Notes: generated from the sequence alone by a model not told the origin. Positions 1 through 64,000 are shown, counted from the first letter of the stretch. The stretch is DNA of 64,000 nucleotides from Cyanophora paradoxa CCMP329 (GCA_004431415.1 QPMI01000141.1:1-64000), one strand, 5' to 3'. Numbers and translations: made by a program.

Positions 1-277
1 TGTCGCATCCGACATTATCGGACGCTCATTTATATTTGTGAGCCGCTAGGGCTCTAGATTATGTCAGCCTTCGAGCTGCTGGACGACGGCGCCTAGCTAG
101 TTAGAGCGCCGCGGTCACTTGTATTCGTGTCGGGGTACGCCGTATCTGGACGGGTACACCAGAGTCGAGGTTTGGTGACTAACTACAGCGACACTCGCCA
201 TTCCCTGCCCTGCCGAGCTTGCACTCCGCACGGGCGTCCCGCGCGCACGATTAGACACACTAATCGCGCACGCGACA
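1..277 (+). repeat. 5' LTR
   Basis: Starts TGTCGC, ends GCGACA; matches 5070-5349 apart from three single-base indels. Confidence 0.93.
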
Positions 278-300
278 GGCGCCATTCTGCCGGATCGAAC
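278..300 (+). promoter_or_regulatory. Primer-binding site complementary to a tRNA 3' end
   Basis: GGCGCCATTCTGCCGGATCGAAC abuts the LTR; its reverse complement reads G-TTCGATC (T-loop), CGGCA, GAATGGC, G, CC, i.e. T-arm, acceptor strand, discriminator and CC(A). Confidence 0.75.
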
Positions 301-764
301 CTTCAAGGGTCTGAGTCCGTATCGCTCTCCCCAGCCCGCCGCGCAGCGCGCATCGCTGCGCCGCCTTGCCCAGTGTCTATTGGAGCCAGAGACCTGCTTT
401 CCGCGCGAGCGCCGTCCCCACGGTTGCTTTGCGTTTGAGTGCGCCGCCCTGTACCGCTTGCGGTTGGACGGTAGTGCACCGGAAACGTCTCTAGTGCCTA
501 TCGCGGGCTTCGGGTCATCCCAGACCGAAGCGCACGCGCCGAGCTCTCTCTCGAGAGTCTCATCATTGCCTGTCCCATCGCCGGTTGCGAGCAACCGTGC
601 CACGGAGACTGCTGCGAGCAGCTCTCTAAGTGTCCCTGAGTCGCGCTCTTGCGTGACCGCGAGATCTCCGCGCCGGATTCTGCAGCGAGCTGCAGATCAA
701 ATCCCGCGCCTAGTGCTCTCCCTGGCATCTTGTTCTTGCGGCTTTACGTTGCAAAGAGAACACC

Positions 765-2281
765 ATGTCAAACTCTTCTGAACTGATCAGTTCTGAAGTC
801 CGTAGCCGGCTGTCTGCCCTCGCGCACATCGCGCCTGTGCATGCCCAGGCTGGTGCTGCTTTGCATGTGCAGCAACTTGCTGCCTCCGCTGCGGCGGACG
901 ATGATCCCGTGCGGATCGCGTTCCTGCCTGCGAATCCGCGCCTCGCCGATGGCGACCGGTTCCGGAAGGATGTGCGGAACTTCCAGTCGGCCTGCCGACG
1001 AAGTACTTGTTTGGCCCGGATTCTGCCGGTGGCCAGGAGTACTCAAAGTCGGAGGCACTAGCCGGAGTGATCGTTGGGCGAATCCGCCCCGGCGCTCTCC
1101 GCGCTGAGATCGAGCGCAAGCGTGACCTCTATGAGGCCTCGGTTGCTCTCCTAGAGCGTGACCGCGCCACGCTCGCTCGTCTCGAGCTTGTCCCGGCAAA
1201 CCTGCGGTCTGCCGAGGATGATGCCAATATTCTCGCTCTGCAGCAGAGCTGCGTGCGTGATGAGGCCACGATCGTGGCCGTGCGTGACTCGTACTTGCGT
1301 GCCCCCGGGCTGCTCGATACGATCACGGCGTGGATTCACAAGCTGCGCCACATGCGGCCCGCCGGGCCCTCACTGAGCCCTACACGGGCGAGGACCCCCG
1401 CTCGTGGCATGACTGGGTCATGCCCCTTGTGCGGCACACACTGCCGCCGGCCAGCGGCTCGCTGCGTACTATGCGGATTGCCTGCGCATCGCGCTCGAGG
1501 CCCGCTCGACGAGCGAGGACCCGGAATATCAGAACCTTGAGGTTCGGATGGCCGGCTTCGCCAAAGAGAACGAGCGCACCATGCGCGAGTTCCTCGCTGC
1601 GCTGCAGCAGCGCCTCCTTGCCCGTGACGGCGCTGTCTCGCCGCTCGAGCTTGATGATATTTTCATCGAGCAGTGCACGCGCCACGGCTGCCGCGCCGTG
1701 TTCCGCCTGCACCGGCAGCTGCTGAGCCGCCAGAGGCAAAACGGACCCGTATCCTGCAGGCAAAGTTTGCCAAGGATGAGTCCTCGAGCTCCCTGGCCCT
1801 GCTGCGCCTCGGGACGCTGACCCCAGGGCCCAGCCCTCGATCTCTGCACGTGGGTCCTCTTGGGCTGTGCAGTCCCGCTCGCCTGCCGCCGTCGCGGAGG
1901 TGCTGCGGCGCATGTCTGAGCTCGGGTACCCCGAGTACCCCCCTCAGACTGCTATGGGTGCTCAGATGACCCTAGCGTCCCCGTTGCGGCGCGGCGTCAT
2001 TGGGCAAATGTGTGCCCCAAGCGCACCCCATTCGCCCCAGTACGCCCTGGGTGCACCGCGGCCAGTACTATCGGCCAAAGCAATCCCAAGAGGATGCTGC
2101 CGACGAGCAAGAGTACTGGTCCGACGAGGGAAAACAGGACCCAGACGAAGTCTGCGGTCGCTGTGGCGAGGCAGGGCACCACCACAGTGCCTGCTCCGAC
2201 CCCCCACACGGGCTGCTCGCCCGCGCTTCCTGCGCCCTCAAGCTCGGCGGCTCCAACCGCACGCCCTGCGGCGGAGCGTGA
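765..2281 (+). pseudogene. gag: Gag-like protein with C-terminal CX2CX4HX4C zinc knuckle, split over several frames
   Basis: Consecutive + frames 765-1061, 1007-1540, 1548-1820, 1867-, 2000-2281; helical, charged content; CGRCGEAGHHHSAC knuckle; position just downstream of the PBS. Frameshifts may be decay or read errors. Confidence 0.72.
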
Positions 2282-2494
2282 GTGAGCACGTGCACTAGCT
2301 GCACTAGGGTCTGGCCGGCTTGGGCAGCCGCCAGAACAGCCCTGCTCGTAACCGCGATTCAATTTTTCGCGGAGCCTGGGCCTCCCCTGCGAGAGCCCCA
2401 TGTGTCGCTGTAATAAGCGGCCAATATACCTGCCTCTGAGCAGGCTGTATATTTGTACACTTGTACATAATTTCAGACGTCGGGGACGACGTCT

Positions 2495-2839
2495 TCCGAG
2501 AGGAGGAGTGAGCATGGGCATGCTGCACGAGCAGTGCAAGCGCTGCCGCTAGCCCTCCTGCCCCGAGGCTTGCTTGGATCTGTGGCCGCCGGCCAAGATC
2601 AAATAGCACTCGCGAAAGAGATCTAGAGCCCCAATCGAGTGCTGTCGAGCAGCCCGAGCGGCCACGGGTGCCCCTCTTTCCGAGAGGAGGAGTACCTCTT
2701 TCGCTGAAGCCTGCAAAGAGGCCCACGGCCGGTGCCGCAATTGCGAGCCCTCCTGCTTGCCTCAATCTAGATCTGTGGCCAGTGGCCGAGATCAGATCGC
2801 AAACCCCAAGCGGGTACCAGTCTTTCCGAGAGGAGGAGT
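2495..2839 (+). repeat. Three internal copies of the 15-mer TCCGAGAGGAGGAGT within diverged ~150-185-bp tandem units
   Basis: Exact copies at 2495-2509, 2679-2693, 2825-2839, identical to 5055-5069; shared AGCCCTCCTGC and GATCTGTGGCC blocks between them. Confidence 0.85.
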
Positions 2840-3871
2840 CCCTCCAAGACTCTCTCGTCGAAAGCCTGCGATTTCGCGCGGCGCACTGCGCATGCAGTCG
2901 CTGATCATGAGTGCGTCCACGGGCCTGGCGAAGTCCAGGAAAGTGGCCTCAGGCCTTGCGGCCAGAGCTGGCCCTTGCTGTAGCTGGCCCTTGCGGCAGC
3001 TAATGCTCCGATCGTGAGCTCCTCGGCCTGAGAGCGGCCTAGCTGCCGTTGCAAAATGAGATGTAATCCGCGGAGCCTTGAGCTCGGGATGCACTCTCAA
3101 GAGAAGCTCGATGCCAGAGGCACGATGCCCGGCCCCGCGGCCGGCGAGCGCCTGACGGCATGCCGTGAGCTTGACAGGCGGCCCGTGAGCCCCTGCGAAA
3201 ATCGTGAGCTTCCAAGCTCCAATGAAGGGCGAGCTTGATCATGAGCACACAGTGCCCTCGAGAGCTCGAGCCCTGAAATAAAGTCCTGGCTCGCCCCTAG
3301 GCGTTCAGGCACCAGCAGCTCCATCGAGAGCTTTGCACTATCGTGAACTTAAAGTCCTGGTGATGCCCGCCAAGTTAGCGCCCAGGCCGCACGTGTTGGT
3401 TCCGGGGCCCGGACCGAACGTTAGCGGGGCAAGGGCCTGGTGCCCAGCCCAAAGACCTGGTGAACTGCCCGACAAGTTGGCACCCAGGCGGCACGCTGCG
3501 GCTGCAGGCCGAGCGGTGCGACGGGCCGCGAGCCCTGCTCACAAGCTAGGAGCTTGGAGACCCGGCGGCCGGCCTGTTGAGGCGGCGCCAGAAGGACACC
3601 CATGAGTCCCGTCTCGCATGCGGCCGGCCTGGCCCCAAGGCGGTCAAGGCGGCGGGTGGTCCAGGCCGGAAGCCACGGCCACAGTGCCAACGGCTCCGGC
3701 GGGAGCGGCTTGATCATGAGATCTAGAAAGCCGGCTCTGAGCTGCGTCCCGACCCCGCGAGAGGGCGAGGACAGGAGAGCGGCTGCGCTAGCCCTTGAGC
3801 AGCGCTTTGTGAAGAGCCGCCCGTGAAGGGTTGGGCTGAGACGGGCCCCAGAGCCCCGCGAAACATCGCGA

Positions 3872-4036
3872 AAGTCCCGGGCGGAAAGGGTGAGCCACGG
3901 GCGGCCGGGAGCCTTGAGCACAGCTCGGCATGGCGACAGGGCGAGCGTCCCTCAGTAAGTCCCGGGCGGAAGGATGAGCCGCGGGCGGCCGTTAGCCTTG
4001 AGCACAGCTCGGCGCGGTGACAGGGCGGGAGACCCT
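3872..4036 (+). repeat. Two-copy tandem repeat, period 85 bp
   Basis: AAGTCCCGGGCGGAA...AGCCTTGAGCACAGCTCGGC...GACAGGGCG at 3872 and 3957. Confidence 0.85.
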
Positions 4037-4044
4037 TGCAAAGA

Positions 4045-4385
4045 CCTAGCCGAGCCCTAGGACGCGCCCTGCGTCTGCAGAAGGGTCGGTAGGCGGCTGT
4101 GACGCCGGGTCCTGCCCCGGGTACAGCGACAGGAGAGGAAAATGCCTCCTTATGGAAGTCCTGGCGTGGTACCAGGGCGCGCCTTGCGCCGGCGGAGGTA
4201 CACGCAGGCGGTCGTGACGCCGGATTCCGCTCCGGGTACGACGACAGGGGATGACCAATTCCCCCTCCGTGTAAGACCTGGCGTGGCACCAGGGCGCGCC
4301 TTGCGCCGGTGGGGGTACACGCAGGCGGTCGTGGCGCCGGATCCCACTCCGGGCACGACGACTGGGGACGCACAATTCCCCCATT
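4045..4385 (+). repeat. Tandem repeat, period 117 bp, about three copies (first diverged)
   Basis: CCTGGCGTGG(T/C)ACCAGGGCGCGCCTTGCGCCGG at 4160 and 4277; diverged copy upstream. Confidence 0.85.
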
Positions 4386-4895
4386 CAGGGCTCTGCACCG
4401 GGGACGCTCGGTGGCAGTTCGCCTGGGAGGGTCACGTCCCCCTCGTGATGGACATGCATGCACGGGTCGGGCAGGGCACCTGCCGTCACGCGTGACGGTG
4501 GTTTGAGCCTTGTGGGCGGCGCCTAGCCTCGCCCTGGAGATTCCTAGCTCCACCGCCGTCGGGGGAACCCGATCCGACGCCGTGATAAATGCAGTGAAGG
4601 CGCGGCGTGTGCCTGAGCAGCGGCGCTAGACGTGCTGCTTAGCCCTAAACATTGGGACGGGCATTTCGCTGTGGGCTATCGAGCGCTGTCGCGACGCTAC
4701 GCCCCGCGTTGCTGCTGCAGCGTGCGCCTTTGCGGCTAACATGCTGCGCGATGAGGGCAGGGCCCCCTCGGCTTCTGTCCCCTTCCAATTCCGCTCGCCT
4801 CGTGCGAGTTGCCTGGGCCGCCGGCCCGAAGTTGGACCTCGCCCCCTGGGCACTACATGCTGGAGTCGTGCCGGCGCGGCACCTGCCGGGCGACA

Positions 4896-5015
4896 GTCTT
4901 TTCGATTCCCGGCAGTCGCCGGACATGTACATAGCCGGGCTCGGCGTCTTTTCTATTCCCGGCAGTTGCCAGGCACGGACGGACTCTGAGTCTTTTTCGA
5001 TTCCCGGCAGTAGCC
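4896..5015 (+). repeat. Three spaced ~25-bp repeats GTCTTTTC(G/T)ATTCCCGGCAGTNGCC
   Basis: Copies at 4896-4920, 4946-4970, 4990-5015. Confidence 0.85.
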
Positions 5016-5054
5016 GGTCGATTTGTATTTATTTAGACCCGCGCGGACGCGGGA

Positions 5055-5069
5055 TCCGAGAGGAGGAGT
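5055..5069 (+). promoter_or_regulatory. Polypurine tract (plus-strand primer site)
   Basis: GAGAGGAGGAG immediately upstream of the 3' LTR TG. Confidence 0.85.
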
Positions 5070-5349
5070 TGTCGCATCCGACATTATCGGACGCTCATTT
5101 ATATTTGTGAGCCGCTAGGGCTCTAGATTATGTCAGCCTTCGAGCTGCTGGACCGACGGCGCCTAGGCTAGTTAGAGCGCCGCGGTCACTTGTATTCGTG
5201 TCGGGGTACGCCGTATCTGGACGGGTACACCCAGAGTCGAGGTTTGGTGACTAACTACAGCGACACTCGCCATTCCCTGCCCTGCCGAGCTTGCACTCCG
5301 CACGGGCGTCCCGCGCGCACGATTAGACACACTAATCGCGCACGCGACA
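5070..5349 (+). repeat. 3' LTR
   Basis: Copy of 1-277; followed by GAGAT (candidate target-site duplication). Confidence 0.93.
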
Positions 5350-5593
5350 GAGATGTTGGAGTATATGATCCAGCTCGAAATAGGTTCGTTCTGGTTTTAA
5401 TTACATTGCTAGGATCGAGCGTAATGGTTGTTATTGAAGCATCAGCAGCTAGATTATACATATTGTGAAAAAGTTCTAGCGATTCAATTCTAGCCGACTT
5501 CACGTTTGCTAACGCCCGAGGCAGATTAATTTTGAAATTCGAGGACGTGCCTTCGAACCGATCTCTAGAATCAACATTTACGCGGAGTTTCAT
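5350..5593 (-). pseudogene. N-terminal part of putative minor capsid (penton) protein, interrupted by the LTR element
   Basis: MKLRVNVDSRDR...NFKINLP...NVKSARIESLEL.HNMYN...AGSYT resembles the IDSRDR-type N-terminus of PLV/NCLDV pentons; divergent from MCP; after ~81 codons the frame enters LTR sequence. Confidence 0.7.
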
Positions 5594-5637
5594 CTTTACA
5601 ACAATATACGTGAAAATATTCTGTAATATAATATCAA

Positions 5638-6867
5638 ATGGCGCAAGCAGGAACTACTCTGAAAGAGCTCCTAACAACCAAAGGATCGAACGAGCTTTAT
5701 CTATCGCCAGGTCTAACTGTCGGTGTTAGCCCAAAGTTTAAGCCTTTCCTTGAGACGATCCGTCCGCGAGGCAACTCATACGGATTCGCACAGACTGCTG
5801 CTTTCGACCTTCCGCGCAAGCAACTTCTAAATGGCGTCTCCCTATATTTTAAGGTAACAGTCGCTGGTGGAGCTGCCGCTTCGGTTCTTCCTAATGGTGC
5901 TGGTGCATTTATTGAAAACGTACGCTTTGTTCATGGATCTTTCAAAATGGTAATTCCCGGTGATTGGCTTACAGTGAACGCACTGATTGATAACAGCGTC
6001 GCATCCGCCCAAGCTTTTGCTAGCAGCTACGGCTTTGGAAAAGACGCAGCTCTAGAGATTCTCGATGCTAGCCGAGAGTACGTGCTGAAGATCCCATCAC
6101 AGCTTTGGGACAATTCATATTTCCCTCTGCTAGCACTTGCGGATATGCCAACCGTCGAGATTGACTTCCGTTCGGCTGGTGTGATTGGAACTGTTGCTGA
6201 TGCTATTGCGACTCTAACGGATTGTGCCCTGGTTTGTCAGTTCGTGAATATTCCTAGCGAAGAGGCAGAGTCTATGCTAAAATCTGCGAACGAGTCTGGC
6301 GGTATTAGAATTCCCTTTACTGAAATCATTTCAAAGCGCTCACGCCAGCTTAAGACGGACGACGCAGGAAACGCTGTCGAAATATCCCTTGCTAACGTTA
6401 GCGGCCTTGTGCACGCGATCCTGATGACAGTGCGTAATGCGAATCACCTGGGCACTCGCAATCATAATTCATTTGCCGGTAACGGTAACGCTTTGAAGAT
6501 TGATTCGTTTGAGATCATGCACAATAATCGCACTCTCGATATCAGTAATAAGCCAATCTCTGGATTTGTTTCGAGCTGCTATCATATCCCAACTCAATAT
6601 CGCGGAGCAACAACTGGTAATTCAGCCCTTGGTTTTGAAGACGGAAATGTCTATGGTATTGTGCTTTCGAAATCTGGCAAAGACTCCCTCCACAACGCTG
6701 TCCTCGGCTACACAGACTTCTTCAACTCAAGCAGCAGCTACTGCTCCCTCACTGTCACCGGATGTACAAACACCGCACCAGCTGTAGTCGATTTTCACGT
6801 CCTGCGCCACAACGTTCTCGTAATTAATTCATATCAAATGTCGACTCTAAAAGTAAGTAACTTCTAA
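5638..6867 (+). CDS. Putative double jelly-roll major capsid protein
   Basis: 409 aa, beta-strand-rich; N-terminal YGF...AFDLPR..LLNGVSLYF and C-terminal RHNVLVI typical of DJR MCPs; next to the packaging ATPase. Confidence 0.82.
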   Translation: MAQAGTTLKELLTTKGSNELYLSPGLTVGVSPKFKPFLETIRPRGNSYGFAQTAAFDLPRKQLLNGVSLYFKVTVAGGAAASVLPNGAGAFIENVRFVHGSFKMVIPGDWLTVNALIDNSVASAQAFASSYGFGKDAALEILDASREYVLKIPSQLWDNSYFPLLALADMPTVEIDFRSAGVIGTVADAIATLTDCALVCQFVNIPSEEAESMLKSANESGGIRIPFTEIISKRSRQLKTDDAGNAVEISLANVSGLVHAILMTVRNANHLGTRNHNSFAGNGNALKIDSFEIMHNNRTLDISNKPISGFVSSCYHIPTQYRGATTGNSALGFEDGNVYGIVLSKSGKDSLHNAVLGYTDFFNSSSSYCSLTVTGCTNTAPAVVDFHVLRHNVLVINSYQMSTLKVSNF

Positions 6868-6868
6868 A

Positions 6869-7573
6869 ATGGATATCAAATTGTTTGATCCAGCAGAAGT
6901 AAAACTTCCTAAACGGTTCTTGTTTGTCGGCCCCACCAACTCGGGCAAAAGCACCTACGTAAAACACGTATTAAATGCTGTAGCAAATCAGCTAGACGAT
7001 ATTTACGTCTTCAGCACAACGGCATTTACAGAACAGTGGGACGATACCACTCGCAAGAGCAATATTTATGAAGAATGGGATACAGTTTTGGTTGAAGAAA
7101 TTTTAGAACGTCAAAAAGAAAGACGACGCAAGAAAGATGATCGAAAAATAGCAATTGTTTTAGATGACTTGCTTGATAATGACCTAGTAAACGTCCACAG
7201 TGACCGATTAATGCAAAAGCTTTTTACTAGCGGAAGACATTACAATATATCGCTCTTTATCACGACACAACGTCTATGTGGCATTAGTCCGACGATTCGG
7301 CGAAATTGCGAATATGTATGCTTTTCGTCGATTCTATCGAATATTAAAGAGTTCGATTGCGTCTTTGCCGAATACAACGCCGGAGCGAGTCGAGCAGTTT
7401 TAATGCGTCTTTTCCTTGAATGGGGTCATTCGTATCAGGTTTTGATATTTGAAGCCGCGACCGTGGACCGCGTCTACTCTGTTGATAAATCTTCTGGAGA
7501 TTTTTCGGCTCTATCAAGCTTTTTACACGCAAGAAAGCGGCCCGGTCGAAAGCCGGCAACCAATCTTGTCTAA
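6869..7573 (+). CDS. A32-like (FtsK/HerA) DNA-packaging ATPase
   Basis: Walker A GPTNSGKS, Walker B AIVLDD, GRHYNISLFITTQ and SPTIRRNC motifs. Confidence 0.93.
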   Translation: MDIKLFDPAEVKLPKRFLFVGPTNSGKSTYVKHVLNAVANQLDDIYVFSTTAFTEQWDDTTRKSNIYEEWDTVLVEEILERQKERRRKKDDRKIAIVLDDLLDNDLVNVHSDRLMQKLFTSGRHYNISLFITTQRLCGISPTIRRNCEYVCFSSILSNIKEFDCVFAEYNAGASRAVLMRLFLEWGHSYQVLIFEAATVDRVYSVDKSSGDFSALSSFLHARKRPGRKPATNLV

Positions 7574-7712
7574 GCAACCAACTAGTATATTCTGGTTTAG
7601 CTGAGGCAATCCACAAATAGCTTGCGCCCTTGTAAATGCCGAAGCTGATGCAGTGGCATGGTGAAAGTTGTGATCTCCCCGGCCAACATATTTCTAAATC
7701 TTCAATATCCAT
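7344..7712 (-). CDS. Small viral protein with FGxYKG...PEYxxWL motif (DUF3820/exonuclease X C-terminal-like)
   Basis: ISFGIYKGASYLWIASAKPEYTSWLL; likely start at Met28 (7712); 3' part overlaps the ATPase convergently. Confidence 0.45.
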   Translation of the reverse strand: MDIEDLEICWPGRSQLSPCHCISFGIYKGASYLWIASAKPEYTSWLLRQDWLPAFDRAAFLRVKSLIEPKNLQKIYQQSRRGPRSRLQISKPDTNDPIQGKDALKLLDSLRRCIRQRRNRTL

Positions 7713-7737
7713 CAAAAAGATAAAGGGTGTTATTCCT

Positions 7738-7986
7738 TCAATTAAACCGTGATTTCGATGTTTGATCTTTATAAGCATCTTCGAATGAATCATAATAACC
7801 GATTATCTTCTTGCAACCATTGATTTTGGTTTCTGCTTTCCATTTATCGGTTCGTTTGTCAAAGGAAACACGGACATAGTGGTTGGTGGGTCGGTGGATT
7901 CTCCTCCGGCAATGTTTCAGTAGAAGATATTCAATGTGTTGCTGGATTGCAAAGGCAACGTATATCGGAAGGTTGATATCGGTCAT
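7738..7986 (-). CDS. Small AP2-like DNA-binding protein
   Basis: YVRVSFDKRTDKWKAETKINGCKKIIGYYDSFEDA fits the AP2 domain of viral/phage HNH-AP2 proteins. Confidence 0.7.
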   Translation of the reverse strand: MTDINLPIYVAFAIQQHIEYLLLKHCRRRIHRPTNHYVRVSFDKRTDKWKAETKINGCKKIIGYYDSFEDAYKDQTSKSRFN

Positions 7987-8019
7987 CTCTTTTTCGTTAC
8001 TTTTACATATTGCAATATA

Positions 8020-8040
8020 TTTAAGGCATATTCACGCGAT
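8020..8040 (-). promoter_or_regulatory. 21-bp element, left copy of a perfect inverted repeat
   Basis: TTTAAGGCATATTCACGCGAT is the exact reverse complement of 9007-9027. Confidence 0.7.
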
Positions 8041-8988
8041 TCTACCTTCGAATTCTCTTTGCGTAATATCCAGCGGGTTTGGCGCCTGCTCTGAGCAATG
8101 GTTCAGCAGCAATTTCGAGTTTTTTAACTCACGATCCTTCCGGTTTTGACCCGCATACGTTTTCGTTTCAACGAGACCCTCTCTCCGAAGCTGACGATCT
8201 TGCTTCGATCTAGCAGTCGCTCTTTCAATCTTAGACTGGTCAGGTAGTTCTTGTGGCGCACGAATCTCGGATGGTTTAACACGTCTAGAAATTTCCACAC
8301 CTTGCTTTGTAATTAACCTAACACGGTTCTTATCAACGCCAGCAACAACGTAGGTCTCTTTGCTTGGTTTCGCCAGACCCTTTGCAAACACGCTTGGCTT
8401 AGGCTCAAGTATCTTCACCTCCGAACCTGGTTTAGGCATATTTGTGTTCTCTCGTTCAATATCGTTCTGTCGCTGTCGAACTTGATGTAGCTGCTCGGCA
8501 ACCTGTGTTTTTTCACGCATCCACGTTGGTGATCGCTCTTCACCAAATGCATTGTGTGCTGTTTCATTGTACGCCTTCAAAATCGCAGGCAAGCGTGAGA
8601 GGAAATGTGGTGATCCGCGTGCTTCTGTGTCAGCTCGAATAAGTGCTCGCAATGTCCTAGCGAACCTGTCAATAATTCCAAGTTTGTTACCTTTAGAAAT
8701 GTGGTCATCTTTGGTAACATCAGTGTGCATTTTCAACGAGTTCTCTTCGGCCATTGCCCGAATTGCTGCTGTGTTAAAACCGTTGTCGGCGGAGAAACCC
8801 CAGATCCCTGGTAGCTCCGCGATCATTTTTGGAAGTTGTTTGAATGTTTCTATTTTTCGCACGATAGCGAAACGGGTTGCAATCTCGACCGCTGCAAACA
8901 GACGATACCTACCAATAAATAATACATCAATTTGCCAGACACCCGGTGGAGCTGTTATCGTGTACATTCTTCTAATTGTCACACACAT
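8032..8988 (-). CDS. Retroviral-like (rve, DDE-type) integrase
   Basis: PGVWQID...AVEIATRF...SADNGF...LGIIDRFARTLR...YNETAH; SH3-like C-terminal segment. The ORF is open from 9111 but Met at 8988 or 8967 is more likely. Confidence 0.88.
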   Translation of the reverse strand: MCVTIRRMYTITAPPGVWQIDVLFIGRYRLFAAVEIATRFAIVRKIETFKQLPKMIAELPGIWGFSADNGFNTAAIRAMAEENSLKMHTDVTKDDHISKGNKLGIIDRFARTLRALIRADTEARGSPHFLSRLPAILKAYNETAHNAFGEERSPTWMREKTQVAEQLHQVRQRQNDIERENTNMPKPGSEVKILEPKPSVFAKGLAKPSKETYVVAGVDKNRVRLITKQGVEISRRVKPSEIRAPQELPDQSKIERATARSKQDRQLRREGLVETKTYAGQNRKDRELKNSKLLLNHCSEQAPNPLDITQREFEGRIA

Positions 8989-9006
8989 AAAAAGTTTTTG
9001 GTGGAT

Positions 9007-9027
9007 ATCGCGTGAATATGCCTTAAA
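9007..9027 (+). promoter_or_regulatory. 21-bp element, right copy of a perfect inverted repeat
   Basis: ATCGCGTGAATATGCCTTAAA, 59 bp before the ATG at 9066. Confidence 0.7.
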
Positions 9028-9065
9028 AAGATTGTGATTATGATTAATAATAAAGTGATATTGTA

Positions 9066-9356
9066 ATGGAGGCGGAAAACTGTTTGGCACGCAAGCGTGG
9101 TCGTCCTCCAAAGTCTATGTCTCCGGAAGTAATAGAAGAGATGAAGAAGAATCGATCAGCAGCGGTAAAAGCTCGTTATCATTCAGATGAGGAATTTCGT
9201 AAGCGCAAACTACAAGCGACGTATGAATATCAGGAAAGAAATATTGAACGTAAAAGGGAACAATGTCGTAATTATAGACGTCGGCAAAGACAATTGCTTC
9301 TAACTTTATTGGAAAAGTTTGGTGCTCAATCGGTTGAGGTAGTTTCAGCAGCCTAA
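9066..9356 (+). CDS. Small basic AT-hook/coiled-coil protein
   Basis: RKRGRPPK AT-hook followed by an Arg/Lys/Glu-rich helix. Confidence 0.7.
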   Translation: MEAENCLARKRGRPPKSMSPEVIEEMKKNRSAAVKARYHSDEEFRKRKLQATYEYQERNIERKREQCRNYRRRQRQLLLTLLEKFGAQSVEVVSAA

Positions 9357-9386
9357 TGTTTGGAGGTTCGCTGCAAACTTCTTTTT

Positions 9387-12300
9387 TCAAATACGAGTGC
9401 GACAATGTCCAAGCGCCATTGTTTCTACGCCATTATCGCAAAGCCAGCGTTTTGTATCTAGCGAATGTAGTGCCTGTTTTGAGGTTTCTTGCACATAAAC
9501 ACGATGTTTCTTTGAGCGCATACCTCGAATTCCATTCACTTCACATGATAAGTATAGTTTCTGTCCATCTACAACTTTACCAAGAACACAATCAATATAT
9601 CTTTCCCGTGTAAGCTGGTCGGCAAAGCTTTTAGAAATCCCCTTGCATCGACGCTCTTGCTTACCACTGTCGATCTGATACCAGTAACTCTTAGGTCGGT
9701 TCGCGATGAATTCTACCATTTGCTTACCATTGCACTCATCTTTGAAATTGCCAAGGGCTGTCGATTCTTTCTTCATGGTGGCAATTTCTTCGTCCGACAT
9801 TCCTGCAAAGAATCGATGTGACTCCGGATATTTGCTAACATCTAAAAGGTGACTTATATTTTTCAGATCAGCGTACAAATCATCTGTCTCAATTCTAAGG
9901 ATTAGCGAGTCAGTATCCGTTGCAAGCAATTTAACACGCGGACCCAGAGCGGTTTTAGTTGCTCGTAATACATTTTAAACATGTGTAGTTTTGACATTTC
10001 CAAAACACTGAATCCACTGTATATCGGTTTGTTTAATTTGACTTGTGAACGCCGTTTAGAGATAAATACAAGATCCTCATCATATTTGACAATTTGCTTC
10101 AATAAATTTGGTTGTGCGGCAATTTTTGACAGTCTGACACTATCAGTCACAAGCTCCGCATCGCAATGCTTTCTCACGTTTTCCATATTTTTGCCGTATA
10201 ATGCATTAGTCTTGAGTTTGAATAGATCTCGCACATGATCAAAGGTTGCGGCCTGACGCATTTCGGCATTTTTTTCCACATACGGTTTCATCCAAGCAGT
10301 CTGCTTGTACGTAATAACACGATGAATTTTACTCACCACAAAACCTTGACTTCTGTAAAATTTGAGTAGTCTCCCATCAACAACATATTTCTTCAATGGA
10401 AGCAGACTTGGAATAAGCTTTCGCGTCTTCATCTGAATGCAATCCTTTTTAATCATATCCTGTTGTGATCTAGATAGCATCGTTGGATCTACAATCATTG
10501 ATACTGGCGCAATCGGGTAATCATTAAATTTCTCGTGAAGCTCATCTGGAATGTAAGCATCAATTTCAAGCGTTGCTCCTATATCACCGTCATAATCGAA
10601 ACCATCATGGTCAAAGGTTTCTGGATCAACCCATTTAAAATCTCCAATCGGATGTTTCTCTAACATCGCATATCCATACAACGAATTTGCATCTATATAG
10701 TACAGATATACTGATGGTTTGGATGGATCATAATCAACCATGTCCTTATTGTTCGCTTTGCATATCGATTTGACACCATTGAAATACCACCACGAATACC
10801 TGTCTCGAAGAATCTGAACATATCCTCTTGACCCTCATGCAACAGCTGTAATTGCCCACCTGTATATTTAGAGCAGCATCCCAACTAAAGCCTGGTAGTG
10901 ACATGTAATATGCAGGATCTATGCCATCTGTAGCGCGAGATGTTTCCCGATACGCTTGAAACACATCTGATAGTAACGTTATATCAAGTTTCATATAAGC
11001 AATCGTGTAATCTAACATTGTCTTACATTTCAGCTTTTTCCAAACCTTCTGTGCGTGCTCATAATCTTCAAGCTTGCACTTTTCGTTTTTCAAGTCATTG
11101 TGAAACGCCTCTATCGGAGGTAGCTTACGGTCTGCAAGCCGCTGCCAGGAATTTACGTAGCTGTAGGGATAGATGCCCTTTCTTGTCATCAAATTAAACG
11201 TTTCCGCATCGGGACATAACTCGCGAGTTTGCTTTTTCAGTTCATCTGGAAGCGATGCCGCTAGCTTTTCGAGCGTTGCTGATAGATGTTGCATGCTGTC
11301 GCGGAATACGTAAATGCCGTACTCAATTTGACTCATTTTCTCGGAGTTTTGGAACATCACTTCGAAACGATTTGAAAGCGGTGTCTCAGATCTCTCGAAT
11401 TTGATTTTTTCTTTAACAAGCTGGTTCTTGATAAATCCTGGAACTCGTTTCTCATACTCCTCAGCATTTATGCTCAGTTTGTTCATCGTCCATTCCCTCA
11501 CGCTTTGATTTTGATATGTCTTCTCAAGTCGTGTTCGGACTGATCCAAGTTTTTCAATCAACTTTTTCTTAAATTCAATATGTGCGGCATGTCTACGAAC
11601 ACTTCCCTTTGCAATTGCGCGGATCAGCAAATGCGAATCAAATCCTCGAGCATTGTGAGCAATCAAGAAAACACGTTTTGATTTGAATCTTCTACGGTTG
11701 CAGCCAGGACAAGCAGCACCTTTGAAATCACCATTATCGTGATCGTGGTCCCAAACCTTTTTGATCTTCTCGCTGAATTCAACGTTACAGATATAGCAAC
11801 TAGTAGCTGAATCAAACGTTTGCTTTGCAACATCTGTTTTTATCGCTGGTACCGATGCATTTAGCCCTTTCTTTAAAGTTGGTTCCATTGAATCTAGCCA
11901 TTCAACAAACCTCTCCTCACATCTACGTCCGCTATTTACGTGCCAATATTTTGTATCATCATTGCCTGTGATCAAACATCCAACAGCAGCTGGTATTTGA
12001 CATGCAATTTCCTCTGTCTTTCCATTTTTCACAGAGTTCGTAGACATTGCAAGTGTTTCAAAATCATAGGCTCCAACATATCGTGCCGTTATCGTATTCG
12101 CATGGTTCAGGAATTTCAATGTTGAACGGTCGGGTTTTGGAAGCACATCACGGCCATGTTCGTCTCGTTCGAGGCATCTGTCTTCTTCGATGTGTTTCTG
12201 AAGAGCATCATCACCGCGAAATCCTTTTTGACAAGCGAGACAATAGCTGCGTGCGTTCTTGTCAATTCCAGACGAGAAAACATTCGACTCACGTTCTTGA

Positions 12301-13426
12301 TCCAAACGAAGTGGCCATAACTACCTTCGCCAGTCACGAATAGCAGAGGAATAGCATCTCGAGCCGCTGAAATATAATATGGAGTGATATCTAGCTTTTC
12401 ATTATCAGCCACATACACGCATAGCTTCAGATTGTTTGCCTCTTCAAACCGACGGAATATCTTTGAATCAAGCGGGACAGGATAACTGAGCATTGATGTG
12501 TTGATCGTACTTAGGTGCTCTCTGTACTTGGCAGCACGTTGAGCATGCCGATCGACTGGGAACTTTGCGGATAAAACTGAATACGTAAAACACATATTAT
12601 CTGGTGCCTCCACGTTTATGACTGCGTTCTTCTTGCTAATCCATGACGGAAGTTCAAATGATGCGCCACCAACGGCGCGGACATGTTCTAGACTTTGTAT
12701 GTAAAAATACGTCCACGTTTCTAACTCCCAGCTGTCATTCTCCTGTTCAGCTCTTCCATCGATCTCAACACATCTGTCACGCAGCTCAACTTCAATGTTT
12801 GCACCGGGGAGGATACGGTAGAATTGATCTTCACTGATTTCATCTGTTTTGAAGCGGTTAGTAAAACCTTCTGTGCCATTCTGCCTATGCTTAAAAATAC
12901 CTTTTGCATATACCTTTATAGATAGCCCCATTCGTGTTTCATTCGCCGCAGTCAATCGCTCAGTTATGAAACGCTCAAATTTTGCTTTGAAATCTGGGGT
13001 GTTCGCCATGTACGACGCGAGCGATGTAACTCTTAGTCCGTTCGGCCTGATGATCGCAGCGCTTTCGAGTGCGTATATTCCATCTAGTGCCGTCTCGCGT
13101 GAACCATCTCCAGCAAGTTCCTCATTTGGCTGTCCAGGGAGTTCATTGAAAAGTGCTACCAGTTCAGCTTGGTTCTCAGCGATGATTATCTGCACAGTTC
13201 GCTCTGAGGCACGTCTCGTTTGTCCGACTACAGCAGCGAGCATTGAAAGCACATCAACAGTTCGTTGCAGCGTCACAAGTCGAGTTCGAGATCCTGGTGA
13301 TGAGATTCGGAGTAATTTGTTTCGATATAGTCCATGAATACGTCTACGCTCATACAAAGTTTGTGCTAGACCTACGATCTGTTGTTTTAATAACGCTATC
13401 TGACGACGACGAGCAAATTGATTCAT
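9387..13426 (-). CDS. polB: Protein-primed family B DNA polymerase (~1,350 aa) with vOTU-like and endonuclease VII-like domains; four apparent frameshifts
   Basis: Joined frames give INVEAPDNMCF...GHFVWIK (vOTU-like), AYDFET (ExoI), CYIC...DHDH...CPGCN, HNARGFD (ExoII), KGIYPY, YMKLD (ExoIII), YIDANSLYG, KLKTNALYGK, TDTDS, PKSY. Confidence 0.95.
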
Positions 13427-13887
13427 TTTGAAAGTGTCGCTAGAAATAAATTTCGGTTGATCAGCGCGATCTCTTATATCATTTTATATTGTTGCTGAAA
13501 CCTCTAAGACATAGTTATAACCTGAACCTAAACTTGGACTACGTCATCGGTGGGAATAATTAGCGTCTAGCTAGAACCTGAACTCGAGTATGTAATTAGA
13601 TTCCGATGATATAGTAATTACGTGTAGCATAACCCTTGAAACCTCTTTGTTTTTTAGATTCGAAATACACACAATTAACGTCTAAATGATGTTGAAGATG
13701 ATTCTGAGACCGGCGCTTTGGGGGTCCGCCTCAAATCATTGCTATATCTTTTGCAAGATCGATCGGTCTAGACGTTGGATATTACCTAGCGGTTGCTGTT
13801 TGGAAGGAGAGGTAGACCAGAGGGAGAGGAAGGTGGTAGACGTAAGGAGAGAGTGGACGGAAGTGGTGGTTGGGAAGGCGTTGGAGT

Positions 13888-13904
13888 GGGTGGGTTGGGG
13901 TGGG
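13888..13904 (+). other. Canonical G-quadruplex motif in a purine-skewed subterminal tract
   Basis: GGGTGGGTTGGGGTGGG inside the G/A-rich stretch 13800-13940. Confidence 0.55.
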
Positions 13905-14006
13905 TTTGGAGGAGTGAGGGTGAGAAAGAGGGGGGTGGGCTGGCACCCCCACTATCTCATTTTTTTGCGGTTCAAGCCCGCGTAGTACTATGGTTTAGTG
14001 TACCCA

Positions 14007-14295
14007 TGGGACGCTTTCGCTGGCGGAAAATGCCATGGGACCCTTTCGCTGGCAGGAAATGCCAATCGTTTACTACAGCGTGGGACCCTTTAATTCGCTG
14101 GCAGAAAATGCCAATATATTACTATAACGAGTCGAGTCAAAAAGCTTCAGTCTGAAACTCGGGCGATTTGTTGATTGGTCAATTTATATCATACAGGACG
14201 CATGGGTACGTCAAAATTGCTTACTACGGCGAGTCTAGTCAAAAAGCCCCAGTCGGAAACTCGAGCGATTTGGTGATTGGTCAATTTAAATCCAT
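14007..14295. repeat. Subterminal repeats of the viral element (probable TIR/origin region)
   Basis: Three ~29-35-bp units TGGGAC...TCGCTGGC(N7)GCCA at 14007, 14036, 14081; two ~74-bp units at 14119 and 14221, each with GATTGG. Confidence 0.8.
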
Positions 14296-14340
14296 GGACT
14301 TATAGCTGTACATGTATACGTACGGTCTGTACCCAGCTAG

Positions 14341-14382
14341 CAAGCGGGGGGGGTGCGGGGGGGGCGGAGCCCCCCCTGCTTG
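14341..14382. other. GC-rich terminal hairpin
   Basis: GGGGGGG-CGGAG-CCCCCC stem-loop, with an alternative CAAGC(G)n...(C)nTGCTTG pairing, ~40 bp from the proposed element end. Confidence 0.65.
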
Positions 14383-14510
14383 TTCAAACAGGCGAAGGCG
14401 TCAAATATACATAGAACTCTACTAGGCTAGGCTTTGCACTACCTAACTCGACATGTATACACATGAAATACAAATGCAACAACGCGAACGAGGGGCCGCA
14501 GGCGCCCCGT

Positions 14511-16217
14511 CTAGAGGATGTGCTGCTGGTGGCCCTCGGCGAGCCCGACGGCCCCCGCGTCGTACCCCCCGGCCCCGTCCTCCGCCGCCCCCAGCAAGTC
14601 GTGCGACCCGTCGTCCGCCAGCTCCTGCACCGAAAATAAATTCAAAGGGAGGGGGGGGGGAAGAGGGCGAGGGGGTAGGCATGCGCGGGCCTTCATGCAG
14701 TTGCCGAGGTCCTCCTCGTCCTCCTGGTCCTCGGGGGGCACGTACGGCTTGGGCGGCGGCGGCGGGGGGGCCACGTAGGGCTTCCCGTACAACTGCACCT
14801 CCGCCTGCGAACGAAGCGGGGCGGTCGGCCCCGCCCTCTCGGGGCGCCGGGGTGGGGTGGGGGGGTACAGCGGCACCAGCTGGAGGGGCTCTCCGCTGCG
14901 GGAGATCTTGATCTCATCCCCCACCGTCCCGGTCGCTGCGTACACCGTGTACTCCTGCGGGGGGTACCGCTCAGGCCCCTGGGGGCGGGCGGGGTGGCGG
15001 GGCTCGCCTGGCCGGCGTGGATCCCCGCGGGAACCTTGGCGGTCGGCGCCTTGCCGTGGTACTTCTGGTGCTTCACCTGGGGAGGGATCGGCCCCGGCGC
15101 CGGCGCCGGGGTGGCGGGCCGGGGCCGGGGCCGGGGCGCACGACTTTGCCGTCCTTCAGAATGTCGATGGTGATGTTGCTGTGCCGGTCGGTGCAGCAGT
15201 CTGTTCGGTTGAAGATCTGGCCCCCGCCGCGTCGGCGGGGCGGGGAGGCGGGGCGGGGGCGGGGGCGGGGCGGGGCGGGGGTACCTTGATCTCGTCGATG
15301 GCGTACTTGCCAAGCAGCTTCACCTTCCACCTGCCGGCGGCGGCGTCGGCGCCACGGGCCGGCCGGCCGGCCGGAGGTCTAGGGCGCCCCGTCCCCGCGG
15401 CCTCCGCAGGGGCGGCGCGCACCATGGGTTGTGGTCCCGCGTCCCCGAGTGGAACATTTTGTCGCGGCCGACATTCTGCACGTGGCCCGCGTCACGAGAG
15501 GGGACGGCGGGGCGCAACGAGGGGCCCGGCCGCGGCGCGCACCCCGCCCGTGTTGCCGTCTGCGGCGCGAGGGCGCCCGGCCGGGGCGCGCGCGTCAGCG
15601 CCGGCGGGGGGCGGGGCGGGGAGAGGGAGGGCGGGCGCACCGACGGCGAAGTGCGACTTCAAGGGAGGCAGGGGGCATCCGTGGCACCGGTAGTACGAGC
15701 TCGCCTCCGTCGGCTTGTTCTGCGCGATGTTCGCTGCCGCCCGCCCCCCGCCCGTCAGCCGCGCCGGCGCGGCGGGTCGGGCCGCGGCCCCGGCGGCCTC
15801 CAAAGGCAGGCCACGCACGCGGAGGCCTCGCTCTGCGCACGGGCACGGGCGGTCAGCCGGGGCTCGGGCCGGCGCGCCCCGAGCTACGGAGCGACGCCGC
15901 GGCGCTAGCGCTCTGTGCTATACGGTAACAACGCTTATCCGAGGACGCTCTAATGCCTGCAACGAGGCGGCGGTGACGGCGGGGCGGCGGCCAAGCTAAG
16001 GACAGTCCGACCGCGGTGCTAAACGCGTGGTCAAAATTGGAAATTGCCGGTCAAATGGGACATTAGGAACCCAAAGCAAGCGCCCGCTGCCGGCTCGGTA
16101 GGGCGCTGCGCCAAGGCGAGCCCGGCTCCCGGCGGCTCGAGGCGCGCGACTCGTGGAATGCTAGCACTACACTACTGAAGCGCAGAGAGATGAAACGACG
16201 CACGGTAGGTTGCCCAT
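14511..16217 (-). CDS. Secreted F-type lectin (fucolectin/FTP domain) protein, multi-exon
   Basis: Spliced NIAQNKPTEASS...FAVDGN...FHSGTRDHNPWWKVKL...IFNRTDCCTDR fits H-x26/27-RxD-x4-R; hydrophobic N-terminus (start tentative). Confidence 0.75.
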
Positions 16218-16585
16218 CTTGGTTCGAAGCCGACCTCCTCCCTGTACCCCCGCCGCTAGCTGCCTGCTAGCTGCTGCTGCCAGGCTGCTGCCTGGCTGCT
16301 GCCAGCTGCCTGAGGTCTAGATTTGCCGCGCGTACGTCGGCCTGCCGGCGTTCCGGCCTGCTGCCGCGCGGCCGGCGCTCCGAAGCTTCAGGAACTCGAG
16401 ATCTTGCACATTGCAAGTGCCAAACGTAAACGCATTACTTCGAAAACGTGCAGATGTAGTTACTCGTCGACATAAATAGATACGAGATCAGAGGCCAGCA
16501 CGGCATGCGCACGCGCACGCGGAGCCTCGGAGCGCAGGCGTCGACGCCGGCCGGCCGGGAGGCCGCGCTCTGCGGGGCGGGCGGC

Positions 16586-18568
16586 TCAGGCGGCTGTGAA
16601 GTCGTTGGAGACGCCGGTGATGCCGGCGACGTCGAGCAGGAACTTCTCCGCCGCGTTCGCCGCCAGCGCGCTCGGCCCGCCGGCCCCCTCGCCCCCCGCC
16701 TCCGCCGCCGCCCGCTCCAGATCCACCGCCCACACCTCCACGCTCGCCACCTTGAACGTCGCCCCGTGCGCCAGGCCCGCCGCCGGCACCCCGAACCTGC
16801 ACCCAGCGTCAGGGAAGGGGCAGGGGAGGGGATGGGGGTACGGGGGTCGCACGTCGTGTTGGGACCGCGGCTCTCCCCCCCCTCGAGGTCCCCGTCGAGG
16901 AAGAGGCCCCAGAAGCCGAACTGGCCCCCCATCCCGAACCCGTTCCTGTACCCCCGGGGGCCTCAGAGAATGGAAGGCGGGGCGGCTGCGCCCCGGCGGC
17001 CGGGCGCACGGGAGGGTCATCTGCTGGCTGTTCGCGTAGACAAAGTTCGCGTTGACGCCCGTGGAGGGGTACAGCGCCAGCCGCGGCGCCGCCTGGAACA
17101 GGAACGCCTCCCCGCTCCCGTACCTGCGCACGGGCTCGGAACGTGCAGGGGTACACTCCTCGAGGCGGGGGCCTGGGCACTCACCACTTGTTGTCCTTGC
17201 GGAGCGACTCGGGCACAAAGCCGCCGAAGACGTGCCTGCGGGGGTACGTGAGCAGAGAAGGAAGGGGGGCGAGGTTCTGCGGCGCGCGAGGCGTACCCGC
17301 CGTCGTCCTTGACGGCCACGATGCAGGGGCCCCGCCCGAAGGCCCGCGCCTGCCCCGGGCCGCTCAGGCGGCGCGGGGAGGGCCGAGAGCATAAGGCGCG
17401 GGCACGGCGAAGCGGCTGAAGGCCTGGCCGTCGCGGGAGGAGCTGTAGACGAGGTCCCAGCGCTCCGTGAGGGGCCGCGGGAGGGCCCCGCAGAGCGCCC
17501 AGACCGCCTCCCGCGGCAGCAGCGCCGGCCGCCCGCCGGCCGAGCACATCAGCGGGAGGGGCTGCGGGGCAGCGGGGGCGAGGGGCAGCCAGCCGGCGGC
17601 GGCGGCGAGCTGGGCGAGGAGGTGGCGGAAGGCGGGGAGGGCCCGGGCGGCGGCCGCCCACTCCCAGCGCTCGACGAGGGCCACGAGGCCCCCCGGGGCC
17701 CCCTCCGCGAGGACGCCCCGGAGCACCGCGGGGCGCGCCGCCGCCTCCCCGGCGCGCATGTCCAGCCGCTCGCGCTCCTTGTCCTCCGCGCTCTCGCTCT
17801 TGTCCGTCACGAGGATCGTCCCCTTCTGCACGCTCAGCGGCGCATCCGCCTCGTCCGCCGCCGCCCCCGCGCCGCCCTCCGGGGACCGCCGGAGCGCGGC
17901 CCGGGGCTCTTGTCCATCAGCCGCGCCTCCTCGTCCTCCCGCCCCGCCGCCCGACGCCCCGCGCCGCCTCCTCCGCCGCCTTCGCCGCCGCCCGCTCCGC
18001 CTTTGCGCGCGCCGCTTCCTCGGCGGCGGCCCGCGCGCGCGCCGCCTCCTCTGCCACGGCCTTCTCGATCGCCGCCGCACGCTCGCCGAGCCGCCGCTGC
18101 GCCCGCTCGAAGACCGCCGCCAGCGCCGCCTCCGCGAACGCCCTCCGCGCCGGCTCGGCCGGGGCCGCGGCCTCCAGCACCGCAATGCGCTCGTCCAGGC
18201 CGCCGCGCGCTCCCGCGATGACGCCGCGCACGAAGCCCGCCGCGGAGAGCCTCGGCTCGCGGGCGTGCGCGTGCTTCGACGACTTGTGCTTCTCGGAGGC
18301 GGCATGCCGCTGCTCCTGCGCCACGAAAGCGGCGAAGAGCGGCCCCGCGACGGCCGGCGGGAGCGCGAATGCCCGCTGCGCGCGGCGTCAGCGACGTACG
18401 CGCGGAGCATGTGCGCCACAGCTCGCTGACCTCGAACTCAGCGCGCTCGATATCCTTCTCTCCCGGCCAGCACTTTAGGAGGGCGGCAGCGTCCGGACCG
18501 GCAGCGGCGAGCTCCCGCTGCAGCGCCTCCGCGTCCTTCTGCTTCGAGCCGCCGTGCTGGTTCCCCAT
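16586..18568 (-). CDS. TLDc-domain protein (MEAK7/TLDC1-like), multi-exon
   Basis: MGN start; WDLVYSSSRDG, VAVKDDGG..FGGF, YGSGEAFLF, GFGMGG..GFWGLFLD, VASVEVW. Confidence 0.85.
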
Positions 18569-18721
18569 CGCCGCGGCTCTCTGCTACTGTGACGTTGGGC
18601 GATGATAGGCGGCGCTCGTTGATGAGGTTTGGCGAGCAGGCTTGAAGTTGAAGTGGTTCAAGAGGGTACAGGGTTCACAGCTTGTTCGTGGAGAATGCCC
18701 ACCGTGGGGGGCCTCATCAAG

Positions 18722-21350
18722 ATGCAGCGTGCGGCGGGCGCCAGCATGAAGCTGGTGCGCAGCCCGCCGCGCCCTCCGCTCACTCCGAGCCGCGCATTGC
18801 CTCCCGAACCTCCTCGCTGTCGACACGCGGCCGTGAAGGCCGCGCGCGCCATACCTTGTTTATCTATCACAGCACGGCGATGTAAGGCGATTTGCATCGT
18901 CTAATAGGCAGGACGCGACCCGTCGCTTGCGTCGGCGAGCACGCGGTCTTAGCGGGCCGAACCTTAAGAGCCGGCTTCGTGTATCTGGGAAGCATTCGAT
19001 AGCCGTTATTCCGAGTCTGATGCCCCCGTGTTTGCTCGTGTCGCAGGCGCGCCCCCAGCTGCGCAGCGCCCTGGGCCTCCGGCCGATGTCCGTGCCTGCG
19101 AAGGCCTATGATCCTACCGATGGCAAGCAGATCTTCTCCAACCCGAAGATGATCTGGCCGGAGACCAAGGTCCGCATGTGCCTGTCCGAGGCTTGCCGCA
19201 TCACCGCTGATTGACGCGCAGGTCACGGTGCTGCCGAACGGCCTCCGCGTCGCCACCGAGCGCACGCCGTCGATCAACAGCACTGTCTCCGTTGGCGTGT
19301 GGGTCGATGCCGGCAGCCGGTTCGAGACTGAGAAGAACAACGGCGTCGCGCACTTCCTGGAGCACATGGCCTTCAAGGTGCGCTCTCGCAGGAGCGTGCA
19401 TATCATTCGTTTTCCTTTCCTCCTGCACTTGCAGAATCGCCGCTTAAGACGAGTATTGAGCGTCGATTTTGAAGGGTGCAGAGACTAGCACATCGCCTAT
19501 TTAGCGACGGGCTCGCGTGCACGGCTATGCCGCGCGCCCCACGCTTAAGACGAGACATTCTTAACATTTAGCACTTGTTTCAATCATCACGCGTGGCGCA
19601 CCCTTCGGGTCGCCGCCCTCCGTCCTGGAGGCGCCCCCTTCCTTGTTTTGTGGCCATCCTCCCCCTTCCGCACTTTGCAGAATCGCCGCTTAAGAAACAG
19701 TATTGAGCGCCGATTTTGAAGGGTGCGAAGAGCACCTCGCTGGAAGCTTGAAGCGGGGGCCGCGCTCCCCGCGGCCCCCGCGTCCGAAGGCGGGACACTC
19801 ACTGCTCCTTTCTTCTCCCCTCTCTTCCTTTTCCTTTGCGTCCCACCTCGGCCGGGCGCCTGACCTCGCTCCGCAGGGCACCAAGCGCCGGACGCAGTAC
19901 GACCTTGAGACGGAGGTCGAGAACATCGGCGGGCACCTGAACGCCTACACCTCGCGCGAGCAGGTCCGCCCGGCACCGCATAGCGCCCCGCCGCGCCGCG
20001 CTGGGGCGTGGCTCCCCGCCAGAGCTGACGCGGCGGGGGGCGGGCAGACCTGCTACTACGCGAAGGTGCACAAGGGGAACACGGCGCAGGCGGTGGACAT
20101 CCTGTCGGACATCCTCCAGAACTCCGTCTTCTCCGCCGAGAAGTGCGCCGCCCCCGAGAGTGCCCGGCCCGCGCCCGCGCCGCGGGGCGCCCCGCTGAGC
20201 GCCGGCGGCAGCGTCGAGCGGGAGCGGGACGTCATCCTCCGCGAGATGGAGGAGATCGACGCACACACGCAGGAGTTCATCTTCGACCAGCTCCACGCCC
20301 AGGTCCGCCCCCGCGCCCGCGCCCCGCCCCCGCTCCGGCGCGCCGCGCACCGCCCGCCGCGCCGGCCTGACCTCCCTCCTCGCGCTCCTGCAGGCGTTCC
20401 AGGGCTCGGCGCTCGGCCGCACGATCCTGGGCGAGCAGTCGAACGTGGAGCAGATCACGCGCGACGACTGCCTGGCGTTCATCCGGGAGCACTACACGGC
20501 GCCCCGCATGGTCCTCGCCGCCGCCGGCGCCGTCGACCACGACGAGCTCGTCCAGCTCGCCACCAAGCACTTCATGAGCCTGCCCACCGACCCCGCCAAG
20601 GTCGCCCCCGCCCCCGCGCCCTTCGTCGGCTCCGAGGTGCCCGCGCCCGCGCCCGCGCCCGCGCCCCTCCCCGCCCCCTCCCGCAGCCGAGCCGAGCGTC
20701 TGGGGCGCTCGCAGGTCCGCGTGCGCAACGACGAGATGCCGGAGCTCTCGTTCGCGCTGGCGTACAAGACCTGCGGCTGGACGCACTCGGACGCCGTGCC
20801 GCTCATGGTCATGCAGGCGATGGTCGGCTCGTGGGACGTCGCCCACTGGGCCGGCGCGCACGCCTCGTCCGGCCTGGGCAAGATGGTCACGCAGTACGGC
20901 ATCGCGAACCGCTTCTACGGCTTCAACACGACCTACTCGGACACCGGCCTCTTCGGCGTCTACGCCGAGGTCAACCCGGAGGGGGACACGCCCCAGGACA
21001 TGGTCTACGCCATCCAGCACGAGCTCGTCCGCTTCTGCTTCCGGCCCGAGGAGGACGAGGTGGAGCGCGCCAAGGCGAACCTCAAGGTCCAGATCCTCAC
21101 GCAGCTCGAGCACGGGTCGACGGAGGTGGCGGAGGACATCGGGCGGCAGATGATCGCGTACGGGCGGCGGATACCGATCCCCGAGATGTTCGCGCGCATC
21201 GACGCCGTCAACGTCGACACCATCAAGGAGGTCGCCTCCCGCTACATCTACGACCGCGACCACGCCGCCGCCTCGTTCGGCCCCGTCAACAACCAGAACC
21301 TCCCCGACTACAACTGGGTCCGCCGCCGCTCCTACTGGCTCCGCTATTAG
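18722..21350 (+). CDS. PMPCB: Mitochondrial processing peptidase beta subunit (M16), multi-exon
   Basis: [57 protein letters not shown]-terminal [16 protein letters not shown]. Confidence 0.95.
19423..19560 (+). ncRNA. Candidate intronic box H/ACA snoRNA 1
   Basis: Hairpin, H box AGACTA (19482-19487), hairpin, ACA (19555-19557); pocket strands GCAGA and TTTGAA, 14 nt from the H box. Confidence 0.7.
19668..19800 (+). ncRNA. Candidate intronic box H/ACA snoRNA 2
   Basis: Paralogous 5' hairpin, H box AGAGCA (19729-19734), different 3' hairpin, ACA (19795-19797). Confidence 0.7.
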
Positions 21351-21546
21351 GCGCCCCCCCGGCCGCCCCGTCGCCCGCCCCAACGCCCATCTCGCGGGCG
21401 GCGGCACCCCCCAGCCTAGTGCTCCCCAGTTCAGCTAGCCGTTCGTTTCCCCGCGCGCGACGCGCAGGGCAGTCATAATCTTCTTTCCAATTCAGTACTC
21501 CATGAGTAGCGAGAGGCGCGCGAGCACAGGCGCCGCTCAGGTCTGG

Positions 21547-23283
21547 TTAGCGCTGCGGGGGGGCGTGGAGGGAGGGGTAGTGGAGCGCCGAGGAGGGTCC
21601 GGAGGGGATGGGGTGTCCGGCGGCGAGGGAGCGGACGAGGGCGGGCCAGTAGGAGGGGATGGCGTCCCACGGGTTGCCGTCCTTGAACGAGTCGTCCGTT
21701 GCGTAGAACCACCCGAACCTTGCGCACATCGCGGGTTAACAAGAGGCAAAGACGTGAGAACGAATGCGGCTCATTACCGGCGCTCCTCGGCGAGCTTAAG
21801 GGCGGAGGGGAGCTCCCTCGCCTCCGTCTCGTACTGCTCGAAGCTCAGCGGGCTTCACAGGCGGGGCGGCGGGGGCGGGCGCGCCATCATCGCTGCGAAT
21901 CGCTCCCGCGGGAAGTGCGAGACCTGAGGCCGCGCGGTTGCGGTCAGAAGAGCCGCTGGGCGTGGGAGGGGGACCGGGGGCCCAGGCCCCGCCGCGGGGC
22001 CAGGCCGGGCCGGGGCTGGCGCGCCTCGAGGAAGGGGCGCTGGAATCGGCCGAGGTCGCAGAACTGCCGCCCGCGGTGCGGCGCCCACTGCATCGCGTCC
22101 CTGCGTCCCTTCCTCACCCCGAAGTCGCTGGGTGGGGGCGACAAGGGGGGGCACCAGTACTTGGCCTTGGGGCGGGTGCGGCCGCTGTCGTACTCGTTCT
22201 CGAAGAGGACGACGACGTCGCCGCAGGGGCCCCCCGGGTGGTCCAGGTAGCACTGCAGCGTGTGCGAGCCCCTGGAGGGGTGTTAGAGGGGCGCGAGGTG
22301 GGGGGGGGAGGGAAGGGGGGTACGGGTTGAGGACGACGAGGCCGTCGCCGTCGGGGGCGAAAGCGGGCGCCGGGCCGGCGCGGAGGCCGGGGCGCCAGGC
22401 GGCGGCCTTGACGCGGCGGTAGACGGCTTGGTAGAAGGCGACGTCGCGGGCGACCTTGGCCCCGTCCTCGGCCCCCATCCACGCGTTCGGCGCCTGCGGG
22501 TGCGTCAGGCGCTGGAGTCCGAACTGGGACAAGACGGGGCGCCGGGGCCGGACCTCGTCGACGAAGATGCCGGACATGGCGAGCGCGGGGTCCGCCCTGC
22601 CCCACTCCTCGTACCTCCGAATGTCCTCTGCAGGCAGCCCGGCCGGGGTCAGGAGGCTGAAGGGATTCGGCGGGCTGGGTCGCGCGGGGGCACCGTAGAC
22701 TCGCTCCAGGCTGCGCTTCCCCCACTCCTGCGCCCGGCGTCACGGGTCGCCGCCCCGCAAGCGGCCGGGGCGCTCACCGTCTTGATGTAGCCGATCATGT
22801 GGACGCCGTGCTGGGAGAGAAGCTGCAGGCCCATGCCATGGGGGGCTCAGACGAGGCGCCCGCCGGCGCGGGTGCCTGCACGCAGCCGCACCCGGATGGC
22901 TTTCTCGTAGTCTGTGTTGGGACGGTCCGCCTTGGGGCCGTCCTCAGGATTGACGATGACGAACGCGGGGAGCTGCGCATGCGCAGTTCGTGTACGGCTC
23001 AAATGCGAGCCGCGGGTGCGCGGCGCGGCTCAGCAAGCAAAGGGAATGATATAAGCAAGCCATTCAAGCGCGCGCGCAGGTAGGCGTGCGTGTGCTAAGG
23101 CGAGCGCGGCAGAACCACATTGCGCGAATTGCGGCCGTGCGGCGCGCGCGCGCGCGCGCGCGGGGCGGCGAGCGCTGCGCAAACCTGTGGGTGTTTCGAA
23201 AGCTCTTCCGCAACGGGCCGCCATACGCTCTCCAGCACTTCGGGCGTCGGATACGCGTAGAGCGGAACGTACAGCCCGAGCAT
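21547..23283 (-). CDS. Spherulation-specific family 4 (spherulin-4/GH135-like) protein, multi-exon
   Basis: LYVPLYAYP, VIVNPEDGP, IGYIKT, GIFVDE, VVLNP, VVLFE, GWFYATDD...NPWDAIPSYW. Confidence 0.85.
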
Positions 23284-23426
23284 CCTCTGCGCGCGCGATG
23301 CTGGCGGTGGGTTTGCGGAACAAACGCACGGCACAGCAGCGGCGGTGCTGACGCGACGCACTGCGATTGCGACGTTGTCGCTGGGTCGAGCTGAACCTCA
23401 GTACCCGTCGAAAGAAAAAAAGGAAG

Positions 23427-23695
23427 ATGTCGGCGAACGAGACAGCGGCTGTGCCTGCGTCGGCGCCTGCGCCCGCCAATGGTGAAGCTCCCAAGAAGAA
23501 GAAGATCTGCTGCGCGTGCCCCGAGACGAAGAAGGCCCGCGACGAGTGCATCGTGGAGAACGGCGAGGCCGCGTGCGAGAAGTTCATCGAGGCGCACAAG
23601 GTTTGCCTGAGGAAAGAAGGCTTCGACGTGCGTGCTCGCCGCGGCCTGAAGCGCTGTACCTGTTGGGCGCTTGACGGCGGCCGGCGCAGGTCTAA
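23427..23695 (+). CDS. COX17: Cytochrome c oxidase copper chaperone
   Basis: [43 protein letters not shown]; intron 23628-23689 before the final Val-stop. Confidence 0.95.
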
Positions 23696-23997
23696 TGGAG
23701 CGCGAGCGCCTCGCCGCCGGCGTGCGCAATTTCAGCAGCACCGCCGCTCGGCGCGGCCGGCTAGCCGCCCAGCGCGCCGGCGGGCCGCGGCCGCCGCTGC
23801 GTGCGTCAAGTGCGTCACGGCACGTTCCACGGCGAGCAGCTTCCAGCCAGGTTAGCTACAGTAGAGCAGCATACTATCGATAATTTACCCGCATCTTAAC
23901 ATTAGCAGCGTATAGATATGAGTAGGAAGAGAGACCCGCATCTGAATGCCATCACATACATCGTTGACCTGTCGGCTACACCGCTAGGCCTTGCAAC

Positions 23998-24210
23998 ATG
24001 GCATGCACGCGTGCACGGTTTTGCATGAATTGAGATAGCTCCTTGGCCGGGACCGCGCTCCGATAGAACGCGCCCCGCGTTTTCCTTACTAGTAGATTGC
24101 GCCCGTCGTCATGGCATGCAAGCGCGCGCGCACGGTTTTGAGATGGCTCCTTGGCCGGGACGACGTTTCAATAGAACGCGCCCGTTTTCCGCGCCGTACT
24201 AGTAGACCGC
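23998..24210. repeat. Two-copy ~105-bp imperfect tandem duplication in intergenic/3' UTR DNA
   Basis: ATGGCATGCA...GCACGGTTTTG...GCTCCTTGGCCGGGAC...ATAGAACGCGCCC...TACTAGTAGA twice. Confidence 0.75.
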
Positions 24211-24237
24211 GGCCGCGCCCCGCGGCCTCGCGCACTC

Positions 24238-25609
24238 TCAGCGGCAGACGCCGACGCATCGTTGAAAGCTACACATGCACACGACTAGTGCTACCTGTTC
24301 CTACCGGGTTGCCCGCGACGGGGGGCTCTTCCCGCGGTCCCGCGAGGAGCGCGTGCTCCCCGCCCCGTGCTGGCTCCTCGCCGCCAGCAGCGTCCTGCGC
24401 GGGCGTCAGCGGGCCTCCCGAGGGGCGCGGCCGCCCTCCACGCGGGGCGCGCCTCGTGTTCTTCTTGTTCAGGATCTGCGGGGGGGAGGGCCGGCGTCAG
24501 CGCTGTGGGGCGGGACGGACGGTTCCAGGGGTATGAAGGCCGGGGCCGGGGTACGCGCGCGCCCCGCAGTACTCGGTGAAAGAGAGGATGCGGTTTGTCT
24601 CGATGTCGGCCTCGTCCTGCGTGCCCAGAGGCTCGCCGCTGCCGCCCGCGGGCCCCGTGGGGGGGTACGCGGGCGCACGAAGAGCTCCTTGACGGCGTAG
24701 TCCATGCGCTCCTTCCCGTACCTCACGTACATCGACTGGAGGGGCGTGAGGGGAGGGGTACATGATCGGGCAAGGCGCGAGGGGTACGCGGACCTGGAGG
24801 CACTCCTCGATTGTGATGGCCCCGCTCCCGTCCGAGTCCTGCACTGCGCGGTGCTCGGCGCGGGCTTCGGAGGGGGGGAGCGGCGGGATGGGGGTACGGC
24901 GCACTCATGAACTCCACGAGGCGGAAGAGGCGGCGGGGCTCGAGGCCCGTCTTGTCCGCCCGGCACCTGCGGGGCGGACGGGCGCTCGGCGCAATCGCCT
25001 CGCGTCCCCTCGGGCGGGGCGGGGCGGGGGCGGGGCGGGGGCGGGCCGGGGGCGGACCTGAAGAACATGGACTGGAACTGGGCGGTCGTGGGGGGAGGGG
25101 CGCCGGGAGTGAGCAGGGGCGACGCTGGAAGCGGCGGGTATGCTACCTCGTCCCAGTTCACGACAGAATCGCTGCGGGGCGGGGAGGTGAGGGGGCGTTC
25201 CGAGAAGCGAGCTAAAGGAGCGCGGCGCGCGGGCGCGCAGGGCACGAACCAGTCCTCGTCGACCTCCCATATGATCTCCTGCGAGGCGCGCTTTCTTCAG
25301 GGACGGGGCGCGCGGGCGAGCGAGCGGCCAGCTCTGACCTGCGACTCGTTCTTCTTCAGGTTGTGCTTCAGCTTGGCGTAAGTCTCCGCGAGCTCATCCG
25401 GGTCTATGACGCCGTCGCGCTTCTTGTCGAGCCTGCGCAGGCGCAGGGCGCCGACGCGTGAGGAACGGCCGGCAGCGAGGCGCTCCGAGTGCGCTGCCTT
25501 TCAGCCGCGGGCCGGGGGCAGCGCACGAGTCAAACACACGGCGGAGGTTGCTCATCTCAAGCACTGTCAGGCCACCGCCGTGGCCACCTGCCCTCGGCGT
25601 GCGGCTCAT
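24238..25609 (-). CDS. EF-hand (calmodulin-like) protein, multi-exon
   Basis: DKKRDGVIDPDE, IIWEVDED..SVVNWDEF, DKTGLEPRRLF, DSDGSGAITIEE; 3' end approximate. Confidence 0.8.
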
Positions 25610-26219
25610 TGTTGCTTAACTGCCAAACTCGCAGCGCGTCCAAGCGATGGCAGAGCGAAGAAAGGTCACGCAGATGAGCCTCTAAAGCGTTGCCAGTGCC
25701 GTGCCCGCTCCCGCGCCCGCAAGAGAAGCAAGGCAAGTTCGACGTGACGACGCTGTGCACGCCAGCGACCGGCTGAAGGACGATGGCTCTGTCAAGAGGT
25801 GACGGCGCGCTTCTGGATGCTGGATCTGCTATGCTCTAATCTGTGAGGCGCGCAATGCCGCAGTCACCGTTTACGTGCGTATACCCGTGCAAGACCGCTG
25901 GCGCCTGGCGCTGGGGCTGGCGCTAGCGCTGGCGTCGCAGGCCTTCAACGCTCGAGCTCACAAGCAGCACAGGCTCCTGAAGAGCAGCACCGTGGCACTG
26001 TTGGGGCTGTCGGCCGACGTCCCATGGACAGCCGAAGCAAATTTGATCGCCGCGCTCTGGCCGCGCTCACGAACGCCGAGGTCAGCCCCCGTCCCCTAGA
26101 CTGGCGGACCCGGCGCCGGCTGCAGCTCCGCTGGGCGGACGGAGCGCTGACCGAGCCTGCGAAAACTAAGTACACTGCCTAGGGCCTACGCGCACTGCAC
26201 AGCCTGCCTACGGAATTCG

Positions 26220-28770
26220 CTAGATGAGGTCGTCGTCGGGGGGAGGGGGCGCGCCGGGGTGCAGGGAGGAGGAGGCGCGGGGGGCGGCGAAGGCGGGCGG
26301 GGCGGGGGTAGGCGGGCCGGGGCCGCCGGGCCGCGCCGGCTCGGGGTGCTCGGGCTCCGGGTCCGTCTGGACAGCCGCCTCAGCGTAGGAGCCGGCCGGC
26401 AGCTGCGGCGTGCGGGTCCGGAGGCTGCGGGCGGAGCGCGGCTGCTGAGGCGTCGCCGACGCGGCCTTGCCGGCGGCGGCGGCGCCCCAGTGCGCCGCGA
26501 CCAGCTGCTCCATCACCTTCACGATCGCCCCCGAGACCTAGAAGCGTGTGAGATTCTCTTGAGGAAATTTGAAAAGGAGCTTGGGATGGGGCGAGCGGGC
26601 CTTGGCGATCTCCTCGTTCCAGAACTTCTCGGACTCCTCGATCATGCCCTCGGAGAGGACGCGGGAGAACTGGTTGAGGAGCCAGCTGGCGCGGGACTTG
26701 GAGAACTTGAGGTCCATCGGCCCGAAGATCAGCGGCCGCTTCTCGACCTCGAAGACGGGAACATCGCCCTTGACGCCCACCGCGATCGGCAGAGCCAGCC
26801 GCCGGATCAGGATGTCCGCGTCCGCGTCCCCCCGGAACTGGGCCCCCCCGCGTCGTCCCCCGCCGGAAGGGGAGGGGCGGGGCGGCGCGCACGGTCATGG
26901 GGGGGAAGGACTTGCGCTTCACCACCCAGTGCACGCCCTCGCTCTTGAGACGCACGTTCGTGCTGCGGGGAGAGCGGGCGGGGGGGCGGTCGGGGCTCGG
27001 AGGGAGGGGATGGGATGGGGCGGGGGCGAGGGCGCACAACTGGATGCTGATGGCGTTGGGGCGGACGATGAGCTGCGCGCACTGCATCGGGATGTGGACC
27101 TCCGTCAGCGCGATGTCCCGCAGCTCCCAGTCGTAGCTCCCCGTCCAGTCGACTGTGCCGTAAGTCAGCGCCGGGGCTCCGCAGGGGAGGGAAGGGGCGG
27201 GGCGGGGCGGACAGTAGTCGCCCGTGACGCGGGGGATGCGGGCCAGGCGGACGCTGCCCGTCAGGAAGCGGCCCCCGAGGAGCTGCGCGCGGGGGCGGCT
27301 CGAGCTCGGGCGGGGAGAGAGGAAGGGCGGGCGAGGAGGGCGCGCGCCATGATCTGGCGGAGGAGCGCGGCGCGCTTGTCGGGCTCCGCGAGCAGCAGGA
27401 GGAAGCTCACGATGTCCCGCGACTGCGCCGGCGTCTGAGTGGGGCGGGGCGGAGTGGCGGGGCGGGGCGGAGGGCGGCGGGGGGTACCTTGGCCTCGCCC
27501 TCGAGGTCCATGCCGGCGGTGGCCTCGTCGATGAGGGCCTGCAGCTCGGGCGAGGCATCCCCGATCGCCGCGTGCACCTGGTCCAGCGCCTCCTCCAGCT
27601 GCGAGCGAAGCCCGCTGAGACCGCGCGAGCGGGGCGGCCGGCGCGCTGCGCACCACGCTGCGGTACTCGTGGACGAGCGAGGGGTTTGCAGCGAGGAAGC
27701 GGTGCCGCATGCTCTCCGTGCCGCCCCCGATCGTCGCTGCCGGGCGGGGCGGTCGGCGGGGCGCGCGCGGGCGGGGCGCGCCCGGCGCGCGCACTCTTCA
27801 TCTGGCCGAGGACTTCGGAGAGCTCGTGGCTCCCCGCCAGGCTCAGAGCCATCCCCTTCATGTTGTCGATGAACTGGGGCAGGCGCGGGTGAGCGCGGGG
27901 CGCGCGGGCCGGCCGGCGGCGGCGCGCACGACTTCGCCGGCGTTCGAGGCGAGCCACGACTCGAACTGGCCGACCCAGACGGAGGCCACATCCGCGGCGC
28001 GCCCCGCGGCCGCCCCCGCGGCGCTCGACATCGTGTTGAGGGCTACTTCAGCGCCGTGCGGCATGCCCGCCAGCGTCGCCGATCCGCGCATCGATCCGCG
28101 CAGAGTCTGCGATATCTCCGATAGCTTTCGGACGGTGGCGGGCCCCGCAAAGTCTTCCATCTGGCGCAGCGCGCGACGGTGAGGCGAAGGAGCGGAGACC
28201 GGCGGCGACGTCGGGCCACGCGCGGACCGTGCGCAGGATCCTGTCCTGCATTCCCTCCTGCGGACAGAGCTCCCTCCATGTCTTCACCGCGGCCTCAAGG
28301 ACCTCGCGCGGGATCTCACGCTGGAAGCGCTCCGCCGTCTCAGCGGCCGTGTCCTGCGGGCCGCAGCATCGGCGAGTGCGCTCTCCTGTACGTTTGGACG
28401 GGTCACTGCATGCACCGCACCTTTGCTAAGACTGCCGCGGCCGGATTATCGGGCCGGGGGACGAAGTTCGATCCCCTTAGCTGCTCAGCGAGGGCGAGCG
28501 CTGTGAGGAACTCCGCGATCTCCCTCGAGTTCCTGCATTGACGTAGAATGTGCGTCAGCGCAGCAGAGTGCTCGCTCGGCGCGCGGACGAAGGCTTAAGT
28601 GGTTTGAAGTTGAGAACGTGTATGCACCGGCGCTCCTGCAGGCTGCTCGGGAGGCTCCCATTCGAAGGAGCTGTCGACGCGCACCCCGTGCCCGCGCCTC
28701 CAGGCGGCACTGCCCGAGTTGGCGGGCGCGGGGGCACTGTCGGCCCGAGGGCTTCGCCGGTCATTCGAGC
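26220..28770 (-). CDS. Uncharacterised protein, C-terminal region possibly BPI/TULIP-like, multi-exon
   Basis: Exon pieces IPRVTG..YDWELRDIAL..NVRLKSEGVHW.VKRKSFP..G.AD..DLKFSKSRASWLLNQF; start uncertain. Confidence 0.5.
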
Positions 28771-29387
28771 CCCGTAGTCATCGATTGGGGAGTGTGATGA
28801 AGCTGAACAACAAGCAGAGCTCAGGTCCCAGGCGGTTGCAGCAGCTGAGCTGCAGCGCAGGGGGGGATACCACGTGGAAGCAAGCACGCCTTCGATCAAA
28901 TCATGATCATGATCAGCTTGACTCGTGACGTATACCGTAGTACCTGCGCCGTAGCATGCACGCTTAAATCTTGCGGTCTATATTTGCAACTCCGGCCCGG
29001 CGCTGCTGCAGGACCGCCAGCATGCAGTTAAACGTTGACAATCTAGATCTTGAGCTGCTGCAGTGCCACCGCGCACGCGCCTGGATTCCCGTGGACCGCC
29101 AGCCGCGCGCGCCATAAAATTTTCAGGCCCATATGCATCGCCCGTGCACACGCCAAGCGCTCTTGCATTTCTGTTTCGAATTTCTAGAACGAATTACGGA
29201 ACGCACGCAGACTAAAACTACATAGGAAGGAGTGGGGGAGACTGGCGCTACGCTACACGAGAATTCTGAACCTGTTTGTACAAGCAAAGGGGAACGGGGG
29301 GCGCTCGCTCGCGCCGGCGGCGGCCGTCCCTCGGCCGCCGCCGAGTCGCGCGGCGCCGGCTGCGGGGCGCGGGGGACGAAGGGGGGC

Positions 29388-31579
29388 CTACTCGTCGTCG
29401 GCCTCGGCCTTCTTCTTCTTCTTCTGCGGGGAGAGTCAGGGGCCGTGCGAGCACGCTCGGGGCGGGCGGGCGAGCCTTCTTCTTCTCGCCCTCCTCCTCG
29501 GCCGCCGGCTCCGCCTCCGCCTCCTCCTCCGCCGCGCGCTTCTTCTTCTTCTTCTGCGGGGAGGCGTCGGCGGCCGGCGAATGCACGCGGGGGCGCGGGT
29601 TCAGGGGCCCCGCACCTTCTTCTCGCCCTCCTCCGCAGCAGCCTCCTCCGCGGGGGCCTCCTCCTCGGCCGCCGCCTTCTTCTCCTTCTTCTTCTTCTCC
29701 GACTTGGGGGCCTCCTCCTCAGCGGCGGCCTCGTCCTTGGCCGGTGTCTTGGGCGCGTTGCCCTTCTTGAGGTCGGGGTGGCCCTTGACCCAGTCGGCCG
29801 GGGTGGACTCGTTGGGGCGCCCGTGCTTGTCGAGCTTGCCGGCCGCCACGAGCTTCTTCTTCTCCTGCGCCTTGGGCCCGAGGCCCCACCGTCGCGGGTA
29901 CGTGTCCCGCTCCATGATCACGCGCTTGATCTTGGCCACGACGCCGTGGTCGCAGGTCGCCATGTCCGCCGCCGACATCTCCGCGATGCCCATCGCCACC
30001 GCCTCGCCCTTGGTCGACATCAGCACGCACTCCTCGCCGACCTGTGCCGCCGCCGCGTGGGTCGCCCGGCCGAGCGCGGAGCGAGCGCGCGGGCCGGGGC
30101 CGCAGCGGACCTCGATGCCGCCCTCGAAGCGGAGCAGGCCGGGGATCATGAGCTTGGCGCCGTAGCAGATGGCGTTGACCGCGCTGTCCTTCACGACGAT
30201 GCGCTTGAAGCCCGTCAGCACGACCTCCAGCGGCCGGATGACCCGCCGCAGGTACGTCTCTGCCGCCCCGTCAGCGCAGGGCGGCAGAGAGAGAGAGGGG
30301 CGGCGCCGATCCGCACCGTCCTTGTTGTTGTCGTACAGCCACTGCGCGTCCAGCACGTCGTGCATCGTGCACATCGCGTCCTGCTCGCGGAGCGGACAGT
30401 CAGGACTCTAAACGCAGGGCGCTGCGCACGCGGCGCGCTCGCCTTTTCACTGAGGGCACCGGAGCGCACACGCCGCAGCTCCTGCATGTGCGCGCCCACG
30501 CCGAGGAGCAGGCCGATGTGCACACAGAGCGTCCGGACGTACGTGCCGGCCTCGCAGCTGATCCAGAAGACGCCGAGGTGCCTGCACAGCGAGGGTGAGC
30601 GCAGGAAGGAGGGGGCGCGAGCGACGGGACGCACCGCTCGGCATCGTACTCGATGAGCTTGCTCTCGTAGATCGTGCGAATGCGGAGCTGGCGCTTGACG
30701 GCCGAAATAAGCGGGGGCCGCTGGAAGAGGGCGCCGGTGAGGGTCTCGATCGCCTACGGCAAGAGAAACCGTTAGCGAAGCTGCCAGTCTGTCGCCCAGC
30801 CGCCCAAGAGCATGCGCGGACCCTTGCGAGCTTGGCCTGGCTCTCAATGGGGCCGTGCAGCCTGATGACACCGACGTACTCCTTACCTGCACGCAGCGCA
30901 CTTCAGGGGCGCGCGAGATACGGCAACCGAGGGCAGGCAGGAGGGAGCGCCGCACCGGCGCTCTGCTGTGCCTTCACGAGGCGCGTAGCGCGGTCTATGC
31001 AGATGATGAGATCGCCAGTAACTTTCGGGTCCAGCGTGCCACTGTGGCCAGTCTTCTCGACGCGAAGGATGCGCTTCACCCACGCGACGACCTCGTGCGA
31101 CGAGGGATTCGCGGGCTTGTCCAGGTTAATGATGCCATACCTAACCGCAATTCAGCGAACGCCTCCCCCCCGCGACAATCCTCGCCCTTGCGATCGGGAC
31201 ACGCACCGAATGTACTCTTGCAGCGGCCGCTTCAGGGGCGAGTTTCCGGCCGGGATCGGCGTGTAATGTCCAGTGCGCACGTGCAGCTTGTCGTAGTTCT
31301 GCGTCCGAGGCCCCAGCGAGGGGTGGGTTCAATCGCGATCCAGCCGATCCCGGCGGGGAGCGCGGCACCTTCAGCAGCAGCGGCCACTTCGATGTGTCGA
31401 GTGTCGGAGTAATCGTCTCCGGCTTGATCTGGAAGTCTTCGGTGACCTGCTTCTCCGCGACCGACTTGCGCTCCTTCTTCTCCTTCTTCGCGCTCTTCGG
31501 CTTCTCTGGAAAGGGGGGCGATCAGTTCATTGAACCCACGCTAAGCAACCGGAGGCCTCGCACCCACGTCGGACGGCAT
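29388..31579 (-). CDS. DKC1: Dyskerin/Cbf5 H/ACA pseudouridine synthase, multi-exon
   Basis: [44 protein letters not shown] region, [15 protein letters not shown], Lys/Glu-rich tail. Confidence 0.96.
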
Positions 31580-31642
31580 CTTTGCTACCTGCTCGCCACC
31601 CGAGATTAGTGTACCCCCGTCGCGTGCGGCATCTGCAGCGAA

Positions 31643-33878
31643 ATGGCGATGCAACCGACGCTCTGGCTCGGCCATAATGCCGGATCCCTGCTCGTGGCCA
31701 TCGCCGCGAAGGCAGTGGGCACCAATGCGAAGATCTCTGCTGGCCCCGGCCCGGCCCAGTCCGAGTTCCGGGTCAGCGCGCGGCCCCGCGCGCTACCGGA
31801 CCGCGCAGTCGCTCACCAGGTCGCGCGCAGGTCCCGGCGCTTCGCAAGGCCGACGGCTCTGTCAGCGCAGACGCCGCCGCGATCGCGTTTGGGCTGTTGG
31901 AGGGGCACGCCGACGCCGCCTCGCTCATTGGCGGCTCGCCCATTGAGACCGCGGAGGTCGGCGGATGCCCTTTCGTTTGCTCTGCGTCGGCTCGCACGCT
32001 CCGCTCACTGGACTGCAGGTCCAGCAGTGGCTCCCGTTCGGCTCGACGCGCCTGGGCGACGACGCTGCTCAGAGCGCCTCTCTGGAGGCCCTGAACGTGC
32101 AGCTGCTCTCGCGCGTCTACCTGGTGGCCAACCGCTTCACCCTCGCCGACGCCGCCGTCTACGCCGCCTTGCACCCGATCCTCGTGCGCGCGCGCCGCCG
32201 GCGCCGGCGCGGGGCGGCACCAGCGCGACGGCTTCCGCCCTGAATGTGCCCTCGCAGGCGGCTGTCGCGGAGGCGGACCGCGGCAAGCAGTACGGCAACG
32301 TCTGGCGCTGGTTCGACTGCGTCCAGGTGCCCCTCCCCGCCACCCCGGCCGGCCGGCCCGCCGTGCCCGCCGCCGCCGCTCTGCGCCCGCGGACCGACGG
32401 GCCGTTCTCAGAACGACCCGCGCGTGCGCAACTCCGGCGTCGCCCCGCCGCTCCTCGCCTTCAACTCGCGCACCGCCTACACCGCGCCCAAGGTCCGCCC
32501 GTGCTTTTCAAGCTGCCCGCCCCGCGCCCCGGCCGCGAGCGACCCCCGCGAGCGCAGAAGGCGGCCGCGCCCGCCGCCGCCGCTGCCGCCCCGGCCGCCG
32601 CCGCTGGTGCGGACAAGAAGAAGGCCGCGCCGGCCGCCGCCGCCGCCGCCGGCGACAAGAAGGCCGCCCCCGCCAAGGACGCCGCCGTGCGCCCGCCCGC
32701 CCTTCCTCCCTGCGGCTCGCTCGCCCTGCCCCAGCCGACCCGGCGGCAGGCCCCCGCGGACAAGAAGCAGGCGGGCGAGAAGAAGGAGAAGAGCGAGAAG
32801 GTGCGCGCGGGGCGTGGGGCGGGCGCGGGCGGGACGCGCTTGCCGACGGGCCGCGCAGAAGGAGGGCGCTGCCCCCGCCGAGGGCGCCAAGGGCGACAAG
32901 AAGGCGCGCGCCCCGCCCCCGCCCGCGGCGGTCCGCCCGCCCTGCACGCGCCCCTGAGACGGTAGCGGCGGGGCAGGAGAAGGGCGAGAAGAAGGAGAAG
33001 CCGGCGAAGGCCCCCGCCGCGCCCGCCCCCGCCGAGACCGGTCCGAGCTCTGCCGCCCGCGGCCGCGGGGCGCGTCCGACCCGGGGCACGCCCTCCAACG
33101 CGCAGACCAGTCGGACATCTCGCGCGTGAACCTCAAGGTCGGCCGCATCCTCAAGGCCTCCAACCACCCCGACGCCGACAGGTCCGCGCCCGGGCCCCCG
33201 AAGTCTACTGCGCCCGTCCTCGCACCGAAGAGAGGCGCGCGCGCCCCGGGCAGCCTGTACGTGGAGGAGATCGACCTGGGGGAGGGCCAGCCCCGCACCG
33301 TCGTCTCGGGCCTGCGCAAGTTCATCCCCCTCGAGAAGATGCAGGACCGCCTCGTCGTCTGCGTCGCCAACCTCCCCGCCGCCAAGGCCCGCGCTCCGCT
33401 CCGCCCCGCCCCGCCTCGGCGCCGCCCTCGCGCGCTGAGGCCGCGGGGGCGGCATGCGCAGATGCGCGGCATCGTGAGCCAGGCGATGGTCCTCGCCGCC
33501 TCCAACGCCGAGCACACCGAGGCGCGCCCGCCCCGCCCCGCCCCGCTTGAGCGTGCCTGAGCGGCGGGGGCGGCCCGGGGGCGCAGGTGCAGCTGGTGGA
33601 GGTGCCGGAGGGGACCAAGGTGGGCGAGCGCGTCTTCTTCGAGGGCCCCGAGGCCCAGCCGTGGGCCGACCCCGAGGAGGTCCTCAACCCCAAGAAGAAG
33701 GTCTTCGACAAGGTCGCCCCGGTGCGCGATTTCGGGTCCGATACTTGGGCGGCTGCCGAGGAGGGGGGTACAGGACCTCCGGACGGACGCGGCGGGGGTG
33801 GCTATGTACAAGAGCATGCCGATGCGGACCAGCGCCGGCATTTGCAAGGCCCCCATCCCCAACGGCAACGTCCGCTAG
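31643..33878 (+). CDS. Arc1p/AIMP1-like tRNA-binding cofactor (GST-C-like plus EMAPII domain), multi-exon
   Basis: YLVANRFTLADA..NVWRWFDCVQ; LKVGRI..HPDADSLYVEEIDLGE..RTVVSGL..ANL..KMRGIVSQAMVLAAS; LNPKKKVF. Confidence 0.88.
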
Positions 33879-34032
33879 CCCGCCGGCGCCCCTCCCGGCT
33901 CTCCCCCCCTCTCTCTTTCTCTCTCTTTGAGTGAACTCGCCCCTCTGAAGTCAATGCGCCGCACCTTCGCTGGGGGCCAGGCGGTGGGGGTGGTGCGATG
34001 CGCGGAAGCGTCCCTATTGATAACAACGACCG

Positions 34033-34695
34033 CTAGTCTGTGAAGCGGGGCCGGGATACGTGGCCGCTCGCGGAGTCGGGGGCCGCCCCCCCGCCGACGC
34101 CCGGCTGGTGGCCGCCCGGCTTGCCCCACAGCTCGTACTGCGCCCACCGCGGCCGGCGTCAGCGATCGCCGCGCCGTGCGGCGGCGGCGGGAGCATCGGA
34201 CCGGGTTGGGGAAGTCTGATCGCGGCCCCGCTGTCGCCTGCGGCGCGCTCCCGTACCCGTGCTGCGCCTGCATCGACCGCGGATTAAGAGAGGCGTTCTT
34301 GCACGCGAACAAGGGGCGGCCGCGCCCGACCGCACCGGCGCGGCGGCCGCGGCGGCCCTGAGCATGCCGTAGTTCTCGCTCTTCGGCGCCCCGTGCGCCC
34401 CGCCGTAGCCACCGCTCCCATGCGACGAGCTAGAGCCGTAGCCGCCGGATCCGTGCCCGGAGCTCGAGCCCTGCTGCGGCGCCGGCTGGCCTGCGCGTGC
34501 ACGCGAGTTAAGATCGCCTCGCGTGCCGTTCGGGTACGAGCGCCGGGAAGGGAGCTAGGCGCTAGTCTAGCTATCCGGAAGCGACGACCCGCACGGCGCG
34601 GCCGGGGCGCGGTCGCGCGGGCCGCTCTAGGCGGCGCGCTCGCTCCTCTGGGACGCACCGAAGTTGTGCTTGTAGGGGTTCGGAAAGTCTCCCAT
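34033..34695 (-). CDS. Small Gly/Ser/His-rich protein with repeated DFPNPY motif (paralog 1), multi-exon
   Basis: Hand-spliced MGDFPNPYKHNF|GQPAPQQGSSSGHGSGGYG...PKSENY...RSDFPNP|YELWGKPGG...; mostly synonymous differences from the copy at 38.5-38.9 kb. Confidence 0.55.
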
Positions 34696-35071
34696 ATTGC
34701 GGTCCTCAGGCTTATGCAGTGCGCGAGGCACCTAGAATTTGGCTAGAACGCTGCTGGGGTAGGGTGCTTGGGTACAAGGCAGTATGGAATACATGACCCC
34801 CCGCCAACACTTCGTTCGCTGACCGAGTTTGTTCAGAGGCTCCAGCCTTCCGATAAGATCAAACCCCCTGCTATGCTGGATCGGCCATCTCCCTGAGCTT
34901 CGCAGTTTCATCAGCGGCGATTAAGGACATCTTCGCTGCCGTGCCGGTTGATATCGAGTTCGGGCAGCTAGCTATAGGGTCGCAATCGGCGCGCAAGCGC
35001 GCACGTGGCGTGGTAGGACTTGCGCATACTTTGAACCTGCATCGCTGCGAAACAGAACTACTCTCATCGAC

Positions 35072-38024
35072 ATGCACACGCGACTAAGACCGCGGCAGCA
35101 GCAGCAGCAGCAGCAGCAGTTGCATGCGCAACTGCAGCTGGAGCTGCACATGCGTCCTCGAGCTCCGGTCCGATGCACACACGCACAGCACCGCCCCATA
35201 ACTACAGCTATCCATTCGCATGCAGCTGCAGCCGCATGCGCAATTCGCAAGTGCTTCTTGGCCCCCGTGCTCGTAGCTCTCCTGTTCTGCCCCTCCGTGC
35301 ATGCCTTCGTCCTCTCGAAAGTTGTCGCGAGCATCGCCGGGGGCGGCTTGGGCCCGTCCGCGCGCCAGACTCAGGTCCGAGCGCGCGCTGTGTACATGCG
35401 CTCCCCAAGCCCGCGGCCGCGCTCATGATCAGCCCCTCGAGCTCCGGTCCGAGTTCGGAATTAATCTCGCTGTGCAGGGGGCGGTGGTGGGCGATTCGCT
35501 GTACATTCTGGGTGGGCGCTGCGAGGACACGACGAGCTACCTGACCCCCGGCGCGGTGTGCCCGGATCCTTACTGGCGGGTGACGTGCGGCGCCGGCGGG
35601 ACCAGTGCGCTCGAGCTCGTGCCGCAGCTGTTGTTTTCGGCGCGGCGAGGGCTGAGCGGGCCGCTGCGCACTCCCTCAGACTGCTCGTCCTTGGTCGCGG
35701 AGGCCGTCTCGTTCTCGGGCGGCCCCTCCGAGGTGGAGGGCCGGGTGCGCCCCGCCCTCGAGCCCGCGGCCGCGGCCGGTGCACGTGGGGCTGCTCGTGA
35801 TCGACCCCGCTCAGGGGCGGGCGGCCGTCGCCACCGACGGGCAGCGGTACATCTGGAGTGCGAGCGGCCCTAATGCCCCCTTGCCCCTTGCCCCTTGCCC
35901 GGCGGCCCCTTGATTTGAGCCTTCCGCGCAGCTCACGGGGGGTTGCAAGAGCTGCAGTTCTCTTCGGCCTCGGGCTCGAGCCTGGACGTCTTCGGTACAC
36001 CTTTGCCTTCGGCTGGATCACGAGCCCCCGCCGCGTCGCTGACTGCGCCGGCACCCCGCCAGATGTCCAGACGATGACGATGACGCACTTGTCGAACTCG
36101 CAGCTCACCCGGCACGCCCACTGCCTGGTTCGCGTCGCGATCGAGGAGAAGACTTCCGACCCCGGCCCCCTCTCCCGGCGCGGGTCCTTTCGAAATTCTG
36201 ACCGCGAGCCGCCGGGCAGGCGTACTACGGGGGCGCGCTGTGGGGCACGCAGGGCTTCGGCTCCGACTTGTACTGTGCGCGCTCGCCACGGCCAACGGCC
36301 CTGGACCCTCTCTCCATTGGCGCCTGATCACGTGAGCGCAGCCGGCGGCGACCCGAACACGCTCGTGCGGAACGGTGCGGCTTTTCATCGTGTACCCCCG
36401 CTGCGTGCCCGGCTTTCCCTCGTCGTGACGCGCTCCTCTGGCAGATCTGTGGAAGTACGACCTCAACTCAGGTGAGGCCTTCTGATTCAGCCCCGCCCAT
36501 TCCCCCCGCCCATTCCCCCCTCCCCCTCGAGCTCTACCTTCGCCCCGTGCCTCGAACTCTCTCGGCGTCAGGGACGTGGACTTACAATGTCATCCCTTTC
36601 GACTGGAACTGGTTCCCCCCGGTGGGTTCGAGCTGGGGCCGGGCTTAAACTCGCAGGCTCACGATAGCGCGCAGCCGCTCGAAGCGTCCGTGTGCTCCCT
36701 GTTCGGCTCGAAGCTCTACGTGTACGGGTGCGTAGCTGGGCCGGGCTCTTGGCTCACTGCGTCAGTGATCGGACCGTGCTCATGATCATGATCACCTTCT
36801 CCGCGCGCAGGGGAAGGGGCATCGGATGGGACGCCGTGAACTCTGTCGCGACCTACTGGTACAGCTCCGGGCTCGCGTGCGCGCCCCTCTTCCCTCGCTC
36901 GAGTTCGCTGAGTCGCGCTGAGTCGCGCTCCACTTGCGCCCGTCCGCTTTCCGCTTCAGGTTCGTGGACCTGGCCTCGCCGGCCCCCGCGTGGAACGGCC
37001 TCGAGTCGCTCCACGCCTCCTCCGCGTACGGCCACCCCGCCGACCGCGGGCTCGCCTGGTGCGGCGCCGGCGCCCCTCCCCGCCCGCCCCGGCGGCGGCC
37101 CCGCTCCAGCTGCAGCCTCCTTGCTGAATCGGGGCCCTCCGGCAGGTCGTGGGTACGCGGCTTTGATTACCGGCCCTGACCCCCGACGCCTGACCGTGAT
37201 GTCACCGTTGACGTTCTTCCACAGCGGACGTCCACTGACGCATGGGTACCGCAGCGCTCGCGCACCGCGGGACGATCTCGCTGCGTTGCATGCTCATGCT
37301 CACTCGCTGCGCGCCCGGGGGCCAGGTGGTGTTCGGGGGTACGAACAACGTCGGGGTGACCGCGGCTCCCGCGAGCGACCTCTCGGACGCGTGGATCCTG
37401 CGGCCGAGTGCGCAAGCGCGCCCCGCGGCCCTGCTCCCCTCGCCGTGACCGTGACCGCGACCTGCACGTGTGCGCAGTGTGCGGGACGAGCGGGGCCCCC
37501 TGGCAGCAGGTGCGTGCCTCGAGACCCGCGAACGTCCCCCCCCCTCCCCCCCCCCTCTTCTCCCCCTCCCCCCTCCCCCCCCACCGCGCTCATTTCGTTC
37601 GCAGGCCTCCTTGGTCAAGGCCCCCGAGTTCATAGGCCAGTTCGGTGCGCGGCGCAGCGCCCCCGCGAACCGCCCCTCCAGAACTTGCAATTGAGAACGC
37701 GCCTCGGCAGGGGGCGCGGTGGGGTACCTCGCGAGGGGGCGGGCGGCGGTGCTCTTCGGGGGCATGGCGCAGGAGGGCCAGCCCTACTCCCTCTCCTCCG
37801 ACTTCTTCGTCGTCTCCGGGCCAGGTCCCCGCCCCTTCATTCTTAAGCTTACGATCATCGCTCTAGATCTGCGTTAACGTTCATTCGACTCGCTGAGCAA
37901 CTGATCGTGATCCATTTCGCGCGCGCGCAGCCCCCCCGCCCCACTGCGCCGCTATCGAGGTCCTCCCCGCCCCGCGCAGGCTCAAAGCTGCAGGCGCTGA
38001 CCGGGGAGCCGGCCTTAGGTCACG
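35072..38024 (+). CDS. Kelch-repeat/beta-propeller protein, probably secreted, multi-exon
   Basis: VVGDSLYILGG, CSLFGSKLYVYG, VVFGG..LSDAWIL, AVLFGG; hydrophobic N-terminal stretch; boundaries approximate. Confidence 0.6.
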
Positions 38025-38271
38025 GGCGGGAGCATCCACATCTCGGGGGGCGGGCAGTTGACAATGACGCAGTAGGCCCTCTAGATCTCCCGCAGTGCGG
38101 ACCGCTGTGACCTCTCTTCCGCTTGCGTGCCGCAATGCGGCTAGTTTACGCACTCGAAAACAAAGAACAAATATGTAATAATAGTATTACGGGATCACGA
38201 AAGCTTTAATTTGGACCATTCGCACGCCCTAACGAAACATCCGTGAGCGGCCGGGGCAGGGGCGGGCGGAA

Positions 38272-38897
38272 TCAAGGGGCGCACCATGGCCAGCTACCTG
38301 AAGCTTCGGTGGGACCGCCGTGGCTGCGCCCTTGCACGCGCGCATTGAAGGGCGGAATCGGAGTGCTCATTGCATGCGCCGAGGCGACGAGGCGAGGCGG
38401 AGGCAGCGAAGCGCGCGAGGGGCACGTATGCACAGAAGCTCCCGCACAGAGGCAGACTGAGGGTAGCGAGGCACGCCCGTCTGCGAGGCAGACTGAGGGG
38501 AGCGTTCGTGCGCGCGAGCGATGGGCGGCGGGGCCTCGCTCGCACCGGCGCGGCGGCCGCGGCGGCCCTGAGCATGCCGTAGTTCTCGCTCTTCGGGGCC
38601 CCGTGCGCCCCGCCGTAGCCGCCGCTCCCGTGCGAAGAGCTGGAGCCGTAGCCGCCGGGTCCGTGCCCGGAGCTCGAGCCCTGCTGCGGCGCCGGCTGGC
38701 CTGCGCGTGCACGCGAGTTAAGATCGCCCCGCGTGCCGTTCGGGTACGAGCGCCGGGAAGGGAGTTAGGTGCAAGTCGAGCCATCGGGAGGCGACGTCAC
38801 GCGCGGCGCGGCCAGGGCGCGGTCGCGCCGGCCGCTCTAGGCGGCGCGCTCGCTCCCCCGGGACGCACCGAAGTTGTGCTTGTAAGGGTTCGCTCAT
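38272..38897 (-). CDS. Small Gly/Ser/His-rich protein paralog 2 (possibly pseudogene)
   Basis: 38541-38892 duplicates 34330-34682; the ATG at 38897 is out of frame with NPYKHNF as sequenced. Confidence 0.4.
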
Positions 38898-39008
38898 CTC
38901 TTAGAAGGGCGTAGGCACCAGCGCCGGACGCACAAGCCCACGAGAGCTGTTCGATGGCGTGCCCTATGCGACGAGCGTACCCCCTGCGAAGACTTCACTG
39001 GCGGTGCG

Positions 39009-39942
39009 ATGGACGAAGAGGAGGCTCCGATCGACCTCGACGTGAGCACGGTGCTTCGCCGGCGCTTTGCTTCCGCCCTTCGCGAGCTTCGACGCAGGAA
39101 CCGTCGGGGAGCGGGTTCTCTTCGGACTGGCATCAGACAGCCGACGACTCACTAACAGCAATATCGGAATTCTTACACACGGTTCGCGGCGCATCGAGGC
39201 GCTCCCAACCCGCCGGCGTTGCCGCTCTGACTGCGGGTCTCGGGGTTTCGCAGTGCGGGTATGAGCGGGCTAGCCAGGTACTAGAGGAGAGCAGGCCGTC
39301 ACTCAGGCTGTCGGAGTCGCACCAAAGACTCGCTTTTCAGCGCCTCGCCCGCGCGCTACAGGTCAGCTCGAGGCATGTGGCAAGACGCCTGCCCGGTTGG
39401 CTAATTCGCCGGGTGCAGGTCGTGTTGCGGGCTTCGCCTTCATCCAGCAAGTCGGCAGAAGCGTCAGAGCCCGACGTGCAGGTCAGGATCGAACCTATGG
39501 ACGCGATGGATGTTGGTACGTACGTGCGCCCGTTCCGCCCCGCGCGCCTCACGCTGCCCCGCGACCAGACGAGAAGCCGGAGAGGCCGACCAAGCGCATA
39601 AAGACAGAGCCACCAGACGAGCCAGACAGCGGCGGCGTGCCGAGCGAGACAATTCGAATCACAGCCGTCAAAGCGGAGGTGCCGCGTGCGCGTGCTCCTA
39701 CACACGCACCACGCTGAGGCCGCGCCAGGTGGACAAGCGACTGGATGATTATATCGCCACGGGCATCAAGGACGCCCAGGACGCGAAACCCAGCCTCGGC
39801 GCGCGGACGGAAGGTCCGCCCGGCCCGTAGCTTTCGGCGCGCGCCACCGACCCTCCGCTGATCCCGCCCCCGCAGACGAGAGCGCGCGAACGCTGGGGAT
39901 GCAGAGCGAGCGCATGAAGATCCTGAGGCCGCCTGCGCAGGC

Positions 39943-40002
<60 letters not shown>

Positions 40003-42360
40003 GGGGCAGGGGCAGGGGCAGGGCGCGGCGGCCGACGGGGTCGACGAGAAGCAACCCCCGACGCCCTCGCCCGCGGGGGCGGCGCAGGCGGATCCGGCGT
40101 CGCCGCGGCCGGCGGCGGCAGCAGCGGCGCAGCGGAGCCTCGAGCCAGCGCCGGCGGTAGAGGAGCGGCTGCGTCAGATGGAACGTTTCCTGGGCATGGC
40201 GCCAGCCGCCCCCGCGAGTGAGCCCGCCCGCGCCGCCCCGCGCCGCCCGCCGTAGCCGACGCGGGGCGCCGCGCAGTCCGGGCGGCGGGACGGGACGTGT
40301 ACACGAGGCTGAAGGGCCTGGAGGAGCGGATCGTGAAGCTGGAGAAGGAGGGGCGCGTCCTCCCCGCGCTCGGCTTCCTAGAGAACAGGGCGCCCCCGCC
40401 GGCGGGGACGGGGACGGGCCCGGCGGCCCTCGACAAGGGCTTCGTCCGCATGGCCGGCGGCCGCCTCGTGCCGCGGGCGGCGCTGAAGGACCGGGAGGGC
40501 GCCGAGGCGGCGGCGGGGGGCATCGACCCCGACTACCGCTCCCACACGAGCGTCGCGGGGGCCTCCCCCAAGCCGCGGCCCGGCGCCCCGCCCCCGCAGC
40601 CCGGCGGGCCCTCCGCCTCCGGCGCATCCCCGCGCCGCGCCGGGCCGCCCCCGTCCCAGGCCGCCGGCTCCGCGGCGGCCGCATCGAGCGGCGACGCGTC
40701 CGAGGTGCGCGCGCCGCGCGCCTCGACTCGGTCGCGCCCCGCCGACCCCGCCGGCAGGGCGCGGCGAGCTCCGACGACGGCCGGCCGAGGCGAGCGACCG
40801 CGGGGATGCGGAGCGGGCCCCCGCCAGCGGCGCCCCGGCGCGGGCCGCGTCGAACCCGGTGCGCGAGGCGCGGGGCTCGGAGGGCGGCGGGGGCCTGACG
40901 CGGGGCGGGCAGGCGGGGCCCGGGGCGTCGATGGCGACGCGAGGGGCGACGGCGGGGCGACGCGGTCGGCGGGGCGACCCCCGCAGGGCCCCCAACATCC
41001 GCGGCCTGGTCCCGCCCTCGCCCCGCACCCCGCGCGCGCCCCCGCCCCCGCGCTGACCGCGCCGCAGGGCGGGCCGGCGGCGGCGGCGGGCGCGAGGACG
41101 GCAGCGGCGGCGGCGGTCGCGGCGGCGGCGGCGGCGGTGGCGAACAGCGGCGTGCCGACGCGGCCGCCGGGGCAGCAGGGCCCGCCCCACAACCTGCCGG
41201 GCGCCTCGCACGCCCCGCCGACGGTGGGCGCCTCGCCGGCCCCGGGCGCAACGCCGTCGGCGGGGGCGACGCCGGCGGGACACGGGCAGTCCTCGGCGCA
41301 CCCGCCGGGCCTCCCCAACGCCTCGCACGTGGTGGTCCTCCCCTCGGCGCCCCCGGTGGGCGGCGCGGGCCCCGGCGGCCTCGACCTGCGCGTCGTCCCC
41401 GCCTCGGGCCCCCGCAGGGCGGCGGCCCCGGGGCGCAGCACGCGACGCCGCCCCCCACGCCGCCTCTCGGCGGGCCGCCGGGGGCCCAGATCCCCACGGC
41501 CCCCGCCACCGCCCCGGCCCCGCCGGCGCCGGCCGTACCCGGCGCCGTCGCGCCGGCCCCCTCCGCCATCCGCCCCAGCTACGCCTCGTCCCCCCGGGCC
41601 CCCAATGCCCCCGGGGCCTCCCGCCCGCCGGGCGCCGTGCACGCGACCGGCCCCGGGGGCCCCATGGGCCCCCGCAGCAGCCGCCCAGCGCCGGGGCGAC
41701 CCTCGCGACCGTCCCAGGGGGCGCCGGCGGTCCGTCCTCGTCGCCCGGCGCCGCCCAGCGGCCGCCGCAGCTCCCGGGGGCGCCGAAGCCGCCGGGATGG
41801 GCCCAGGGGCGCCGATGCAGGGCCCGCCGGGGCGCGGCAGGCACCCGGGCAGCCGCTCTTCCACGTGGTGCAGGTCGTCTCGTCGGCCGCCGGCGTCCCC
41901 GCCCCGGGCTCCGTCCGCACCGTCACCCTCAAGCCGCCGGCCGCGCCCCCGAACCTCCCCCGGGCATCCCGCCCCCGCCCCGGGCGCCTCGGCCGCCGGC
42001 GCCGTCACGACGGTCAAGATCGCCGGCGCGGCGGGCCCCGGTGGGGCGGGCCCAGCGGGGTGCCCCCCACCGTCTCCGCCTCGCCGCCCCCGCCCTCGCC
42101 GCCCCGCCGGGGCCACCGCCGCGCAGCCCGTCAACCGCGTCGTCATCGGCCCCGCCGGAGGCCCGCCGACCCCCGTGCCCTCCTCGCCCGCCACCGTACC
42201 CCCGCCGCCCGGCATCCCCCCACGGCCCCGTCTTCACGCCCTCCCCGCCACCGTCGCCGTCTCCGCGCCGCCGCCCACCGTGCCCCCTCCGCCCCCCGTG
42301 TTGCCCACCGTCCCCAGCTCGCCCCCCGCCCCCACCGGCGACTCCCCCGGCTCGCGCTAG
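39009..42360 (+). CDS. MBIP-like protein with LisH-like N-terminus, poly-Q and Pro-rich tail, multi-exon
   Basis: VDKRLDDYI...ESART, VEERLRQMERFLG...DVYTRLKGLEERIVKLE...IDPDY resemble conserved MBIP blocks. Confidence 0.6.
39944..40000 (+). repeat. (CAG)19 coding microsatellite
   Basis: Perfect CAG run encoding poly-Q. Confidence 0.95.
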
Positions 42361-42615
42361 TCTACAGGCCCTGCCGGGCGCCGCCGTCCCCCGATCGCTC
42401 CCCTTGTTTCTAATGTAGGAGTAGCCTCTTTTTTTCAGAACGGCGTCTGAAGCGAGACCCGCGTGCGTCGGCGCGGCTGCGCCGCTGGGAATGGGCCCCG
42501 GACAGAGTTGCACACGTGAGCCATGCGGGGAATCACAATCTCGATTCATGATCACAGCGGGCAGCAGTAAGACACGTGAAGCGCTAGCACCTGGCGCGCG
42601 TGCGGGCGGCCGCGG

Positions 42616-44471
42616 CTAGCGCCCCGCCTTCTTGCGGACGAGGGGGAAGTGGAGCGGGGCGCGGAGCTCGTAGGCGCCGTCGGCCTTGGCGCAGCCGGCG
42701 CTCCGCGCGTACAGCGTCAGCTTCGGGAGCGCCACCCGCAGGTCCCGCGCCAGCGCCCCGAAGATCTCCTCCGGAATCTGTTTAGGGAGAAGTGGCAGGT
42801 AAGGGGGTGTACAGGAGCGTCGACGGGCGCGGGGCGCGGGCGCACCCGGTAGTCGAGGAGGGTGAGGAGGAGGACGAGGATGTGGGCGATGCACTTGTCG
42901 ACCAGCGCCTGCGGCTTCCCGTACCGGTTCGCATCCGCCCGCTCCGCGAACGCCTCCAGCACCGCTGCCGGGGGGTACCGCGCTCAGATCGATCCGGGGT
43001 ACCAGGGGGGCGGAAGAGGGGCCGGGGTACCGGTGGCGACGGGGGCGGTGGTGCCGAGGGAGGAGGCGAGGCGCGGAATGTCGTCCGCGAGGCTGCTCAC
43101 GGGCTTCACGTGGAAGTAGAAGTAGACGCAGAGCAGCTGTACCCCCCGACCGCCCCCCCAGCGTGAGGTGCGGAGGGGGTACGCGATCTCTGGGGGGCAC
43201 GGACGACGACGAGGCCGGCCTTGTGGGAGACGATCTCGGCGTCGTGGCGGGCCCCGATCATCGGCAGCGCCATGCTGCGCCCCCGCCCCGCCCCGTCAAG
43301 CGGGCGGACCGGCGGGGGTGCACGCCGCGTGAGGGAGGGCGTGTATACGCGCCAGACAAACTCGGGGGCGGTGCCCTCCTCGCGCCACTTCTTCGCGAAC
43401 TCCTGCGGCTTCTGCAGCGCCTCCTCCATCGCCTCCAGCTGCGCGACGCTCAGCCCTCGGCGCAGCTCCCGGCGGGGGCGGGCGGGGCGGGCCTCCTTGG
43501 GGGTGATGCGGGAGAGGGCCCCGAGGGTGAGCGCCTGCAGGTCGTACACCCCCGACGCCTCCTCCGCCTCCACATCGTCTGCCCCAGGCGGAGCTCGCGC
43601 CCGTGGCCGCGTGCGGGGCGGGGCGGGGGGGCGCACAGGCGGGGAGGTAGGAGCGGGGCACGCCGGTGGCCTCGAGCTCGGCCTTGGCGGATACGGAGGA
43701 GGCGCGGTCGAGGGGCTGCGCCGCCGGCCGCTCCGGGGGCGGCGCGTTGACGTCCCGCAGCGCGCCCCGGTCCTTGGCCCGCAGGCTCAGCCGCGCCTTC
43801 CGGCTCCCGAACTGCGGCCGGCGTCAACGAGCGCAGCGGCGGCCGCGGGCGGGGCGGGCGGGGCGGGCGGCTCGCCAGGTCCGTGAGGCGCTTGCGGGCG
43901 TCCACCTGCGCGTCGCTCTCCTGCTCCTCCTGCCGCCGGGCGTCGGCCTCGCGCCGGGCCGGGCACGCGTGACGGCGCGCAGCGCGCGAGCGCACGCGGG
44001 CGGTGGCCGGGGGGACGAAGCGCAGGGGTACGGCGGGCTTCAGGGAGAGCTTCCCGCTGCTACTGACCGCCCCGATGTACAGGCTGCGGGGGCATTTCGG
44101 GACGGGCTGGGCGCGCGGGGCCGGCGGGGGACGGCGGACCGGGAGCTCATCGGCTGCGGGAGGGACGAGTACTCCAGCGAGCCCGCCTTGAGGGTTGCCT
44201 TCAGCTTCTTCGCCGGCCTGCGGGGCGTCGCTCGCGGGGCGCGGGGCGGCAGGGCGCTGCGAGAGCCGCACCCGCCCTCCGATGCCGCGCCGGGAAGGGT
44301 GACATCGATCTCAATCTGATCATCATCCAGGAGGTGCGCGGGCGGAGGGACGGCGAAGCTGCCTGCGCGGAGGGTGTCGGCGCGGGACGGACGGGCGCTG
44401 CATGCGGGCGCTGGCGCACCCACGATCGCCGGCACGTCCGCTTCTCCACTGCTCGAGGCGCGCTTCGACAT
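42616..44471 (-). CDS. RNA polymerase I subunit A49/PAF53-like, multi-exon
   Basis: FGSRKARLS, LLPP...VYDL, HILVLLL.L.DY, LARDL...YARSAGC...LRAPL.FP. Confidence 0.7.
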
Positions 44472-44927
44472 CGCTGATCGCGGCGGGGCGCGGCGCTCCC
44501 GCCGCTGCGCGCTAGCTAGAGGTCCGACCTGGGGTGCTCGCGATCAGCGGCGAGCGGAATGCGAGCGAGGCGCAAGGACGCCCACCTCGAACGAATGAGA
44601 AGCTGCGGCAGCGTGCAAAACCTTCTCCACGAGCTTATCGACAGAGTCCGAGCCCGATCAAGCTGCGAAGCGCGCTGCGATGGTCTGCACGCGAGCAATG
44701 CGTCAAGTCGACCCCGACAGCGAGAAACGTACGTGGGTTGGCAGTGAATGAACGCACAGTGAAATGCGGGGGGGGGGGAACGGGCGCGCGGCGGGTACAG
44801 CCGGAACTTCGTCTCGTCTCGGCTCCAGCTGCGAGCGCCAGGAGCGTGCTCTTCGTCGCATTCCAGGAGATCGCCGATCAGAGATCTTCGCAGGCTTGGC
44901 GTTCGGCGCTCAGGAGAGCGGCGGCGA

Positions 44928-47001
44928 ATGAGCGGCGCGGGCTCGAGCTCGCGCAGCGGGCGCGCGGGCAAGCGGCGGCGCGCGGAGAGCGCCGAGACAG
45001 CACCGGCATTATCCAGCATTGCTCCGGGCTCTGTCGAGGCCGAAGCGACGACCGCTGCGCTGCCCGACGAGCTGCTGGCGCTCGTCTTCCGGCTCGGCCA
45101 GGAGCACGCCGACTGGGAGTGGCCGCCGGCGCTGGCTCAAGTCTGCTCCCGATGGCGAGCAGTGGCGGAGGGCGTCTACGGACAGGCCTGCGTGGAGCCC
45201 GTCCCCACTCTCGCGTGCGCTTGCCCGGCTACCGCGACCGCACAAAGAGCGCCTGACCCGCCTCTCACCTCCGACTGACGCAGGATCGTGGCGGACGTGC
45301 TGCGCGGGCGCCCCATGTGAGCAGAACCTGCCTTCACATCGAAGCGCTGCGGCTGATATGGCTTGCGCGCAGGCGGATCGCTGAGCTCGCGCACCCAAAC
45401 GAAGCAGTCGACTTTCTCCGGGCGGCCGCACGACAGAAAGCCCCAGACGATCTCAACGCGCTTGCGAACTTCTATTGGATTCGCGAGCTCGGCGAGATGC
45501 CGGCAGCGGTTCAGGAGCAGCTAGCTTATCCGTGCGAGGTCGCGGCGGCAGAGCTCGAGCGGCAGCTGCGGGGCCAGCCGCCGTTAACGGCGCTGCGGCT
45601 GACGGCGTTCAGCATACGGCGCGACAAATGCATCTTCTGCGCAGGAGCGGCCTTCGGGACGGGTCTGTTGGCGCGGTCGCTCGTGCGGCTGTCCCTCTAC
45701 TTGCCCACCTTCCACCCTCACGAGTGGAAGTCCTTCTCGTTGCCATGGCGGTTTTACAAAATGCTGGCCGAGGAGGCCCCGCTCCTGGAGGAGGTCCGCC
45801 TGCGCGGCGCCGACGGCCGCATCATTACTCAAGGCGCGCGCGAGGTGCGTGCGCACTGCTCCGCGCTCTGCCCACAAGACACTCTCACACAGACTCGCCG
45901 CAGCTTTCAGGGCACCCGAACATCCGCCGACTCGGCGTGCGGCTCGCTGGCCTGAACTCTCGGCTGTGCGCGGAGCTGCTCGCGAGGCACCCCCGTCTCG
46001 AGTGGGTGTACGGCTTGGACGTCCTCAGCGATACCTTCACCCAAGGAACCTTCAGCATACGTGCGGCAGGGGAGGTGTTAGAGGCGTTTGCGGAGCGGGG
46101 CGTCACCTGCCGCGCCTACTCCGTGCTCGAGACTCACGACGACTGCCACATGATGGAGCTCCCCGTCGAGGCCTTCGCCGCCGTCTTCCGCCCCGCATCG
46201 GGCCCCGCCGCTGGCCCCGCCGCCCTCCTCCTCGACCTGACCGTGCTGCGCGAGACGGGCGACGCTTGGCCCGCCGGTTTCCTCTCCGGCCTCCAGCGGT
46301 GCGGCACCGGCACGCCACGCCCCAGTCTTCGAGCCTTCCTCACCGAGTCTAAGTTTCTCGCAGGTGCCGCCTCGTGAGGTGCTCGGCGGCGGGCGTCGTC
46401 CTCCTCCTCGCTTCCCTCGAGGGTCCGCCCCGCCCGCCCCGCCGGCCCGCGGCGCCTCTCCCCAGGTCCCCTCTGTCTGACCCGCCCTCAGACGCCCGCT
46501 CGCTCGAGAGCCTCGAGCTCGAGAACCTGCTGAGGACAGGAAACGACGGCGCGCCTCCCCGCTGCCCTGCCGCCCTCGGCGCGGCCCCGGCCCCTCACCG
46601 CGGCCCGCAGATCCGACCCCGCACATAGACGCTCTACTGGCGGAACTCGAGCGGCTCGCGCGCGCCGGCGGCCCCGGCCTGCGCATCTCCGTCGCGTGGA
46701 GCGAGCCGTGGGACTGGCTGCAGCTGGCCACGGCCGGCCCCGTCGCCCGATTCGTGCGGGGCGCCGCCGCCTCGCCGGCCTTCCTCCGGCGCCTCCAGCT
46801 CCGCATCACCTTCCCCCGCGGGCGAGCCCTCCCCCTTCCCCCTCGCTGGCCCCACGCTGACCGGCGGCCCCCTGCAGGCCGGAGCTCGATGGGGCGCTCG
46901 CTGCCTTCGAGGCGGCCCGCGCGGCCCTCCCGCCGGAGCCCGACGGCGCCCCGCCGGCTGCCGCTGCGAGCTCGGGCGTCGCCGCCCAACTCGGGGCGTA
47001 G
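44928..47001 (+). CDS. F-box protein with LRR-like C-terminus, multi-exon
   Basis: ALPDELLALVF...LAQVCSRWRAVA, then Leu-rich LxxLxL segments; end approximate. Confidence 0.7.
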
Positions 47002-47210
47002 GGGCGTCCCGAGGGCGCGCCCTAGCCTAGCTAGAGGCCTGCCTCTGCAGCGGAATCATAGTATCACTGATATTTCAGCACAAAGGCCCGCCGCCTTGCA
47101 ATTGATCATGATCATGAACATGTGAGGTAATATTAATGTACATACTGGTACAGTGGAAAGAAATGAAAAAGAGGCCCTTGAGCTCGCGGGGGCCCCAAGG
47201 AGCGCCTCGG

Positions 47211-50200
47211 TCAGGGCATCTCGCCGGCGGCGCTGGCGTTGGCGAGCGCGAACTGCGCGGCGCGGTCGGCGTCCATCGCGTCTGCGGCGGCGCGGGACGT
47301 CAGGACCAGGGCGCGCCAGCTCGGCCCTGAGGCGCGGGGGCGGACCGATGGCGGCGTCCAGCGTGTCGATGGCGGCGAGGAGGCACTCGTCCGGGGCGAG
47401 GAAGGCGTCGGGGCCGAGGAGGGAGGGGCCCCCGCAGGGCACGTCGGGGGCGACCCCCACGCCGTTCACCGCCGCCCCCGAGGGCGCCTCGTACCGCGCC
47501 ACCGTGATCTGCCCGCCCGGCCCCCACCCTCGCCTGAGCCCAGCGGCTGGGTGTGGCGGATTCAGAGAGGGGGGTAAGGACCTTCATACCCGAGCCGTCG
47601 GCGAGCTGCGTGCTTCAAGGTAAGCCGGGCGAGCCGGGCGAGGGGCGGGGCGGGGAGGCAGGAGGGGCGGGGGCCGCGCCTTGAAGATGTACTGGATGAG
47701 GCCCTTGCCGAAGGTGCGCTCCCCGAAGAGCACCGCCCGCCCGTTGTCCCGCAGCGCCGCCGCCACGATCTCGCTGCCCCCGCCCATCAAGGCCCCGGGG
47801 AGGGGAGGGCGGTGCAAGGACCGAGGGGGGCGCGGACCTCGCGGAGGCGGTGCCGGCGTTGGTGAGGATCACGAGCTGCCGGCCGCGCGTCGGGCGGGGC
47901 CGGGCGGGGCGGGGCGGGGAAGGGGCGGGGCGCACGGGCTTCTGGGTGATCGCCTCGTGGGGGAGGCGCGGGGCGTCCGAGCCGGCGGCCGCCCGCCCCC
48001 CGTCTGCCGCCGGCACCTCCAGCACCGGCGCCGGGCTCAGCAGCCCCTCCGCCTGCCCGTCGCCCTGAGCGAGCGGAGAGGGGAGGGAGGGCGGGGCGGG
48101 GAGGCCGAGGAGGGCGTACGCCGCTCGGGGAGTCCTCGGGCGGCTGTGGTATCCCCCCCGCGTAGGCGTCCGAGTCGACGGGGAAGAGGGTACGGAAGCC
48201 GTGCGAGTCCACCCTGCCCCGCCCCGCCGCCTCGGCGCCGGGCGAGCGGGGTTGGCGGAGGTCGCTGGGGGGTACGCACGTGCGGAGGATGGTGGCACCG
48301 GGCTCGGGGTCGAGCCACATGCGCGCGATCTCGATACCCTCCTCGAAGATGCCGCCTGTACCCCCGCCCCGCGTCGGTTGGCGCGCCGCGCCGCTAAGAC
48401 GGACTGCCAAGCACCAGGATTGTTCCGCAGGTCGAGGATGAAGCCTGTGGGGGTGGTCAGGGGCGGGGCGGGGTACGGAGCGGGGGCGCGGGGCGGGGCG
48501 CGGGGCGGGCCCTCGGCGCCGGCGGCCTCGAGGTTCTGGACGACGCGGGGCATCTCGCGGCGGCCGATGCTCCCGACGAAGCGGAGGCGCATGTACCCGA
48601 TGCTGTGGTCCGTGAGGGCCCCCATGCCCGCCTCCGGCGGCAGCAGCGCCGCCACCAGCGGCTGCCGCCCCGCGTCGGCCGCAGGCGCCCCGGGGGTACA
48701 CCGCCGCGGGGCGGGGGCGCGGCGCACCGCCCTGACCGCGGGGCGCCGCACGAGGGAAAAGGACGCCCTCGGGCCGTTCTTCTGCGGGGGGTACCGGTGG
48801 GCGGGTACTTGTGGGGGGCCGGCCAAGGGCGCCGTACCCTTGCCACCGAGATCTCGACGGGGGTACCCCGCGGGCCTCGCAGGAGCAGCGCCGCCTGGAG
48901 GGAGGGGTCAGGGCGACGGGGGGTACGGGGCGGGAGGGCGCGCCTCGTCGGTGGTCAGGTCGGTGGTGGGCATGCCGTCGATGGAGAGGATCTGGGGGAC
49001 GTGAGGGGCGGCAGCGGCGCGGACGGCTTGCTGTCCCCCGCCCGCGCACCTCGTCGCCGACGCGTACCCCGGCGGCCTCGGCGGGCCCGTCGGCGAGCAG
49101 GCCGGTGACGACCAGAGGGGGCAGCGCATCCCCCCGGGCCTTCTCCGCGCGCGCCGCCCGCTGGGCCGCGGCGCCGCGGCCGTCGACGGCGGGGGCGCCG
49201 GCGCCGGAGGCCTGGGGGCCGCGGCCGAGGCCCATTCCGACGCCGATGACGCCGTTGGCGCCGTGGACGCCGTTGCCCTTGAGGAAGGCCTGCAGCTCGG
49301 CGGGCGAGTAGAAGCGCGTGTAGCGGTCCCCCAGCGACGCCGTCATCTCCCGGATCGCCCCGTCTGCGCCCCCGGCCAAGGTGAGCCCCAAGGCGCGGGC
49401 GACGCGGCGCCGGCCGGGCCGGGCGGGGCGGGCGCGGCGCACAGGTGGCCTCCTTGAGGATGTTCTCGGCGCGGCGGTCGTAGCGCGGCAGGCCGCTCTC
49501 GCCCCGCGACTCGTCCGGCTCCACGTTTGCGCGCTCCTGCCGCGCCCTCAGCTGCTCCACCGCCTCGTCCATCCGCCGGTGCTGCGCCGGCCCGTCGGCT
49601 CCGGCGCGGTCGCACGGGGCCACGCCCCACGCGGCGGCCACGCGCACCGCCTTCTCGCGGACGGCGCGCCAGCTGACGAGGGAGCTCCTGAAGCTGCGCG
49701 GCTGCTGCTCGAGGAAGTTGTCGCGCAGGTCGCGCCACGCCTGGTCCACCAGGGCGCGGTACCGCAGCTCCACCGCCTGCGCCCGCTCCAGCTCCACCTC
49801 GGGCAGCGATCGCTCCGCGAACCGCTCGTAGAGCCTGTGCGCGTTGCGTACGGAAGATGAGCTGCAGCCAACCGGCGGCTCCTTTGACAGGGAACGCACG
49901 TGTCCGCAGCGAACGACGGGGACGGAGAGAGCTCAAATGCTGGAGCCGGGGACGAGCTGCACAGCGTCGCGAGAGAAATTGCGGTCGCTGCAATGGCCGC
50001 CGCCGCCTGGAACGCGCCGCCGGATCGGCCTTCATGTGTGTATGCAGTGGCCGCGGCGGCCGGCTTCTCGGACCAATCGGCGCCGCCCTCGGGGTGGCTA
50101 GCTTCGCAAAGGATGCGCCCTTGCCGGCGCCGATATCTCCGCTGCGCGTCCGGCTCTCCGGCCCGCGCCGCTCGGCGCGCGACCCTCCGAGACCAGGCCG

Positions 50201-50282
50201 CGGACGGGTCGCCAACGGCTCCGCATAGCTGCCGCGGTTGCGGCGGGGGGACCGCGGGCCCCAGGAAGCCGGCCGCGGTCAT
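47211..50282 (-). CDS. ctpA: C-terminal processing peptidase (S41A, PDZ), probably plastid-targeted, multi-exon
   Basis: LGDRYTRF, GPAEAAGVRVGDEILSIDG, ILDLRNNPGG, TASASEI, GERTFGKGLIQ, TVARY..PSG, GVAPDV; N-terminus MTAAGFLGP. Confidence 0.88.
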
Positions 50283-50568
50283 CGGTTCGGGGGTACTACG
50301 GGCTAGGTCGCCGCCTGTACCCGGCCTCGAATTCGAATGGAATCGTATATCCCCTGCAAAAGCCAGCAAGGCTGCGAGCCCGCGGCTGGACGTGCGGCGG
50401 ACACGGTGCGCGGCGATTAAAGTCCAGCTCCAAGCTCCAAGTCCAGCTCCCGCGAGGGCCGCGACGCGTGAAGTCGGAGCTTCAGGCGCTTTTCGAATTC
50501 GAACCTCGTTCGAGAGCTCGCCGGCGCCGCCTCCTGGCCAGCGCGGCGCTCTGGACGTCAGCAAGCAG

Positions 50569-53500
50569 GATGTGCGGCAGCTTTAGGTAGTAGCTGCAGC
50601 TTTCTCGGCGCGAGGGTCACCTCGCAACCTCGACGGCCATGCACAGATTCGTCCCTCGGTTCGCGTCGGCAGCCGCCCGAGAGCAGACGTGTGCTGTACA
50701 TTCCACATCTAATGCGAGCGCAGCGCCGTGTTGGAGCGGTGCGCGGGGCGGAGTCGGCGGCGCCGGCGGATCCGGAGCTCTGCAGCTGCAGCTGGCGCGT
50801 GGGGCGATAGTCGCGAAATAGCCTCAGCCTCCAGAAGCCTCTCAAACGCAGTAATATGCTTACTGGACATCAGCGGTGCGTATATGCGAACACGCCCCGC
50901 TCTCTTTCGTGACCTTTTTTGGCGCACCGACTTATTCGTCCCGCCCGGCCCGCCGGCCCTTCGATCCGGTCCGCCGCCGGGGAACGCTCAGGCTTCTCAG
51001 GTCCGTGACCACAGCCCAGCAGGGGTCTAAGTGGCTTTAGATCTACGAACGAGAGCACAGGGCGGCGCGGGGCCCTTTCCCGCCACGACTCCTGCTGACC
51101 GGGCCGCCTCCACCGCCTCGCGCAGCGCTCTGCGAGCGGTACAACAGCGGAGAGTCCTCCATCGAGGGTGCGGGCGCCTGCTCCGGCCGAGCCGCGAGCG
51201 CCGGCCGACGCGGGCGGGGCAGAGCTGTGCGACCTGGTGAACAAGGCCTTCTGCAGGGAGATCGAGGTGGTGCAGAAGCACGGCGGCGAGATCGTGAGCT
51301 TCCTGGGAGGTCGGGCCGCCCTTCCCCCCGCTCGCCCGCCCGTTCCAGCCCGCTGACCGCCCCGCGCCCTTCGGCGTCGTCGTACTCCTCCAGACGGGTG
51401 CGGGCGTCGCCGAATCCGGATCCGGATCGCTCGGCGCGCCGGCGCCGCTGACCGGAGCGCCGCAGGCTGCTGGTTTACTGGCCGCTCGAAGACGACATCG
51501 ACGGGGCGGCTGAGGAGGGGGCGGCGGACGGCGGCGACGGGGCGGCGAAGGGCGGCGGCGCGGATGAGCGCGGAGGCGGTTTGCCCGAGGCGGCGGCGGC
51601 GGGCATGTCGCGCCGGGCCGCAGCCGCCGTCTCCTGCGCCATCGAGGCGAGCGGGGCCGGCCCCGCCTGCGCTCCCCGTCGCCGGGCCTCGGGCTGACGC
51701 CGGCGGGCGGACCGAGCAGGTGCAGGAGCTCTTCAGCGCGCTGCGGCTCGGGGAGGGGATGGGCCTCCGCCTCCGCGTCGCCATCGCCGCCGGGCCCTAC
51801 CGCGAGTGCGCCCGCCGCCCCGCATCCCGCTGGCGCCGGCCCAAGCCTCCGGGGCGCAGGTACTTCTGCGGGATCGGGGAGCGCGGGGCTGGGGAGGAGG
51901 GGCCGGCGGAGTGCGGCTCCGACTTCGCGGGGGCCCTCGTCGACGAGCAGGGGCAGCTGGTCCCCGGGTGCGCGCTCCTCCTCCGCCGCCGCCGACGACG
52001 ACGCCGACGCCGGGGGGCGCGGGGTCGGGGCGCAGGCGGATGGTGTACTTCATCACGAGCGGGGCGATCCGGGAGGCCGGGGAGGCCCTCGGCGCGATCC
52101 ACCCCGGCCAGGTCGCCGTCTGCGACTCGGTGCGCTCCCCGGGCCCGGCCGGGGCCGGCCGTGGCCCCGCCCGGCCGCCGCTGAGGGGGCGCGTGCGGCA
52201 GGTCTTCGCGTACCTCCCGCGGGGGGCGCTGGGGCTCCCCGAGGCCCCGGTCGGCTGCTCCTCCTCGTGCGACGGCCTCAGCAGCGCGCACGTCCACGCG
52301 GCGGCCCCCGGCGGCGGCGGGCACGCCCTCCTCGCCCCACCCTCGTTCGTGGCCCCGGGGGAGTCGGTGGGGTCGGCCAGCTCGGGCCCGCGGGACCGGG
52401 ACCGCGATCCGGCCGCGGCCGCCCCCAGCAGCGGGGCGCTGGGCGGGCCCTCCATCCTCAACGCCATCTTCGGCGGGGGCGGCGGGCCCCTCGGCCGCCT
52501 CGGCGCGCAGCTGCTCCACGCTTCTTCGCCGCCGCCCCCGGGCCCGCACGCCCGCCCGCGCGGCCTGCGGGCCCTCCCGAGCCTCCCCGCCGTCGGCTCC
52601 AACGGCTCGCTCTTCAGCCTCGAGCGCGCCTCTTCGGCCTCGGACCGGGGCGCCGCCCTCGTGCTGGAGGGCCCCTCCCGGGCCGCCTTCGAGGCGTTCC
52701 TCGCCGCCCAGCCGCCCCCCGCGCCCCTCGCGGGGGAGTCCCCCGAGGAAATCGTGGAGGGGATGGGGGAGGAGCAGCGGGCGGCGCTGCTGCTCTACGT
52801 CCCCTACGCCGTCCGCGCCCGCGTCGACCAGCTCGAGCGCCACGGCGCCGCCATCGGTGCCGCCCCCGCCGCCCCTCGCCCTCGCCGCTCCCCTGGGCCT
52901 TCTGACACTCTCCCTCGCGGCAGACATCGCGCGGTACATGTCGGAGTTCCGCGCGGCGTCCGTGATGTTCGTGAGCCTCGCCGCCCTCGACACGGCCTTC
53001 GGCGTCGTCCAGCGCACCGTCCAGGTGCCCCGCTCCCGTCCCTCGAGAGGAGCGCCCTCCTCCTCCTCTGCCTCCCCTGAGGCCGCCCATCCGCAGACGC
53101 TGCAGGCGCTCCTGTACGCCCACCAGGGCTCCCTCCGCCAGGTCGTCCTCGACGACAAGGTACCCCCCTCGCCTCTCCCCCGGGCCCCCCGGCTCCCCGT
53201 GACGGCGCGGGGGCGGGGCAGGGCCTGGTGCTGATCGGGGTCTTCGGGCTCTGGCCGGTGTCGCACGAGGACGATCCCGTCCGCTGCAGCGCCTGCGGTC
53301 CGCAGACGTGGTGCTCGGAGCGGGGCGCGGCCTCCTCATCCCGGGGGGGCGCAGCGCTGGACATGGCGGAGGCGATGCACTTGCAGGGCCTGAAGGCCTC
53401 CATCGGGTGCGCGGCGGCGGCCCCAGCCGCGGCCTCCCCCCTCCCCGGCCCACGGCTCGGCCCCTGAACTCTCCCACCCGGCGCCGCGCAGTATCTCGAC

Positions 53501-56500
53501 GGGCCTCGTCTACTCCACGTTCGGTCCGCTGGCCGCCGCCGTCGCCTCGGGCCGCGCCGCGCCGCGCCGCGCCGCGCCGCGCGTGACGCGCGCCGCAGTG
53601 GGGAGCCCCACGCGCTGCGAGTACTCCGTCTTCGGGACCGGTGCCCCCGCCCCACCACGCGTCCCCCGCCCTCGCCCGCCCGCGTCCCCTGATCCCTCTT
53701 CCCTGCCCGCAGTCGTCAACAAAGCCGGTTGGCGATCTGACCCGCCCAACCGCCCTCCGCCCCTCCATCCCGGGGCCCGCCGCCCCTTCCATCTCACCCG
53801 AGCGCTCGCGCCGGCAGCGCGGCTGATGGCGATGGCGGACGGCGGCATCTTAGCAGACGAGGCCACCGCCGCCGCCGCGTCCGCCCCTCCCCGCTCCCGC
53901 TCCTCCTCCTCCTTCTCAGTTTGCTCCCAGGGGCCAGCGCGTGCTGATGAACCCGGCGGGGGAGGCGGCGCTGAAGGGCATCGCGGAGCCCGTCAGGCTC
54001 TTCGCGTCCGCCCCCTCCCGCCCCCCCCCCTGCCCTCTCCTCGGCCTCCTCTCCTGAGGGAGGGCGCAGGCCTCGGGGCCTCCGGAAGGCGACGTGGTGG
54101 AGCAGCGAGTCCCCCGGCGAGAGCGACGCCGACGAGGCCGCAGGCGGGGGCGGGGGCGGGGGCGCCGGCGTGTGGCCGACGCCGGCCCACGGCCACCCGG
54201 GCCCCTCGAGGATACCCTCCGTGCCGTCCTCCCCGAACGGCAGGAACGACCCCTCCCGCTCCCCACCCCGCAAGCGGGTCCGCCTCTCAGCCCCTCCCTC
54301 TCACTCTTCTGGGCGCGCCGCGCCGCTCACGTGCGAGGCGCAGGGCGTGCCGCTGGTGGGGCGCGGGGCCGAGCTGCAGCTCCTCGACGCGGCCCTCGAG
54401 AAGGCGCCCCCCTCAACTTCGAATCGCTTCAGATCTCTGCTCTGGCTGAGGCCGCGCGGCAGCTCGTGTCGGGGGGCCGCGGATGGGAGGAGGGCGGCCC
54501 CGCGTCGCCCCGGACGGCGCGGACGGCCCGCACGGCGCGCTCGGTCGGCTCGCGCATCTCGGCCGCGGCGGCCGCCGGCGGGGGCCCCCGCAGCTCCCTC
54601 ATCATCCTCGAGGGCGAGAGCGGCATGGGTGCGAGCGCGCGCCGCCCCGTGAAGTCGAGAGGGAGCGCCGGGCCCCGACTTAGCCCCCTGCAGGGAAGAG
54701 CGCGCTGCTGCGGAGCGTGTGGGGCCTGGCGCGGGCGCGCGGGGCCGCCGTAGCGGCGAGCGCCCTCCGGCGCCACCACCGCCGCCAGCCGTCCGCGCCC
54801 CCGAGCTCACCCGAGCCGCCCCCCTCTGAGTCGGACGACCAGGTTCAACGGGTGGCGGCACATCCTGCAGAGCCTCTTCCCCCTCGGGGAGCTCCAGGTC
54901 AAGAGACCCTTCCCCCGCCCAGATCGGCTCCTCGAGCCCGCCCCGCTTGACCGCGGCTTGGTGGCCAGATGGGCCCCTTTTTGGACCGGGAGGGGGTGGA
55001 GCTGCTGCCGGAGCTGGCGGCGGCCCTCGCCCTGGATCCCGACGCCTCCGTCGACGGCGGCCTCGGCCTCTCGCCCCCGCGCCCCTCCGCCCTCCCCGCC
55101 CCGCCCCGCTTCGGGCTGGAGCCCGACCCCGACACCGCCCTCCTCTCCTTCTCGGCCGCCGCGCCGTCGACCCCCCGCCCCCGGCCCGAGGGCGGCCCGC
55201 CGGCGACGGGGGCGGGGGCGCTTGCGCTGAGCCCGCCGTCGGCGGCGGCCTCGCGGCAGCGGTCGGAGAGCCCGCGGCGGGGGCGGCGCAGCCTGACGTG
55301 GACGGAGGCGACGCCGGAGCGCTCCACGCCGGAGCGGAGCCAGGGGCGCGCCGCCAGCAGCCGCCACCTCGGCGTGCGCAGCCAGGGCCCCGGCACGGGC
55401 AGCCACGCGAACAGCGCGAGCCGCAGCGGGAGCCGGCACCCTCGGCCGCCGCCGCCTCGGGGCGCTCGCTGGCCGCCGGCGCCGACTCCACCGCCCGCCG
55501 CCTCTTCCCGGCCCCGCCGGCCGCCCCGGGCCGAGGCTGGGGCGGGGCTGGCGGAGCGGACGGACGAGGCGCGGGCGGCGGGCCTGCGGGCGCTCATCGT
55601 GCGGCTCGTCCTCCGGCGCGCCGCCCTCGGGCCCCTCGTCCTCCTCTTCGACGGTGGCCCCTTCCTCACCTCCTCCGCCCCTCCGAGCTCCCTAACGGGG
55701 CGCAGACGTGCACTGGGGGGACTCGCAGACGTGGCTGACGCTGCAGGACCTCGTGGGGGAGCTCGAGGAGGCCGAGGGCAGCCGCGTCGCCCTCGTCGTC
55801 GCCGCCCGCCCCCGCAGGCCCGCCCCGCCCGCCCCGCCCCGCCCCGCCCCGCCCCGCCCCGCGCCTCGCGCCGCGACCGAGCCGGCCGCGCCCGCCGCGT
55901 GCGCAGGCTCTCTCGGTGGCGACGCGGGCGCTGCAGCGGCTGCGGCGGAAGCGCTCTGCCTTTAGCGTCGCGCTGCAGGCCATGCGCCTCGCCGACGCCG
56001 AGGAGCTCGCCGCCAGCGTCCTCCGCGCCCGCTCCCTCCCCCGCCAGCTCGCCTCCTTCGTCTGTGCGCCCCCGCCTGCTCGTCTTTCTCCTCCTCCCCC
56101 GCGGCCCGCTGAGGCCCTGGGGGTCGCAGACGAGCAGTCGTCGGGGATCCCCTCCGTCGTGATCGACGTGGCGCAGGCGCTGCAGGAGAACGGCTTCCTC
56201 CACGTCGCCCCCGGCGGCGAGGTCCAGCTCCTCAAGGTCCGCGGCGCGGCGCGCCGCGGCGCGGCGCGGCGCGCTCCGATCCGCGGCCTCTTGACGCTGG
56301 GGCGGGCCCCGGCAGGCGCTGCGGCCGGTGAAGCCGACGGACGCGGTGCGGTCGGCGCTCTGCAGCCGGCTGGACCGCCTGGAGGGCCCCCAGCTCCTCG
56401 TCCTCAAGCTCGCCGCCGTCGTCGGCCGCCGCTTCACCTGGCCCGAGGCCCGCCCCGCCCCCAGGCCGCCCCTTCGCCTTGGACCGACCGACCGCCTCCT

Positions 56501-59500
56501 CCCCGCCCCACGCGCAGCTGCTCGCGGTGCACCCGGCCACGAAGGCGATCTACGGGGCCCCAGCGGAGGCAGGCGGTAGCGACGGCGGCGCGGCCGTCGA
56601 CCCTTCCGCAGGCTTCGGCGGCCTGGCGAGCTGCGTGGCCCCGGGCGCCGCCGCCGGCCTCGCCCGCAGGAGCCCCGCCCCGCCGCCCCGCCCCCGCCCC
56701 TGCCGGCGAGGGCGAGCCCGGAGGCCTCGGGGGCCGCGCTGCACGAGATGGAGCACGCCCTGCGCGCCCTCTGCGAACTCCAGATCCTGGTCCGCTCCCC
56801 CGGGGCCAGCGCCCGGGCCGGGGCCGGGCCTGCGCGGCGGCTGACCCGAAAGCGCAGAGGGCGGTGGCGCGCGGGGAGCGCCCCGCGGCGCCGCCTGCCG
56901 CCCTCGCGACGCCCCGTGCCTCGCCCAAGTCCGAGTGGTGCGCCCCGCGCTCAGTTTACGCTCAAGGACGGGCTCCGCTGAAGGCCCGACTCCGCCCGCA
57001 GGGAGTTCGTGCACGCGACGATGCACGAGACGACGTACAGTCTGCTGCCCGTCGCCGAGCGGCGCGGCCTCCACCGCGCCCTCGCCCTCTGGTACGAGCG
57101 CCGCCTCGCCGCCTCCGCCGCCGCTGCTGCGGGGGCCCCTACGCCGGCGAGCCCTCGGGCCGCTCGCGGGGCCGCGCGCCTCGCGCATCTACAGCGAGGC
57201 CCCGGGGCCGGCCCCAGCGAGGCCGCCAGCGCCTCGGGCGCCGCCAGCCGCGCCAGCGGCCCCGGGGCGGGGCGGCCGGGGAGCGGGAGCAGGCGAGGCG
57301 GCGCTTCGCGCACTCGGACCTCGCCCTCGTCGCCCACCACTTCCTCAACGCGGGAGAGCCGACCAGGCTGGGCCCTACCTCGAGCAGGCGCCCGCCCCCG
57401 CCCCGCCCCCGCCCGACCTCGAGACCCGGCCTGACCGGCAGCGTGCACGGGCAGTGCGCGCGGGCGGCGCTGGAGGGGTACGCGAACGTGGAGGCGTCGC
57501 GCCTCTACGAGGACCTCCTGCGCGTGCGGCCGCAGGCGCCGCCCTCCAGCGCGCCGCCTGGCTCCGCGCCCGCGCCCACGCCCTCCGCCGCTCCGGGTCC
57601 GCCCGGGCGCCCCGCCCGGTGCGGCCCAATTCGGGCCTGAGATCGAATATTTTCGCCGCAGGCTGTTCGCGGAGGCGGTGCAGTGCGCGCGGGAGGGCCT
57701 CGCCCTCCTCGGCCACCCCCTCCCCTCGTGCCTCCCCCCGCCCCGCCGCTCTCGCCCCTCCTAACGCTCGACCTGCAGCGGGGACGGGGCGCTGGCGGTG
57801 CGGTACGCGCTGCTCGAGTTGCGCCTCCGCTTCGCGCGGGCGCCCGACGCCGCCTCCCTGGCCCCGCCCGCCCCGCCCGAGGCCGGCTGCGCCTGCGCCT
57901 GCGGCTGCGGCTGCCGCCCGCGGCGGACGGCCCTGGACCTCCTCTGCTGCCGGCGGCCCTGCGCGTGCTCCGCCGCCACCGCCGGCGAGGGCGGCGGCGA
58001 CGGGCGCTGCGCCTGCGCGGTGCGTCGTCTCTTGGGACGAGCACTCGGGGACTGAGGCGCAGACCGGCTCGCAGGGCGAGGCGGCGCGGGAGGCGTGCCG
58101 GCTCTACTGGCGGCGGTGGGGCGGCCTGGGCGACGCGCCGGCACCGCCTCTTCTTCCACGCCGCCGCCGCCATGCTCGACCTCGCCCTCGGCCTGGGCGA
58201 GGCCGGGCCCGAGGCCGCCGCCGCCGCCGCCGCGTGGGCCACGGCGTGCGGGCTGCGGGGCCGGCGGGAGGGGCGCGGGAGTGGGCGCGGCTGGCGTGGG
58301 GCGTGGCGCTGCGGCTGGAGAGCGCGGAGGTCTGGTCGGGCGTGCTCGCCCTCCTCCGGCCGCCGCCCTCGCCGTCGAGGACCTCGCCACCGCCCGCGGC
58401 ATGCTCCAGGCGCGCCGCCCCGCCCCGGCCCGCCCCGGAATCCTCCTTCGCCCTTCTGAGGCGCCGCAGAGCGCCGCGCAGCTCTTCCCGCGGACGTCGT
58501 CGCTGCGGGACTCGCTCCGCGCCTCCCTCACACTCGCCTTTCTCGTGCGGCCCGGCCCGGCCCCGCCCCCCGCCCCGCCCGCCCCCGCCCCTCACGGGGG
58601 CGCGGGCAGCTCACGCGGGCGCCGCGGGTCTCCGCCGACGAGCTGCGCGCCTGCGCCGAGGCCCTCCGCGTCCGTACCCCCCTCCCCCCTCCCGGCCCCC
58701 GCCGCCTCTTCGGCCGACCGGCTGGCGCCCCCGCAGCGCGCCCTGGACAAGAGCGCGCGGTACCCCGACCTCATCGGTGCGCACTCGCCCCCCTTCCCCT
58801 CCTGTGCCCTCTCCTGAGCGCGGGTGCAGAGGAGACGGAGCGGGTGGCGGCGCAGGCGGCGTGGGCGCGCGCCATGCTCGCCCTCGACCGCGCTCCCAAC
58901 GCCCTCGACGGTCCGCCCCGCGCCACGCCCGTCCTCCCCCGACTCTCGTCTGAGTCGCCCGGCCCGGCGGGCAGCGCTGGAGTCGTTCGACCAGCAGAGC
59001 CCGGCGCGGAGGGCGGCCCCCGCTGACCGCGCCGCCTTCCTGGCCGCCCACGCCACCGCCCTCCTCGCCGTCGCCGGCCCCAGGCCCGCCCCGCCCGCCC
59101 GTCCCGCCGGCCCGGGCTTCGCGGGGCTGAGGGCGGGCGGGGGCCAGGGGCGGGCGTGGGACGAGCGGCCGGTGGCGGGGCTGGCGGTGGAGTGCGTGGA
59201 GGCGGCGCTGGAGGCCGACGCCGGCGGCGGCGCCCGCTACTTCCCGCCGCCGAGCCCTCGCCGCCGCCGCCCTCGTCCTCCACGCCGCCTGCCTCTCGTG
59301 CGCTCCCCCCCCTCGCTCTCTCCTTTGCGCCGCCTCTGACCCGGGGCGCGCGCGCAGGCTGCTGCCGGGCGAGCGGGCGCAGCGGCGGGCGGGCAGCCGC
59401 TGCTGGACGCCCTCCCGCCCCGGGCCGCCCCGCCCGCCTCCACGCCCTCGGTCCGGCGCCGGCCTCGCCTGGGCCCGCCTCCCCGCCCCGGGCCTCCGCC

Positions 59501-60389
59501 TGCGGCTGCGGCGCCCGTCGAGCGGGGACGGGGCGGCCGCCGCCCTGGCCGACCCCGCCTTCCTCCTCGCCGCCCTCGAGCGCGCCGCCGGCCGCCTCGC
59601 GCGCCTCCACGCGTACCCCTCGTCCGCCCCTCGCCCCCCTCGCCCGCGGCCTCGCCCACGCCGCCCGCGGCTCCTCCGCCGCGCCCGCGCCTGCTTCGCC
59701 GCCGCCGCCAGCTCGGCCGCCGCGCCCGGCGAAGGCGGCTCCCTGCGAGGCCTCTCGCCCTCGCGCAACCGGGGCGGGGACCCGCTGGGGGCGCTGGAGG
59801 GGCCGGGGGGCCGCGGGGCGGGGGGGCGGGCAAGCCGCGGGACGAGGGCCTCGCCCTCCTCTTCTCCGCCCTCCACGCCCCGCGCCGCCCCGCCGCCGCC
59901 GCCGCGCGGTACGCGGCGGGGCGGTGGGCCCGAGCCCGACCCGCTCGCCGCCCGCGCGTCGACCCCGCCGCCCCCGCCCCGCTCCGCCGCGAGGCCGCCG
60001 AGGTCGGCCCCCGCGGCCCCGCCGGCGGCGCCGGGGCGGGCGAGCCGGGGACGGAGGCGGGGCGGCTCCTGGCGCGCGCCGAGCGCTGCTTCCACGCGTG
60101 CAGGTGCGCCCCGCGCGTCGCCTCGGGCGCTCGCGCGCTCACGCCGGCGGCGCGGGGCAGCGACCTGTACCTGGCCCGGCTGGCCCGCCGCCTCGCCGAC
60201 GACCTGGAGGGGCGGGCCCCCTCGCCGGGCCCCCCGGAGGCCGAGACCGAGAAGGCGGGCGGGGGCGGGGGCCCCAAGGAGGAGGCCCCCCGGGCCGCCC
60301 CCGAGCAGCCGGACGGGCGCTCCCCCGCCCCCGCCGCCGCGGTCCGCTTCTGCGTCACCCGCGCCGAGTCCCTCGTGCAGGAGGCCTAG
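50569..60389 (+). CDS. ADCY10/sAC-like adenylate cyclase: two class III cyclase domains, P-loop NTPase and helical repeats, many exons
   Basis: CLLDISG, HGGEIVSFLGD, SEFRAASVMF, DDKG...FGL..SHEDD, GSPTRCEYSVFG..VNKAARLM, LVGR..EL, LEGESGMGKS; start tentative. Confidence 0.88.
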
Positions 60390-61106
60390 GGGGGCCCGCG
60401 CGGCCCGTCACCCGTCCCCTCCGCCCCCGGCGGCCCCTTCGCGGCACCCCCGCCGAAGGCTTTCAAAAGTTTCCACGGATAACTATTACCTTGGCTTTGC
60501 AATCAACTGTATGCGCATTTTCCTTTAACTATGAACTTTTTTTGAAGATACAGAGCACTCTTTCATGTGCTTTTCGCTTCAGCAGACGTTTACTCGATGT
60601 CTAGATCTACGATGTACTTAGTCAGTAGTTACAATTTGCAGCAAATTGCAGGTACGAACGCCGAGCTGAAAACCAGGATACGTATACGCATTAGTCCTCG
60701 GCCTGCAGATGATGTAGCTAGTACGCGATTCTCCGAGGCTCTGATCTGTACAGCTAGTACGTAATTGAAAAGCATGTGCATGTACAGCAAAGAGAGGAAA
60801 TGCGCATGCAGAGCCTCGGAGATGCCGCAGTGCCATGATGCGCAGTTTCAGCGCTAGCGCTAGCTAGCGCTCGCGATCGCCGTGGCGCGCTCGACGTCGA
60901 CCTCCGGATCGATATCCGACCATGCATGCGAGCCCGCGAGCCCGCGAGCCCGCGCCCGCGCGCGGCCATGCATGCGCAGCCGCCGCCGTACCGTTAAGCT
61001 GTGTCGGCTCGGGGGTACTGCGGCCCTGGTCGCAGCACGTACCCGGCAAGCCAAGCAAGGCCAAGCAGGCCGCGAAGACCGTAGCGAGTCTGAGCGTGCG
61101 GCGGAC

Positions 61107-63689
61107 ATGGTGCGCGGGGATTCAAATTCTGGAGGTGGCTCTAAGGTTAGTCCCCCGCTCCCGCCGGTTAGTCAGGCCATGGTTCAGTTGAAGCGCTCCT
61201 GTCACGGAGGCGGCGCTCGCAAGCTGGTGCAATAGCTCATATTGTGCCATAGATCTATTATCGAGCGCTTAAGAGCCCCGCGTCGCGACGCGAACGCGCA
61301 CGCGGCCGAGTCGCTCTTGGCGGAGACGTAGACCGCTGAGCAATCGCCTTCCCACGTGCTGTACACGTTTCTGACTCGCCCTGTCTTTTCCCGCAGTCCG
61401 CGAAGAAGCCCAAGGACGTGAGCACGCTTGCGCTTTTCGATTCCCTCCGAGCTCACACCGCTCACATCCTCTTGAACGAGCCAGAAGGAGAATGCCGGTG
61501 CCGAGAACGGGAAGTTGACCAAAAGCGGCAAGCCTAAGAAGGAGAAGGACCCGAACGCCCCAAAGCGCCCGACCTCGGCGTACCTGTTCTTTTCTAGCGG
61601 TGAGCGGGAGCTGACGCTCGGCGCGCTTGCCTTCACCTGCGTGCCTCGCTCGCCTCTAACGCAGCACAGACCCAGAGGTCCGCGAGAAGATGAAGCGCGA
61701 GAATCCCGGGATCAACAAAAACGACTTCACGAAGCTGCTCGTGCGCTCGCCGTCTTACCTCGCGTCGGAGGCGGCCGGCTGACCCGCAAGCAGGCCGACA
61801 AGTGGAAGAGCCTCGACTCCGAGGAGAAGCGCGTGCGCATCCCCTCCGCCCGCCCCTCGCCCCCGCCGCCCGCCGACGCCGCGCGCCCCAGCCGTACGAG
61901 GATAAGGCGGCGGTGGAGAAGGAGCGGTACCAGCGGGAGATGGCGAGCTACAGCCCCCCCGAGGGCTTCGCTGCAGTACGTGCCGTCCCGAAGGCGGCCG
62001 CCCGCCCGAGGGCCCACGCTGACGCCGCGCAGGCGAAGCGCAAGAAGGACCCGAACGCGCCGCAAGCCGCCCGCACCGCGTTCATGCTCTTCCAGCACGG
62101 TGCGCTGCGCTCTCCGAGCCAGCAGCGACCGCCCCGCCCTCGGCCGAGGCGAGCGACGGGCGGCAGAGTACCGTGCGCGGCTGCACGAGGAGGAGCCGGG
62201 TGTGCCGTTCGGCGAGCAGGGGAAGCGGACGGGGGCGGCCTGGAAGGCGCTGAACGCGGAGGAGAAGGCGGAGTGGGAGGCTCGGGCGCAGCAGGACAAG
62301 CAGCGCTTCGATCAGGAGTGGGCCGAGTACAAGGAGCAGCATCCCGAGGCGGCGGAGGCCGCCGAGGCGCTCAAGGCTAGCGCCAAGCGGGTGCGCCGGC
62401 CCCGCCCCGCGCGCCGCCGGCGCCTCCGAGCGTGCGCGCAGGCGCGGTCGGCGGGGAAGCTGAAGAAGGGCGCTGCGGCGGCGGCGGCGAAGGCGGCTGC
62501 GGCGGACGACGAGCGGGACGAGCTGGAGGACGACGAGGAGGAGGGGCCGGCCGCCGGGCGCCCGGCGGCGGGGGCGGCGGAGGGCGAGGAGGGGGAGGGG
62601 GAGGCGGTGTGGGAGGACGAGGAGGCGGCCGGCGGCTTCATGAACCCAGAGGCCGACGCGGGCGAGGAGGAGGACGAGGAGGAGCAGGAGGAGGCGCGCG
62701 CCGCTTCGCCCCGCCCCTTGCGCCTCGCCCCGCGCCTGCCCAGCGCTGAGCGCCCCGCCGCAGGCCGCCCCGCCGGCGAAGCCCGCAGGCCGCCTGGTCA
62801 CGCCGGCGATGCGCAGCAAGCAGCAGCAGCAGCAGCGGGTGCGCCCGCCCGTTGGGCGCCCCTGCGCTGGGCCGTGGCCGACCGAAGCGCGCAGGACTCA
62901 GGGGAGAGCCGGCAGTCGACCGCGAAGAGCGCCGTCGTGTCCCTCGTGCGCCCCGCCGCGCCGCCCGCGGGCGGGGTCCGGGCGACGTCGACGTCGACGC
63001 GCGCCGCAGGAGAGCGACGAGGAGGGCGCGGGCGAGGGTGAGGAGGAGGAGGAGGACGGGGAGGGGGAAGAGCGGCGGCGGGCGGCGCAGCGGGAGGAAG
63101 AGGAGCGGAAGCAGAAGGCGGCGCAGGAGCGGCGGCGGCAGGAGGAGGCGGAGCGCCAGCGCCGCGAGAAGGAGAAGGAGAAGGAGGAGCAGGACAGGAA
63201 GCGCAAGGCAGCCGCCGCGCAGAAGCAGGCCGCCGAGCCGCCCCGCAGGGAGGCCGGGCAGGCCGCCCCCGGCCCCGCCCCCGCCCCCTCCTCCTCCACC
63301 GCCAAGAAGCCCCGTCCCAAGTGCCTCCGCCCCCGTACCCCTCCCCGCCCCGCCTGACCCGCGCTCGCAGCCCGCCGGCCGCGCCGCCGCGGGCTGCGCC
63401 GGCGGCGGCCGCGGCGAGCGCGCTGGTGCCCGAGAGCGGGCATCGAATGAACATTCGCGTCACACCCGACACGAAGGTCAGTACCCTTCCATCCCACTAC
63501 CACCGCCCCGCCGCTCTCTTGTTGACACTTCGCACCCCCGGGGCCCAGCTCTGGGTCAGGGGGGACATGCGTCTGGCCCCGGAGGCGCCCGAGGGGCCCG
63601 GCTGGAAGGCGTTCATCATCCCCTGGGGCCCGCGGGGGGAAATCCAGCAGCGGGCCGACGCCTGGGAGGCCATCATCCCCCCCTCCTAG
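61107..63689 (+). CDS. Protein with two HMG boxes and acidic/charged tail, multi-exon
   Basis: KDPNAPKRPTSAYLFFS...KWKSL.SEEK.PYE.KA..EKERY and KDPNAP.AARTAFMLF...GAAWKAL.AEEK. Confidence 0.88.
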
Positions 63690-64000
63690 CCGCCCGCCGC
63701 CCCGCCCGTGTGCATGCGGCCCGGCCCGCCTCCCGAAATTTGACACCGGAACCAATGAGCGCGGAGGCTGGTTTGATCGGTGGCCCGATGAGACGATGAC
63801 TCTATATATAGCTGGACCGTCTGCCCGTACTCTCCCGCCCCGCCCCTTCGCGCGACAGAGGCCATGACGGGGTGCCAGGCTGCCAGCTCTAAACCCAACG
63901 CCTTTCACGTGCACCGCGCTGCCCAAAAGGCTCACGCCGCGGCCGTGGCACCGTCCACCCTTCTCTCCCCTGCTCACTCTAGATCTTGGTTCACTGCTCA

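What the first reader, a model, noticed from the sequence alone, without database searches (positions are those of the whole stretch)
1..5593. Pol-less LTR retroelement inserted in the penton gene of an endogenous Polinton-like virus
Seen: the viral ORF starting at 5593 runs straight into the 3' LTR at 5349; the LTRs differ only by three 1-nt indels; no RT, RNase H or integrase is visible in the element. Known: nested retrotransposons are described in endogenous virophages (tyrosine-recombinase Ngaro elements in Cafeteria EMALEs), but this element is a TG...CA/PBS/PPT LTR type. Inference: a recent, three-layer parasitism (host, provirus, non-autonomous retroelement) that either disables virion formation or lets the element hitchhike in viral genomes complemented in trans; the family may favour these proviruses as targets.
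Basis: partly seen in the sequence, partly recalled or inferred. Interest (0 to 1): 0.85.

Follow-up and report, generated by a model that had tools for sequence, protein, structure and literature searches.

The report
Gag-only retrotransposon inside an algal provirus
In an alga's genome, a 5.3-kb retrotransposon lacking its copying enzymes interrupts a likely minor capsid gene in a copy of a multi-copy resident virus, probably by chance (such nesting is already published), and its one unusual trait is a primer site that looks built for the selenocysteine tRNA.

Summary
The anatomy is real. LTRs lie at 1-277 and 5070-5349 (no substitutions, three one-base indels), with a primer site, a polypurine tract and no pol. 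The element has one frameshifted gag-like ORF, 98-100% identical over its first 314 residues to a Cyanophora paradoxa gene model; 31 related models were retrieved (16 short, 14 long, 1 unassigned). Short-read contigs from 3 of 3 runs hold the uninterrupted viral gene at high depth, and 1 of 3 holds the LTR-virus junction. So the insertion is likely genuine, and intact sister copies exist. The left flank and target-site duplication could not be seen, and the penton label is only a lead. The novelty claim fails: Copia and Gypsy elements nested in Polinton-like viruses, the shuttle idea and trans-complementation are all published. Targeting is unsupported: two of four other LTR flanks are host-like, and 0.3-1.3 copies inside proviruses are expected by chance. 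New here: most copies carry a primer site one base longer than the window's, which fits the 13-base-pair helix and four invariant bases of selenocysteine tRNA. The host tRNA gene was unavailable, so this is unconfirmed (about 55%).

The parts
1..277 (+). 5' LTR (TG...CA); three 1-nt deletions against the 3' LTR, likely assembly errors
   Evidence: window begins at its first base, left flank not available
278..301 (+). Primer-binding site complementary to a tRNA 3' end through the T-loop; most copies carry one more base behind 293, giving tRNA-Sec-like spacing
   Evidence: table 4 (3300/3552, 594.6/635.7, 204.4/210.6 depth in three DNA runs; 0/8.11 in X20); criteria from PMC5330540
765..2304 (+). 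gag-like ORF, about 510 aa, broken by about 8 frame switches in this assembly; coiled-coil hairpin, helical region, C-terminal CX2CX4HX4C knuckle at 2153
   Evidence: switches at 992, 1348, 1449 coincide with 1-nt insertions in short-read contigs at 990, 1347, 1448
2496..2839 (+). Three exact internal copies of the 14-nt terminal polypurine tract (2496, 2680, 2826), around the element centre (2675); central-PPT-like (inferred)
   Evidence: 4 matches, chance mean 0.06; family D7
2305..5055 (+). Non-coding 3' region with tandem repeats (84-nt at 3872-4027, 117-nt at 4091-4382, 35-nt x3 at 4896-5025); no pol remnant detected
5056..5069 (+). Terminal polypurine tract abutting the 3' LTR
5070..5349 (+). 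3' LTR, 280 nt
5350..5354 (+). Candidate 5-nt target-site duplication (right copy only; length untested); present once in the empty-site allele
5350..5593 (-). First 81 codons of a likely minor capsid (penton) gene, cut by the LTR; continues without the LTR in sister copies
5638..6867 (+). Likely major capsid protein, 409 aa
   Evidence: 0.98 to clusters with Capsid_N / Capsid_NCLDV on 12-18% of members; a lead; no HMM hit
6869..7573 (+). A32-type packaging ATPase
   Evidence: PF04665 E 1.9e-11, above cut-off
8032..8988 (-). Likely rve integrase of the virus, between 28-nt inverted repeats (8013-8040, 9007-9034)
   Evidence: PF00665 E 0.008, below cut-off; contigs cross both repeat borders
9387..13426 (-). 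Protein-primed DNA polymerase B with endonuclease VII domain, in four ORF pieces in this assembly (the 12116-13426 piece has no family hit)
13500..14385 (.). Right terminal region of the provirus and an adjoining repeat; exact end not pinned (near 13.95 kb or 14.38 kb); host-depth DNA starts at about 14355-14385

Best explanation
A recent copy of a dispersed, likely gag-only LTR retrotransposon family of the glaucophyte alga Cyanophora paradoxa sits in a likely minor capsid gene of one, or a minority, of many similar endogenous Polinton-like virus copies, where it probably landed by untargeted integration. Mechanism, step by step. (1) A source copy is transcribed from LTR to LTR (inferred). 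(2) Its own Gag-like protein packages the RNA (inferred from position and zinc knuckle). (3) Protease, reverse transcriptase and integrase come in trans, most likely from the long relatives whose Gag is 83-84% identical (absence of pol shown; partner inferred, and no RT or integrase was found in its gene models). (4) Minus-strand synthesis is primed at 278-301 by a host tRNA, more likely tRNA-Sec than a canonical tRNA (site shown; identity about 55%). (5) Plus-strand synthesis starts at the terminal purine tract and possibly at the central copies (motifs shown; use inferred). (6) Integration cut the viral gene after codon 81 (shown by the empty-site allele). The result is one crippled gene among intact sister copies, so the cell would keep its capsid genes.
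For: LTR, primer site and PPT anatomy. No pol family in 79 of 79 fragments. None of 31 relatives matches the element beyond about 2400 except one mis-spliced tail of a short-type model. 16 short-type models end at the same place on different contigs, so the gag-only form is a family, not a decayed single copy. Pfam zf-CCHC above cut-off in 11 of 14 long relatives. Empty-site allele in X1, X3 and X6, at contig depth about 1006, 339 and 40 or more; junction contig 5308-5378 with 0 differences at depth 10.2 in X6, beside another LTR-flank contig at 11. Chance expectation 0.3-1.25 nested copies, P(>=1) 0.27-0.71, from 156 published glaucophyte elements, an assumed 12-20 kb each, 100 Mb and 17-40 copies. 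Two of four other flanks have 20 and 24 G+C of 30, values seen in 0.1% and 0% of 30-mers of this virus.
Against: The junction contig has 42 letters left and 29 right of the joint, under the tool's 31-letter rule, and was seen in 1 of 3 runs; X6 may be related to the source of the assembly. No target-site duplication was seen. The Gag label has no capsid-domain HMM or fold match (model pLDDT 42.6). Neither 14 long relatives nor the window show RT or integrase, so no autonomous partner was demonstrated; only P0012 has a DTG protease-like motif, which itself hit nothing. Two of four flanks (15 and 16 G+C of 30) are compatible with viral DNA. The flanks seen belong to LTR variants that need not be the gag-only subfamily. 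Contig depth is not a copy number.
Confidence: 0.72

Rival explanations
1. The family prefers Polinton-like proviruses as targets, as Ngaro types 1 and 2a prefer virophages in Cafeteria, and uses them as shuttles, with capsid proteins supplied by intact sister copies.
For: Precedent for preference in PMC8547959. Intact sister alleles exist. 2 of 4 other flanks have virus-compatible GC (likelihood ratio about 6 and 3 against host DNA of this window). Pfam RT was counted in 4 of 156 glaucophyte elements.
Against: 2 of 4 flanks are host-like; the two GC-poorer flanks do not match this window's virus; one nested copy is expected by chance; 31 models lie on many contigs. Adding 5.3 kb to a genome of which about 8.6-9 kb is visible may exceed packaging limits (inference, untested).
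Confidence: 0.13
2. The junction or the element's interior is an assembly product: the contig begins exactly at a repeat border, so the 5' LTR and interior may come from other copies, and the provirus may hold only a solo LTR or nothing.
For: The window starts at the first base of the LTR. The stretch has many one-base deletions. X1 and X3 show no junction contig: depth at 5360-5366 equals the empty allele alone.
Against: An exact junction contig exists in X6. The window copy has private letters where all laid contigs read otherwise (for example 667, 2515, 4333-4454, 4858), so it is not the family majority, and these contig sets evidently drop low-depth variants inside repeats, which would also drop the junction.
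Confidence: 0.09
3. The element is a one-off decayed copy of an autonomous retrotransposon, inert and frameshifted, or its ORF is not a Gag at all.
For: About 8 frame switches in the ORF; no capsid-domain match.
Against: 3 of the switches coincide with one-base insertions in short-read contigs (120 further indel rows were not shown). An unbroken 516-aa model exists elsewhere. 16 short-type models share the same short C-terminus, LTRs have no substitutions, and no pol remnant was found.
Confidence: 0.06

Closest known systems
LTR retrotransposons nested in Polinton-like viruses: Copia in a Guillardia theta PLV (PMC4642659), Ty3/Gypsy in a Hydrurus foetidus PLV (PMC10120064), 4-9.5 kb direct-repeat elements in cryptophyte, ochrophyte and Tyrannomonas PLVs (PMC12220804, PMC12747079)
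   Same: GC-rich LTR-bounded element inside an AT-richer provirus, disrupting a core gene; the same immobilisation, shuttle and in-trans ideas are stated there (passages read).
   Different: Those described carry reverse transcriptase, and one survey detected them by GC shift plus RT-type domains; this one has none and could be missed that way. Host is a glaucophyte; the gene hit is a likely minor capsid gene.
TR-GAG non-autonomous LTR retrotransposons (Chaparro et al. 2015, PMC4350172)
   Same: TG...CA LTRs, PPT, one gag-like ORF, no RT, many dispersed copies (abstract and part 2 of 5 of the main section read).
   Different: 5.35 kb against under 4 kb; no Retrotrans_gag or UBN2 Pfam hit; 2.7-kb non-coding 3' region with three internal PPT copies; described from land plants.
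Ngaro retrotransposons in Cafeteria EMALE virophages (PMC8547959)
   Same: Retroelement nested in an endogenous small DNA virus of a GC-rich protist (passages read).
   Different: Ngaro has split direct repeats, RT, RNase H and a tyrosine recombinase, and types 1 and 2a show a measured preference for virophages; none of this is shown here.
Cyanophora / glaucophyte Polinton-like viruses (156 elements in Table S6 of PMC12220804)
   Same: A32 ATPase (139 of 156), rve (85), PolB_2 (49), no maturation protease (0) (supplement rows read).
   Different: Whether this locus is one of the 156 was not determined.

Membership tests
LTR retrotransposon | Direct terminal repeats with TG...CA ends | tested here: met
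LTR retrotransposon | tRNA primer-binding site next to the 5' LTR | tested here: met
   lacks the first T of TGG
LTR retrotransposon | Polypurine tract next to the 3' LTR | tested here: met
LTR retrotransposon | 4-6 nt target-site duplication | not testable with these tools
   left flank outside window; no genome held; both read-laying runs used (14, 28)
LTR retrotransposon | Gag ORF | tested here: inconclusive
   CCHC motif in window; Pfam zf-CCHC in 11 of 14 long relatives; no capsid-domain match
Autonomous Ty3/Gypsy or Ty1/Copia | pol with RT, RNase H and integrase | tested here: not met
   (79 of 79 fragments without such a family); superfamily cannot be assigned
TR-GAG | Single gag ORF, no RT | tested here: met
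   (Gag identity itself is inferred)
TR-GAG | Length under 4 kb | tested here: not met
   5349 nt; inside the 1-6 kb filter of the original search. Works like TR-GAG, not filed as a member.
TR-GAG | Gag recognised by Retrotrans_gag or UBN2 profiles | tested here: not met
   0 of 31 models
Ngaro / DIRS | Split direct repeats and tyrosine recombinase | tested here: not met
Polinton-like virus | A32-type packaging ATPase | tested here: met
Polinton-like virus | Double jelly-roll major capsid protein | tested here: inconclusive
   Atlas 0.98; single-sequence model unusable, pLDDT 30; no homolog
Polinton-like virus | Single jelly-roll minor capsid protein (penton) | tested here: inconclusive
   Atlas 0.97, DUF5901 on 28% of one cluster; synteny; no HMM or structure match
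Polinton-like virus | Protein-primed PolB and rve integrase (Polinton-type module) | tested here: met
   PolB_2 above cut-off; rve only E 0.008, below cut-off
Polinton-like virus | Terminal inverted repeats and target-site duplication | not testable with these tools
   left end outside the window
tRNA-Sec-type primer site | 13 bases between T-loop and discriminator (12 in canonical tRNAs) | tested here: inconclusive
   met in the majority form (93-97% of depth in 3 DNA runs); not met in the window's own letters or in the X20 contig; criterion from PMC5330540
tRNA-Sec-type primer site | Invariant U55, C61, C66 and G73 of eukaryotic tRNA-Sec | tested here: met
   read by hand against PMC5330540; U55 and C61 are common to most tRNAs (own knowledge), so C66 and G73 carry the weight
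tRNA-Sec-type primer site | Complementarity to the host's actual tRNA-Sec gene | not testable with these tools
   no genome; no matching sequence in the papers or supplements searched; none available for PMC3531208

The most novel reading that the evidence does not exclude
A glaucophyte LTR retrotransposon family primes reverse transcription with the selenocysteine tRNA, usually a single-copy gene in algae. That would tie its mobility to selenium metabolism and bar it from hosts that lost the Sec system (land plants, many fungi). Its gag-only members spread without pol and colonise proviruses unseen by RT-based surveys.
Probability: 0.5. Interest if true: 0.62.

Novelty: new variant of a known kind. 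Interest (0 to 1): 0.38.

Why it matters
Nesting of LTR elements in Polinton-like viruses is known, so the headline is a further case. Two things add value. Gag-only elements lack the RT marker used in at least one survey, so nesting may be under-counted. And the host has about 150 published proviruses and dozens of element copies, which makes the targeting question directly testable by one mapping run. If the primer is tRNA-Sec, it would be a primer type that the searches here did not find in print, and it would give a simple test of host-range limits set by tRNA supply.

Tried and rejected
Whole genome: none held, so no left flank and no genome-wide LTR map. Expression: no RNA holder listed. 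X20 has spliced host contigs and diverged LTR-family contigs, but this subfamily's contigs (depth 3-6) are no deeper than intergenic viral contigs (2-3), so nothing is concluded. Homologs of the penton piece, capsid, ATPase and PolB: none in the protein database or viral contigs. The deep HMMER search never ran, so remote relatives of the penton piece remain unsearched. Folds: capsid model pLDDT 30; Gag model pLDDT 42.6 matched only generic coiled coils; absence of a capsid match means nothing at that quality. Primer tRNA: the window form had 0 metagenome matches; the majority form had 1, inside a bacterial protein gene with no tRNA, rejected as chance. Rfam found nothing relevant. Supplements of PMC5330540, PMC6627142 and PMC7678280 hold no matching text sequence (one scanned file and all figures unsearched), and none could be read for PMC3531208; these may bear on the tRNA-Sec claim. 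One tRNAscan-based table lists the UCA anticodon as missing in C. paradoxa, whereas two other papers report tRNA-Sec in glaucophytes and note that default scans miss it. The rve ORF as a nested DNA transposon: rejected, since contigs cross both inverted-repeat borders at about ten times host depth. RNA fold of the 5' leader: z -1.59, not notable. Earlier scan notes: none for this genome or sequence.
Full report
Observation. The first 5349 bases are one LTR element. Its repeats (1-277 and 5070-5349) begin TG, end CA and differ by no substitution and three one-base indels, each in a short run of one letter. Directly behind the 5' LTR lies a stretch whose reverse complement reads as a tRNA 3' end including the T-loop. 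It is the only match of that pattern in the window, with a chance of about 4.5e-6 per place. A 14-nt purine tract abuts the 3' LTR and recurs exactly three more times at 2496, 2680 and 2826 (4 matches against 0.06 expected). None of 79 six-frame fragments hit an RT, RNase H, integrase or protease family.

The virus. Right of 5349 the GC content drops from 65% to 43%, against 73% in host DNA. There follow an 81-codon ORF start on the minus strand cut by the LTR, a 409-aa ORF, an A32 packaging ATPase (E 1.9e-11), a weak rve integrase (E 0.008, below cut-off) and a protein-primed PolB in pieces. The 409-aa ORF resembles double jelly-roll capsid clusters at 0.98, and the cut ORF resembles small viral clusters at 0.97, one of them with DUF5901 on 28% of members. 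Both are leads below the tool's reliable recognition range. With the capsid-minor capsid-ATPase module described for these viruses (PMC4642659, passages), 'penton' is likely but not shown.

Host and family. One frame of the internal ORF found 14 clusters, and the 6 whose members were listed are all EukProt models of Cyanophora paradoxa. Of 31 models retrieved, 16 are short, 14 long and 1 unassigned. P0001 (516 aa) tiles the window from 765 to 2304 through about 8 frame switches, 98-100% identical over its first 314 residues. The first three switches (992, 1348, 1449) coincide with one-base insertions that short-read contigs carry at 990, 1347 and 1448. The frameshifts, and by analogy the LTR indels, are therefore probably assembly errors (inference). 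P0002 shares the window's private residues and may be this locus's own model, so it is not independent. The long models share the first 310 residues at 83-84% identity (3 compared); 11 of 14 carry a Pfam zinc knuckle above cut-off, and one ends in a DTG protease-like motif that matched nothing. None shows RT or integrase. They are candidate partners, not demonstrated ones. The Gag label rests on position and knuckle; profile and fold searches gave no capsid match.

Is the insertion real? Twenty listed runs of coded organism A hold the stretch or part of it (18 studies; one may be the source). Laid on 5290-5470, contigs of X1, X3 and X6 match from 5349 onward and continue leftward for 24-84 letters with non-LTR sequence. 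The 30 letters shown add nine sense codons in the ORF's frame (read by hand; nine open codons alone is weak, the contig continuity is the evidence). Depth of this empty allele is about 1006 in X1, against 52-87 for host and flank contigs; depth is only a rough guide, but intact sister copies clearly exist. X6 also holds an exact junction contig (5308-5378, depth 10.2, beside another LTR-flank contig at 11). It has 29 letters on the viral side, under the tool's 31-letter rule. X1 and X3 have no such contig, but they also lack the window's own letters at several places inside the element, so low-depth variants are being dropped and absence says little. The left flank and duplication remain unseen.

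Targeting. Four other LTR 3' flanks were shown. Two have 20 and 24 G+C of 30, values found in 0.1% and 0% of this virus's 30-mers; two have 15 and 16, which fit either, and they do not match the window. With 156 published glaucophyte elements (PMC12220804 Table S6 rows), an assumed 12-20 kb each, a 100-Mb genome and 17-40 copies, 0.3-1.25 nested copies are expected by chance. Strict targeting is excluded; moderate enrichment is open.

The primer site. In three DNA runs 93-97% of contig depth carries one more base behind 293; the X20 contig at depth 8.11 does not. The window form has 12 bases between T-loop and discriminator, as in canonical tRNAs. The majority form has 13, which PMC5330540 (passages) gives as the mark of tRNA-Sec, and it fits the invariant U55, C61, C66 and G73 listed there. 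It also lets complementarity run one base further into a correctly paired T-stem. Glaucophytes retain tRNA-Sec according to PMC13578239 and PMC3531208 (passages); a tRNAscan table lists UCA as missing in this species (PMC7678280, one passage); PMC6627142 reports the Sec machinery except SBP2 (passages). The host gene could not be compared. Searches for a tRNA-Sec-primed retroelement (listings only, 20 of 609 shown) and passages of a survey of plant primer sites (PMC6317226, 0 mentions of selenocysteine) gave no precedent. That is weak evidence of absence. I put it at about 55%.

Comparison. LTR elements nested in Polinton-like viruses are published: Copia in a Guillardia PLV, with the in-trans idea (PMC4642659); Ty3/Gypsy in a Hydrurus PLV (PMC10120064); and many direct-repeat elements that disrupt genes or may use the virus as a shuttle (PMC12220804, PMC12747079). 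All were read as passages. Ngaro elements with measured preference are in PMC8547959 (passages). Gag-only elements are known as TR-GAG (PMC4350172, abstract and part 2 of 5). This element works like one but exceeds 4 kb and lacks the defining Pfam hits, so it is not filed there. PMC7609411 (passages) agrees on the 13-bp helix. An unchecked earlier scan note on a chytrid nest reached a similar 'ordinary pile-up' view and is not counted as support.

Verdict. A real and recent gag-only LTR insertion into a copy of a multi-copy algal provirus, most likely untargeted: a new variant of a known kind. Interest 0.38, carried mainly by the possible tRNA-Sec primer.

Noticed in passing
window 2496-2839: Three exact internal copies of the terminal polypurine tract around the element centre; other family copies skip about 300 nt here (joints 2510-2810 and 2513-2822), keeping fewer. 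Resembles the central PPT of lentiviruses and Ty1 (recalled).
   Followed up: partly
P0009, P0013, P0027, P0028, P0031: Long relatives carry about 550-1600 aa of unclassified sequence after the zinc knuckle, with no Pfam or (3 models tested) PHROG match; a protease-like tail appears in one splice model. May be an unusually large LTR element with extra ORFs.
   Followed up: partly
window 6435-6930: A second capsid/ATPase subfamily about 88% identical lies at high depth (1746 in X1), while a diverged variant at 9320-9744 is much shallower (191): possible exchange of capsid and replication modules between provirus families.
   Followed up: no
window 8013-8040 and 9007-9034: 28-nt inverted repeats (93%) bracket the rve ORF exactly; fixed in the family, function unexplained.
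   Followed up: partly
window 13958-14385: A diverged repeat with 29-nt tandem units and a G-run/C-run hairpin at about 14340-14381 lies between the provirus and host DNA; a spliced host transcript contig (X20) runs into it as far as 14189.
   Followed up: no
window 5354 (table 7): One other LTR flank, seen in all three runs, aligns for five letters past the LTR end, as if it began with the same 5-mer as this target site; it may be loose alignment or a target-sequence bias.
   Followed up: no
P0017 residues 1-200: A gene model fuses an unknown protein to a short-type gag; no Pfam or PHROG match. Could mark another insertion next to a viral or host gene.
   Followed up: partly
window 16586-30374: Ordinary host genes with short GC-rich introns: TLDc protein, mitochondrial processing peptidase beta, dyskerin-like PUA protein.
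   Followed up: no
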